DNA of 64,000 nucleotides from Candidatus Hodarchaeota archaeon (GCA_016840035.1 JAEOTC010000075.1:1-64000), one strand, 5' to 3'. Counted from the first letter of the stretch, positions 1-64,000 are shown. A program made the numbers and translations. The notes: generated by a model not told the origin, from the letters alone.

Positions 1-1
1 C

Positions 2-727
2 GAGCTAGATGTTGATGTAGGAGATAATCTTGTCCTCGAGCATTTATTTCGTGAATCGGCATACCAATATTCAATGTTAAATACTACCGTTGAGGTTATA
101 GGCATATATGGGAGTCAAGTACGGTTTTGGGCATTCATGGATTTGGTTTCTGCTGACATCTTGAATTGCACAGGACTTGTTAATTCATTAATTCTTCTAC
201 CAAAACCAGGTTTCTCTCATGAATCCATTCAGGAGGACCTATTCGAAGCTCCAGGATATAGTGGAGTTCAAACTATCATAAGACTGGTGGAAACATATGA
301 GGAGTTAATAGAACTCTTCACCTCGATTTTAACTGTAATTCAATATGCAGTTATGGCATTAGCCCTTCTGATGGCATTTAACACTGCTTCCATTAATTTT
401 GATGAGCGAATACGTGAGTTTGCAACCATGGGGGCATTTGGTACACCAATTAGAACCTCGGTCTGGATGCTAATGATTGAAAGTATTATCATTGGCCTTT
501 TTGGTACCTTCTTTGGTTTTTATCCTTTAGGACTGATAGTTATGGAAATTTTCCAAGTACAAATTCGTACCTCAATGCCTGAGGTCACCATCAGTGGATA
601 TTTATTCTCTGATAGTCTAGCAATCATCTTATTTATTGGAGTTGTTCTGGTTGCATTGACTCCCCTCCTATCTGTTAGAAAGTTATTGAAAATGGATCTT
701 CCGTCTTCTCTTCGCGTTATTGAATAG
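2..727 (+). CDS. ABC transporter permease, FtsX/MacB family (5'-truncated by window edge)
   Basis: Frame is open from position 2. C-terminal FtsX signature 'ERIREFATMGAFG...ESIIIG' plus 3-4 TM helices. Confidence 0.85.
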   Translation, partial: ELDVDVGDNLVLEHLFRESAYQYSMLNTTVEVIGIYGSQVRFWAFMDLVSADILNCTGLVNSLILLPKPGFSHESIQEDLFEAPGYSGVQTIIRLVETYEELIELFTSILTVIQYAVMALALLMAFNTASINFDERIREFATMGAFGTPIRTSVWMLMIESIIIGLFGTFFGFYPLGLIVMEIFQVQIRTSMPEVTISGYLFSDSLAIILFIGVVLVALTPLLSVRKLLKMDLPSSLRVIE

Positions 728-919
728 TAAAATCAATACCAGCATGCGATTATACTTTACTCCCAAAATTGGTTTTTTTCTTTCCCTTCTGATAATTAAA
801 TAACTATTCTCGTTCTCCACTCATTCTACTTGGAAATCAAAATACTAAAATACTGAAAATCTAGTATTAAACAGTAATCTCTAATTCTTAGCATCATTGG
901 AAATTCTGGAAGGAAAAGC

Positions 920-1438
920 ATGAGTTTTCTTCGTCGACGTAAATCGAAGGTTAGCACCATTCGAAGCGAATCAAAACTTGAACTTCAAAAGGGAATGGAT
1001 GCTAGCAGGGAAGATCGTGAGAAATCTGGGGAAACTAGCACTTTACCTATGGAACGGCCTAAATTAAGTTTGGCTGAGAAAATTACACGACTTGAAGAGA
1101 GACTAAATACCGCTGACACTCGAAGTAGTCCCCCTAAGCATATTGCGGTGATTAGAAATCTTGCAAAAGGTTACATGAAGCTTGGGGGAAAAGAAGATGC
1201 GTCTTATTATGTAAAAGCTGAAAATCTATTCAAACAATTCAATGTCCTTTACCCGCTACATATGGAAAAAATCGATTGGGTTGCATGGATTGAAGCGAGC
1301 GCCAAAGCTAGGTTGATACGTGAAGCAAGGAATCTTTTAGCAGAAGCACGATTACTTTTCCCAGGTGATGAAGATCTAGATGTAGTTGAAACTGAAGTGC
1401 TTCATATTGATCATGCTAAAGCTAATGAAAATATTTAG
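920..1438 (+). CDS. Hypothetical protein with helical/TPR-like C-terminus
   Basis: 172-aa ORF. Basic, disordered N-terminus followed by helical hairpins (EARNLLAEARLLFPGDEDL resembles a TPR end). Confidence 0.6.
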   Translation: MSFLRRRKSKVSTIRSESKLELQKGMDASREDREKSGETSTLPMERPKLSLAEKITRLEERLNTADTRSSPPKHIAVIRNLAKGYMKLGGKEDASYYVKAENLFKQFNVLYPLHMEKIDWVAWIEASAKARLIREARNLLAEARLLFPGDEDLDVVETEVLHIDHAKANENI

Positions 1439-1475
1439 TTAGTTAGTTTTTCATAATTCAGTAAGTTTAATCCTT

Positions 1476-2696
1476 CTACCATGGATTTTCGACTATATTA
1501 TCTTTGAAAAATAATATTCCAAGAATGATTCCAGAGAAAGCGATAATTCCAGCAACTAGAAAATTGTAACGTATTGTTTCTAAGCTATCTGCTATGTAAG
1601 CACTGAGTATGGTTCCTAATGCCTGACCACCAAATGAACCTGCTGAATATAGACCCATTGCTAATCCACGAATTTTTTGAGGAGTGTTATCAGAAATAAC
1701 AACTGGTGCTACTACAAAAAGTATGCTATAAGCAGGGATGCAGTACAAGGCGATTACAATGAATGGATTCTCTGCAAAAATATAGGTTAAAGTGGGAAGG
1801 ATAAAATAAATCGAAAGGCCTATTAGGATTAGAAATTTCTTACTGAAACCACCAGTAATCTTTCTACCTACAAAAAAAGAAACCACCATTCCTATGAGAG
1901 TGGCAATCGAATTAGCTACCGCAGCACGACTTACTGGTTGGTAGAGCTCGACTTCAATGAATATTGTGAAAAAACTCGCATAAAGGGAAACTGATGTTTG
2001 TGCGAGTAGAATTAAGAACAATAGGATAGCGATTGGCTTCAGTCCTTCAAGATAAGAGATCTCTATCTCATTTTCAATTCGGATGCTGGCTTCCTCTTGA
2101 TTGTTCAGCTTTGCTAATCTTTTTTCGGAATCGAGAAAGAGAACACCAATAAACGCGATAGCTGAGAATAGTGTTGCCATAAAAAATAGAGGTTGAAAAT
2201 TAGAACTGTCATTATCCAGTAATAAGGATGCTAGGATGCTACCGAGAAAAAATCCAAAGCTAGCCCACATAGTTAACCTACCAAAAACATTTCCTTGTTC
2301 AGTTTGATCTGAAGATTCTGTTGTAACTGATATATATCTATTGTAAGCAGGACTAAATGCTGATATTAATATATTAAACCCTATATACGCAAAGAAGAAA
2401 ATCCATGGTGTAGTGATGTTGTAATAGACGATAAAAGACAAACATTGCATTAAAAGTGCAAATGCAACAAGGTTTTTTGACCCAATTCGGTCACTTAAAC
2501 GGCCAAAAAAGGCAGTAGAGAAAATAAAGATGATGTAGGGAATACTGATAATGAGACCTGCTCCCCAAAAATCTCCTCCAGAAATCGTATAGAAATAATA
2601 ACTGATGAAAGGATTACTCAAAGCCACTGGGAAATGATAGAGTAGATAAACGATCTCAGAGCGATTCATTATTGTCATTCTAGCAAATCCAAGCAT
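1476..2696 (-). CDS. MFS transporter
   Basis: About 12 TM segments; motif A 'GRLSDRIGSK'. Confidence 0.9.
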   Translation of the reverse strand: MLGFARMTIMNRSEIVYLLYHFPVALSNPFISYYFYTISGGDFWGAGLIISIPYIIFIFSTAFFGRLSDRIGSKNLVAFALLMQCLSFIVYYNITTPWIFFFAYIGFNILISAFSPAYNRYISVTTESSDQTEQGNVFGRLTMWASFGFFLGSILASLLLDNDSSNFQPLFFMATLFSAIAFIGVLFLDSEKRLAKLNNQEEASIRIENEIEISYLEGLKPIAILLFLILLAQTSVSLYASFFTIFIEVELYQPVSRAAVANSIATLIGMVVSFFVGRKITGGFSKKFLILIGLSIYFILPTLTYIFAENPFIVIALYCIPAYSILFVVAPVVISDNTPQKIRGLAMGLYSAGSFGGQALGTILSAYIADSLETIRYNFLVAGIIAFSGIILGILFFKDNIVENPW

Positions 2697-2852
2697 TGTT
2701 GTGAAATTGTTCCCGAGAGAGAAAGGGAAGAAGAAGATGTTTATATTATTCTACCCTAAAAAAAAATAAAATACTCCCCTCTACTTCCTTAGTTCCACAT
2801 TCAGATTCCTTATATACCAGTTTTCAAGAGGTAAAATCAAATAACTTGAACA

Positions 2853-3197
2853 ATGAAGGAAAAAAAAATGGTTTATTGCGAAACTTGTGGAGCAGAAAAT
2901 TCGGAAAGTGCGAAATTTTGTAAAAGTTGTGGCGGGACATTAAGCCCTGGTTCAGCTGCAGGAGGATCAGTCCAATATGCACCCCAAAAACAATCTATCG
3001 GTTTTGGGGATCGAAGAACGGGAGAAAACCTTGTTTTGAGATGCACTCTCTGTGGAGGCCAAGACTTTGCCAAAGATAAGGGTAGATTAGATTCTAAATG
3101 GGGTTTTACTAGTTTTAAAGTCATAATGATGAGTTGTCGCCATTGTGGACATATTGAATTATTTAACCGTGGACGAAGTATCTTCGATTTCGATTAA
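2853..3197 (+). CDS. Two-zinc-ribbon protein
   Basis: CETC/CKSC double zinc ribbon and a CTLC...CRHCGHIELF second ribbon. Likely start is ATG 2868. Confidence 0.8.
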   Translation: MKEKKMVYCETCGAENSESAKFCKSCGGTLSPGSAAGGSVQYAPQKQSIGFGDRRTGENLVLRCTLCGGQDFAKDKGRLDSKWGFTSFKVIMMSCRHCGHIELFNRGRSIFDFD

Positions 3198-3206
3198 ACT
3201 AAAGAT

Positions 3207-3223
3207 AGAGGAGTTCTTCCTCT
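3207..3223 (+). terminator. Hairpin followed by T-rich tract, probable terminator
   Basis: AGAGGA-gttct-TCCTCT, then T-rich sequence, just downstream of the stop at 3197. Confidence 0.45.
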
Positions 3224-3298
3224 GACAATTTTTCATTTAATTTTCTTTTATATCCAAATCATATAAAATGTCTAAGATTACTTCCATGATTGAAGATC

Positions 3299-3883
3299 AT
3301 GATTGAAGTCAAATTCCTAGGTCGCGGAGGATATGGTTGTGTTTCCTCTGCGCGGATACTAGGAATCGTTGCTGTAAAGCATGGATTATGGGCTTCCTCT
3401 GTTCCACGTTTTGGGGCAGAAAGACGGGGAGCACCAGTTCATGCTGATGTTAAAATCTCTAATAAACTAATTCGTGACAAATCTCTCATCAATCAGGGAG
3501 ATATGACTATAGTGCTGAATCAAGGCGCATTTACAACAGAAGAAATAATTTCTCATACCAAATCTAATGGTTTAATTATTTTAAATGGAAAAGAATACAA
3601 AAACACTGATTCATTAAAGGGGCAAAGAAAGCTTATCCTAATAGATGCTACAATGCTTGCGAAGGATAGATTCAATACTACTTTTGGGAATATAATATTA
3701 CTTGGAGGGGTATTTTCACTGCTAGGATTAAATGATTTGAAGATTATAATACAGGGTGTGCAGGAGGGGCTTCCAACACTTAATTTAGATCAAATCACAG
3801 AAATGATTACACTAGGATCAGAATCCATAGAAGAATTTCGCAGTTTAATGGATATTCTAGGTGATTGGAGAGAAAAGAAATGA
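3299..3883 (+). CDS. porC: 2-oxoacid (pyruvate/ketoisovalerate):ferredoxin oxidoreductase gamma subunit
   Basis: 'GRGGYG' and 'FGAERRGAPV' motifs; first gene of a gamma-delta-alpha-beta operon. Confidence 0.9.
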   Translation: MIEVKFLGRGGYGCVSSARILGIVAVKHGLWASSVPRFGAERRGAPVHADVKISNKLIRDKSLINQGDMTIVLNQGAFTTEEIISHTKSNGLIILNGKEYKNTDSLKGQRKLILIDATMLAKDRFNTTFGNIILLGGVFSLLGLNDLKIIIQGVQEGLPTLNLDQITEMITLGSESIEEFRSLMDILGDWREKK

Positions 3884-4152
3884 CGTATGATCAACATAAG
3901 GAGAATCCAATCTCTCCGTGGTTGCCAAGAAATTCTTCAATGATAAATCAGACAGGTAAATGGGCGCTGAAACAACCGAAAATTGATAAGAAGAAGTGTA
4001 CCGTATGTTTAAAATGCTGGATTTTCTGTCCAGACTCAGCTATAAAGTTTGAAAATTCATCAATTAGTGTAGATACACTGTATTGTAAGGGATGTGGAGT
4101 GTGTGAGGTTGAATGTCCCGTGAACGCGATAAGGATGGTGGAAATAGAGTGA
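3880..4152 (+). CDS. porD: 2-oxoacid:ferredoxin oxidoreductase delta subunit (2x[4Fe-4S])
   Basis: 'TGKW...P', CxxCxxCxxxCP twice, 'YCKGCGVCEVECP'. ATG 3880 overlaps the upstream TGA. Confidence 0.92.
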   Translation: MTYDQHKENPISPWLPRNSSMINQTGKWALKQPKIDKKKCTVCLKCWIFCPDSAIKFENSSISVDTLYCKGCGVCEVECPVNAIRMVEIE

Positions 4153-5354
4153 CCAAGGAATTCCTTTCAGGCAATCAAGCAATTGGAGAGGCAGTAATGC
4201 TTGCAAGAACTGAATCCATTGCTGCTTATCCCATAACACCTCAAACAGGGATTGTAAATCATCTTGTAAACTTAATTTCTTCAAAAAAATTTGCTGCTAC
4301 AATGGTTCATGCGGAAAGTGAATCTTCTGCCTTGTCAATTGTTGTCGGTAGTACTCTCGGGGGAATCCGCTCATTTACTGCAACGAGTAGTCAGGGACTT
4401 TTAATGATGGCGGAAGCAACGTATTATACTTCCGGAATGCGCGTACCTCTAGTAATGACTGTTGTGAATCGAGGTTTGAGTGCGCCAGTTACGATTTTCA
4501 GTGACCATCAAGACTCAATGACATTACGAGATAATGGGTGGTTACAATTTTACTGTAAAAATGGACAAGAAGCCCTAGATACCATTTTAACTTCTTATGC
4601 GATTGCTGAACACCGAAAAGTCCTCCTTCCTGTAATGGTATGTATTGATGGTTTTGCTATCAGTCATAGATCAGAGCCTATTGTAATACCATCTCAACAG
4701 TCCGTGGATGAATTCTTACCTTCTTTCTCCCCTGAATTTCCATATATGACCCTAGACGAACCAAAGTTCCTAGGTACTGCCGCTTGGCCTGATTATTATG
4801 AAGAATTTGTTTATCTTAGAAACAAAGCCTTGAAGGATTCTCAAGAAGTTATTATTGAGACCTGCAACAAATACTCTGGAGCTATAAGACCAATTGTCCC
4901 CCTTATTAGTACGTATAATGCTGAGGAGGCAGAGATTATTATCATTGGAATCGGATCAATGATGAGTACACTTGAAGTGATTGTCGATCAGCTAAATGAC
5001 TCTAGCTCAGGTTCAGTAGGATTAATTCGTTTAAAATGCTTTAGACCGTTTCCAGCCAAGGAAATTTTATCAAAAATCAAATCGAAATCAAAAATAATTG
5101 TTTTAGATAAAGCTGTGAGTCCGGGTCAAAGTGGGCCATTATTTCTAGAGATTTCTAGTATCCTGCAGACATCAGGAGAAAATATTGATTGTTATGGTTT
5201 TATCCTCGGTTTAGGGGGCCGTGAACTTACCCTAGCTTTAGGAAAACGAATACTCCATGCCATCAAGGAATTAGACCCTCGATCAACTGATTCTCGTCAG
5301 TACTGGATTGATTTAAATCATGAAACGATAAAGAGGTGGACTACCAGTGAGTGA
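4149..5354 (+). CDS. porA: 2-oxoacid:ferredoxin oxidoreductase alpha subunit
   Basis: 'AAYPITPQT', 'ESESSA', 'TATSSQGL', 'FRPFP'. GTG 4149 overlaps the porD stop. Confidence 0.93.
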   Translation: MTKEFLSGNQAIGEAVMLARTESIAAYPITPQTGIVNHLVNLISSKKFAATMVHAESESSALSIVVGSTLGGIRSFTATSSQGLLMMAEATYYTSGMRVPLVMTVVNRGLSAPVTIFSDHQDSMTLRDNGWLQFYCKNGQEALDTILTSYAIAEHRKVLLPVMVCIDGFAISHRSEPIVIPSQQSVDEFLPSFSPEFPYMTLDEPKFLGTAAWPDYYEEFVYLRNKALKDSQEVIIETCNKYSGAIRPIVPLISTYNAEEAEIIIIGIGSMMSTLEVIVDQLNDSSSGSVGLIRLKCFRPFPAKEILSKIKSKSKIIVLDKAVSPGQSGPLFLEISSILQTSGENIDCYGFILGLGGRELTLALGKRILHAIKELDPRSTDSRQYWIDLNHETIKRWTTSE

Positions 5355-6261
5355 GCTTCCACTTAAAAACCTTCGAGATGTCAGTGAGAGATATCTATCA
5401 GAATGGGTAGCTCCTGGAAATGCTGGTTGCCCTGCTTGCGGAGCAGTACTAGCAGTAAGGTTAGCTATGAAAGTACTCGGAGAAAATACATGGGGAGTAA
5501 TGACTACAGGCTGTATGGCGGTCAATTATACCGTACCTGGAACTGGAACGGCTCGAACCCCCTGGATTCATCCATTATTTGGTAATGCACCTGCTCTGGG
5601 GTCAGGACTCGCAATCGCTCTTGATCGTAGAAACTTACAGGATGATATTAACTTACTAATTGTAGGAGGAGATGGCGCTACTGCAGACATAGGATTTCAA
5701 GTCTTAAGTGCAGCCATACAAAGACAACATCGGTTCATCTACTTGTGCTATGACAATCAAGGTTACATGAATACTGGGGGCCAATCCTCAGGGACAACTG
5801 AATTAAATGCCGTAACAAAAACTTCACCGTTTGGATCAATAACTGAGCCCAAAAGATTATCTGAAATCTTTATGAATCATCAGTTGAAATATCTCGCAAC
5901 TGCAAATATAGGATACCCTGTTGATTTTATGAACAAAGTTCTGAAAGCAAAACAAGAAGATGGACCTTCTTATATACAAATTTCAACTCCTTGTATACCC
6001 TCATGGGGGGTTGAGTCAGCTCAAATGATCAAAGTAGCGAAAAAAGCTGTTACAACAGGTTATGAAATACTGTACGAATATAGCCATGAAGACATTACTT
6101 TATCGAATCCCAGTAGAAAATTTCGGAATAAATCAAAGAGAGATCCACTCATTGAGTATTTTGAACTCCAAAAACGCTTTTCACATATAATAAACGATGA
6201 TCAAGCCCTCTCATTGATGGAAAAGCGAGTTGATGATAACTGGGAAAGAATAGGATTCTAA
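5347..6261 (+). CDS. porB: 2-oxoacid:ferredoxin oxidoreductase beta subunit (ThDP-binding)
   Basis: 'GCPACG', 'GGDGATADIG', 'YDNQGYMNTGGQ'. Confidence 0.93.
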   Translation: MSELPLKNLRDVSERYLSEWVAPGNAGCPACGAVLAVRLAMKVLGENTWGVMTTGCMAVNYTVPGTGTARTPWIHPLFGNAPALGSGLAIALDRRNLQDDINLLIVGGDGATADIGFQVLSAAIQRQHRFIYLCYDNQGYMNTGGQSSGTTELNAVTKTSPFGSITEPKRLSEIFMNHQLKYLATANIGYPVDFMNKVLKAKQEDGPSYIQISTPCIPSWGVESAQMIKVAKKAVTTGYEILYEYSHEDITLSNPSRKFRNKSKRDPLIEYFELQKRFSHIINDDQALSLMEKRVDDNWERIGF

Positions 6262-6285
6262 TTCCTCTTTCTTACAGGTCAGATA

Positions 6286-7251
6286 TTATTTCCAGATCTT
6301 GCGGAAAACACGTTCATAGTTACCACCCATTATTTTCTGCACATCTTTTTTACTAAACCCTTCTTTTTCAAGTAATGGGACAATTTCCTTCATTTTACTA
6401 GCATTCTCCAATCCTAAGGGAGTAGTAGCTATACCATCGAAATCAGAACCGAGACCAACGTGATCTGTTCCTATAAGCTCCGTCATATATTTGATATGCT
6501 TGATTACGTCCTCTATTGAAGCTTTTTCTGGCTTATCAGCTAAAAATCGGGGGTAAAAATTAATTCCCACTACTCCATTAGCAGAAGCAATCATTTCTAA
6601 TTGTTCATCTGTTAAGTTTCTAGAAACAGAGCAGACTGAATGGGCATTTGAGTGTGAATCAATAAATGGTCCGTTAACATGTTTAACTACATCCTTATAC
6701 CCTTCATAATTCAAATGGGCAACATCAACAAGCATACCTAGAGTTTCCATTTCCTCTAATAAGAGAATTCCGTCTTTAGATAAGCCTCTTCCTCCCTGTT
6801 TATCCTTAAAACTAACTCCTTCGCCAAAAAGGTTATGTCTACTCCAAGTCAAACCAATATTCCTGACTCCCAATTCATAGAGTAATGGCAAGATCCTAAG
6901 ATTTCTTTCTATCGCAATAGCTCCCTCTAAACTTAGAACCATTCCTGTGGAAGATTCCTTATTCTGAGAAAGAAAATCGAGATCTGTAGGAGAAGTAATA
7001 ATCGTATAACCTTCTTCTTGTGCGAGGTTATTAGCTAAAGATATCATTTCAAGTGTTACATCTAAACCGATTTTTTCAAGTTTGGGGGGTACAAACATTG
7101 CAAAAACTTGCACGTCTACCTTTCCTTCCTCTAAATATTCTTTTGTGATGTGAAGAGGGTCTGCTTCTTGGGAAGAAAAGCGCATAAGTGTACTAAAATA
7201 TAGTTTCAGTAATGTGTCCGCGTGGGCATCAATAACTAAGTTTCGTGTCAT
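6286..7251 (-). CDS. Membrane dipeptidase (peptidase M19)
   Basis: 'DAHAD', 'SLEG', 'DVAH', 'SHSN', 'GSDFDG'. Confidence 0.92.
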   Translation of the reverse strand: MTRNLVIDAHADTLLKLYFSTLMRFSSQEADPLHITKEYLEEGKVDVQVFAMFVPPKLEKIGLDVTLEMISLANNLAQEEGYTIITSPTDLDFLSQNKESSTGMVLSLEGAIAIERNLRILPLLYELGVRNIGLTWSRHNLFGEGVSFKDKQGGRGLSKDGILLLEEMETLGMLVDVAHLNYEGYKDVVKHVNGPFIDSHSNAHSVCSVSRNLTDEQLEMIASANGVVGINFYPRFLADKPEKASIEDVIKHIKYMTELIGTDHVGLGSDFDGIATTPLGLENASKMKEIVPLLEKEGFSKKDVQKIMGGNYERVFRKIWK

Positions 7252-7255
7252 AAAA

Positions 7256-8041
7256 TCAACTCAAAAAATCATCTAGCTGTTTAGTCCGAACAGTATTGGT
7301 GGGACGTTTGAGAGTAGGAAAAATCTCTTGCCAAGGGATGCTTACATGTTCCAGATTGTGTGTTTTCAAATAAGCAATAACCTTTTTGGGAATATGATTC
7401 GCTACTAAAATTCCTCGGACTGCTTCCCCTTTTTTTTGGAAAAATTCAATGTATCTATGCAATTGATAAGCATCGGTAAGTGTAGCTGCTTGTTTTTTAA
7501 CTTCGATGACTGTAAACGTACCATTGGAATCTTGACAGTATAAATCGATAAATCCAAAAGCAATTTCCTTCTCACGTTCAATGATTTTTAGATTAGACTC
7601 GATAAGTTCAGGATGGAGGACGAGCTGGTCAACAAAATCCTTCTCATCGCCAAAAGTTTGACTTCCCTTAGAAAGTCGCTCCTTAATCTGAAGAAAAGCA
7701 GCAAACCAGACTTCATAGAAAGTAATAAAAAACGATTCATCAGTTTTTGGCCTATAAGATTCCATAATTAGAGTGGAATTCTCAATGTTATAAGTAAAAT
7801 TGATTTTCCCTGCCCTAGCCTTTTGCCATTGAACAGGACGTGTTCCAGTTGCATTATGTAAAAGGATACTTCCATCCTTCTTAAGTATTAAGGTACGATC
7901 TCCTTTATCAAGAGTGGATTTTATGCGACCGTCAAAAATAGAATCACAAACCCCTACTATGAGGATCATGTCATTATCAAGATGGGAAGGGAGACTATCA
8001 GCAAGTTTGGACATGTCAGTCGGAAGTAACTCCAATTTCAA
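7256..8041 (-). CDS. nucS: Endonuclease NucS/EndoMS
   Basis: 'GDRTLILKKDGSILLH', 'PVQWQ', RecB-like 'IDL...VIEVK...QLHRY', and C-terminal PIP-like 'KQLDDFL'. Confidence 0.9.
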   Translation of the reverse strand: MKLELLPTDMSKLADSLPSHLDNDMILIVGVCDSIFDGRIKSTLDKGDRTLILKKDGSILLHNATGTRPVQWQKARAGKINFTYNIENSTLIMESYRPKTDESFFITFYEVWFAAFLQIKERLSKGSQTFGDEKDFVDQLVLHPELIESNLKIIEREKEIAFGFIDLYCQDSNGTFTVIEVKKQAATLTDAYQLHRYIEFFQKKGEAVRGILVANHIPKKVIAYLKTHNLEHVSIPWQEIFPTLKRPTNTVRTKQLDDFLS

Positions 8042-8054
8042 CCCATATCTCTAA

Positions 8055-8501
8055 CTATATTTCATCAAGAGCTTGATCGAGAAGACTCTTTGAGAAAGTC
8101 GCTTCAACAGATTGAGCAGCTTTGAGAAGATTGATTTGATCACCAATCTCTTGGGAAAATCTCTTAATTGAGTGTTTTATCCTCTGGATATTTGCATTTG
8201 CTGAAATAACGCCAACAAGGATACAATCATCAGTTATAGATTGTAAAATCAGCTTGCCCTCACTAAACTCAGAGAACACAAATCCGAGAGGACCCAATTC
8301 CACCTCATTTCCCTGCTGCCGCATTCCTATGAATAATGCCATAGACAATGCACCTATTCCTTCTAATTCAAGTGTTGATGTGGAACGTGTGACATTAGCT
8401 AGTGTAAGTCCAGTAGAGTCCGTAAGCATTGCATGTTGAAGTCCAGGAGTGTTTTTCAAGATCTTCACAAGAACATTATGAATGCTAACTGAAATATCCA
8501 T
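8055..8501 (-). CDS. Roadblock/LC7 (MglB-like) domain protein
   Basis: 'PGLQHAMLTDSTGLTLA...IGALSMAL...ELGPL...EFSEGKLI' fits the Roadblock fold. Probable start is ATG 8501; the ORF-track extension to 8558 lies within RNA hairpins. Confidence 0.85.
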   Translation of the reverse strand: MDISVSIHNVLVKILKNTPGLQHAMLTDSTGLTLANVTRSTSTLELEGIGALSMALFIGMRQQGNEVELGPLGFVFSEFSEGKLILQSITDDCILVGVISANANIQRIKHSIKRFSQEIGDQINLLKAAQSVEATFSKSLLDQALDEI

Positions 8502-8539
8502 GACTAACTTTGTCAGACAACTCTTACATAAAAGTTCTG

Positions 8540-8764
8540 GACTGGATGAGTCACACATCCTCTATCCGGCAGATCGGCACTCTGCTAAGAAATGCGCTCC
8601 ATTAGGATTACTTTACTAGGAAAATTCGCTTATAACCTCACACTTCAGCCAATGCCACTTCGTTCAGGTATTGATCCCTTCGCCTTTGACGAGTATCTCG
8701 TCTAACGTAGTTACAAAGGGATCAACCAAAAGATTATTGCTTCTATTTCGTTCATCACCTCTCT
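8540..8764 (-). ncRNA. Putative structured RNA / long structured 5' leader, family unassigned
   Basis: 10-bp stem 8671-8680/8716-8725 enclosing two hairpins; more hairpins at 8569-8585 and 8544-8560. About 46% GC over 8541-8720 by hand count. GTGATGA at 8758-8752 and CTGA at 8667-8664; TATA-like TTTAAATA at 8796-8789. Confidence 0.5.
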
Positions 8765-8788
8765 TTAAAGGAGTTTAGAGGGAATTTT

Positions 8789-8796
8789 TATTTAAA
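8789..8796 (-). promoter_or_regulatory. Putative archaeal TATA box
   Basis: TTTAAATA about 25 nt upstream of the start of the structured region. Confidence 0.4.
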
Positions 8797-8994
8797 TTTG
8801 ATAGAGAGAAAGAGAAAGTCAATAGTATCGAAAATGGAAATTTCGGACGAAAATGACCATGTAAAATATATCTCCATTAAGATCGAGGAGAAAGTTATTG
8901 CTTTTTCTACCGACAAAAGATTTTTTAATAAATTCTACTCACACACTCCAATTAAGTTTGAAAAGATTGTTAAATAGGTTAAAGGTGATGGTAA

Positions 8995-10359
8995 ATGGCA
9001 GAAACAGCTTCAACGAATAAATTGCCTGTATTAATTGCAGGTGTAATAGGATGGGCCCATGATGGTTTTGCTCTAGTCTTGGTGTCCTTATTAGCGACAA
9101 CAATTGCAGCAGAATTTGCAGTATCAAAAGCGGAACTCGGTTTAGTCTTTTCTCTCCAGTACGTTATGACAGTATTTGGTGCAGCTTTCTTTGGATATAT
9201 GGCTGATAAATTTGGTCGGAAACAAGTGCTTCTAATATCAGTTCTATGGGACTCTATCTTCACTGCTCTCTCAGCCTTTGCCCCTACGTTTCTAATATTT
9301 GCAATCTTGCGTTTGATTAGTGGTTTAGGTGTTTCTTGGGGGATTTCATTCTCACTTCTTTCTGAGACATTCTCATCTGATAAACGAGGTAAAGCTGGGG
9401 GTCTTGTTCATGGCACATTTGTGGTGGGATATATTGCGGCAGTTATTGTAACTCTGATCTTTGGGGACATGGCTCCGATCACTCTTGGCCCTCTTGTTCT
9501 TGAAGGTTGGAGAATTTGCTTCTTATCCGCTTTGTTTCCAATTCCGTTTTTAATTTACTTAGAGTATAGATTGGATGAATCACAGGTTTGGGTTGAACAA
9601 AAAGAAATCTTGGATAGAAGTACAAGTGAGATTGACCTTGTTGAAGAAAAGACAACAGGAATTTCGGATATTCTCCGTAGTCAATGGTTAAAATTTATGG
9701 TTCTTCTAACGGTCTTATTTTGGCTATCAGAATTCGCTTATCACGCTTTAGCTGATTGGGCGCCTACATACTTTGAATATATGTTTATCCATGAGTTACA
9801 ACAGAGCGGTGGAAATGTAGATTCCGCTCAAACTCTGGCTAGGGTACTTATGCTAGGAATAATGGTTGTAGCTGGATTTGCTTTGTATTTAACAGGTTGG
9901 GCGAGTGACAGTATAGGTAGAAAACGTGCATTTTTCTATAGCTGTGTAATTGGATTAGTAGGTGTGGTTTTCTTTGTAACCTTCAACTTTGTCACGTACA
10001 TATTTCCTTTAATAATTGTGGGATGCCTTGTATTGACCTTTTCTTTTGGAATGCATGGTGTATTTGGTGTTTGGAGCGCAGAAGTCTTCCCTACAAGATT
10101 TCGTGCGACCGCTACCTCGTTCATCTTTTCTGTTGCGAGGGCATTAGCACTTGGCGCATTTATCATTGGTCTCATTACTGATGCATTAGAACCCACAGTT
10201 GGATCAGGTCTTCCTATCGAGGAACGAGTCTTACTCGACCCGTTGGGCTTTGCTCAAGCTCTCGCCGTCGGAATGACACTATGTGTATTTGCTTATGTGG
10301 CAATGTTTTTCGTCCTACGTCTCATACCTGAAACAAGAGGTAAAGATATTACTACATAA
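8995..10359 (+). CDS. MFS transporter (aromatic acid/sialate:H+ symporter-like)
   Basis: 'GYMADKFGRK', 'SDSIGRKR', 'EVFPTRFRAT', 'PETRG'; about 12 TMs. Confidence 0.9.
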   Translation: MAETASTNKLPVLIAGVIGWAHDGFALVLVSLLATTIAAEFAVSKAELGLVFSLQYVMTVFGAAFFGYMADKFGRKQVLLISVLWDSIFTALSAFAPTFLIFAILRLISGLGVSWGISFSLLSETFSSDKRGKAGGLVHGTFVVGYIAAVIVTLIFGDMAPITLGPLVLEGWRICFLSALFPIPFLIYLEYRLDESQVWVEQKEILDRSTSEIDLVEEKTTGISDILRSQWLKFMVLLTVLFWLSEFAYHALADWAPTYFEYMFIHELQQSGGNVDSAQTLARVLMLGIMVVAGFALYLTGWASDSIGRKRAFFYSCVIGLVGVVFFVTFNFVTYIFPLIIVGCLVLTFSFGMHGVFGVWSAEVFPTRFRATATSFIFSVARALALGAFIIGLITDALEPTVGSGLPIEERVLLDPLGFAQALAVGMTLCVFAYVAMFFVLRLIPETRGKDITT

Positions 10360-10364
10360 CTGAT

Positions 10365-10384
10365 GGAGAATCATCGGATTCTCC
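10365..10384. terminator. Hairpin between convergent genes
   Basis: GGAGAATC-atcg-GATTCTCC 8-bp stem, followed by a pyrimidine tract on the + strand. Confidence 0.5.
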
Positions 10385-10402
10385 CTCTCCAACTTTTCTT
10401 TT

Positions 10403-11377
10403 CTAATCATATTGTTGCATCATCATCAGTAACTGGAATGTAGCAGCTTCCTTTTCTCGCATTGATTCAGTCATATCTTTAGTAGTATAGTCATGAAAAC
10501 CTTTTCCAGACTTTACTCCAAGGGTTTCTTCCTTGATCATCTTTTCTAAAAATTCAGGCGGTTGTATGGACCGATCTAATGCAGGATAAAGATACGAAAG
10601 GACATTTTTTATCGTGTCAATCCCCATCAGATCTACCATTTCAAAAACTTTCATTACAGGTAACCTTAATCCTAATCCGTACCTTACCGTGGTTTCTAGA
10701 TCATTAACATCCATGACTTCATTATCTACTAAGTACATCAGTTCTCTAAATACTGCTGCTTGTAAACGATTATGCACATACCCAGGAATATCCTTTTTCA
10801 CTAAAACTGGACGTTTATTGACATTTGTTAGTAAATCTGTGATTACAGCAATAGTCTCATCAGAAGTTTGAGCTCCTTTTACTATTTCAACTAAAGGCAT
10901 AAGGAGTGGAGGATTCATGAAATGTGTACCAATTACTCTTTCAGGATTTTGAGTTACCTTGGCAATTTCAGAAATACTTAGGCCTGAGGAATTTGTTGCT
11001 AGGATCGTATCGGATGATACTATTCCCTCTATCTCTTTGAAGAATTTCTGTTTGAGTTCGATCTTCTCTGGAATTACTTCAATAATTAGTTGGGATTCAC
11101 TCAGATCATTTAATTCAGAAACGAATTGAATTCGATCCCTTGCAACTTTAAGATCATCACTACTAAAAATTCCCACGCTCTCTACTTTAGTAAAATCTTC
11201 TTCCATCCGTTTTTGAGCATTCTCAATTGCTTCGCTAGATATATCAAATAATTTTATAGAAAAATCAAAAGAAGATCCAAATATTGCGAGAATTTCTGCT
11301 ATTCCAGGTCCCATTACCCCAACTCCAACAATTCCTATGTTTTTGATAGAATTTAAGTCCATTTTAGTCACCAACAT
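10403..11377 (-). CDS. 3-hydroxyacyl-CoA dehydrogenase family protein
   Basis: 'GVGVMG', 'EVIPEKIELK', 'ATNSS', 'HFMNPP', 'PGYVHNRLQ', 'GVKSGKGF'. Confidence 0.92.
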   Translation of the reverse strand: MLVTKMDLNSIKNIGIVGVGVMGPGIAEILAIFGSSFDFSIKLFDISSEAIENAQKRMEEDFTKVESVGIFSSDDLKVARDRIQFVSELNDLSESQLIIEVIPEKIELKQKFFKEIEGIVSSDTILATNSSGLSISEIAKVTQNPERVIGTHFMNPPLLMPLVEIVKGAQTSDETIAVITDLLTNVNKRPVLVKKDIPGYVHNRLQAAVFRELMYLVDNEVMDVNDLETTVRYGLGLRLPVMKVFEMVDLMGIDTIKNVLSYLYPALDRSIQPPEFLEKMIKEETLGVKSGKGFHDYTTKDMTESMREKEAATFQLLMMMQQYD

Positions 11378-11392
11378 ATTAATATCATAATA

Positions 11393-12361
11393 CTAAATTA
11401 TATATTCGGGGTTCGCTCTTACTTCGGCAATAAAATCTTTAACCATCTCCTCTGGTGAGAAAGATGGTGAGTAGTTAAGATCATTAAAAACAGCATCACT
11501 TTCTCCTTTCATCATGGACCAGCTCCGAAGCATGAAGGTCAATTCTGGATCAGGGTCATATTCAATAATCACATCTGGAATCTCATTTCGGACGAGTTCC
11601 GCTAGTTCCTCTGCTTTCATCCATACACCATCAATATTATATGTATTTTCAGGAATATGTTCGTGATTATGGAGACTTACAAGAAATTTGGTTGAATCCT
11701 TAATATATATTACTGGAACAGCAATATCTTCCTCCACATTGCAAATTGCTTTCTCTCCTTGGGCAGGATATTGAATAATATTATTGGCAAAAATGGTCAT
11801 CCCTTTTCCAGTACGACCAGGGCCAATTAATGCAGGAAATCGAATTGAAGTGAATTTAACTCCCTTTCTACGATGATAAAAAGTCCCCAGTACTTCCGAG
11901 CAGACTTTTCCCACACCGTACATTGTCCATGGATCACGATACGATCGTTCTGTTACTGGGAGCTCAACCCCAGGACCATAGATAGCTCCAGAACTGGAAT
12001 AAATGACATGAGAAATGTTAAACTCACGAGCACATTCCAGAATGTTAAAAGTTCCTTGAATATTTATATTAAAAGCATTGGTTAATTCAGATTCCGTTAA
12101 TGGTGGCATTAAACTACCAAAGTGATAAAGAGTCGAAATATTCTCAGCTTTACCAACATGGGAAAATACTTCCGCTCGATTTGAAACATCACTTTTAATT
12201 ATTGATACACGAGGGTTACCTTTCAGTGATTTTACTCGTTTCTCATTGATATAGTAGTCCATCAATAATAAATTTTCATCTGTTGCTTCTAAAAGAGCTT
12301 TAGCTAGAAAAGAGCCGATAAATCCTGTTCCGCCTATGATAGCTATCGTCACATTCCTCAC
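11393..12361 (-). CDS. Extended SDR, L-threonine 3-dehydrogenase-like NAD-dependent epimerase/dehydrogenase
   Basis: 'GGTGFIG', 'SSGAIYG', YxxxK 'YGVGK'. 'RFPALIGPG' resembles SDR-type TDH. Confidence 0.75.
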   Translation of the reverse strand: MRNVTIAIIGGTGFIGSFLAKALLEATDENLLLMDYYINEKRVKSLKGNPRVSIIKSDVSNRAEVFSHVGKAENISTLYHFGSLMPPLTESELTNAFNINIQGTFNILECAREFNISHVIYSSSGAIYGPGVELPVTERSYRDPWTMYGVGKVCSEVLGTFYHRRKGVKFTSIRFPALIGPGRTGKGMTIFANNIIQYPAQGEKAICNVEEDIAVPVIYIKDSTKFLVSLHNHEHIPENTYNIDGVWMKAEELAELVRNEIPDVIIEYDPDPELTFMLRSWSMMKGESDAVFNDLNYSPSFSPEEMVKDFIAEVRANPEYII

Positions 12362-12370
12362 TCCAAATAA

Positions 12371-14080
12371 TTATTCCCAAAATGATGGATCCGCTTTTGC
12401 TGCTGCACTTTGGTTTAAAATGTTTGTAACAGAACCATCCACCCTCACATCTACAACCGAGACTCCGTCGCTATTAATTGCACGTTTAATCGCAGAAGGT
12501 ACATCTTCTGGACGAGTAACTAGTTCCCCTTGGCCTCCAAGACTTTCAGCAAATTTAACGTAATCAATATGCTTTTTTTCATCTAAGGTGGTTCCAATGC
12601 GTTCTCCCCAAGATAAATCTTGATTATGTGCAATCATTCCCCATAAGGAATCATTTTCAATGATTATTGTCAAAGGTAAGTCATATCGGACTGCTGTATC
12701 GATCTCTGCTCCATTGAATAAGAAAGATCCATCTCCTGAAAGCACGATGATATTCTTATCAGGTTCGGCTAGTTTTCCAGCAATTCCCATTGGTAAACCT
12801 GCACCGAGATGCCCAGTTGGACCATGAGATCCGATTATCTGGCCTGGATACGTTGCTTTCAAAATAATATTTGCCCAAACCGTAGTATCTCCTCCATCTA
12901 GGTATAACCTAGTATTTTCGTCGAGAAATTGTTGAATATCTTTAGTCAGTTTTTGGGGTTTGATTGGTACTTCGCTTGAATCCACTGGTCCACTTATCAT
13001 TTCTTCAAGCTGGTTACGATCTCCTTTTATCGTCTTTGCCCATTCATTATGTAGATTTACCTTAGCTTTTAATTTTATTACTGTGCCTAAGAGTTGTTCC
13101 AAGAAAGGATTTATTGAGCAGGCTATTCCAAGTTCTAGTGGGCGATTCTTTCCTACTGCGGTTGCTTCTGGATCAACATGTACTAATTTTACATCTTCAG
13201 AATAAAATGCTGGATTTGTTCCATACCCCTGGTATTCTCCGAATATGACACCTAAAGCAAGAATAAAATCAGCTTGGTTTAGTAAGATGTTCTGAATTGC
13301 ACTCCCGATAGCCAAAGGATGAAGTTCTGGAATCGATCCTTTACCTAAATCATCATATGCAACTGGGATGGACAAATATTCCGCTAAAGTTAAAAGATTG
13401 GCCGAAGCCGATCCCCAATAGACTCCACTTCCCGCAATTATAACTGGGTTTTTTGCCTCTAATAACTGATCAGCCACTTTCTTTACAAGTAATGGATCAG
13501 GATATCTATATCCCTGAGGACGATATTGTTCTGGATTTAATCCATAGAATGGTTTTGCACGATCAATCTCTGTCTCGAGAGTGAGGATGTCAACTGGAAT
13601 ATCAAGTAAGACTGGCCCCATATTTTCTGCCATGCTTGCTCTAAAAGCTTCTTGCATGTATTCGGGTATCCGATGAGTATCATATACCATTCGTGCATAT
13701 TTTGTCGTCGGTGTAGCCAGTGGTAGATGTTCTACTTCCTGAGCTGCATGTTTATTGAGATCTCTTAAAGCAGTATGTCCTGTAATGGCGATTACAGGAC
13801 TATGAGCATAATAAGCACTAATTAACGCTGGAAGTACATTTGAAAAACCTGGACCAGCAGTTACTAAACAGACTCCGGGAGTTCGAGTTGTTTTAGCCCA
13901 GCCTTCTGCTGCATTTCCAGCAGCTTGTTCATGTCTAGTCGTGATGATAGGTATACCCTCTTCTACCAGTCCTTTATAGATTGGGTTGATATGTCCTCCC
14001 GATAATGTGAAGACATACTGCACATCCTCTAGTTTCAAACTTTTTGCTACGAAAGAGCCACCTGATAACCGTTCTGTCAC
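12371..14080 (-). CDS. ThDP-dependent enzyme, 2-hydroxyacyl-CoA lyase/ILVBL-like (acetolactate synthase superfamily)
   Basis: 'FTLSGGHINPI', 'RHEQAA', 'TAGPG', 'GDGSF...END'. No ALS small subunit adjacent. Confidence 0.8.
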   Translation of the reverse strand: MTERLSGGSFVAKSLKLEDVQYVFTLSGGHINPIYKGLVEEGIPIITTRHEQAAGNAAEGWAKTTRTPGVCLVTAGPGFSNVLPALISAYYAHSPVIAITGHTALRDLNKHAAQEVEHLPLATPTTKYARMVYDTHRIPEYMQEAFRASMAENMGPVLLDIPVDILTLETEIDRAKPFYGLNPEQYRPQGYRYPDPLLVKKVADQLLEAKNPVIIAGSGVYWGSASANLLTLAEYLSIPVAYDDLGKGSIPELHPLAIGSAIQNILLNQADFILALGVIFGEYQGYGTNPAFYSEDVKLVHVDPEATAVGKNRPLELGIACSINPFLEQLLGTVIKLKAKVNLHNEWAKTIKGDRNQLEEMISGPVDSSEVPIKPQKLTKDIQQFLDENTRLYLDGGDTTVWANIILKATYPGQIIGSHGPTGHLGAGLPMGIAGKLAEPDKNIIVLSGDGSFLFNGAEIDTAVRYDLPLTIIIENDSLWGMIAHNQDLSWGERIGTTLDEKKHIDYVKFAESLGGQGELVTRPEDVPSAIKRAINSDGVSVVDVRVDGSVTNILNQSAAAKADPSFWE

Positions 14081-14119
14081 TTTATTCCACCAAGACTATA
14101 CACTAATTCTGCCCAGTTA

Positions 14120-14146
14120 AAGTACTTCAGCAGAGGGAGTACTCCC
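14120..14146. promoter_or_regulatory. Tandem AGTACT-centred palindromes in divergent promoter
   Basis: AAGTACTT (14120-14127) and GGGAGTACTCCC (14135-14146) between the divergent ThDP enzyme and AOR genes. Confidence 0.4.
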
Positions 14147-14195
14147 ATATTTTTGAGAGAGATTTTTATTAATTTCGAATTTCAAATTTTATTCG

Positions 14196-16049
14196 ATGAA
14201 AATGTCCAATGGGTTTTATAATCGACTTGTACGAATCAATCTTTCCACAAATGAAATAAAAAAGGAAAAATTACCGGAAAATGCTGTAGAAAACTTCATG
14301 GGTGGGAAAGGTTTGGGAGCGTTTATTTTAACAAAAGAATTGAAGCCAGGGATTGATCCGTTAGGATCTGAAAATAAGATCATACTATCCACTGGTCCTC
14401 TACAGGGTTCAGTAGTACCGATATGTGGTCGTTACTGTATTGTGACCAAATCACCTCTTACTGGATTATTTTTAGATTCTCATGCCGGAGGATTTATAGG
14501 CCCAGAATTAAAGTTCGCTGGTTATGATGCGATTATTGTTGAAGGTAGAGCGAGTTCTCCTTGCTTTATTTCAATTATTAATGAAGAGGTTAAGATAAAC
14601 AAAGCAGAAAAACTCAAGGGTCTGACAACCTTGGCAAAAGAGATCAAGTTCAAAGAAATTATCAAGGAACCCAAGGCAAAAATTATGTCGATTGGTCCCG
14701 CAGGTGAAAATTTAGTTAAGTACGCTTGTGTTACAAGTGATAGTTTCCGAAATACTGGCCGAGGTGGTGTAGGAGCTGTATTTGGAAGTAAAAATCTTCT
14801 TGGAATAGCAATAAGAGGGAGTAATCGTGATATTTCCGTATTCAATTTAACTGATTTAAAACAAAAGGCATTAGATCTTCGAAAACGAGCATCAAAAGGA
14901 AAAGAAATTGATCATTGGATTTATAGAATTGGAACACCCGCTCTCTTCAATTTATCCTCTGACCGTGATCAGTTACCTGTCCGTAATTTTCAATTTGGGA
15001 CTTTAAACGATGAAGCTTCGACTCTGGGAGAAGATGCCCTTAAAAAATATAGTACCAGGAAGAAACCCTGTTATAAATGTGTAATCCAGTGTGCACATAT
15101 CTTTGGTGGAGATTTATCATTTAAAGATGACGATAAACATATTGCAGCTGTTCCTGAATATGAAACTTTGGGATTAATTGGTTCTAGCTGCGCAGTAAAA
15201 TATGAAACTGTAGTAGAAGCGAACTACCTTTTAAATAAGTATGGACTTGATTCGATTAGTACAGGTAGCACGATTGCATTTTTTATGGAGTGTAGTGAAC
15301 GGGGAATAGTGCCAAAAGAATATCAGTCTGAACAGATAAATTTTGGAGATGATCAAGGACTACTAGATCTAATACCTAAGATTGCATACAGACAAGGTGT
15401 CGGGAAAATCTTAGCTGAAGGAACTAAGAGAGTGTCAGAACTATTTGGTCAAGAATCAGATAAGTTTGCAATACATGTAAAAGGTCTTGAGATGGCAGCT
15501 TGGGATCCTAGAGGACGATTAGCATTGGGATTGAGTTATGCAACAGCAGCCGTGGGAGCTTCGCACCTCCGAGGTTGGCCAACTACAATGAAAATTCCCA
15601 AAGATGAGGATGTTACACCAGAAGTAGTACAAACATTAGTTTCGGAACAAGATCTAAAACTGATTAAAGATAGTCTGATCATATGTCACTTCACTCACTC
15701 CATTATCCCCGCTTTAAATCTTCAAGATGTACAAACACTTTATGAAGCATCTATGGGAGGTTCTCAAAGCATTCGTGATATCGCGCAAAATATTTGGAGT
15801 TTAACCCGATATTTCAATATGCGAGAATTCCAATTACATAATTCTACTGCAGGGGACTTTGATACTTTACCTCATCGTATTCTTCAGGAACCACTACCTT
15901 CTGGAACTGCTGAAGGGTCCAAAGCATTTAATTCTACCAAAGATTTCCAACAAGGTCTGAAGTATTTGTATCAAATGAGACGTTGTGACGAGAACGGTGA
16001 ATTAATAGATTCAGAAGCGGAAAGAATGAAAAATTTTGTTGGAATTTAA
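14196..16049 (+). CDS. aor: Aldehyde:ferredoxin oxidoreductase family (tungstopterin)
   Basis: 'KSPLTG', 'IGPAGENLV', 'GRGGVGAVFGSKNL', CxxCxxxC, 'PEYET', 'DPRG'. Confidence 0.92.
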   Translation: MKMSNGFYNRLVRINLSTNEIKKEKLPENAVENFMGGKGLGAFILTKELKPGIDPLGSENKIILSTGPLQGSVVPICGRYCIVTKSPLTGLFLDSHAGGFIGPELKFAGYDAIIVEGRASSPCFISIINEEVKINKAEKLKGLTTLAKEIKFKEIIKEPKAKIMSIGPAGENLVKYACVTSDSFRNTGRGGVGAVFGSKNLLGIAIRGSNRDISVFNLTDLKQKALDLRKRASKGKEIDHWIYRIGTPALFNLSSDRDQLPVRNFQFGTLNDEASTLGEDALKKYSTRKKPCYKCVIQCAHIFGGDLSFKDDDKHIAAVPEYETLGLIGSSCAVKYETVVEANYLLNKYGLDSISTGSTIAFFMECSERGIVPKEYQSEQINFGDDQGLLDLIPKIAYRQGVGKILAEGTKRVSELFGQESDKFAIHVKGLEMAAWDPRGRLALGLSYATAAVGASHLRGWPTTMKIPKDEDVTPEVVQTLVSEQDLKLIKDSLIICHFTHSIIPALNLQDVQTLYEASMGGSQSIRDIAQNIWSLTRYFNMREFQLHNSTAGDFDTLPHRILQEPLPSGTAEGSKAFNSTKDFQQGLKYLYQMRRCDENGELIDSEAERMKNFVGI

Positions 16050-16051
16050 GA

Positions 16052-18436
16052 TTGATATTCGAACAAACCCAGGTGGACAATACAAAAAGAGATTTTCTTG
16101 ACAAATGTCTACCCTTACTATCAAAAGAGAATGATCAGGATAAAGACACGCTATTCAAGATTATTGCTAATATAATTTTTTTAGTGCTTCTATCTGAGAA
16201 TTTTATTGAAGATAATTTGTTTTTGAATAGAATGAAGGAGAAATCAAACAAATTAAGGATAGAAGTATTAATAGAACATATATTGAGTGCATCTCGAAGC
16301 AAAGAACCATCCCAAGTAATAATTCATGAACTCTTGGAGGAGCTATCAAGGATTGATGATCTTGGGAATGCGGAAATAGATGTTGAAACATTCTTTTCGA
16401 TACTTGATTTAGTCCCTCTTGATTTGAATTCGGGATCTCAGGTCCTTTCACTTGTAGTAGAACATTATTCTGGATCTATAATTGCGAGGAAGAAGCGTGG
16501 TTCATATTACACTCTTCAAGAAGACGCAGAATTGATTTCATTTATTTCTGGTTTTCGATTTCTACAACATGTGACTAAAGGAGATTCTAATGAAGATCTT
16601 TTCAATATGTTAACTTCAAAATCTACGAAACAAGAACAAGTAACACTTTTTGCTGATTTACCTTCTGAGATTTCTATATTGGATCCGAGCTGTGGAACAG
16701 GGTCATTTTTAGTTGAAATTATCCACTTTCTTGCACGCTTAGGATCTAGATTGGCAAATAAAAAGTTGAAAGTTTCAGTTTATGGATATGATCTCAATTC
16801 CGAGGCTTTAATTGGAGCTAAATTCCGAATATTGCTCCTTAAACTTTCACTTATAAAAAAATACGGATTTATGCCAATAGAAATAGAATTTAGATTTTCG
16901 ACCAATGATTTTTTGTTGAATGACATTAATAACAAATTTGATATCATCATCGGAAATCCTCCTTATATACGACATGAAGATATTGGAATGTACCAAGATC
17001 CCGGTTACAAAGAGAGTCTCCAAGAGAAATATTTATCACTCTTAGAACCAAATGTTAAACTAGATCGAAAAAGCGATTATCTGATTTACTTTTGCATTAA
17101 ATGCTTAGACCAGCTAAAATCAAGTGGGGTGTTAGTTTTCCTAACTTCTAACGCATGGTTAGAAGTGAAATATGGCAAAACCTTACAGAATCAATTAATA
17201 TCCTTGTTAAGCAGACAAAAATTAACCAACTGTGAAATCATTCACCAATCACGCTCTAGATTATGGGAACATCTCGGAATTAATTCAGTAATCTTTCTAG
17301 CTGTAAAATCAGAGAAAAAAAGCGTAATTAGGGCAAAAATCTTCTTTACTGAAACCTTCATAGATTTAAGAGAAATTCCTCCATCTTTATTAAAACAAGG
17401 GCTAATTTTTGGGAAAGAATTCTCATCTAAAGAGTATAGAACTGAATTTATTTCTATTGCTGATCTAAAATCTACCCATAAGTGGGCTGGTACGTTTTTA
17501 CGAGCAACTAGGAATGAGCGTCAAGTTTTGCACAAGTTGAAAATACGAGGTAAACCTCTTTCAGATCTAGCAGATGTGCAATTTGGGCTTAAGACAGGGG
17601 CTAATGATTTCTTCCATTTATCAGTAATATTTCAAGATGAGAAATCAAATCTTGTCAAAATTACCAATGCTCTAGGTTATCACGGTGAAATTGAGAACAG
17701 ATTTCTCCTCCCATTGATTAAAAGTCCTCTAGAATGCGAGGGGTTCGAAATACCATCTTCATTCATCCCTAAGGTTTGGTTATTCAACTGTCAAGAACCT
17801 CTGGGTAATATAAAAAGTGAAAACGCTACCAAATATATTCAATGGGGTGCAAATAGTCAAGTATCTGTTAAACAAGGAAAAAAAATGGGAACTAGTATAA
17901 ATGGATTCCATCAGCTTAAAAGCTTAAGTCATAGAGATCCATGGTTTAGTTTACCGAAATGTAAGTCACCCCATCTTCTCTGGACAAAGAGTATTCATGA
18001 TAAACCTGGATGTTTGTTAAATCGTTCGAATTTAATCCCAGATCAACGATTTTATGGAATATCTGTACACGATTCCAAATATATTCCGTTAATATTCGCA
18101 TATCTTAACAGCAGTCTCATTTGGGCGCAGATGGAGCTTTCAGGAAATACGAACATGGGATTTGGAGTATTAGATACTAATGTTTACTGGTTAAAATCTG
18201 TGAGAATTCCAACCAATTTAACAGAAGACCAGGAAGTTTCCTTGTTTAAATTCTGTACTGAATTAAGAAAAGAGACCTCTAGGAAGCCGATTACATCAGA
18301 ATCCCCTCTACGTAGACAAATTGACTCTTTCTTCTGCAATCTTCTTGAAATTTCGGAAAAAGAGTATATTTTGTTAAACCAATTTATCAAAAGAAGCGTA
18401 ATCAACCGGCTTAAAGAAAATACGAAAGGTAATTAA
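16052..18436 (+). CDS. N6-adenine DNA methyltransferase, gamma class (Eco57I/TaqI-like) with C-terminal TRD; no recognisable nuclease domain
   Basis: 'GSYYT', motif I 'LDPSCGTGSF', motif IV 'IGNPPY', 'FLTSNAWL', 'GLKTGANDFF'. Confidence 0.85.
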   Translation: MIFEQTQVDNTKRDFLDKCLPLLSKENDQDKDTLFKIIANIIFLVLLSENFIEDNLFLNRMKEKSNKLRIEVLIEHILSASRSKEPSQVIIHELLEELSRIDDLGNAEIDVETFFSILDLVPLDLNSGSQVLSLVVEHYSGSIIARKKRGSYYTLQEDAELISFISGFRFLQHVTKGDSNEDLFNMLTSKSTKQEQVTLFADLPSEISILDPSCGTGSFLVEIIHFLARLGSRLANKKLKVSVYGYDLNSEALIGAKFRILLLKLSLIKKYGFMPIEIEFRFSTNDFLLNDINNKFDIIIGNPPYIRHEDIGMYQDPGYKESLQEKYLSLLEPNVKLDRKSDYLIYFCIKCLDQLKSSGVLVFLTSNAWLEVKYGKTLQNQLISLLSRQKLTNCEIIHQSRSRLWEHLGINSVIFLAVKSEKKSVIRAKIFFTETFIDLREIPPSLLKQGLIFGKEFSSKEYRTEFISIADLKSTHKWAGTFLRATRNERQVLHKLKIRGKPLSDLADVQFGLKTGANDFFHLSVIFQDEKSNLVKITNALGYHGEIENRFLLPLIKSPLECEGFEIPSSFIPKVWLFNCQEPLGNIKSENATKYIQWGANSQVSVKQGKKMGTSINGFHQLKSLSHRDPWFSLPKCKSPHLLWTKSIHDKPGCLLNRSNLIPDQRFYGISVHDSKYIPLIFAYLNSSLIWAQMELSGNTNMGFGVLDTNVYWLKSVRIPTNLTEDQEVSLFKFCTELRKETSRKPITSESPLRRQIDSFFCNLLEISEKEYILLNQFIKRSVINRLKENTKGN

Positions 18437-18483
18437 ATAGACATCTCAGTTCGAATCATGTAGAGTAAGGGTGAAATCTACTC

Positions 18484-19134
18484 GTGAATGTTGCTACCTT
18501 ATCCTTTCGTGAAGTGATTGATCAGCTGGTTCGCCAGCAGTTTTTTATTTCTCCAAACATTATTACAGATAGAACCTACACACTCCAATTCGAAGTGGAA
18601 GGATCCAATAAGATATTAGATCATTTTGCGGACTTTCTTTTTAATCACTGCAAGGATCTTTATGGAACTGATCCCGTTCCCTATCTTGATACTCTACTTC
18701 GTACAGGAAAGAAATTGTCGATAAACCCATTGGATAAACTTGAAATTCGATTTGATGAAAAAATTGGCAGTTTTATTAAAGAAGGACTGGCAACAGAAAC
18801 TATTCTCTTTATTGCTACAATATCTTCGATATTAGAAGTATTGGATTATTCTCATTACCAAACATTGCTTAAGGAATTATCAGGTCTTTATTATCATCAA
18901 TGTATTAGCTTACTCGCGACTCAAGAGTATGAAGATCAAGAAAAAAATCTGAATGATGGATTAAAGCGTCTAAGTGAAGCTGCAGAACCTAAATTGTCTC
19001 TTATTCAAAATATAATTAAGTTGAAGAGCTTGGCATCAATTTTTGACATTACTGAACTGATCTCTTACGATAAACGTCAGCTCATGGATATTCAATCAGA
19101 TATCATCCGCAAAGTAATCTCGGGGAGTTATTAA
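18484..19134 (+). CDS. Hypothetical soluble helical protein
   Basis: 216-aa ORF with an upstream GGTGA SD-like site; no recognised motif. Confidence 0.6.
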   Translation: MNVATLSFREVIDQLVRQQFFISPNIITDRTYTLQFEVEGSNKILDHFADFLFNHCKDLYGTDPVPYLDTLLRTGKKLSINPLDKLEIRFDEKIGSFIKEGLATETILFIATISSILEVLDYSHYQTLLKELSGLYYHQCISLLATQEYEDQEKNLNDGLKRLSEAAEPKLSLIQNIIKLKSLASIFDITELISYDKRQLMDIQSDIIRKVISGSY

Positions 19135-19219
19135 TCACTTTAATTTTTCAAAAAGGTTAAAAACTCGATTACTGCAATTAAAATCTAACCTTTAAACTCG
19201 ACATTCAAGGGTTTTAACC

Positions 19220-28939: not shown

Positions 28940-29452
28940 ATGGTAAAATTCTGTCCTTCTTGTGGTCAAGAAACTGATCCAGACTCACTTTATTGTTTGA
29001 AATGTGGTAAAAAACTTCCCGAATCTGATTTCGCTCCAGCAGATAAAGGCAAGGCCGAACAAAGAGTGCCTCCCCAAGCACCTACCTATCAACCGTCAAG
29101 TTATCAACAAGAATTTCAACCCCGTCCCTACCATCCCTCAATGAAAGCACCCTTAGGTGAGCGTTGTGTCGCTTATTTAGTTGATTATTTTATCAATCAG
29201 TTCACTTGTGGAATCTATGGTTGTGTTAAGGATGGTATCCGTGATGGTCAATCCATAGGAAAAGGATTAATGAACTTGCGTGTTGTTGATTATAATACTG
29301 GTCAACCCGCAACCATTGGCCAATCTTTTCTCCGCAATTGTCTCTGTGGATTTGTGGACGGATGCGTATGTTATTGTCCAATGTTTGTCTCGGAAGATGG
29401 TAGACGAATCGGTGATCATGGAGCTGGCACTATCGTGATCTTGGATAAATAA
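28940..29452 (+). CDS. Zinc-ribbon + RDD family protein
   Basis: CPSC/CLKC, P/Q-rich linker, 'ERCVAYLVD', 'GQSIGK...LRVVD', 'RRIGDHGAGTIV'. Confidence 0.85.
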   Translation: MVKFCPSCGQETDPDSLYCLKCGKKLPESDFAPADKGKAEQRVPPQAPTYQPSSYQQEFQPRPYHPSMKAPLGERCVAYLVDYFINQFTCGIYGCVKDGIRDGQSIGKGLMNLRVVDYNTGQPATIGQSFLRNCLCGFVDGCVCYCPMFVSEDGRRIGDHGAGTIVILDK

Positions 29453-29589
29453 AGGAAGTTTCCTTCTCAAAGGAAAAACCCATGAGATTATTTTACTCCT
29501 TAAGAAAAAGTTTATCACGGAATAAACTGATTCGATCGGTTCACAACACCAAAAAGGATCCTTAAGACTTATAGGATAGGTTGTATTAA

Positions 29590-31152
29590 ATGCGATGTAG
29601 AGAGTGTGGAGCTGAGAATCCACCTGAAGCCCGTTTTTGTTACCAATGTGGGAAAGAGATATCAAGACTGCCTCAAGATGCAAGCAGTTTTCAGTCACAA
29701 TCTGCATTCTGTCAGAAATGCGGCGTTCAAAATCCTCCAAGTTCTAAATTTTGTATGGAATGTGGCACAACCTTAAAGCAAATTGAAGCTAAAAGCCCAA
29801 ATGTTTGTCCTACATGCAATTCTCCAATAGAATCTTCTTATTCTCTATGTCCTAATTGTGGGCATTCACTTGGGGGCATGAGCAAGACTTCTTGGAGTAC
29901 ACCAGATGTAGATGATAGAGAATTAGAGATTTGCCCTTCTTGCGGGAAACAAACAAGTGGTGAATATTGTCAAGACTGTGGGTTTCGTCTGAGGACGCGT
30001 CAGTCTCCCGTCGATTGGTGGTATTGTACTCGTGAATCAGCAATTATGCAGGAAATAGATCCCAAAAGTCAATTTTTAATTCCGAAAGAATCATTAGAAG
30101 AATCTATTGCATCATTTCAACAAGAAGAAAAATTTCCCAATTATCAGAGTGATTCAATTAGACAATTGAGTAATTTAGTATTTTCCCGCGATCACACCAG
30201 CAATTTTTGTTCAATAACGAAAGTAAAATGTCCAATTTGTGGTCAAACATCCTATGCGTCTATTAATGTAAGACCTAAGACCTCTCAGTTGATTGGTTCA
30301 GGGACAAAGAAATTAAACGGAAGTGCTCTAATAAAAAGCGGCATTTTTTACATGCGGAACTTCAAGGAATTTTACTTAATTATCGCAGTAGGAGTTATGA
30401 TCGATTTAATTGTGACAATATTAGGAGGAAATTTATCTACCGTTGATGCTCTTACGAATTTCTTCTCTGATTTTGATACGGCTGCATTAAATGAGAGTCT
30501 CTATACCATGAATATAGGTACATTAGCTATAGACTTCGTATTGTCATCCTTTTTGCTAAGTTGGACCCTTATTTCGCTAAAGCAAATTAAAAATCAAGGG
30601 TATTCCTCAATTGATCTGATTTCAGGTGCTGGAACTTCAGTTCGAACTATTGTGAGTGTATTGATATTAATGCTTGTTCCTTTTATGGTATCGATAATTT
30701 CTCTCATTGGTTTGGGTTCTATAAATCTCTCTTATACCGATTCGTTATATGGCTATTCAGAATATCCCTACTCCGGCACAGATTCAGTAATAGGTTCGTT
30801 ATTAGGAATATTGGCTTTTACTCTTGGAATTGCGCTTCTCGAGATTGTGGTGATGATATTAACAACATATTTTCTTCCTGCTTTCATTTTCAATCCTGAT
30901 CGGTCAATCAAAAATAGTATAGAGCGAGGATATGTGTTTGCGAGAAAATATTTCTGGTTAACTTTGGGAATAACTATACTATTCAATTTGATAGGCAATA
31001 TTGGCTCATTTTTTACTTTACCATCATACTTTTTAGGGACAGCACTAATTCCAGTTCTCATTACTTCGATCATTATACGAACGATAGCAGTGTATCGAAT
31101 TCTGTCTTTCGGTTGGGCATATGACGAATTTAAAGATGAAGTGCATAAATGA
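29590..31152 (+). CDS. Multi double-zinc-ribbon protein with C-terminal membrane domain (about 5-6 TM)
   Basis: At least 9 CxxC motifs in the N-terminal half; membrane domain with 'SIKNSIERGYVF'. Confidence 0.8.
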   Translation: MRCRECGAENPPEARFCYQCGKEISRLPQDASSFQSQSAFCQKCGVQNPPSSKFCMECGTTLKQIEAKSPNVCPTCNSPIESSYSLCPNCGHSLGGMSKTSWSTPDVDDRELEICPSCGKQTSGEYCQDCGFRLRTRQSPVDWWYCTRESAIMQEIDPKSQFLIPKESLEESIASFQQEEKFPNYQSDSIRQLSNLVFSRDHTSNFCSITKVKCPICGQTSYASINVRPKTSQLIGSGTKKLNGSALIKSGIFYMRNFKEFYLIIAVGVMIDLIVTILGGNLSTVDALTNFFSDFDTAALNESLYTMNIGTLAIDFVLSSFLLSWTLISLKQIKNQGYSSIDLISGAGTSVRTIVSVLILMLVPFMVSIISLIGLGSINLSYTDSLYGYSEYPYSGTDSVIGSLLGILAFTLGIALLEIVVMILTTYFLPAFIFNPDRSIKNSIERGYVFARKYFWLTLGITILFNLIGNIGSFFTLPSYFLGTALIPVLITSIIIRTIAVYRILSFGWAYDEFKDEVHK

Positions 31153-32870
31153 GATCAAAATTTTTTCGAAAATCCCTTCTTCGAGGTTTGTCAATAACTT
31201 GTTTCCTTCTACTAATTATTTTACTCCTTTTATCCAGAAATTCAGGACAATCTAGTCTTCTATTTTGGCAAATTACCCAATTTTGTGGCCCTCTCTTATT
31301 TTTGGGTATATGGTTCCCTTTTGCCTTATCATTTCTACTAGATTCATCAGTAGAGATGAGATCGCTTTCTCGATCCGCAACGGTGATGATTTTTGGAAGT
31401 ATCATTATAGTATTAGGAGCCTTGATGCTGAATACCCGAATGTTATTCATTATTATGGGATCGATCTCAAATTTGTTTGAGATCAGAGTCGATGATCTTG
31501 TAGGTCAATTTTTTCTTTGGGAAATGACTACTGGCCTATTATTACCCCTAAATGAAGAAATAATTAAGATTTTACCAATTTTAGTACTTTCTCATGCAGC
31601 TGTAGTATCATTTGACCCTGAGGATGAAAAAATCGTGGTGAGGACACCTCAAATAAAACAAATCCTAATCTCACGAAGACAATATGTTCTATACGCTATT
31701 ATTAGTGGAACTGTTTTTACTTTCTTTGAATTATTTTTATATCAATGGGAGTCGATTCAACCTAGTCTAGATCCTTTTTCAGATGTCTACTTCCAAATTA
31801 CCTTACGAACACTTGCACCTTTACATATCCTCTCAACAATTTTCTTTGCACTCGGAATATATACTTTGAATGGTCGACTCACGGGAACAATTTCAAAAAG
31901 AATGGCAATACTTTCGTCAATTAAGTATTTTCTTCTTGGCTGGGGTCTTCATTCATTCTGGAATTCATTGAACGTATATTTTGCAGTATTCCTTCCAGAG
32001 ATGCAGGATTTATTGTATCTATTACTTTTCGGAATCGGAATCATCATCAATATTTCATTAATTCTGATAATCTGGCGGATTTTTCGAATAACCCCACGAT
32101 TCTGTGTTAAGTGCGGATTTGAAGGGATAAACCACTTTCATCCAGAAAAAGTTATTACATCTGAGAACGTAGCCCCCTCTCGCGGATTCAGTTTTCTTCC
32201 TCCTAGAATCAGCAGATTCAGGCTCGCTTCTAGATATATCTGTCCCAATTGCTTTAATAAAATCCGTACAGAGGGAACATGTGCGCATTGTGGTTCACGA
32301 ATTTATCAAACCTGTCCAAACTGTAACACTTTCCTATCAGAAACAACAACAATCTGCCCTAATTGTCGTAAACGGATAATCTCCCTCGATGAGATGAGTT
32401 TTCGTTCACTCTCGATGGTTGAAACATGGATAATCGGAGTAAGTGTGCTAACTTCCTTAGTTTTTACTCTCACTCCTCTTTCTATACTCTTTTGGTTACG
32501 TCAAGAAGCTATCTTGATTCCGTTGCCAATATATCTTTTTTACTTCATAATGGGGTTAATTATTGTCATAAGCACACTTATCACATTGTTTTTTAATCGG
32601 ACTATGGGAATATTAGTATTGTACTGCCATATCCTTAATCTGTTTTTACTGGGAATAATCAGTCTTTTCGGCTCATCATTTATTGGAATATTACTTTCGA
32701 TACGTCTAACTGATCCTATTGGAGGAATCCTAATTCTTGGAATAAGTATTATTCTGTATTCCTTATTTAAACGGATTTTCAACCTTTTTTATCATAGCTA
32801 TCACCCAATTTTTCCTGAATTTTTGGATTCTGTAAGCGAAACAGTGAAAGGAGGTAGGGGTTATGAGTAA
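31149..32870 (+). CDS. PrsW-family glutamic intramembrane protease fused to zinc ribbons and an extra TM domain
   Basis: 'EEIIK', 'FTFFE', 'PLH' and 'LHSFWN' motifs; five CxxC motifs after the protease domain. Confidence 0.8.
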   Translation: MRSKFFRKSLLRGLSITCFLLLIILLLLSRNSGQSSLLFWQITQFCGPLLFLGIWFPFALSFLLDSSVEMRSLSRSATVMIFGSIIIVLGALMLNTRMLFIIMGSISNLFEIRVDDLVGQFFLWEMTTGLLLPLNEEIIKILPILVLSHAAVVSFDPEDEKIVVRTPQIKQILISRRQYVLYAIISGTVFTFFELFLYQWESIQPSLDPFSDVYFQITLRTLAPLHILSTIFFALGIYTLNGRLTGTISKRMAILSSIKYFLLGWGLHSFWNSLNVYFAVFLPEMQDLLYLLLFGIGIIINISLILIIWRIFRITPRFCVKCGFEGINHFHPEKVITSENVAPSRGFSFLPPRISRFRLASRYICPNCFNKIRTEGTCAHCGSRIYQTCPNCNTFLSETTTICPNCRKRIISLDEMSFRSLSMVETWIIGVSVLTSLVFTLTPLSILFWLRQEAILIPLPIYLFYFIMGLIIVISTLITLFFNRTMGILVLYCHILNLFLLGIISLFGSSFIGILLSIRLTDPIGGILILGISIILYSLFKRIFNLFYHSYHPIFPEFLDSVSETVKGGRGYE

Positions 32871-33672
32871 TTTACTATTTAGAAAAAAATCTAAGCCTAG
32901 AAGCGCTAATCCTCATGCGGGATTAAAAGCGGGTTTTCTTCTCCTATCTATTGGATTTTTCCTTCAGTTTTTGTTCCTCAACTTATTATCACTCATCTTA
33001 GGGATAGGAACCGAGTTTGCAGAAATGACAATCCTAATTAGCGGATTACCCGAACTTGATATTGTACTTCCGTTTTTAGTCCTTATTCTACTTCCCATGA
33101 CTGCTATTACTACAAATTTATGGGTTACATTACTTTCAGTCATTCCTTGGATAATTGCAGGATGTATTACTGGATACTTTTGTGGGCCCGATCTTGAAAA
33201 AGCAATATTCCTAAGTTTTCCTTCATTTTTTGGATCGATAGCAGTTTTGATTATTCTAGCGCTTTTTACTTTATTTGGCGTTCTTCTTCCAGTTTTCCCT
33301 TCCCTTCAGATAGTTTTCTTGTTTGCAACAATACTCACACTAGCCATGTACGGAATGGTACTGATAGGAGGAATCAGTCTATATTTCTTTCTACCATCCT
33401 ATATTGGTTATTATATTGGAAAAAAATATACTCCTCAATTATATCCTCAAATATTTTATGCTCAACCAAATAGAATTGATCCTAGGAGCGTATATTGTAG
33501 ATTCTTAACTCGTGATAATAGGTGTGGAGTTGGTCGAAGTTCTTTTATTCCAGGTACGTGTGATAATCGATTTAACCAAGTAACGTGTCCTATATATGTA
33601 CGGGTAACCAAAGCAACACGAAAGAAAATTCAACCAGGAGGTCTTTTTTCTGAAATTAAGAAGTCTCTTTAA
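32863..33672 (+). CDS. Membrane protein with Cys-rich C-terminal tail
   Basis: About 5 TMs, then 'YCRF...RC...TC...TCPIY'. Confidence 0.7.
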   Translation: MSNLLFRKKSKPRSANPHAGLKAGFLLLSIGFFLQFLFLNLLSLILGIGTEFAEMTILISGLPELDIVLPFLVLILLPMTAITTNLWVTLLSVIPWIIAGCITGYFCGPDLEKAIFLSFPSFFGSIAVLIILALFTLFGVLLPVFPSLQIVFLFATILTLAMYGMVLIGGISLYFFLPSYIGYYIGKKYTPQLYPQIFYAQPNRIDPRSVYCRFLTRDNRCGVGRSSFIPGTCDNRFNQVTCPIYVRVTKATRKKIQPGGLFSEIKKSL

Positions 33673-34405
33673 AAATAGGTATACCCTGATAATTCTGATA
33701 TTGAGTGCTAGTATATGGGTTATTGTGGATGGTGGAACACATAACTCACCATATCGAAAACAAGGAATATACAGTGATGTTCCTTTAGTTAAGGATTCTG
33801 ATAGATCTGGGTTTAACCTTTGGGATTTATTGGATTTCCTTGATTTTACATTACCTGAGTTACCTATGCCTCAAATTGCGCCCCTTCTTGGGTTATCAGC
33901 AGGCGGATTGATGTTTTTATTCGTGATATTGTTAATTATGGTTGTTTTATTCGGAATATCACTCATAATTTCATCAAAATTCAGATCAAAGAGTAAAGAA
34001 GAAATTTTTGTCGAGGAAGAAGATCAACCTGATATTAAAGAGTTGATAAAGCGTCGAGAAACTCTCGGAAAGCGTATTGATGAAATTATCACATTCTTGG
34101 AGACTTCAGGAAATAAAGAGTCTTTCAGTGAGGCAATAACTTTAGGATTCGAAAAATTGGATTTAGCGTTAAAAGAATTTTCAAAGATATCTCGCCCAGG
34201 ATGGTTAACTCCACGTGAATATGCTGAAATGCGGATTCCATACTTCGATCATAAATCTCTATCCGTAGCTGTTGAGATCTTCTACGAAATAACGTATGGT
34301 GAACGAACTGCGACTTTAAGAGAGTTTAATTTGTTTTTATCAAGTATCAAATCGATGATAAGTGATCAAACAATACTTCGTTGGAAATCTGATCAAGACT
34401 TATGA
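33650..34405 (+). CDS. DUF4129-like membrane protein (probable CTG start)
   Basis: 'SRPGWLTPREYA...FYEITYG' DUF4129 pattern. GGAGGT lies 7 nt before an in-frame CTG at 33650. Confidence 0.7.
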   Translation: MKLRSLFKNRYTLIILILSASIWVIVDGGTHNSPYRKQGIYSDVPLVKDSDRSGFNLWDLLDFLDFTLPELPMPQIAPLLGLSAGGLMFLFVILLIMVVLFGISLIISSKFRSKSKEEIFVEEEDQPDIKELIKRRETLGKRIDEIITFLETSGNKESFSEAITLGFEKLDLALKEFSKISRPGWLTPREYAEMRIPYFDHKSLSVAVEIFYEITYGERTATLREFNLFLSSIKSMISDQTILRWKSDQDL

Positions 34406-35661
34406 TTAAGGAGTTACATGACATGAATATACACATGAGAAAGTATCTGTATGTTTTTAGTGTCCTGATAGGTCTTCTTCTTATTCTGATCCCTCCACTT
34501 CAACCTGCTGCATATACAATTTCTAATACTCATTGGTCTGGAGCTTCAAGTTTTCAGTCCTCTTTCGAAGGAAACCATAAAATTACCTCTACAAATATTC
34601 CTCTAAGTTTACTAGGTGATCTAAATCAGCTCACTGACATTATCATCATAATTGGAGGAAGCTTACCTTATTATCCTGAAGAATCACAAAAACTCCTAAC
34701 TTTCGTTTCAAATGGAGGAATTCTCATCCTTTTTGAAGATACAGGATATGGTCGAATTTTAACAGAGGCATTTGGATTGAGATTAGGTGGAACCCTTATT
34801 GACCAAGATAATCATGGGCCTAATCCATATTTACCCAAATCTGTGCAACCTGAACTTCAAATCCAAAATACAGTAATAAATCAACATAATGTGATTTTCA
34901 ATCATGGAGTAAGAGTTAAGCAATTTTACCGCCTTCCAAATACACTTTATCGTCCGCTGTTCCCGCTTGAAGGGTTCGTTTGGGAAGACAAAGATGGGGA
35001 TGGAAAATTTCATGAGGAAGAAGAGAGAGTTACAGATGATGCTTATCTAGGAGGAATCCTTGAATTTCCAAATACTAATGGATTATGCATTGTGATAGGT
35101 GATTCCGCCTTTCCCACTAATGATATGATCTCACGAGAGCAGAATCGTGAATGGCTCTTGGAACTTGTACGTCTGATCACTCAAAATGACAATAAAAATG
35201 TTCTTTTTGATGAGAGTCGAAAGTTATGGATTCCACCATCTGGGATCGCATTGATCTCTTACGTTTCAATCATAATTTTAGGGATATTTCATTCTCCGTT
35301 AATTGCTTTCACTGCTTTGATTATTTTAGTAGGAATACTAGCAATTAGGAAAAATCGGGAGATAATGGAATTCACACACCGTTTAAAAGAGCCATTTGAT
35401 AGAAAGGCAAGAATTCCAACGCAAGCCTATCTACAATCAGCGGAGGAGGAAGTTTTCAGTAGCTACGGTAAGAAATCTTCAAGATCCAACCTTTATCGAG
35501 ATTTAATAGTTGAAGAATTACTGGAAATAGAAGAAAGGCTTACACATGAGGAAAAGAGGTATTTTGAGGATTCATTACGCCAACGGATATTCACTTTTGC
35601 TGATTATGAGAAACACAAATATCAAATTGAACAATTTAAGAAAAACCTAAATGAGGAGTAA
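34402..35661 (+). CDS. DUF4350-like membrane-anchored protein
   Basis: 'SNTHWSGASSF', 'FVSNGGILILFED', 'IGDSAFPTNDMI', 'VLFDES'; EF-hand-like DKDGDGK. Confidence 0.75.
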   Translation: MIKELHDMNIHMRKYLYVFSVLIGLLLILIPPLQPAAYTISNTHWSGASSFQSSFEGNHKITSTNIPLSLLGDLNQLTDIIIIIGGSLPYYPEESQKLLTFVSNGGILILFEDTGYGRILTEAFGLRLGGTLIDQDNHGPNPYLPKSVQPELQIQNTVINQHNVIFNHGVRVKQFYRLPNTLYRPLFPLEGFVWEDKDGDGKFHEEEERVTDDAYLGGILEFPNTNGLCIVIGDSAFPTNDMISREQNREWLLELVRLITQNDNKNVLFDESRKLWIPPSGIALISYVSIIILGIFHSPLIAFTALIILVGILAIRKNREIMEFTHRLKEPFDRKARIPTQAYLQSAEEEVFSSYGKKSSRSNLYRDLIVEELLEIEERLTHEEKRYFEDSLRQRIFTFADYEKHKYQIEQFKKNLNEE

Positions 35662-35665
35662 AATA

Positions 35666-36607
35666 ATGGATGCTTTAGAGATAAAGACAATTGTCGAACA
35701 GATCATAGAAGAAATGCAGAATCGAGTTGTAGGATTGGATTTTGCGATCGAAAATGTTTTAACAAGTTATTTTGCCAATGGGCATGTCCTACTAGAGGGG
35801 GTTCCAGGTATTGCGAAGTCTATGATGGCATTTTCTCTTGCAGAGGTATTAGGACTTGATTTTACCCGTATTCAATTCACACCTGATTTGATGCCTGGTG
35901 ATATCACAGGCGTATCTGTATATAATATGAAAACTCAGGAGTTTAATTTCATCAAAGGACCCGTTTTTTCTAACATTGTCCTTTGTGACGAAATTAGTCG
36001 TGCCCCTCCAAAAACTCATTCAGCTCTTTTAGAGGCAATGCAAGAAAGACAAATTAGCCATGAAGGTATTACCTATAAGCTTCCAGAACCTTTTCTGGTA
36101 ATTGCTACACAAAACCCTATAGAACAGGCCGGTGTATACCCACTACCAGAAGCTCAGCTCGATCGATTCCTTATTCGACAAATTATACCCTATCCCTCTG
36201 TTGAGGCTGAATTAAAAATTCTCAAGCTGAAACAACGGCAAGATATGCTACCTGTAAATGTTCTGACAGATAGAACGACTATACTAAAGATTCAGCAATT
36301 CGTTCGTGAAGAAGTACTTGTATCCGAGAAAATTATGGAGTATATCGTTAATCTGATAAGAAAGACTCGAGAACATTACGGTCTAACTCTAGGTGGTTCT
36401 CCACGTGCATCTATATCTTTACTTACGATAGCTCAATCTAGAGCTGCGATTTCTGGTAGAGATTATGTTGAACCGGATGATATCAAACGTTTATTCTTCC
36501 CTGTTGTCAATCATCGGTTGATTTTAACCCCCGAATCAGAAATGGAACGAGTTCCAGTAATACAAATCGTTGATAATATTTTAAAGAATACAGAAGTGGT
36601 ATTGTAA
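35666..36607 (+). CDS. moxR: MoxR family AAA+ ATPase
   Basis: 'GHVLLEGVPGIAKS', 'RIQFTPDLMPGDITG', 'DEISRAPPK', 'ATQNPIE', 'PLPEAQLDRF', 'GSPRAS'. Confidence 0.95.
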   Translation: MDALEIKTIVEQIIEEMQNRVVGLDFAIENVLTSYFANGHVLLEGVPGIAKSMMAFSLAEVLGLDFTRIQFTPDLMPGDITGVSVYNMKTQEFNFIKGPVFSNIVLCDEISRAPPKTHSALLEAMQERQISHEGITYKLPEPFLVIATQNPIEQAGVYPLPEAQLDRFLIRQIIPYPSVEAELKILKLKQRQDMLPVNVLTDRTTILKIQQFVREEVLVSEKIMEYIVNLIRKTREHYGLTLGGSPRASISLLTIAQSRAAISGRDYVEPDDIKRLFFPVVNHRLILTPESEMERVPVIQIVDNILKNTEVVL

Positions 36608-36626
36608 AAGTAGAGGTCTATAGATT

Positions 36627-37979
36627 TTGAAACGCTATCGTGAAATTTCGCCAAGTGGAATTTTGGTTCTACTCCTAAGTTCTTTTGGGGGGATAATTGG
36701 GATGAACTTAAATTTCCCAATTCTCTGGTTCCCAAGTTTTGTTTTTATTTTCTATTTTCTTCCATTCATCACATATTTCTATAGAGAATGGAACATATCA
36801 GCTCGACACTATGTTTCTTCATCAATTGTGACTCTTGGTGACTTCTTTTACTTGAAAATAATACTGAAGAATGTCAATCGGAGAAAAATTCGGTTTATTC
36901 TTGACATGAAGAATACCGATCACATTATCCTTGTAAAGGGCTGGTCATTCAAAAAAATGACTTTATTTCCTGGAGAGTCAAACTCTTGTTCCTTTATATT
37001 TGCCGTATCCAAACGAGGAATTCATAAGATCCAATCCTTCTCAGTAATTAGGAGTGATCCGTTAGGATTATATCGTGATGTAATTGAGTTTTCAGAACCA
37101 ATATCAATTCAAGTAATTCCCGCTAGACCCCAGATTAGACTTGATAAAAAACAAAAGCAAGAAGTTCGTCATACATTAGTTGGTCAATACGCATATAGAA
37201 GAAAAGGACAGGGTGATGAATTCTTCTCCTTAAATGATTATCAACGTGGAGATGAACCACGTAAGATTTACTGGAAGAAAAGTGCTCATCTTGGGAAATT
37301 AATATCTAAAGAGTTTGAGGATGAAATTGTATTTCGACTCTTTGTTGCTGTGGATACCAGTTACACGATGCGATCAAGGAAATTAGAATATTCTCTTACA
37401 AGTCTATTGGAACTAGCCGAAATGTGTTCCTATACTCATGATACTTTCGGATTCATTACCTTTGCAGATCATCCAAACCGTTATCTCAAACCAACTACTA
37501 GTCCACGTCTATACGAAAAGGTTTCAAGATTAATTTATGATTTAAATTCACATGACGAACCTGCGCGATTTGATACAATATTACCGTATATTTTTTCCTT
37601 GAAAGGAACCAGAAGTGTATTAGTTATACTTAGTGATTCAGAAGGGGTATTAGAAGACAAATTAAAAGCAATAGTAAAGTTAAGCAAGTTTGGACATCAT
37701 CTAATATTCTGCGAATTACGTGCAGACAAATTTGGTATTTCTGATTCTAAGATCAACCCTTATAATCTCGATACATATGAAAAATTAACAAATTTACAAT
37801 TGATTCATGATAAAGTTTCTGAAAACTATCGTATAAGAGAAGCTCGAATCCGTCAATTATTAGAAGAAGTGAGAGGGACATATATTCAGATAGGATCCTA
37901 TTCAGACAATCTGATGCTTCTAATAAAACATGAGATTGCTCAAATTCAACCATTGTTATCTCCTGTGATGTTAAAATGA
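36627..37979 (+). CDS. DUF58 / VWA-like MoxR partner
   Basis: 'DPLGL', 'GDEFFSLNDYQRGDEPRKIYWKKSA', MIDAS-like 'DTSYTM', 'ILSD'. Confidence 0.88.
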   Translation: MKRYREISPSGILVLLLSSFGGIIGMNLNFPILWFPSFVFIFYFLPFITYFYREWNISARHYVSSSIVTLGDFFYLKIILKNVNRRKIRFILDMKNTDHIILVKGWSFKKMTLFPGESNSCSFIFAVSKRGIHKIQSFSVIRSDPLGLYRDVIEFSEPISIQVIPARPQIRLDKKQKQEVRHTLVGQYAYRRKGQGDEFFSLNDYQRGDEPRKIYWKKSAHLGKLISKEFEDEIVFRLFVAVDTSYTMRSRKLEYSLTSLLELAEMCSYTHDTFGFITFADHPNRYLKPTTSPRLYEKVSRLIYDLNSHDEPARFDTILPYIFSLKGTRSVLVILSDSEGVLEDKLKAIVKLSKFGHHLIFCELRADKFGISDSKINPYNLDTYEKLTNLQLIHDKVSENYRIREARIRQLLEEVRGTYIQIGSYSDNLMLLIKHEIAQIQPLLSPVMLK

Positions 37980-38677
37980 GTAAAAATTTTAAATTTTTAG
38001 ATACGGGATTATCAGGATACTGGGTGAAACGTCAGAATCCAAAATTGGTTGATCAGGTTCTTAAACTTGATTATATATTGACTACCTTAATCATTGGTTT
38101 ACTTGGATTTTATATATTAACTAATTTATCATTACTTACCTTTTCGTTATTATTAATAGCAATAACTAGTTTATTTTTCTTGGAATTGAATTTAAGTAAA
38201 TATCCGCAGTATGTTATTCCATTTTCTCATCTAACTCTGATCCTCCTGATCGCATATTTGCAGCTAATCGTGTCAGAAACAAGCGTTTATTCTTTATATC
38301 CATCAATCTTAGATCTATTCCTTAGTTTATTTGTAAGCATCAAATTATTTCTTCAACTGTTTCATTTTCGAAGATATTTATCTGATTCTAAAGCTCTAAT
38401 CCCGAAAACAGAAATAAATAGACGGCACTTAAAATCATTTATGGATCAATTAAGAATTGGAGAACCACTACTGGATTATGAGTTTGAAGAACCGACTAGA
38501 TCAGAATTAACTGATTTTCTTCTGCAAATTTTACGCGTGATAGTATTTATGGTTTTAATGTTATCCCCACTTGGTCTTTTCCTGTTCTCAGGAGTACTTA
38601 TCTATCCATATGTTGCCTTGGTACCAAGTGTCTTGATTTCATTATTTCTGCTAGTTATTCACACCCAACGAGAATAG
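37976..38677 (+). CDS. Hypothetical membrane protein (about 6 TM)
   Basis: ATGA overlap with the DUF58 gene; hydrophobic. Confidence 0.7.
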   Translation: MSKNFKFLDTGLSGYWVKRQNPKLVDQVLKLDYILTTLIIGLLGFYILTNLSLLTFSLLLIAITSLFFLELNLSKYPQYVIPFSHLTLILLIAYLQLIVSETSVYSLYPSILDLFLSLFVSIKLFLQLFHFRRYLSDSKALIPKTEINRRHLKSFMDQLRIGEPLLDYEFEEPTRSELTDFLLQILRVIVFMVLMLSPLGLFLFSGVLIYPYVALVPSVLISLFLLVIHTQRE

Positions 38678-38698
38678 TTTTGAGATATTAGCGACTGA

Positions 38699-40066
38699 TC
38701 AAGAAAATTGAGGGAGATATTTCTTGTGAGTAGTCAGATAATCATCTAACATTTGTTCAGCAAGGGATAGATCTGGAAGCATTAATGCAAATGCCTGAAG
38801 AGCGGCCTCTCGGTCTCCCTCAATGGAGCTTTTGGTTATTAACTTCGCAATAGAAATCTCTCGCTGACAAAGAGCAGCAATAGCTTCAGGGAGTGGACCT
38901 ACTTTCATTCCTGAAATCCCATAAGCGTTTACAAGCGCTGGAACTTCAACAATTGCATCATCTGGAAGGTTTGAGATTGTTCCATTGTTCAATAGATTGA
39001 CAGATTGTTCATAGGAGTTTGAATTAGAGATCATTTCACCTATTATAGCATCCGCTCTTTCAGCGGGATTAGGATGGATATCTAAGGCTCTCTTGCCAGT
39101 AATAATGTCGTTAATTCGTGTCCACATGGTTTCTCTCTGTAATTTCCCGCGATCAAAATCGTAAAGCTGGATACGATATTTTTCCCAATTCTCCTTGGTA
39201 AATGTATAAGGAAGATACTCGACAAGATGGCAATCCCCAACAATGGGTAATAATCCGAAGATATCAAACATATGCTTAGTTAATGGCTCAAATTCTGGAT
39301 TTACATTCTTCGCTTCTTGTCGTACTAATGGATAAACGTCTTCATTTGTATCGAGTCTCCTAACATCCAGCATCCAAGTAAAATGGTTCAGACCTGCTGC
39401 TTTGATATCATATTCTCCAGCTGCTTCAACAACAAACTCATTGAAGATACTCTGGCTTTCATCTGTCCATTTGTACTCAAGGTCCAAATTGTCAGTAATT
39501 CCCAAATCATTTGCTAAATATCTTCCTACGATACCATAGCCATGCCAAATTTGGTGACAAAGCCCAACAGACTTAATTTTGGCATGTTCAGCTGCATAAC
39601 CAATTCTGGGGACTGGGTTTGTGAAATTAACCAGCCAACTATCAGGAGCAAGATCGTGGATGTCGTACAAGATAGGCATAATAATTGCTAAGCCACGTGC
39701 GGTATGACCGAAACTACCCATAAGGCCATTCTCTGCATAATGGTAATAACCATATTTCTTCGCAATTTGATAATCCTTCAGCCAGGTTTCTTCACGATCT
39801 ATCGCAACAGATAATATGACAAAGTCAGCATCAATTAAAGCCTCTTTACGGTCGAGAAAGGAACTGATTTTAATTTTAGAATCCCATTCTTTTTTCATAA
39901 CTTCCCCTAGGGCATAGATTGCACTTAAATTTTCTTTATTAATGTCTACTAACTTCAATGTTGTGTTTTGTAAATCTTCGTGGGCAATAATACCACTCAA
40001 ATTATCTAAACCAAAACTTGCACTACCAGCGCCTATTATTACAATATTTGCGTCTGAATCCATCAA
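38699..40066 (-). CDS. Glycoside hydrolase family 4 (NAD+/Mn2+-dependent alpha-galactosidase/glucosidase)
   Basis: 'IIGAGSASF', 'NFTNP', 'GLCH', 'GLNHFTW', 'VEVP'. Confidence 0.9.
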   Translation of the reverse strand: MMDSDANIVIIGAGSASFGLDNLSGIIAHEDLQNTTLKLVDINKENLSAIYALGEVMKKEWDSKIKISSFLDRKEALIDADFVILSVAIDREETWLKDYQIAKKYGYYHYAENGLMGSFGHTARGLAIIMPILYDIHDLAPDSWLVNFTNPVPRIGYAAEHAKIKSVGLCHQIWHGYGIVGRYLANDLGITDNLDLEYKWTDESQSIFNEFVVEAAGEYDIKAAGLNHFTWMLDVRRLDTNEDVYPLVRQEAKNVNPEFEPLTKHMFDIFGLLPIVGDCHLVEYLPYTFTKENWEKYRIQLYDFDRGKLQRETMWTRINDIITGKRALDIHPNPAERADAIIGEMISNSNSYEQSVNLLNNGTISNLPDDAIVEVPALVNAYGISGMKVGPLPEAIAALCQREISIAKLITKSSIEGDREAALQAFALMLPDLSLAEQMLDDYLTTHKKYLPQFS

Positions 40067-40206
40067 ATTTTCTCCTATCGAACTAAATCTTACCTATCAA
40101 TTTCTGGATGGGATTTATTTTTTTTACATTTGGAACCCTTACTCGCAAAATACGTTTCATTATCTCACAAAATATATCTGTCTGGTTGACAAGTATAATT
40201 ATTCTC

Positions 40207-42933
40207 CTATTCATTAAGAATAGAAACAATCCCTTCGGTTCCATTAACCTTTACAATCATTCCTGTCTTAAGTATTTTACAGGCATTAATAATATTTGTA
40301 ACACTTGGAATTCCATATTCACGACTTACAACAGCACCGTGAGATAGAATTCCACCAGTCTCTGTAATTAAGCCACCGATTTTTGCGAACACAGGAGTCC
40401 ATCCAGGATCAGTTTTCGGAACTACAAGAATTTCTCCAGCTCTAACTGTAAATACCTGCTTGATGTCTGTTAGTATTCGCGTTTTTGCAGTTATAATCCC
40501 GTTGCTTGCAGGAATGCCTCTGAAATTTGAATTGTCATAAGATTTAGGAATAGGGTCGTCGAATTCCCGCGAACCATGCAAGAACTTCGGTGGAATAGCA
40601 TATTCATATTTATTAAAGTCGTTTTTTCTATTTTTGATTAAATTCAAAGTCTTTGGTATTGAGAATTGCTTGGGGGCTCTCAAGAGATTGCGAACTTCAT
40701 GTTTGTATAAGAAAAATATATCTTCAGAATCCCTCAAGTATCTTTTAGATACAAAGAAATTCCCAATTTCTAGATATAACTGGCGATTTCGAGCAATCCA
40801 TTTATCGAGATTAAACCTTTGATTTTCTCTAAAACTAATATACTTGCGAGCTAAATTTAAGATTGTAGCAAAAAGCTTAAACTTTAAAAGACCGAATCGA
40901 GTTGATCGAATCCTAAAAGCAACGTAATTTTCTACATTTTTCCTTCGTTTAAGGTTTTGCTTCTTTAGTTCCGCCATATCAACTTTCTGATCGATTACCA
41001 ATGCTTTAAGCTGATCAAAGAGATAAGATGGGTCGTCACGCCAACGAGGGAAATATATTTCTCTGGAGAATCCTCTATCGCCAAAGGTCCCAAGGAAATT
41101 CTTTAACTCCTCCAAAAACTTGGAGATATCTTTGTCTTCTTTCTTATTTTCAAGAATATCGTATAATTCGGAAGACTCGGTCTCAAGTATTAGATCTTTC
41201 AGGTTTGAATTACCATGAATTTTAGCTGCAAGATTTTGGACTTCTTCATTTGTTTCTGCCGTTTTATGCCATAATCCCGAAATCAAGATTGGATATAGGG
41301 CAGTAGATAATCTCTTACCTATGAAACGAGTTAGAAGATAATTGGATAGGAGATTCATCCCTATATTATGAACTGGGATTCCATATCTAACCATTCGGAA
41401 GTGTTCCGCCATCTGATGTTCTAAGGAATCACTTAATTGAATAATTGAATTAATTTGGTTCATTTCAGCAGATTCAGAGAGAAGACTGTCAAATTTCTCA
41501 CAGAAGGGCCAAAATTCTTCCTTTGTCCACCGTTGGTAGGTTTCTGCGGTTTTTAGGATAGAACCATGGATATTATCATGAAGCATTATCCTGAGTTCAG
41601 AGATAATTCGTTTTCCCAACCTGAAAGGCATCTTTCGTACGGTTTTCTTACAAAAAGGCCCTTCTCCTTCCGGAAAATAGTTTAAAACATCATCTGTACG
41701 AATGAAAGGAGGGATTTCATATTCCACTTTACGTAGCAAAGTTTCCAGATTGAAATAAACATGACCATGATGCAGGTAAAGAAGCTGATCACTAATTTTC
41801 GGGTAACCCATAATACTATTCAATTCGGTATTAACAATAAGTGTTAGCGGTATTCCCAGAAGATCATAAAATAAGGGTGTTGTAGTATCATTCCAATAGT
41901 CATCGGCATATCCTCTAGTCCAAAAGACCTCGTGGATCCCCTTATCTGGGGTTTGGATAGTTGTAATAGGACGAGATTGTGTAATATAGAGTTTATTCTC
42001 CTTATCATACACCCATTCAATATCTTGAGGGGATTTGAAAGTTCGTTCGATTTTTATACTCATTGATGCTAATTGAAGCACTTGGTCATCAGTTATAGAT
42101 TGTTTATCCTGATCATTGGGTGAGAGAGGAACTTTGGTTATCCCCACTTTGGCACTTTCTATTTTAAATTCCTTATGAGAGATTTCTCTAGATATGATTT
42201 GCAGATCATTCTCTAGGGAAGACTCACTACGTGTAATAATGAATTGGTCTGGGAATAATTGACCAGAAACAAGGGATTCTCCAAGTCCAAAGGTTGCTTC
42301 AATTAGAATTTCATTCTTATTGAGAGAGACTGGACTTTCTGTGAATATCACTCCAGCACTCGAAGCTGAAATCATTGATTGGATGATTACTGCGAGCTTA
42401 ACATTCTTTTGAGGGATATTATGTTGATTTCGATAGGCAATTGTACGAGAACTCCAGAGAGATGCATAACATTCTTTCAAAGAATGAAGAATTTCGTTTT
42501 TTCCCCGAACATTAAGATAAGACTCTTGTTGTCCTGCAAAAGAGGCGGTGGGAAGGTCCTCTGCTGTTGCTGAAGATCTAATAGCAACTTGTAGTAAATT
42601 GGATAACAGATAATTCGTATCTATCAAGTGGATGAGCTCTTGAGGTAATGAGGACTCTTTGATGGCCTTTTGGATGATTGATGCCGCAGCCTCAATCGAC
42701 CTCATCTCAGTAAAATCAATTAACCCTAGTTCTTTATTAATTAATGTTCCTAGGTTATTTTGATCAATAAATCGATTGTACGCTTGTGTTGTTATAACCA
42801 ATCCATCAGGCACTTGAAAACCATGTTTAACAAGTATTCCCAAATTTGCTGCCTTTCCCCCAACCAATGATAAAGGTTGATCGCTTTTAGCTAACTCTGA
42901 GAGGGTCAGGACAAATTTATTCAAAAAAATCAC
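40207..42933 (-). CDS. PEP-utilising phosphotransferase, RPH/PigC-like (ATP-grasp, substrate domain, C-terminal His swivel)
   Basis: 'GGKAANL', 'RSSATAED...SFAGQ', 'QSRPIT', 'TDPGWT', 'SHGAVVSREYGIP'; no PEP/pyruvate TIM barrel. Confidence 0.88.
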   Translation of the reverse strand: MIFLNKFVLTLSELAKSDQPLSLVGGKAANLGILVKHGFQVPDGLVITTQAYNRFIDQNNLGTLINKELGLIDFTEMRSIEAAASIIQKAIKESSLPQELIHLIDTNYLLSNLLQVAIRSSATAEDLPTASFAGQQESYLNVRGKNEILHSLKECYASLWSSRTIAYRNQHNIPQKNVKLAVIIQSMISASSAGVIFTESPVSLNKNEILIEATFGLGESLVSGQLFPDQFIITRSESSLENDLQIISREISHKEFKIESAKVGITKVPLSPNDQDKQSITDDQVLQLASMSIKIERTFKSPQDIEWVYDKENKLYITQSRPITTIQTPDKGIHEVFWTRGYADDYWNDTTTPLFYDLLGIPLTLIVNTELNSIMGYPKISDQLLYLHHGHVYFNLETLLRKVEYEIPPFIRTDDVLNYFPEGEGPFCKKTVRKMPFRLGKRIISELRIMLHDNIHGSILKTAETYQRWTKEEFWPFCEKFDSLLSESAEMNQINSIIQLSDSLEHQMAEHFRMVRYGIPVHNIGMNLLSNYLLTRFIGKRLSTALYPILISGLWHKTAETNEEVQNLAAKIHGNSNLKDLILETESSELYDILENKKEDKDISKFLEELKNFLGTFGDRGFSREIYFPRWRDDPSYLFDQLKALVIDQKVDMAELKKQNLKRRKNVENYVAFRIRSTRFGLLKFKLFATILNLARKYISFRENQRFNLDKWIARNRQLYLEIGNFFVSKRYLRDSEDIFFLYKHEVRNLLRAPKQFSIPKTLNLIKNRKNDFNKYEYAIPPKFLHGSREFDDPIPKSYDNSNFRGIPASNGIITAKTRILTDIKQVFTVRAGEILVVPKTDPGWTPVFAKIGGLITETGGILSHGAVVSREYGIPSVTNIINACKILKTGMIVKVNGTEGIVSILNE

Positions 42934-43006
42934 TCGTTTTCATCATTTGATCGACATTGCAGCTTCAGGACAGATATCAATACACTTTAATTTACTAAAT
43001 CAAACC

Positions 43007-43969
43007 TTAGGGAAGTTTTCTTAAAGTTTCAAATGTACCATATCCCCCTGTTATCCCGTTAAGTTCATATTCTCCAAATGCCTGAATTAAAACGGATTTC
43101 TTTCCTTCTGGATCTTTGAAAGGTATTGGAAGGATTGAACCTACACGACCAGTAAGACTGTGCCTGTCATCATTCCAATCAGTTATTTCTAGTAGTGATG
43201 ATTTTGGATAGATTCCATCTTTTTCAAAGGACTGTTCGACAATATTGATTGTTTTGATTGGAATATTAACTCCATCTTTGAATATGAATCCCCCTATGGA
43301 TAATCTACCATCATCAGCGATGATTGCAGCAGGATTGATGGCGAGATTTTTATTAAACCAGACAACATAGTACAACCAATTCCCCACACCTGTCCAATCT
43401 CGAATTCCATGAGTATGATCTCTCTGACCCATGATTTTCTCTAATTTTATTGTTTCAGAGTCAAATTGGAGTTTTCCAGAAATTAGAGCAAGTTGTTCCC
43501 AGTGTTCATCCCCAGATTTTTTTCCAAGTTCTCGTGATTCTTCCGTCATGAATTCGCTATATTCATACACTTCGTTTAATGGTGAGAAATCGAGTTGTAG
43601 TTCAAAATCCTTAATCTCTTTTATGAGTTCAGGTTCATTTAATACCTTAGGGAAGTGTTTCGGATCATCTACAACAATCATTGACCCGTGGAAGGAATAA
43701 TGCCAACTTCCGTCAGGATTACGTTTGTGAGTCATTTCTCCTACTTTGAGGGGATTACCATAGCTTGATAAAGGCTCTGTTGTTTGGTAACCCGCTGCTG
43801 TACCATCAGGAAGAAATAAGAATAGAAATGACATTCCCTCAGACTTATTTGGTTTAAAACCAACCCTAGACATACCTTTTATGTTGGTTTTAGGATCTGC
43901 AAAGCAGAAATAGTAACTTTCATTCCATTCAACATGAGTAGAATTAGTATTATGAGTCAATGGTTCCAT
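43007..43969 (-). CDS. AttH/CrtC/tocopherol-cyclase-like beta-barrel protein
   Basis: 'WNESYYF', 'HWEQ', 'GQRDHTHGIRDW' motifs. Probable start at 'MEPL'. Confidence 0.55.
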   Translation of the reverse strand: MEPLTHNTNSTHVEWNESYYFCFADPKTNIKGMSRVGFKPNKSEGMSFLFLFLPDGTAAGYQTTEPLSSYGNPLKVGEMTHKRNPDGSWHYSFHGSMIVVDDPKHFPKVLNEPELIKEIKDFELQLDFSPLNEVYEYSEFMTEESRELGKKSGDEHWEQLALISGKLQFDSETIKLEKIMGQRDHTHGIRDWTGVGNWLYYVVWFNKNLAINPAAIIADDGRLSIGGFIFKDGVNIPIKTINIVEQSFEKDGIYPKSSLLEITDWNDDRHSLTGRVGSILPIPFKDPEGKKSVLIQAFGEYELNGITGGYGTFETLRKLP

Positions 43970-44093
43970 TGAGGTTCCCAAAGTGATGTTGTCAATCCAA
44001 GGTTGAGATAGGAAGGTTTTTACTTCTTTTTAGTCTAAAATAAATTTCTTTTGGATTTACAATGAGGCTATTTCCATTAAATAAAAGAGAATG

Positions 44094-44111
44094 GGAAAAT
44101 TATAATTTTCC
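44094..44111. terminator. Perfect 18-bp palindrome just after the acyl-CoA ligase stop
   Basis: GGAAAATTATAATTTTCC, followed by a pyrimidine/T tract on the minus strand. Confidence 0.4.
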
Positions 44112-44117
44112 ACATTA

Positions 44118-45815
44118 TTATTCTTTGAGCGCTCTTTTCAATACCTTACCAACTGTAGTAAGAGGTAATTCTTCTCGGAATTCATAAACTCTAGGTTTTT
44201 CATACTTGGAAAGATTCTCTTCCGCATATTGCTTTATACTTTCTTTTACACCATCCGTGGGTTCAACCCCACTTTTCAGTTGTATATAGGCATGGACAAT
44301 TTCACTTCCAGGACGATCAGGATCGGGAATACCTATGATTGCTACCATTCCAATGTCTGGATGTTTTGTAAGTACATCTTCAACGTGAACAGAGTAAACT
44401 TTGTAACCAGAAACGATCAACATGTCTTTTACCCGATCTACAATCTGTATGTAACCATCTTCGTCCATAACACCGACATCACCAGTATGAAGCCATCCAT
44501 CCGGATCAATAGTATTTTTTGTAGCCTCAGGTTTATTGAAATAGCCCCTAGTAACAATTGGTCCGCGAACTAAAATTTCCCCAGGTTCTCCTGTTTCAAC
44601 AGCATCTCCAGTTTCGATATTTACCAATTTTAGGTCTGTGTCAGGAAGAGGTAATCCTACTTTTCCAACCTTCTTTTTACCAAGAATTGGATTAGAGACA
44701 CATACAGGGGAAGTTTCAGTCATTCCGTATAGTTCCATGACTTTATTGGTCGCCTTCATTTTTGATTCAAATTCTCGAATCATTTCTGCAGGAAAAGGAG
44801 CAGCACCCGAAATATAGACACTAACATTTTCCAATATCTCATCTGGAATAGTTTTTACATCAGGATGATTCATAATCATTCCAAAGAGAGTAGGAACGTT
44901 AGCAACAATAGTTGGTTTATGCTTGACAATTTCTCCAATAACCTGGGCGATATCTCGTGGATTTGGAATTAGCACCTGTGAACCTGAAAGCCAAATAGTT
45001 TCAGAAATTACTGTAAGTCCTGCAGAGTGAAACATTGGAAATGCTGAAAGAGCTGTGACTGTTCCTGGCTCTAAATTTAACCAATTAGCAAAAATAGTAT
45101 ATTGCGCTAATAAATTTGCATGTGTTAACTCGGTACCTTTAGGATGACCTGTTGTTCCTCCCGTATATTGTAAGCAAGCAAGATCGTTATTTACATCTAT
45201 TGTTACAGGTTTTACGTTAGGATTACCTGACATAACGTCTGAGAATTTAGTGACTTTCTTCCCGGGGAAATCGAATATTTTCCCATGAGGAATCTTCCCC
45301 AGTTTTTTTCCGAGAAACACTTTTAGTTTACTCAATCCCATATATTCAGAAATATTGGTGGCGACCACAATTTCGAGTGCAGGTATTTCACTAAGTTTAT
45401 TTGATAAAACTTTTTCATAGATTGCGTCCAATGTAACAATAACTTTTGCCTTACTATCGTTAAGCTGATAGGCGACTTCTTTAGCACTTAAAAGTGGATT
45501 GAGTCCAGAAGCAACACATCCTGCAAGAAGAGTACCGAAATGTGCAATCATATATTGAGGGGAATTTGCAAGGCTGATAGCTACTACATCACCTTTTCCG
45601 ATTCCATTCTCTTGTAAAAAAGTGGCAAATCTTTCGACATTGTTAAGTAATTCACGATAGGTAATTTCTCTATTCATCATCCAGCATGCAATATTGTCAG
45701 GAAATTTTGCCATTTCACGTGCAAAAATTACACCTAGGCTTTCTTTCGGATATGGTTCAACTTTTACATGCTTATCCCATGATTTCATCCATAATTCAGG
45801 GGTTATTTGTGTCAT
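44118..45815 (-). CDS. fadD: Long-chain fatty-acid--CoA ligase (AMP-binding)
   Basis: 'YTGGTTGHPKG', 'YGMTE', 'TGD', 'DRVKD', 'GKVLK'. Confidence 0.9.
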   Translation of the reverse strand: MTQITPELWMKSWDKHVKVEPYPKESLGVIFAREMAKFPDNIACWMMNREITYRELLNNVERFATFLQENGIGKGDVVAISLANSPQYMIAHFGTLLAGCVASGLNPLLSAKEVAYQLNDSKAKVIVTLDAIYEKVLSNKLSEIPALEIVVATNISEYMGLSKLKVFLGKKLGKIPHGKIFDFPGKKVTKFSDVMSGNPNVKPVTIDVNNDLACLQYTGGTTGHPKGTELTHANLLAQYTIFANWLNLEPGTVTALSAFPMFHSAGLTVISETIWLSGSQVLIPNPRDIAQVIGEIVKHKPTIVANVPTLFGMIMNHPDVKTIPDEILENVSVYISGAAPFPAEMIREFESKMKATNKVMELYGMTETSPVCVSNPILGKKKVGKVGLPLPDTDLKLVNIETGDAVETGEPGEILVRGPIVTRGYFNKPEATKNTIDPDGWLHTGDVGVMDEDGYIQIVDRVKDMLIVSGYKVYSVHVEDVLTKHPDIGMVAIIGIPDPDRPGSEIVHAYIQLKSGVEPTDGVKESIKQYAEENLSKYEKPRVYEFREELPLTTVGKVLKRALKE

Positions 45816-45909
45816 AATTAGCAATCCTTTCAGTAATATTTGAACAAGTAGTATTCGATTATAATGTAGTTAGATTATAAGAATATGTCCTACAAAAGAG
45901 TACGATTTA

Positions 45910-46605
45910 TTACCAAGGGAGTTCTTTTCCTTGCCAATCAAGAAATCTTCCCGAATCTTTTTGTGTTAAAGAATCGATAACTTGAATCATCCCTGCAATG
46001 GAATCAACTCTTTCAATAGGTGCACTTTTAGTTCCCATTCGAGTCTTTACCCATCCAGGATGCATTGGAATAACTATAATTTCTTTCGTACGTAAAGAAT
46101 TTGCCAATAATTTTGAAAACATGTTTAAAGCAGCTTTACTCGCGCAATAAATAAAATCAGAGGTATTTTCTCGTGCAGAAATTGAGCCCATCTGGCTGGA
46201 GATATTTACTATTTTTGTTCCTTTTTTGAATAACTGAGAAAAACGTTCTGAAACTAAAATGGGTGAAATAGAATTTACATCGAATACTTCAGACATATTG
46301 TCTTCATGTAGATTACCTAGTTTAATTCTGCTTTTTCCTTTCATCCCAGCATTATTGATAAGAATATCTAGATGTGATATTTTTTCTTTCACTTTGGAAA
46401 GTGCTTTATTACGAGAGGCACTAGATGATACATCCATAGGTATTAATGTAAGTGTTGCTTGATACTTTTTTTTCAATTCATTTAGGTTTGATAAATCATT
46501 ATTCTCTCTGTAAGTTGCAATTACTTCCTCTCCCCTGTTTAAGTATTGATTCACAAATTCTAGTCCTAACCCACGATTAGCGCCCGTTATAAGTACATTC
46601 ATCAC
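45910..46605 (-). CDS. Short-chain dehydrogenase (CsgA/C-factor-like)
   Basis: 'TGANRGLG', 'NNAG', 'YCASKAALN', 'HPGWVKT', 'PW' terminus. Confidence 0.9.
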   Translation of the reverse strand: MMNVLITGANRGLGLEFVNQYLNRGEEVIATYRENNDLSNLNELKKKYQATLTLIPMDVSSSASRNKALSKVKEKISHLDILINNAGMKGKSRIKLGNLHEDNMSEVFDVNSISPILVSERFSQLFKKGTKIVNISSQMGSISARENTSDFIYCASKAALNMFSKLLANSLRTKEIIVIPMHPGWVKTRMGTKSAPIERVDSIAGMIQVIDSLTQKDSGRFLDWQGKELPW

Positions 46606-46735
46606 GAATATTCACCTTTTCTAATGAGGTCTTCTATTTGGGTATTCTTAAGAATTTGATTTTAAATAATCAAACTCAGATTCGTAGCTAGCTTCCGTAC
46701 CCCAAATAATCTTCCTCTTTCGAGATCTGATTTCG

Positions 46736-48988
46736 ATGTCTTTTCCCTCTAATCTGAATGTCTTACTCTCTAGAGATGATATTCCAGATGATGTAAAAGA
46801 ATTAATACGATCTGGGTTTCTTTCCTATCAAGAATCTTTATTTAAACTTGAGAAATCAGAGAAACTCTACCGAAGTTTGGTTGAAAATTCCCGAGACATT
46901 ATTTTTACTGTTGATTTGGAAGGTAACATTACTTCTATCAATCCTGCGGCAGAAAAGCTTACAGGATGGTCACCTGATGAATGGATAGGTAAACCTTTCC
47001 AACCAAAAATTCATCCTGACGATTTAGATGCGGTAATACGAGGGTTTAGTACAATTACTGAAGGAGATACATTTCCAACTCCAGAGGTTAGAATATTGAC
47101 TAAATCAGGTATTTACAAACCTTTTGAAATCAAGGGCTCTCCTCAAAGAGAAAATGGTGAGATTATTGGTATGCTTGGATTTGCCCATAGTACACATGAA
47201 CTTCGTGTTAGCGAGAATAGATATCAAACTTTGATTGAAACAGCTCTAGAAGGCGTATGGATAACAAACCTTGACAATAAAACTCTCTACGTGAACCCAG
47301 CTTTAGAAAAGATGTTAGGATGGTCTTTGAATGAAATGTTGGGAAGAAATGTTGATGAATTTCTTGCAGAGAACTCAGTAGGGATATTCAATGAGAAAGT
47401 AAAAGAGAGATTTACAAATGGGGTACCTTCATCAGTATACGAACTCTCATTAGTTAAGAAAGATCAATCATTAATTCAGGTTAGAGTTGCTGGTACTATA
47501 TTACTTAACGAGGAAGAAGAATTAATTGGTTCTTTCGGATTACTTACGGATATCACCAATGAAAAGGAAGCTCAGGATCGTTATCGGAATTTAATAGAGC
47601 TAAATCCCGATGCAATTATCTTAACAGATTTAGACTTCACTATACTTACTGTGAATGAACAAGCAATGAATTTTTATCATGCTTCTAAGCCTGAAGATCT
47701 AATAGGACTAAACGCTCTTGAGTTACTTGTTCCTGAGGATCAACAATATGCTATTGCCGTTGCTGAGAAAACATTAGCTGAGGGAAGAATTTTCAGATTT
47801 GAGTATACCTCAGTCAGACTGGATGGGAGTACATTTCCCGCAGAGTTTATTATAACAGCAGTAGAAAACTCACAAGGGGAACCCATGTCATTTATGACAA
47901 TTACGAGAGATATTACAGAGCGAAAAATATCACAAGTCAGGTTAGTTGACAGTGAAGAGAAATACCGAACCCTTGTAGAGAATATTAATACGGGAATTTT
48001 TCGTGTTAGCAATCAAGGACGGCTGATACAAGCCAATCTTGCATTTATATCGATGTTTGGTTATACATCTTTCAATGAAATCGCCTCAACAGCACTATCT
48101 GATCTCTATGCCAATCCGGAGGATCGAATTAAATTTTTAGATGATTTATATAGTGAAGGACAATTGAATGTTAAAGATGCATTGATGAAAACACGGGATG
48201 GGATCCTATTTTGGGCCTCGATATCAGCTCGCGTATCTCCAAATGGTCAATGGCATGATGGGATTATTGAAGATATTTCTGAGCGAAAGTATGCAGAAGA
48301 AACTATTAAACAAATTAAACTCGAAGAAGAACGATATCATGCGATGTTGAGTCATTTTCTGAGAAATGACTTACAGAAAATCGTTAGTAATCTTGAATTT
48401 CTTGCAGTTAAGAGTGGATCAGAAAAATTATTACATACTTCAGAGGCACAAGAGATAGTTTCGATAGCGAATCGATCTTCTAAAACAATTGATTTAGTAA
48501 CAATGATATTTGAAGTGCTTCAGCTATCTTCTTTTCCTTCTGAGTCACTATTTTCTCAAGAAATCACCCTAAAAGAGTTTATTGAGGATTTACCAAGGAG
48601 TTCTTTCCGCACTATTAATATTAACACTCCAGAAATAAAGATTGCTCATAGTGGATATCTTCCTTATGCGATAAATGAGCTGATTCTATTCCTACTTCAG
48701 TCTGCGGAACATTCGGCACCTAATTCTCCTCTATTAATTGAAGCTCTTCCCCATGATCATTATCTCTGTTTAACCATTCGAGATTACGTTTCACCTCCAA
48801 TTCCAAAAGATATATGTGAGATTTTAACTTCCAAGATAACAGATCAATGGGAATCTCATGGTTTCTACATTGGAATAACCTTAGCCTCAGTTGTTATGCA
48901 ATATTTGAAAGGGGAACTGAAGATTATTCCTTATTTTCCCTATGGGAATGAATTTCAAATGTGGATTCCCAATTCATTAATACAATAA
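46736..48988 (+). CDS. Multi-PAS sensor protein with degenerate histidine-kinase module
   Basis: Four PAS/PAC repeats (NPAA, DIT/DISERK); H-box-like 'HFLRNDL'; eroded HATPase boxes. Confidence 0.8.
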   Translation: MSFPSNLNVLLSRDDIPDDVKELIRSGFLSYQESLFKLEKSEKLYRSLVENSRDIIFTVDLEGNITSINPAAEKLTGWSPDEWIGKPFQPKIHPDDLDAVIRGFSTITEGDTFPTPEVRILTKSGIYKPFEIKGSPQRENGEIIGMLGFAHSTHELRVSENRYQTLIETALEGVWITNLDNKTLYVNPALEKMLGWSLNEMLGRNVDEFLAENSVGIFNEKVKERFTNGVPSSVYELSLVKKDQSLIQVRVAGTILLNEEEELIGSFGLLTDITNEKEAQDRYRNLIELNPDAIILTDLDFTILTVNEQAMNFYHASKPEDLIGLNALELLVPEDQQYAIAVAEKTLAEGRIFRFEYTSVRLDGSTFPAEFIITAVENSQGEPMSFMTITRDITERKISQVRLVDSEEKYRTLVENINTGIFRVSNQGRLIQANLAFISMFGYTSFNEIASTALSDLYANPEDRIKFLDDLYSEGQLNVKDALMKTRDGILFWASISARVSPNGQWHDGIIEDISERKYAEETIKQIKLEEERYHAMLSHFLRNDLQKIVSNLEFLAVKSGSEKLLHTSEAQEIVSIANRSSKTIDLVTMIFEVLQLSSFPSESLFSQEITLKEFIEDLPRSSFRTININTPEIKIAHSGYLPYAINELILFLLQSAEHSAPNSPLLIEALPHDHYLCLTIRDYVSPPIPKDICEILTSKITDQWESHGFYIGITLASVVMQYLKGELKIIPYFPYGNEFQMWIPNSLIQ

Positions 48989-49120
48989 GAATAATCATCT
49001 TGGTTAGTACATCGTATTTACCCGATATTCCCCCGTTTCTCCTTATTCAAAGCGAAAAAAGATAAGTTAGGAATTAAATCTAGATCTGTCTTTTACATCC
49101 TATTTATTGGAGATTTATAT

Positions 49121-49729
49121 TTGAATGATGAAAAAGAAATGACCTATACTGCTCCTAGCTGGGATCATATACAGAACTTAAGTTTTGACCTCTATATGGA
49201 TATAAAGAAGAGCAATTACAAGCCAGATATAATGGCTGGAGTATCTCGTGGTGGACTGGTCCCTGCTAGAATTCTTTCCGATCTGTATCTATCGGATAAA
49301 ATGAAAGTAACACTAGCAATTATGCAAATTGGATTTTATTCGGGAATTGATAAAACCAATAAGGAGCCCATAATCTATCAAGACCTTCCTGGACATATTT
49401 ACGGGAAACGAATCCTCTTGATAGACGACGTGTCTGATAGTGGTGTATCATTAGATTTTGCATTAAAGTACCTCCATATGAAGAAACCTCTCGAAGTAGT
49501 GGTAGGGACGCTCTATTACAAGCCATGGAGTATCTTAAAACCTCATTTCTACGTTGAGGAGACTTCATCGTGGATCGTTTTTCCCCATGAGAGATTTGAA
49601 TTCATGAATGATATTTTAAAGGACCGAGATATGGATAGTAATGAATGTAGAAAATTTTTCATTCAAGAGGTTGGAATAGAAAAACAGGCTGTTGAGAATT
49701 TTTTGAAACTTAAGGAGATCACTGAATGA
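49121..49729 (+). CDS. Purine phosphoribosyltransferase (HGPRT/XGPRT-like)
   Basis: 'SRGGLVPA', PRPP loop 'LLIDDVSDSG', 'WIVFPHE'; directly upstream of purA. Confidence 0.88.
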   Translation: MNDEKEMTYTAPSWDHIQNLSFDLYMDIKKSNYKPDIMAGVSRGGLVPARILSDLYLSDKMKVTLAIMQIGFYSGIDKTNKEPIIYQDLPGHIYGKRILLIDDVSDSGVSLDFALKYLHMKKPLEVVVGTLYYKPWSILKPHFYVEETSSWIVFPHERFEFMNDILKDRDMDSNECRKFFIQEVGIEKQAVENFLKLKEITE

Positions 49730-50733
49730 GCGTTGATGTGGTTGTCGGGGGATTTTGGGGAGATGAAGGAAAGGGAAAAATTATTAGCCATCTTGTAAAT
49801 AAACGTCAAGCAACTATTGTAGCCAGAGGTGGTGTAGGACCAAATGCAGGTCATACAATCGTTGTTGATGGGGTTGAATACAAGTTACGGATGATCCCTT
49901 CTGGTATCGGAGGGAAAAATGTCAGAAAATTATTGATTGGTCCAGGAGTACTTGTTAATCCAGATGTATTCGTAGAGGAAATCGAGAGAACAGGTGTTAA
50001 AGGAAAAGCTTTTCTCGATAATCAATGCGGAATCATCGAAGCTTCCCATCGGAAAACCGATAGTAGTGACCCTCACTTAGTAAAAACGGTTGGAACAACT
50101 GGATCAGGGTCAGGTCCAGCAAATGAGGATCGAATCAAAAGAACATTAAAACTAGCGAAAGATATAGACAAACTCAAACCATACATAATAGATGTACCAA
50201 GTGAAATACACCAAGCATTGGCTAATAAAGAACCAATCCTATTGGAAGGTACACAGGCTACGTACCTATCATTATTTCATGGAACTTATCCATATGTAAC
50301 AACTAAAGATGTAACAGCCTCATCAATCTGTGCAGATGTTGGTATAGGGCCAACAGTTGTTACTGATGTTACTCTTGTCTTTAAAGCTTATGTTACCAGA
50401 GTTGGCAAAGGATTTTTACCAGGAGAACTAACTGAAGAAGAAACAATAAAACGAGGTTGGACAGAGTATGGTACAGTCACCAAACGCCTTCGAAGAGCTG
50501 CACCATTCAATGTAGATTTAGCCAAAAGAAGCATTCAATTAAATTCTGCCACAAAAATAGCGTTAACAAAAGTGGATATTCTTTTTCCACCAGATCAAGG
50601 AAAAACTAGCTTCACGGAGTTATCTCAGCAAGCAAAAGACTGGATATTTAATTTAGAAAAGAAAATAGGAATGCCGTTTACCTTTATTGGAACGGGACCC
50701 GCAGATATAGATATCATTGATAGAGAGGGATAA
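49726..50733 (+). CDS. purA: Adenylosuccinate synthetase (short archaeal type)
   Basis: 'GDEGKGK', 'GPNAGHT', 'GTTGSG', 'GTYPYVT', 'YVTRVG', 'GTVT'. Confidence 0.96.
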   Translation: MSVDVVVGGFWGDEGKGKIISHLVNKRQATIVARGGVGPNAGHTIVVDGVEYKLRMIPSGIGGKNVRKLLIGPGVLVNPDVFVEEIERTGVKGKAFLDNQCGIIEASHRKTDSSDPHLVKTVGTTGSGSGPANEDRIKRTLKLAKDIDKLKPYIIDVPSEIHQALANKEPILLEGTQATYLSLFHGTYPYVTTKDVTASSICADVGIGPTVVTDVTLVFKAYVTRVGKGFLPGELTEEETIKRGWTEYGTVTKRLRRAAPFNVDLAKRSIQLNSATKIALTKVDILFPPDQGKTSFTELSQQAKDWIFNLEKKIGMPFTFIGTGPADIDIIDREG

Positions 50734-50734
50734 T

Positions 50735-51967
50735 ATGATTCACCCAATTGAGAATAGATATAGAACTGAAATTTCTAGTATTTTTGAAGAATCTTCTAGA
50801 ATTAACAAAATGATTCAAGTAGAATTGGCCCTTGCACAAGCCCATGTTGATCAAGGGATGCTGACAAAAAGCGAGTTTGACAAATTATTTAGAGCCAAAA
50901 CTAAGGTTACCGCTGAATTAATAAAGGAAATTGAAAAAGAAACTCGTCACGATACTATGGCTTTAGTTGAAGCCTTCACACGTGTCTCAGGTTGTGATAA
51001 AGTTCATATAGGAGCTACAAGTTCTGATATCGTTGATACAACATGGGCATTACAAATGAGAGAGGCAAATCAGGTTATTCTGGCAGATTTACGTATTTTA
51101 AAGAATTTGCTACTAAGAAAAGCTGATGAAACAAAGAATCTTGTTTGTATTGGCAGAACTCATGGTCAACGGGCAATACCAATGACTTACGGGATGAAAT
51201 TTGCCTTATGGGCATATGAAATATCTGAATGTCTCGAGGAGCTCAAACGGATCAAATTTTATGGTAAAATGAGCGGAGCTGTGGGGACATTTGCTAGTTT
51301 TGGGGAAAAAGGAGTACTTATTCAAGCAAAAGTCCTTCAAGATCTCGGTCTTTCAATCCCACTAGTAACAAATCAAGTCGTAAGTCGTATCTTTGTAGCA
51401 AAATACCTCTATAATCTTATTGCACTCACATCAGTTATTGAAAAAATGGCTACTGAAATCAGAAATCTACAGCGATCTGAAATCGGAGAGCTAGCGGAAC
51501 CATTTTTTGAAAGCCAAACAGGTTCCTCGACAATGCCACATAAACGCAATCCTATCCTAAGTGAAAACCTTTGTTCTCTGGCAAAACGTGTCCGAACAAA
51601 TATTCTTCCAGCCTTGGAAAATATTTCTCTAGAGCACGAGAGAGACTTAACAAACAGTGCGAATGAACGGATTATCATCCCTGAAACAATAATCTTAACA
51701 CATTTCATGATAAAAAGAATGACCAGGATTTTTGTTGGATTGACTTTCTATCACGACAATATTGGAAAAAATGTGCAGCTTGATCCTGCGATATTCATGG
51801 AGAAAAGAATGGTTGAGCTGGTGACTGAACAGGGATTAGGGCGTCAAGAAGCATATTCATTAGCCAAAGATTATGTTTCGGAAGAGAGAATCGCTCCTGA
51901 AAGCTATATAGGGCTTTCTGAACAGATAGTTCTAAAAACGATTGAATCTCTAAGAGCTATTGACTAA
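50735..51967 (+). CDS. purB: Adenylosuccinate lyase
   Basis: 'TRHD', 'HIGATSSD', 'GRTHGQ', 'GSSTMPHKRNP'. Confidence 0.95.
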   Translation: MIHPIENRYRTEISSIFEESSRINKMIQVELALAQAHVDQGMLTKSEFDKLFRAKTKVTAELIKEIEKETRHDTMALVEAFTRVSGCDKVHIGATSSDIVDTTWALQMREANQVILADLRILKNLLLRKADETKNLVCIGRTHGQRAIPMTYGMKFALWAYEISECLEELKRIKFYGKMSGAVGTFASFGEKGVLIQAKVLQDLGLSIPLVTNQVVSRIFVAKYLYNLIALTSVIEKMATEIRNLQRSEIGELAEPFFESQTGSSTMPHKRNPILSENLCSLAKRVRTNILPALENISLEHERDLTNSANERIIIPETIILTHFMIKRMTRIFVGLTFYHDNIGKNVQLDPAIFMEKRMVELVTEQGLGRQEAYSLAKDYVSEERIAPESYIGLSEQIVLKTIESLRAID

Positions 51968-51968
51968 T

Positions 51969-52712
51969 CTACAATAATCGCGTGATCGCTTCTACTGCCA
52001 CTTCTATGGCTTCTTTCTGTCCTTTCATATGATCAATGATTATTTCGCCTGATTCTGTATCCCCAATAGCGGCCATTATACCTCCTGCTCGCCAACCTCG
52101 AATAGAACTAATAACGAAAAGAGTGGAACATTCCATTTCTGTAATCAATGTTTTTGCATTTATCCAGGCCTTCCACTTATTTTTAGCTATTGTTGAAATA
52201 GGGATTAACTCTGGAGTTTCACTATAGAACGCATCTTTAGAGTGTACAATTCCCTCATGAAATATATCTCTTAAGTTAAGATGATCAACTGCTGCACGCA
52301 GGGCGAAGACAACATCAGGATGGGCAACTGCAGGATATGCAGGAAGAATATATTCATGTGTAGTTCCCTCATCTCTTACGGCTCCTGTCGCAGATACAAT
52401 ATCTCCCAACTTTACATCCTTTGAAAGGATTCCAGATGTTCCTACACGTATTATTGTATTAACCCCTAACTTTCCAAACTCCTCAACACCGATTGCGGTT
52501 GATGGTGCACCAATTCCACAAGAGGACACCATAATTGGAATATCATTAATGTATCCCCGGTGTATTCGATATTCACGATTAAAAGAGACTTCTTGTGAAT
52601 CCTCTAATAGAGCACTGATTCGTGGAACGCGTTCAGGAGATCCACAAATGATGAGATGCTTACTATCTTCAGTTTCTTTGTTAGAGATATTAATATGATA
52701 CTGTTTCTCCAT
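51969..52712 (-). CDS. udp: Uridine/nucleoside phosphorylase
   Basis: 'QYHI', 'NREY', 'GIGAPS', 'IRVGTSG', 'RDEGT', 'EME'. Confidence 0.88.
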   Translation of the reverse strand: MEKQYHINISNKETEDSKHLIICGSPERVPRISALLEDSQEVSFNREYRIHRGYINDIPIMVSSCGIGAPSTAIGVEEFGKLGVNTIIRVGTSGILSKDVKLGDIVSATGAVRDEGTTHEYILPAYPAVAHPDVVFALRAAVDHLNLRDIFHEGIVHSKDAFYSETPELIPISTIAKNKWKAWINAKTLITEMECSTLFVISSIRGWRAGGIMAAIGDTESGEIIIDHMKGQKEAIEVAVEAITRLL

Positions 52713-52765
52713 TTAGAATCCAACCTACGAGGGAGAAACAAAATAGAGACCTAGATTCATAATTG

Positions 52766-53254
52766 TTACGTTTGAATTGATGCTAGGATCTCATAATAAT
52801 GTTGACAAGTAATACGAATTTGCTTGAGTTGCTCATTACTTAATCGCTGGTTCGTTAAATGTTGAGATAAAAGAAATTCAAATGTATTGGCAATGTTCTC
52901 CTCTTCTAATAGTAAAAATTGGGTTAAGACTTCAGCCATTTGGTGGTACACTACCAGATAGGCTGTTCCAATACCTGGAATTAGAAAAAACTTGGTTAAT
53001 GCAAATATTTCTACTTCATGGTTTGTATGACGACTCTCCCAAATAAGTGGAAGGAAGTTCCATCCGATGTCCTCCAGATTATTTTTTGCAGCTAGGATCT
53101 TTATTAACAGATCCCAAGAAGAAATTTCTGCATGCCATGTGGAGCCGCTCCAAAGAACCTCTGGCCTTTTATTGTATTCTATCACGGCGAAAACTAATCC
53201 TAGGCCGTTTAGGGCTTTTGTTTCAGTTTTTTTTGAGGACATGGGGTAAATCAT
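52766..53254 (-). CDS. Hypothetical protein, possible longin/uDENN-like fold
   Basis: 'GLVFAVIEYNKRPEVLWS' beta-hairpin, then helix, three strands and two helices, as in longin topology. Confidence 0.45.
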   Translation of the reverse strand: MIYPMSSKKTETKALNGLGLVFAVIEYNKRPEVLWSGSTWHAEISSWDLLIKILAAKNNLEDIGWNFLPLIWESRHTNHEVEIFALTKFFLIPGIGTAYLVVYHQMAEVLTQFLLLEEENIANTFEFLLSQHLTNQRLSNEQLKQIRITCQHYYEILASIQT

Positions 53255-53618
53255 TCTACATTAGAGGCTCCTTGTTAAAAAACTCTTTTATTTAAGGTGA
53301 AGGGAAAAATACTCACACTTACGATTAGCGATATCTGTATTCTTAATTTTCAAGAAGATTCTAAAAAAAAAAAAGATTCGAGAGTTGCTTCAGGATTAAG
53401 TATTGTGCTAGAAAAGGCTGAAAATCAGTAAATACTTCCTCATATCTTTTTCTTTCATTTCAAGTTAAAACGTTCAAACAATTAAACCTTCAATTAATTA
53501 CATTCAATACTTTTTTAGGAATCAAAGATAAAGTGACCTTTTTTCATCAAAAGTCTTTTAACTTAGGTTTATTCCTCTTGGTAAACCCACAATTTATGAT
53601 TCTTTGAGGTTCCAAAAG

Positions 53619-56324
53619 ATGGATATATTTGCTGAAACTGAACGTAGTCCACTAGTTAAACTTGGTATGTCACTTATACCCGTTGTACTCATTATAATAG
53701 TGTTTTCAACCCCATTGGGATTAGTTCCACCAATAGGAGGATTGATCAATCCAAATGGAGGGATTTGGGATGTATCAACCTATGCAGAACATGGGAGTAA
53801 GACTTTAACGATTCCAAATGTAGACCAGGAAGTCATATGTTATTACGATGAATGGGGAATTCCCCATATCTTTGCTGAAACTGATTCTGATATGTTTTTC
53901 ACAATTGGATATGTACATGCTCGTGATCGCTTGTTTCAACTCGAAATGGTTAGACGCCTCTACACTGGACGTCTTTCAGAATTAGTTGGAGAAGCAGCAA
54001 TATCAGCTGATATCCGAATGAGGAATTTATGTCTGGATAGGGCAGCTAATATAACTTGGAACCTTATGCGTCAAGATAGTGCGAGTAGTGAAGTGGTTGT
54101 TGCCTTAGAAAGATATGCTGAAGGAATCAATTACTATATTGATCATTTATCACCTCATGAATTGCCTTTAGAGTTTAGACTTCTCAATACGAAACCTAGT
54201 CATTGGTTACCTCATTACACAATAGGTTATGGTAAATATATGTCAATGGGCTTAGCTCATGATGGATTTCGTGATTTTACTGTTGCATTGTTGGCATCAC
54301 ATTTCTCTGAATCAGAGATGCTGGAGCTTTTTCCAATTAATAATACAGTAGGAGTAATTCCAGTTTTACCAAATTATGGATCTTATCCATCACCCCCAAC
54401 TCCACCTGGTAATAGTAGTCCTCAAATAAATTCAAGAAATTCTGATATTGGTTCCTCATTACCAGTTGAGGTAATAAATAGCATGCTAACGATAATTGAG
54501 AGTAGTGAAACTGCGGGGCGAGTCACAATTAACGATGGTTATACTGTCGATGATTACCTGAACATTTTTGATACAATCCTGGGCAGCAATAATTGGGTGA
54601 TAAATGGGAGTATTTCTGAAACAGGTTATCCAATCCTAGCCAACGATATGCATTTACAACTAGTTATGCCAGGAGTTTGGTATGAAATTCAGCATGCATC
54701 AAAAGAATCGGACACAAATGTATATGGATTTTCGTTTGTGGGCGCACCCGGGGTAATAGCTGGTCACAGTAAACATGCTAGTTGGGGATTTACAAATGTG
54801 GGGGCAGATGTAGTCGATTATTTTTATTATACTGTTTCAGCAGACGGTTCACAATATTTAAACGGGAGTACATGGGAAGATTTCCAAATTGTCACTGAGA
54901 AGATCCCTGTTTGGGGAGCAGCGGATCATGAGTTCACATTACGATTTACAGGACACGGTCCCGTTCTTTCTCCTGATATCAGTTCACATGTTGAGGCATT
55001 GGACTTAACTCCTATTGCTATGCGGTGGACGGGTCATGATGATTTAATGTATGGGAAACCCGATTATCTATTCAGAGCTGTATTCAATTTCTGGACATCA
55101 CAAACTTTAGCTGATTTCGCAGAAGCACAGCGAGATTGGGCAATTCCTGGACAGAATTTCGTCGTTGCTACAAGAGACAATCATATAGCTATTCGACCAG
55201 TCGCTAACTATCCCATTCGACCAGAGGGGAATTGGGGAAGACAGCCTGTAAACGGCTCCAATCCCAGTAACGATTGGATTGGATACATTCCATTTGAAGA
55301 ACTAGCTGTATGTGAAGATCCTTCTCAACAGTTCTTAACTTCAACAAATCAGAAAACAACTGGTCCAGACTATCCCTACTTCATGGGAAGCTTTTTTGCT
55401 CCCGGGTACCGTAGTCGAAGCATTACAAGGTTGATTCAAGAAAAAATTGGTGAGAAAGAGGAGATCTCTGTTGAGGATATGCAGAGATTCCAATCAGATA
55501 TTGTGGATACGAGTGTGGAGGCTTTCCAACCTGTATGGGGTAATATCGATACGAAAGGAAATACAACCCTACAAACAGCTCTGGATTATTTGAATGAATG
55601 GGGTGGATCTGAATATCGTTTCGGAGAAATGCATAAGGATTTAGTTGCTCCTACAATATATACAGAATGGTTAGAGTTTTTCCGGTATAATACCTTTGCA
55701 GATGAATTCTCTGATGCCCATGAAAGAGTAAACACAACATTTCCTCAAGATCACACGTTAGAAAATATGACACTTTATAATCAGTCAGTTAAATGGTTTG
55801 ATGACATCTCCACTCCTCAAGTTGAGACAATAGAAGATATTGCTTATCAATCTCTCGTGGATGCAGTGAACTTCTTAGTTACCCCTTATGGTCTTGATAC
55901 TGCAAACATGGACAACTGGTTATATGGATCTTATCATACACTGTTTCCCTTACACTTGACTGAACTAGGACCCTTTAATGCTGGACCTTATCCTTTTCAT
56001 GGGAATGGTTATACACTAGCCGCTGCTAATGGGCGGACAGTACATCATGGAGCCTCTGAGAGAGCTGTGTATGACCTTGATCCAGCTAAAAGTAATTTAC
56101 CTCATGCTTGGACATCGATTCCCTCAGGACAGAACGGAAATCCACTTTCGAGACATTATAAGGATCAACTTGAGACACTTTACATTGTTAGGACTGATGA
56201 TCGCTTTGGATATCACGTTGCGTATTTCTATATGTCTGCTGTAGATTTTAAAGAAGCTGCTACTGAATCTAAATCCGACTTGTTCTATATTGAAAGCACC
56301 TTGACATTTAAACCAGGAGGATAA
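53619..56324 (+). CDS. Penicillin acylase family Ntn-hydrolase (peptidase S45), N-terminally membrane-anchored
   Basis: 'DEWGIPHIFA', 'HARDRLFQ', nucleophile 'GSNNW', 'LANDMHL', 'PSGQNG'. SD GAGGT before ATG 53619. Confidence 0.92.
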   Translation: MDIFAETERSPLVKLGMSLIPVVLIIIVFSTPLGLVPPIGGLINPNGGIWDVSTYAEHGSKTLTIPNVDQEVICYYDEWGIPHIFAETDSDMFFTIGYVHARDRLFQLEMVRRLYTGRLSELVGEAAISADIRMRNLCLDRAANITWNLMRQDSASSEVVVALERYAEGINYYIDHLSPHELPLEFRLLNTKPSHWLPHYTIGYGKYMSMGLAHDGFRDFTVALLASHFSESEMLELFPINNTVGVIPVLPNYGSYPSPPTPPGNSSPQINSRNSDIGSSLPVEVINSMLTIIESSETAGRVTINDGYTVDDYLNIFDTILGSNNWVINGSISETGYPILANDMHLQLVMPGVWYEIQHASKESDTNVYGFSFVGAPGVIAGHSKHASWGFTNVGADVVDYFYYTVSADGSQYLNGSTWEDFQIVTEKIPVWGAADHEFTLRFTGHGPVLSPDISSHVEALDLTPIAMRWTGHDDLMYGKPDYLFRAVFNFWTSQTLADFAEAQRDWAIPGQNFVVATRDNHIAIRPVANYPIRPEGNWGRQPVNGSNPSNDWIGYIPFEELAVCEDPSQQFLTSTNQKTTGPDYPYFMGSFFAPGYRSRSITRLIQEKIGEKEEISVEDMQRFQSDIVDTSVEAFQPVWGNIDTKGNTTLQTALDYLNEWGGSEYRFGEMHKDLVAPTIYTEWLEFFRYNTFADEFSDAHERVNTTFPQDHTLENMTLYNQSVKWFDDISTPQVETIEDIAYQSLVDAVNFLVTPYGLDTANMDNWLYGSYHTLFPLHLTELGPFNAGPYPFHGNGYTLAAANGRTVHHGASERAVYDLDPAKSNLPHAWTSIPSGQNGNPLSRHYKDQLETLYIVRTDDRFGYHVAYFYMSAVDFKEAATESKSDLFYIESTLTFKPGG

Positions 56325-56327
56325 AAA

Positions 56328-56750
56328 ATGAGTATTACAAAAGAATCAATTAAGGAAAATATTACCCAACTACTTCCCTATCGATATTATATTGGAATTG
56401 CAGTAACAACTGTCGGTTTATGGATTGAATTAGTTTTTTTCCCCTTCTGGCAACTCTATTTTCTTCCCGCCGTTTTTGGCGGATTGATTGTTAATGAAAA
56501 AGCCAAACGTGGTTTTTCAGCTGGATTCTTTGGAATGCTGGGAGCTTTATTAATTTACATGAACGTTACTCTAATATCAGGAATAGAGGCTGTCGAAGTA
56601 TTAATGGGAGCAGCAATTGGATTTTCTGGTTTAGGTATAATTGCTCATGTACTATTTCTCTTAATTTTAGCTGCTTTTTCTGGCTTTGGTGGAATAATTG
56701 GTGTATATATCTATCCTTTTGTTCCTTTTTACGAATATTTCGATAAGTGA
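56328..56750 (+). CDS. Small Gly-rich membrane protein (about 4 TM)
   Basis: Starts 3 nt after the acylase stop; hydrophobic. Confidence 0.7.
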   Translation: MSITKESIKENITQLLPYRYYIGIAVTTVGLWIELVFFPFWQLYFLPAVFGGLIVNEKAKRGFSAGFFGMLGALLIYMNVTLISGIEAVEVLMGAAIGFSGLGIIAHVLFLLILAAFSGFGGIIGVYIYPFVPFYEYFDK

Positions 56751-56764
56751 ATGCTCATCCTTAG

Positions 56765-56790
56765 AGAGAAGCTCACTTCTCTTATTTTTT
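56765..56790 (+). terminator. Hairpin + T tract terminator
   Basis: AGAGAAG-ctca-CTTCTCT then TATTTTTT. Confidence 0.5.
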
Positions 56791-56868
56791 CTGCAGTACG
56801 AAAATTATTTACCAACGTTATAAGACTCGGACTTAAACATTAAATTCTGAGATTAATGGTGTGGAATC

Positions 56869-58182
56869 ATGTCAGTCGAGATTCGAGACAGTATCATCAA
56901 AAAGATGGAAAAAATTGGTTCAAAATATCTATTATTACAATTTACAGGGGCCGACGGTAATTTAAAAGGGGTAGAATTATCTAAACGGGCTTTTAGTAAG
57001 ATTGAACAAGTCGGTGTCGATGGATCGTCGATTGGTTTTCTCAGAACCAAACGTTCAGATATGATCATCGTACCAGATCCATCTACCGTAACACGAGTAC
57101 CATGGCAAGAAAAAACCGCTTGCGTCTTCTGTGATTTGCGAAGTACTGGCACTCATGAGAGAATTGCTACCGATCCAAGAGGAATACTTTCAGAAGTTAA
57201 TCGTTCCCTATTTGAAGAATTTAATGCAAACTACTACGCACGACCAGAAATGGAATTTTATGTCTTGGATTCTGAGTATAAACCAGTTGACACTGCAACA
57301 TATATGGCATTACCTCCACGCGATCGTGGCTATTTTGTTCGAAAAATGATTATTGAAACCTTAGAACTTGTTAATTTGCCTTTTAAAACGTTCCATTCCG
57401 AAGTTGGAAAATCCCAGCATGAAATAGAATTTCAGGCCCTACCTGCGGTAGCTGCTGCAGATGGTGTCCAGATGTTTAAGCAAATTTCCAAGATGGTAGC
57501 ATTAAATCAGACAGAAGGTTTTATCATAACATTCATGCCAAAACCCTTCATTGATGATGCAGGTAATGGAATGCATGTCCATCAAATGGTGAAAGGTGAA
57601 AAATCAGATCTTTTTAAAGAAAGTGACGGAGAAATTTCTGAATTTGCTCTTCATTTTATTGCTGGCCAGCTTAAACATGCGAAAGAGATAGCAGCTATCA
57701 CTAACCCTATAGTAAACTCCTATCGCCGACTGGTACCAGGTATAGAGGCCCCTGTTTATATTACGTGGGGGATTGCCAATCGAACAGCACTCATTAGAGT
57801 ACCTGGATACGAATCAGGCCGACTTGAATTTCGTGCTGCGGATGCTGCAAGTAATATTTATTTCTCATTAGCCCTGCTATTAGCGGCTGGTTTAGAGGGA
57901 GTAAGGAAAAAACTGGAACCCCCAGCTCCTGCGGATTTTGATGCTGATTTATTAACGCCTAATGAACTCAAAGAAAAAAATGTCGATCTTCTTCCTCGTA
58001 CGCTTATTGATGCCCTGGAAAAATTCAAACAAAGCAAATTAACTAAATCAGTTCTCGGAAAGGATCTTCATCAAGAATTCTATGAAGCTAGAAAGTTGGA
58101 ATGGGAGCAGTTTACAAGTCAGTACAGTTTTGAGAAGAAAGAGATCACTCCCTGGGAAATTGACCGCTATATCGATTGCTAA
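56869..58182 (+). CDS. glnA: Glutamine synthetase type I family
   Basis: 'DGSSI', 'EMEF', 'HSEVG..QHEI', 'GNGMHVH', 'RLVPGIEAP', 'NRTALIRVP', 'RLEFR'. Confidence 0.9.
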   Translation: MSVEIRDSIIKKMEKIGSKYLLLQFTGADGNLKGVELSKRAFSKIEQVGVDGSSIGFLRTKRSDMIIVPDPSTVTRVPWQEKTACVFCDLRSTGTHERIATDPRGILSEVNRSLFEEFNANYYARPEMEFYVLDSEYKPVDTATYMALPPRDRGYFVRKMIIETLELVNLPFKTFHSEVGKSQHEIEFQALPAVAAADGVQMFKQISKMVALNQTEGFIITFMPKPFIDDAGNGMHVHQMVKGEKSDLFKESDGEISEFALHFIAGQLKHAKEIAAITNPIVNSYRRLVPGIEAPVYITWGIANRTALIRVPGYESGRLEFRAADAASNIYFSLALLLAAGLEGVRKKLEPPAPADFDADLLTPNELKEKNVDLLPRTLIDALEKFKQSKLTKSVLGKDLHQEFYEARKLEWEQFTSQYSFEKKEITPWEIDRYIDC

Positions 58183-58222
58183 ATCATTATTACTACTCAT
58201 AACAGTTGATTCTTGATAGTTT

Positions 58223-59515
58223 CTAACTGTTTAGAAGTTCTGGTATCTGCGATTCAATCTCATTCAATATACTCTTCTCGTCCAACGTGAAAACATTTCG
58301 CTCATGCATTAGCAACTGTCCATTCACTATCAGAGAGTGGGTGTCACTTCCATTAGCTGCATAAACAAGAGAAGAAATGATATTGTGAATTGGTTGAAGA
58401 TGAGGTGTGTTGAAATCGACTACAACAAGGTCTGCATAATTTCCCACCTTGATTAATGATTCTGGATGGAAATATTTCCGAAATGACCAGTGAGTATCTT
58501 CTAGTACTTCTTCAGCAGGGTAAATGGCGGGATCCCATCGTGCAAATGAAACCATATTCACAGCCTCCCGCATTTCTCGAAATAGATCCAAAGTATTATT
58601 TGAGGCTGTTCCATCTGTTCCTAATGCTACTACAGCTCCGGCTTTTCTTAATTCAGGGATTGGAGTCACACCGCCATAGGCTAATTTCTGAGCTGAAGCA
58701 GGACACCAAGCAACCATTGCATTATGTTTTCCCAAAATTTCTACTTCTCTTTGGGTAATCCATGCGCAATGAGCTACTACCTCTTTTGTACCTTCTTGGA
58801 AAAATCCTATTTGATCTAGTCGTTCGACTGGTGGCACTCCATGTTTTTCCTCACAATCTAATACTTCTTTTCTTGTTTCTGAGGCATGAATTGAGATCGG
58901 AATATTGTGTTTTGCAGCCAGATCTTTGGATTGCAATAAATACTCTTCTTCTACCGTGGTTGGTGAATGAGGAGCGATAGCAGCGTTTAGTAGCGGGGAG
59001 GATTTTACATCTTTCAGTAATTGTTCAAAATCCTTTAATTGGGATTCTAATCCTCCTTGGTTAACAAATGCACTTGGTAATAATCCTGCCCCTAGCCATC
59101 CACGTAAACCTGCGTGTTTGATTACTTTCCCAATAACGGTTTCTTGAAAATAAAAATCGAAAGCTCCCCCTGATCCTGCTTTTATTGCTTCTAAACAAGC
59201 TAGTTTAGTTCCAAGATCGATCCATTTGGCATCAAATTTCCCTTCAATAGCCCAAATGTCAGCTAACCATTCGTATAGTACTTTATTATCGGAATATCCT
59301 CGTAAAAGAGTCATAGGAAGATGGGTATGGCTATTGACAGCAGGTGGCAATACAACAAGATTTTTTCCTTCAATCACATATTCAGGGGATGGTAATTTAG
59401 CCCCTGGAGATATCTGAGTAATTCGATTATCTTCAATAGTGATATTTGTTTGTTTATGTTTGAACCCTTCCTGTGGATCTGAAATTAAGGTGATTTCTTT
59501 GAGTAGAATTTCCAT
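58223..59515 (-). CDS. mtaD: 5'-methylthioadenosine/SAH deaminase-like amidohydrolase
   Basis: 'NSHTHLPMTLLRG', 'APHS', 'HASET', 'AHC', 'LGTDGTASNN'. Confidence 0.82.
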   Translation of the reverse strand: MEILLKEITLISDPQEGFKHKQTNITIEDNRITQISPGAKLPSPEYVIEGKNLVVLPPAVNSHTHLPMTLLRGYSDNKVLYEWLADIWAIEGKFDAKWIDLGTKLACLEAIKAGSGGAFDFYFQETVIGKVIKHAGLRGWLGAGLLPSAFVNQGGLESQLKDFEQLLKDVKSSPLLNAAIAPHSPTTVEEEYLLQSKDLAAKHNIPISIHASETRKEVLDCEEKHGVPPVERLDQIGFFQEGTKEVVAHCAWITQREVEILGKHNAMVAWCPASAQKLAYGGVTPIPELRKAGAVVALGTDGTASNNTLDLFREMREAVNMVSFARWDPAIYPAEEVLEDTHWSFRKYFHPESLIKVGNYADLVVVDFNTPHLQPIHNIISSLVYAANGSDTHSLIVNGQLLMHERNVFTLDEKSILNEIESQIPELLNS

Positions 59516-59691
59516 AGAAGGCGAATATTAACTTATACTTAAAACTCATTCGTTCTTGCAGAAGAGCATCCTTAGGGACGAAACACAAGCAATTACGTTT
59601 TTTGCGAATAAGCAACTTTAAAAAACGAGAATCATTCATATCCTATCTATCTTGATTCATTAGTAAGCGAAAAATCCAAAGGTGATATCAA

Positions 59692-61122
59692 TTGCAAGAA
59701 GTTCTATTTGGTAAAATTGTTGATCTTAAAAAGGCCGAAAAGGATGCTAAGGATGTTAAGTGGCAAACTAAATCAATGAAAAAACACATTGAAAAAGCAG
59801 GTATTAGAAAAAAGGGATTATTCTTACCTTTAGACGGGGAAGATGTCACAAAGGAGAATACTGACTTAGTTAAGGAATTTATGCCTGAAATAAGATTATC
59901 AGGTTTAGAATTACGATCAGAGAGAAAAAGTAAAGCTTGGGGAGGTTCATACTTTCGTGTGGTTGAGGAAAATAATAATCCAGATCATAAATGTATTCAA
60001 CATGTCTATGTATGGACAAAGCAACGTTTCTTCATCTCATTTTGGGTTACTGTCCTCCCACTGTTTATTCTTGGGATTATGGGTACATTAATTTACTCCT
60101 ACCTCTCATATCAAGCAGCGGTCATAAGCATTATCCTTATTGGTGCTTTATTCTTCATTCTAGGGTCCATCCAATTACTTAAAGCGTTTCGTGGATTGTC
60201 AAAAGGAGTATTCTATTTCAGCAATCAGCATCTATTTGTAGTCTTTGGTCTCGTAATGTGGTCTCTTCTGATTGAGATGTTTATGACGAAACCAACCAAT
60301 GAGGTTATAGAAGGTGCAGAAACATGGCATCCGGAGATTATCGGGTCGGATATCATTGAAGAATTTGTCACAAAAGAATATCCTCTTCGATTCAGTTATG
60401 TAGCGGCAATTTTCATCATTGCGGGTGTTCTTGCGTTATATTTCTGGTGGCGTGAACCTCCTTCGTTTACTCATGCTACCCATGCAATGGATTGGGCTCC
60501 ATTTTTCGTCTATATCAAGAAGGAAGGATCTGAGTGGAAAATTGACAAGGTTAAATATGATTCTTTCCATTATTATGCTGGCACACAAACTCTGAGAGAC
60601 TTGAAGAGGATAAAGGCAGTTAGTAGGGATGGAAAGCATCCAAGGTTTTCGATACCCAACTTTTGGCATTCGTTCGAACCTAAAATTTCAAGAGCTCCTT
60701 GGCTTACAGTTTTGTTGGGTCTTCTTCTGTTCGTTATTGCCCTTTTGTTAGCGTTTCTTTCCTTTACTCGTGGTGATGGAACGATAAATGCGACTACGAT
60801 AAGATTCGTCATAGTTCCTATACTTCTCTTTCTTGGTGCATATCTAGCATTTTCAAAATGGCCCACAACTCTGGTAGATAAGAACATAAATTACTCCGAC
60901 AATATTTACCATATCACTGACACAAAACTAAACATTTTCTGGAACTTGAAAGGTGAAGAGCCCTCTTTCAAAGTAAGATCAAAATTCCAAGATCCTTTTA
61001 TGGAAGATGAACATTTTAGCTCTTTCAGAGATGATCTTGAGCAGATTATGCTCTACTCCGTTCTACCCAAAATCAGAGAGCTGGAACAACTTTCTCAAGA
61101 GGACTTTTTCAGGAAAATCTAA
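59692..61122 (+). CDS. Polytopic membrane protein with conserved-looking soluble His/Asp motifs
   Basis: About 6 TMs interleaved with 'CIQHVYVWTKQ', 'HAMDWAPFFVY', 'YDSFHY', 'NFWHSF'. Confidence 0.7.
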   Translation: MQEVLFGKIVDLKKAEKDAKDVKWQTKSMKKHIEKAGIRKKGLFLPLDGEDVTKENTDLVKEFMPEIRLSGLELRSERKSKAWGGSYFRVVEENNNPDHKCIQHVYVWTKQRFFISFWVTVLPLFILGIMGTLIYSYLSYQAAVISIILIGALFFILGSIQLLKAFRGLSKGVFYFSNQHLFVVFGLVMWSLLIEMFMTKPTNEVIEGAETWHPEIIGSDIIEEFVTKEYPLRFSYVAAIFIIAGVLALYFWWREPPSFTHATHAMDWAPFFVYIKKEGSEWKIDKVKYDSFHYYAGTQTLRDLKRIKAVSRDGKHPRFSIPNFWHSFEPKISRAPWLTVLLGLLLFVIALLLAFLSFTRGDGTINATTIRFVIVPILLFLGAYLAFSKWPTTLVDKNINYSDNIYHITDTKLNIFWNLKGEEPSFKVRSKFQDPFMEDEHFSSFRDDLEQIMLYSVLPKIRELEQLSQEDFFRKI

Positions 61123-61242
61123 CCTTTCCAGTTTTCATTTTCTTTTCTCCTTTTCTTTTTTCATCTTCCTCTCTGGATTTCTTTTTAACCCAAGGAATAA
61201 AGAGTTAGTTTCGCTGTTGATTAACCTTCTTCTATTCTAGAT

Positions 61243-62592
61243 GTGATCTGTATGTTCTTAAAAGAAGAACTAAACCAATATATTAATTCTCACTCAAAAT
61301 CCAAGAAAATGTGGGATAGGGCGACAAATGTTCTTGCTGGAGGAGTCTCACATAATATAAGAAATCTTAACCTTCCACTTATTGGTGCTTTTCCACCATT
61401 TATAAAAGAAGGACATGGATCGAAAGTAATAGACATAGACTCGAACACTTATGACGATTACTGGGGGGCACATTATGCTATGATAACTGGGTACTCTAAT
61501 CCTACAATCCAGGAAAAAATCGAAGACCAACTGACAAATACTTGGCATTTGGGAACAGTAATGGAACAGCAAGTCCTAATGGCCGAGAAACTAATCCAAG
61601 ATAATAAAAGCGTAGAACATGTAAGATTTTGTACAAGTGGTACAGAAGCAGCTATGTATGCAACACGGTTAGCTCGTGCCTTTACTGGGAAGAAAAAGGT
61701 AGCTAAGGCTAAACTTGGATGGCATGGTGCTGCCGATACTTTATTCTATGATGTACGTGTTCCACTAACAGGAAAAGAGACTCGTGGAATATTAGATGAC
61801 AAAGAAGCGGGAGTGATTTCCATAGATATTAATGATCAGACTGTCGTTGATGTCTTAAATCAACATAGTAACGAATTAGCTGCAGTCATTGTCGAACCGG
61901 TCTTGGGTGGTGGTGGAGGCTTCCCTGTAGAACCTGAGTTTTTAAATTTGTTAAGGGAAGAAACAATGAGACATGATATTATTCTAATCTTTGATGAAAT
62001 CATTACAGGTTATCGTTTTTGTAACTCACTTTATCAAAATGAGTTAAATGTATTTCCTGATCTTACAACAATGGGAAAGATAATTGGAGGAGGATTTCCT
62101 ATTGGTGCTATTGGAGGAAGGCATGATATTGTTGAACAAGCAAATCCTACCATCCCTGATCGTGTATGGATCGGAGGAGGTACCTTCTCTAACTACCCCC
62201 TCTCAATGATCGCTGGTTTGGAGATACTAAAGATCCTAAAAGACTCTACTCAAGAGTATCAAAGAATCAATAAACTTGGAGAGGCGCTTATTGCTGATTT
62301 AAATCAGTTTTTTCGGGAAGAACAGCTATCATATGTTACGATAGGTCATAAATCGCTAATTACTCTTCATTCTCTTTCAAAAAACTTAGAAAAATATGAT
62401 CCTGCAGAAATTGTTCATTATAGTGATAAACAGAAGGAAGCTTGGACACAATTATCATTATTGAATCGACATATTACTGGAATGCATGGGATCGGTGCTT
62501 TATCCTTCGCTCATACAAGTAAGCAGATACATTATTTACGAGAAACTATTGAAACTTTAACACCTAAGGTTTCTAAAGAAATACATCGATAG
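61243..62592 (+). CDS. Class III aminotransferase, glutamate-1-semialdehyde aminomutase-like
   Basis: 'GGVSHNIR', 'SGTEA', 'WHG', 'FDEIITGYR', PLP Lys in 'GKIIGGGFPIGA'. Confidence 0.85.
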   Translation: MICMFLKEELNQYINSHSKSKKMWDRATNVLAGGVSHNIRNLNLPLIGAFPPFIKEGHGSKVIDIDSNTYDDYWGAHYAMITGYSNPTIQEKIEDQLTNTWHLGTVMEQQVLMAEKLIQDNKSVEHVRFCTSGTEAAMYATRLARAFTGKKKVAKAKLGWHGAADTLFYDVRVPLTGKETRGILDDKEAGVISIDINDQTVVDVLNQHSNELAAVIVEPVLGGGGGFPVEPEFLNLLREETMRHDIILIFDEIITGYRFCNSLYQNELNVFPDLTTMGKIIGGGFPIGAIGGRHDIVEQANPTIPDRVWIGGGTFSNYPLSMIAGLEILKILKDSTQEYQRINKLGEALIADLNQFFREEQLSYVTIGHKSLITLHSLSKNLEKYDPAEIVHYSDKQKEAWTQLSLLNRHITGMHGIGALSFAHTSKQIHYLRETIETLTPKVSKEIHR

Positions 62593-62606
62593 TTTGTTAC
62601 ATAAAT

Positions 62607-62987
62607 CTACGATAGTTCAATGCGATTGATTAGCATTGTGATTAGTTCCTTTTTAGTTACCAAGCTTATACCTAACTCCTCAGCAAGCGATATTGCAGCC
62701 GATGAAAATCCCATAGTCGAAACGATTATCAAACGTGATATTTCTGGACATTTGAGTAATAATTCTTCTACATAACGGATCTGCCTAATTCCTACAACAC
62801 GTTTGAAGTCTTTGATCGCAATTCCGACAAAATCATTGATATTTGGTACTTTCACTACTAGATTTAATCGGGAGTCTGCGAGTGGATGTGGGAAGACTAA
62901 AGCTGGATGATGAGTCGAAAATCCCAGTGATTCAAAAACTGTAACAGTAAGTTCGTGAAGGTTTTCTGATAAGATGTTCATCGTCAT
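62607..62987 (-). CDS. Mrr_cat-like restriction endonuclease-fold protein (degenerate active site)
   Basis: 'VFESLGF', 'K...VVG...I', 'IVSTMGFSSAA..LA...GI.L' Mrr-cat pattern. Confidence 0.65.
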   Translation of the reverse strand: MTMNILSENLHELTVTVFESLGFSTHHPALVFPHPLADSRLNLVVKVPNINDFVGIAIKDFKRVVGIRQIRYVEELLLKCPEISRLIIVSTMGFSSAAISLAEELGISLVTKKELITMLINRIELS

Positions 62988-63185
62988 GATCTATGTCTCA
63001 CATTAAAGAATGACTTCAGATTATCTACTGATTTCTCATTTATAATATCGTATAATATATCAGTAATCTACACACTACACATTTACTATTCACAGAAGAG
63101 AATAATTCATGTTTTGGCTTAAAAGAATCGACATAAAAGATAAATAAGAAGAAGTTTCCGACATTATCCTCCCTAGTATCAGTCA

Positions 63186-63236
63186 TTGATGATTCTCAGA
63201 AATAATACTGATAGAAAACCTCTCGTAGGATTCTGA
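63186..63236 (+). ncRNA. Candidate box C/D sRNA
   Basis: TTGATGA (63186-63192), CTGA (63208-63211) and CTGA (63233-63236) span 51 nt within a 336-bp intergenic region. Confidence 0.35.
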
Positions 63237-63323
63237 AAAATCAGAAAATTCATTTTAAAGTGAGTCATATATTTCAATTTATTACTAAGATTTGCTGATT
63301 CTTCTTGAATAGGTTTATGAGAA

Positions 63324-64000
63324 ATGGTATTGAAAGTTTCTGCACCTGGGAGAATAGTTCTTTTCGGAGAACATCAAGATTATTTAGGTCTACCAGTAAT
63401 TCCAGCTGCTATAGATTTACTTATCGAAGTGAGTGGTCAGAAAGCTCAAGGTTCCACTATTTCAATATTATTAGATGATTTGGGTTTTGTAGAATCCTTC
63501 ACTCCTACCCTAGAAACCCAACTGCCTAAACGTGCTTATCTCCAATCAAGTGTTCGGATTCTTCAGCGGGAAGGGATTATCCCTAACAAGATTGCTATCA
63601 ATGCTCAGATCCAGAGTGAGATTCCTATTCAAGCTGGTCTGTCTTCTTCTAGTGCACTGGTGGTTGTTTGGCTTAAATTCTTATCAGAACTGTATGAGTA
63701 TTCTTTATCTCCGATGGAGTTAACAAATCTTGCGTATCAGGCGGAAGTGGTAGAGTTTAACGAGCCTGGGGGGATGCAAGATCATATGGCAATAGCGCAT
63801 GGTTACGTAAATTATGAGGAATTTGATCCTATTCGGTGTACTAGGCTTCTAGACTCATTTCCTGGCCTTTTGATTGGTGATTCTCGGGAAAAAAAAGATA
63901 CTCTGAGTACTTTAGCAATGATCAAACAGGGTGTTAACACAGGACTAGAAAAAGTCGGTTCCACTAGCGTAAAGGATGTTGACCCTTCAAAATACGATCC
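63324..64000 (+). CDS. GHMP kinase, galactokinase/mevalonate-kinase family (3'-truncated; missing from ORF track)
   Basis: Hand translation: MVLKVSAPGRIVLFGEHQDY...IPIQAGLSSSSAL...EPGGMQD; frame appears open to the window end. Confidence 0.9.
   Translation, partial: MVLKVSAPGRIVLFGEHQDYLGLPVIPAAIDLLIEVSGQKAQGSTISILLDDLGFVESFTPTLETQLPKRAYLQSSVRILQREGIIPNKIAINAQIQSEIPIQAGLSSSSALVVVWLKFLSELYEYSLSPMELTNLAYQAEVVEFNEPGGMQDHMAIAHGYVNYEEFDPIRCTRLLDSFPGLLIGDSREKKDTLSTLAMIKQGVNTGLEKVGSTSVKDVDPSKYD

Follow-up and report, generated by a model that had tools for sequence, protein, structure and literature searches.

A PrsW-type protease gene linked to a MoxR-DUF58-DUF4350 module in an Asgard archaeal operon

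RavA-ViaA, CbbQ-CbbO and NorQ-NorD each combine an AAA+ ring with a MIDAS-type VWA partner and are encoded beside their client. To our knowledge, the characterised MoxR-VWA pairs remodel or mature that neighbouring client through the MIDAS rather than by threading, and we know of no MoxR-type AAA+ protein that threads or extracts its substrates; MoxR is not an ATPase of the Cdc48/p97 type. DUF4129 is usually the C-terminal domain of the membrane transglutaminases found in MoxR-DUF58-transglutaminase triads. PrsW of Bacillus subtilis is the site-1 protease of RsiW, the zinc-binding anti-sigma-W factor; we know of no sigma or anti-sigma factors in archaea.

Makarova, Galperin and Koonin predicted in 2015 that the arCOG01314 DUF4350-MoxR-vWA module forms a secretion or membrane-remodelling complex (PMC5898192); the neighbourhoods that they describe carry Ig-like or S-layer-type proteins, PrsW is mentioned 0 times, and our literature search found no experimental test of the predicted module. 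The mycobacterial Rv3689-Rv3695-type cluster, as annotated in PMC8191103, comprises a TM protein, DUF4350, MoxR, DUF58, SpoIIM and RDD. MoxR-DUF58 operons also lie beside peptidase-fold enzymes (transglutaminase, NlpC/P60), and VWA proteins are described as MoxR co-chaperones, with RavA/ViaA cited (PMC12067865).

Here we describe, in a 64,000-nucleotide stretch of DNA from Candidatus Hodarchaeota archaeon (GCA_016840035.1 JAEOTC010000075.1:1-64000, hereafter the window), an operon that joins a predicted PrsW-type protease to a module of this kind (genes g1 to g9, Table 1). The first-pass annotation had called the machine undescribed, which no longer applies to the cassette, already predicted in 2015 (PMC5898192), and still holds for the joining of PrsW to a MoxR module, of which we found no report in the searched literature.

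Like the arCOG01314 complex (PMC5898192), the locus encodes, together with additional small membrane proteins in a single predicted operon, a COG0714 MoxR, a vWA protein and a DUF4350 protein that is anchored in the membrane and has its flavodoxin/GldG-like domain outside the cell, and g6 shows the same N-terminal signal/anchor, large outside domain and C-terminal TM segment. What accompanies them here, however, is a PrsW-zinc-ribbon protease, a Cys4-tailed membrane protein, DUF4129 and a 6-TM protein, and nothing Ig-like is encoded. With the Rv3689-Rv3695-type cluster, a co-regulated block in mycobacteria (PMC8191103), it shares DUF4350, MoxR and DUF58 alongside polytopic membrane proteins, but g4 and g9 lack a SpoIIM match, the RDD-like g1 is not a conserved neighbour, and PrsW is not among the cluster genes given in the relevant passage of that paper. 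The transglutaminase triads (Bifidobacterium PFNA operon) and the mycobacterial ripA-ripB-moxR1-DUF58-vWA operon (PMC12067865) likewise place a MoxR-proper and DUF58 beside a peptidase-fold enzyme; here that enzyme is a glutamate/histidine intramembrane protease of PrsW/CPBP type, whose fold has no relation to that of papain-like transglutaminase or NlpC/P60, and, unlike in the transglutaminase triads, DUF4129 is a separate protein. Compared with B. subtilis PrsW, g3 belongs to the same Pfam family and has all four catalytic motifs, but exceeds twice its length and carries zinc ribbons on the cytoplasmic side as well as four additional TM helices. In contrast to RavA-ViaA, CbbQ-CbbO and NorQ-NorD, the MoxR/VWA pair is held at the membrane by DUF58 and forms part of a set of seven membrane-system genes, its client is putative and its MIDAS is partly degenerate.

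Gene content and layout of the operon

An ORF check of the window returned nine ORFs, all on the + strand and positioned as first annotated. From g2 onward they are tightly packed, with overlaps at five of the seven junctions (4, 8, 4, 11 and 4 nt) and gaps at the other two (28 and 19 nt); 137 nt lie between g1 and g2. The g2/g3 overlap is an ATGA, which points to translational coupling. Because g1 is not conserved beside the cluster, the nine-gene co-directional operon that the first-pass annotation had proposed becomes one of eight genes in the genus and seven in the class. The core conserved at class level is g3 to g9, in the order PrsW with a double zinc ribbon, Cys4-tailed membrane protein, DUF4129, DUF4350, MoxR, DUF58/VWA and 6-TM protein, and g2 is an eighth operon gene specific to the genus.

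Table 1. Features of the locus, in window coordinates
Feature	Position	Strand	Description	Basis
g1	28940..29452	+	170 aa, Zn-ribbon plus truncated RDD-like, 12 Cys; adjacent gene, not a component	Pfam
TATA-like element (tentative)	29511..29518	+	GTTTATCA, ~75 nt 5' of g2 start	inferred from sequence
g2	29590..31152	+	520-aa membrane protein; first operon gene, genus-specific	Pfam DZR 1.8e-17
g3	31149..32870	+	573-aa PrsW-type predicted intramembrane protease	Pfam PrsW + DZR
g4	32863..33672	+	269-aa polytopic membrane protein, basic cytoplasmic tail with C212, C221, C233, C242
g5	33701..34405	+	234 aa, membrane-anchored, cytoplasmic DUF4129 domain	Pfam via orthologues
g6	34402..35661	+	419-aa DUF4350 protein	Pfam DUF4350 41.7 vs cut-off 30.4
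g7	35651..36607	+	318-aa cytoplasmic MoxR-proper AAA+ ATPase	AAA_3 2.6e-62, AAA_lid_2 7.5e-20
g8	36627..37979	+	450-aa DUF58 protein	Pfam DUF58 36.5 vs 23.4, weak VWA_2
g9	37976..38677	+	233 aa, ~six TM helices; last operon gene

Most of the earlier reading of the products stands. The Asgard origin and the domain calls were borne out (the latter by Pfam, for DUF4129 through orthologues that pass the cut-off), and the Cys-rich modules of the first four products are real, with 12 Cys in g1, 20 in g2, 10 in a loop of g3 and 4 in the tail of g4. Eight of the nine products had been taken as membrane-associated; TM segments are predicted in g2 to g6, g8 and g9, and hydropathy gives g1 no strong hydrophobic segment. 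The same analysis predicts that the zinc ribbons, Cys4 tail, DUF4129, MoxR and the DUF58 body are cytoplasmic and that only the DUF4350 domain lies outside. PADLOC matched none of the nine proteins to a known anti-phage defence system.

The protease, its companions and the MoxR cassette

g3 matches PrsW (PF13367) over residues 79-279 with 35.4 bits against a cut-off of 23.5, and exceeds the cut-off in the genome search too. Its layout consists of ~8 TM helices, a cytoplasmic C319-x2-C322..H329 site, a double zinc ribbon (C365/368/378/381 and C389/392/403/406) and about four further TM helices. All four catalytic motifs (EExxK/R, FxxxE, H and HxxxN/D) are intact, their residues E136, E137, K140, F190, E194, H226, H268 and N272 being invariant across a set of 9 orthologues and conserved to 90% or more across one of 53, and we predict from this that g3 is an active PrsW protease. 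The ribbon cysteines are conserved to the same degree in both sets, except that for C378 and C381 this holds in the set of 9 alone. A g4-type ORF sits between g3 and g5 in 39 loci, and the four tail cysteines and P63 are at least 90% conserved (28 sequences). The window's g4 has no Pfam family, DUF5518 is weakly matched by 8 of the 28 g4 family members, and the AF2 model (pLDDT 76.6) gave no informative fold match.

The window's g5 falls below the DUF4129 cut-off (17.1 vs 24.8), which three of seven orthologues exceed; 38 sequences show little or no variation at R165, T170, P171, E173, F194, Y195 and Y199. In g6, hydrophobic segments at 12-40 and 275-318 enclose a 234-aa loop, giving a signal anchor, an extracytoplasmic GldG/GIFT-like domain, a TM region and a 100-aa charged cytoplasmic tail; orthologues also match ABC_transp_aux and IFT52_GIFT in Pfam, and E271, E348 and E349 are invariant (36 sequences), the last two in the cytoplasmic tail.

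Walker A (G50-x2-G53-x-K56), Walker B (D113/E114), N155, R172 and R252 of g7 are conserved in 36 orthologues. Its identity is 53-59% to PrsW-linked MoxRs of other families versus 43-46% to its own paralogues, the PrsW-linked MoxRs forming an orthologous set apart from the other MoxRs of the genome. A MoxR-proper is recognised by an adjacent DUF58 gene (Snider and Houry, quoted in PMC12067865), and g8 adjoins g7, starting 19 nt past its end.

The DUF58 protein has an N-terminal TM hairpin followed by a cytoplasmic body with a VWA-like domain, where D243-x-S245-x-T247 ... S336-D337 resembles the MIDAS motif DxSxS ... T ... D. D243, M248, K252, S336 and D337 are conserved class-wide and S245 is Gly in 16 of 30 orthologues; metal-mediated client binding by DUF58 is uncertain because the MIDAS Ser is replaced in about half of the orthologues. 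Orthologues of g9 follow DUF58 in 30 loci. It has no Pfam family, and its AF2 model (pLDDT 72.3) matched only generic four-helix bundles. With E values up to 0.05 considered, SpoIIM (PF01944) was matched by neither g4 nor g9, nor by any of the 28 members of the g4 family or the 26 of the g9 family, a result that leaves room for remote homology.

Linkage of PrsW to the MoxR module across genomes

In the class sampled, module genes lie directly downstream of the long-form PrsW gene in 41 of 43 loci, which come from five families, and the two exceptions reach a contig end within 800 bp. The first-pass annotation had staked its proposal on the zinc-ribbon and PrsW genes staying with the MoxR module in other genomes, and PrsW does so in every adequately long locus. 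One family keeps all seven genes in a permuted order (g3-g7-g8-g9-g4-g5-g6), and the cluster holds together where most of its members share 23-45% protein identity. In the genus, g3 and g6 co-occur: 11 genomes have the cluster, and 10 yielded neither of the two genes. The linkage of PrsW to the MoxR module is real; its function we infer.

The two halves of the cluster are also found apart. None of the 11 short-form PrsW loci with room in Asgard genomes lies beside a MoxR module, and other Asgard classes carry long-form PrsW with zinc ribbons and without the module; the protease can therefore do without the engine. The cluster is itself dispensable, since no copy was detected in about half of the genus. 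In the same genome, contig C28 carries a DUF4129-DUF4350-MoxR-DUF58 cassette after a 1712-aa Ig-like surface protein, so that the genome reuses the cassette with other, non-protease head genes, which argues for a generic engine with a variable client.

The zinc-ribbon genes upstream of PrsW behave differently. Pfam matches g1 to Zn_Ribbon_1 and to RDD (2.2e-9), the latter over profile positions 68-120 of 137 only. In four genomes its orthologues, 56-64% identical, are separated from the cluster by 26-30 kb, and four further genomes have an orthologue but no cluster; among the relatives compared, g1 is beside the cluster in the window's genome only. We accordingly rejected it as an operon component, and its supposed linkage to the MoxR module with it. 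The linkage of g2 holds within the genus and was not found beyond it. Pfam finds at least three ribbons there (DZR/Zn_Ribbon_1); the ~256 N-terminal, cytoplasmic residues contain four complete CxxC..CxxC ribbons and conserved C146/C214/C217, and about six TM helices follow by hydropathy. By hhalign (97.8%), ribbon 38-98 and residues 362-414 of g3 are homologous. The membrane domain of g2 is confined to the cluster-bearing genomes of the genus, where it adjoins the cluster; one of these has an additional stand-alone copy.

Candidate modes of action

We tentatively favour, at a little under an even chance, a reading in which g3 to g9, joined by g2 in the genus, form one membrane complex whose MoxR/VWA engine assembles or controls a PrsW head. 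The engine would be the reusable four-gene cassette, made up of the MoxR ring (g7), the membrane-tethered DUF58/VWA adaptor (g8), DUF4350 (g6) and DUF4129 (g5), with the GldG/GIFT-like ectodomain of g6 as the sole large domain predicted to face the cell surface; the head, specific to this paralogue, would be PrsW with its cytoplasmic zinc ribbons together with the Cys4-tailed g4. By analogy with other MoxR-VWA pairs acting on a neighbouring client, the ATP-driven pair may assemble, metal-load or switch the PrsW/g4 head, and cleavage of a membrane or surface substrate might be gated by the envelope state that the DUF4350 ectodomain would sense. The homologous double ribbons of g3 and g2 could be cytoplasmic docking or output domains, and in Hodarchaeales g2 may be a substrate or partner. 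We consider it quite unlikely that the system goes further and is a novel kind of archaeal regulated-proteolysis switch, in which the engine and the DUF4350 surface sensor would gate PrsW and cytoplasmic zinc-ribbon domains would be freed as signalling effectors; if true, no ATP-gated pathway of intramembrane proteolysis would have preceded it, and its host belongs to the archaeal class that is closest to eukaryotes.

The cassette might instead build or anchor a surface structure, with PrsW maturing exported or surface proteins in the manner of CPBP/CAAX-type proteases and not serving as a signalling switch. The secretion or membrane-remodelling role predicted for DUF4350-MoxR-vWA (PMC5898192), the giant Ig-like protein that heads the C28 cassette and the resemblance of DUF4350 orthologues to GldG/ABC_transp_aux and GIFT domains are consistent with such a machine. 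Yet no Ig-like or S-layer-type domain was found in the nine products or the flanks, the operon encodes no secreted protein, every domain except the DUF4350 ectodomain is membrane or cytoplasmic, and the many cytoplasmic Zn/Cys modules would be left unexplained, so that we hold this reading to be unlikely.

Quality control, in which PrsW would clip damaged or orphan membrane proteins and MoxR, through zinc-ribbon adaptors, would extract the fragments by analogy with rhomboid/p97, we find less probable still. It would account for a protease and an AAA+ ATPase being kept in one operon, where cytoplasmic Zn modules could serve as adaptors. Known MoxR pairs, however, apply a VWA adaptor to a specific client, the same engine also occurs with non-protease heads, and absence from half of the genus would be odd for a general role; Pfam showed no rhomboid or Cdc48 homology among the nine products.

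About equally doubtful is regulated intramembrane proteolysis paralleling PrsW-RsiW, with PrsW cutting g2 (in Hodarchaeales), g4 or its own C-terminal half and the freed Zn domain acting on transcription or another target. The layout of g2, with cytoplasmic Zn domains preceding TM helices, is that of a membrane-tethered regulator; it occurs only with the cluster, overlaps g3 through the ATGA and shares the homologous double ribbon. Against this, g2 was found in a single genus while the other cluster genes extend across the class, no domain for binding DNA or polymerase came to light, and the operon has no site-2 protease. That g3 to g9 are merely co-transcribed or syntenic by descent, forming no single machine, is very improbable: the loci are not independent, since all come from one class of related genomes, but the gene set outlasts block rearrangement, its genes are present or missing together, and it persists at identities where neutral synteny would usually have been lost long before.

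Upstream of g2, the tentative TATA-like element GTTTATCA has a counterpart in three of the four other genus members, a TTTAAATA box that aligns with it and lies equally far 5' of g2.

Layout and boundaries of the operon

Nine consecutive open reading frames (ORFs), g1 to g9, fill positions 28940–38677 of the window, all on the + strand. From g2 to g9, neighbouring genes overlap by 4–11 nt (five junctions) or are separated by gaps of 28 and 19 nt; g1 lies upstream of g2 at a spacing of 137 nt. Both flanks are metabolic and unrelated: upstream lies a thiolase/DUF35 set, and the gene downstream, which is convergent, encodes a GH4 hydrolase. Searches found no Rfam family in 28000–39500 and no match to PADLOC defence-system models for any of the nine proteins, and hhalign detected no homology between the eight families beyond the double zinc ribbons of g2 and g3, which are homologous (97.8%).

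Genes of the operon region and DUF4350-like ORFs near module-less PrsW genes, with Pfam assignments
Feature	Position	Strand	Assignment
g1	28940–29452	+	Zn ribbon and partial RDD match
g2	29590–31152	+	several zinc ribbons, DZR 1.8e-17
g3	31149–32870	+	PrsW, 35.4 bits (cut-off 23.5), and double zinc ribbon
g4	32863–33672	+	no Pfam family
g5	33701–34405	+	DUF4129, sub-threshold
g6	34402–35661	+	DUF4350
g7	35651–36607	+	MoxR: AAA_3 2.6e-62, AAA_lid_2
g8	36627–37979	+	DUF58, weak VWA_2
g9	37976–38677	+	no Pfam family
DUF4350-like ORFs	L041 10600–11361; L045 8650–9534; L044 17–328		253–294 aa where complete; third meets contig end

The operon described in the first-pass annotation is real, and it is conserved, but the annotation's count of nine genes is one too high. 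Orthologues of g1 (56–64% identity) lie 26–30 kb off the cluster in four genomes and also occur in genomes without the cluster; g1 is not a cluster component. Together with short, Cys-rich paralogues it makes up a small family, with further members on contigs C260 (69% identity to g1), C177 and C53 of the source assembly; genomes of this genus carry several copies apiece. The family matches the RDD profile in its C-terminal half only and lacks clear transmembrane (TM) helices. A metagenome scan for g1 neighbours returned a zinc-ribbon match and nothing else.

The membrane domain of g2 was found only in cluster-bearing members of the genus, where it adjoins g3; the exception is an extra stand-alone copy in one genome (G008, C28:121269–122135). 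In another, g2 is tandemly duplicated ahead of PrsW (G010, L019, 5578–8977; 518 and 537 aa). A divergent acetyltransferase gene precedes g2 in four other genus members, three of which carry a TTTAAATA box ~75 nt upstream of g2 that aligns with GTTTATCA at 29511–29518 of the window. Given this aligned box and the divergent gene, the transcript probably starts with g2.

Linkage of PrsW to the module in the genus and class

Among 21 genomes of the same genus, 10 yielded a g3 homologue (39–46% identity), and the order g2–g9 is identical in every sufficiently long genus locus (tblastn and blastp on fetched regions). Orthologues of g6 occur in the same genomes and in G016, whose cluster is interrupted by an assembly spacer. 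This brings the genus members with the cluster to 11; neither g3 nor g6 was found in the 10 others (71–94% complete). In this incomplete sample of related genomes, the all-or-none presence of g3 and g6 agrees with one functional unit.

Searching 251 genomes sampled from the phylum with PF13367 gave matches in 69, and 60 regions were fetched and annotated by iterated profile searches seeded with the window proteins. Asgard PrsW proteins take a long, g3-like form (about 490–630 aa) or a short form (245–434 aa). Within the same class, Heimdallarchaeia, genes of the module (DUF4129, DUF4350, MoxR and DUF58/VWA) lie directly downstream of the long form at 41 of 43 loci, spanning five families; fewer than 800 bp of sequence are left at the remaining two. 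Long forms of other Asgard classes share the architecture of PrsW, zinc ribbon and TM segments, and the module was found at none of their eight loci with room, nor at any of 11 short-form loci with room. Gene neighbourhoods within the class thus bear out the link between PrsW and the module that had been proposed from the window alone, but not the inclusion of g1.

In one family of the class the order is permuted to g3-g7-g8-g9-g4-g5-g6 (L066, 5692–13942), with all seven genes kept. The MoxR ATPase g7 shares 53–59% identity with PrsW-linked MoxRs of other families and 43–46% with paralogues in its own genome; being closer to g7 than these paralogues, the linked MoxRs form, by sequence comparison, an old orthologous group. 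As a separate observation, three genomes of one genus in another Asgard class carry a short, convergent DUF4350-like ORF ~3 kb downstream of a module-less long-form PrsW, which may be a remnant, an alternative partner or profile drift.

Protein families and predicted topology

Comparison of orthologues shows that the protease motifs of g3 are conserved (E136, E137, K140, F190, E194, H226, H268 and N272), with the PrsW catalytic residues intact. The ATPase motifs of g7 are also conserved among orthologues, so both enzymes should be active. A homologue search with g3 retrieved Hodarchaeales relatives only, and a PDB search with the PrsW profile gave no match to Rce1 or APH-1. We considered a RING-like reading of the g3 zinc module, based on weak PDB matches to the RING domains of NSE1, MDM4 and RING1B (E 6e-4 to 0.1). 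We rejected it because the C4-to-C5 spacing is seven residues, versus two or three, and fits no RING cross-brace, and because both Pfam and hhalign call a double zinc ribbon. The double ribbon (window 32240–32400, residues ~339–415) also weakly matches the PolD DP2 zinc finger.

An ORF occupies the slot between g3 and g5 in 39 loci. Across families, these g4 proteins are 14–23% identical to the window protein, and P63 and the tail cysteines C212, C221, C233 and C242 are at least 90% conserved; the exception is family f6, whose protein in this slot (L077, 7425–8138, 237 aa) lacks the four-cysteine tail. Sequence searches indicate that g4 is a small family: a full HMMER search among 1.84 billion representatives gave only 54 clusters, none named, and a word-based search turned up eight close relatives, with no fused form of greater length. 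Some members weakly match DUF5518. For both g4 and g9, the ESM Atlas returned only weak, unnamed clusters (0.75–0.80), SpoIIM was not detected, and no informative fold match was obtained: the AF2 model of g4 had no match in the PDB (Foldseek E ≥5; best VIA Z 5.8), and that of g9 matched generic four-helix bundles only (Z ~12, within helical-bundle noise). Searching the PDB by sequence with g5, g6 and g8, and with a profile built for g4, yielded nothing meaningful.

A hydropathy and charge scan of the window proteins places most soluble parts in the cytoplasm. Predicted to be cytoplasmic are the N-terminus of g2 (256 residues, 20 Cys), loop 317–420 of g3 (104 residues, 10 Cys), the basic tail of g4 (91 residues, four Cys), the DUF4129 domain of g5, the tail of g6 (100 residues), g7, and the 399-residue body of g8 that follows an N-terminal TM hairpin. 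The sole large extracytoplasmic domain predicted is DUF4350 of g6 (234 residues). No strong hydrophobic segment is present in g1, so the earlier count of eight membrane-associated products among nine is probably better given as seven clear and one doubtful.

Relation to known systems and possible mechanism

The DUF4129-DUF4350-MoxR-DUF58 cassette is widespread in bacteria and archaea. We found no reported test of it in the literature searched, nor any report of PrsW together with MoxR or with Asgard archaea. Comparative genomics has predicted that a DUF4350-MoxR-vWA module forms a secretion or membrane-remodelling complex (PMC5898192); these three components are common to that module and the window operon, and PrsW goes unmentioned in that paper. 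Mycobacteria carry a co-regulated TM-DUF4350-MoxR-DUF58-SpoIIM-RDD block (PMC8191103), and transglutaminase or NlpC/P60 enzymes also adjoin MoxR-DUF58 (PMC12067865). The operon, first described as an undescribed machine, is a variant, with a PrsW head, of a known predicted system.

The source genome carries other such cassettes. On its contig C28 (L103, 74000–93999; ORFs 4795–16881, − strand), a 1712-aa Ig-like surface protein is followed by DUF4129 (166 aa), DUF4350 (570 aa), MoxR and DUF58, ending with 453-aa and 177-aa proteins of no family; the core order equals that of the window, but the head differs. A third set, MoxR-DUF4129-x-DUF58, lies on contig C114 (L104, 9257–12995). Since a different head leads the C28 copy, the cassette looks like an engine that is reused with interchangeable heads, PrsW and g4 being the head in the window.

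Those MoxR-VWA pairs that have been characterised are known to act through the VWA MIDAS site to remodel or mature an adjacent client. For this reason we favour, by analogy, an ATP-driven MoxR/VWA engine that would assemble or gate the PrsW/g4 head; the DUF4350 ectodomain of g6 would be the part that faces the envelope. Two sites in g6 are invariant in all 36 orthologues and are candidates for contact with the VWA/MIDAS partner: E348-E349 in the cytoplasmic tail (35443–35448) and E271 just outside the membrane (35212–35214). Candidate handles for the VWA protein are E348-E349, or D154 or E173 of g5; this step is weakened because the MIDAS serine of g8 is not conserved across the class. Rival readings remain, namely that the system processes surface proteins, that it releases a zinc-ribbon effector, or that, as first proposed, cleaved substrates are extracted. 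No homology backs the framing of the last as a parallel to eukaryotic, ERAD-like extraction, and the mechanism in the first-pass annotation goes beyond the evidence.

Throughout one Asgard class, the cassette is tied to PrsW, a protease that retains its catalytic residues and whose activity would be readable. This link offers a concrete assay of MoxR/DUF58 action on its client, read out as cleavage. As Asgard archaea have no sigma factors, such an assay would also reveal the role of a PrsW-type protease in organisms without them.

A second, partial g6-g7-g8-g9 copy, ended by the contig edge, was observed on contig C270 of the source assembly (L099, 1–4809), with protein identities of 80, 95, 87 and 77%, respectively, to the window genes; it represents either a related strain that was co-binned or a paralogous cluster of recent origin.
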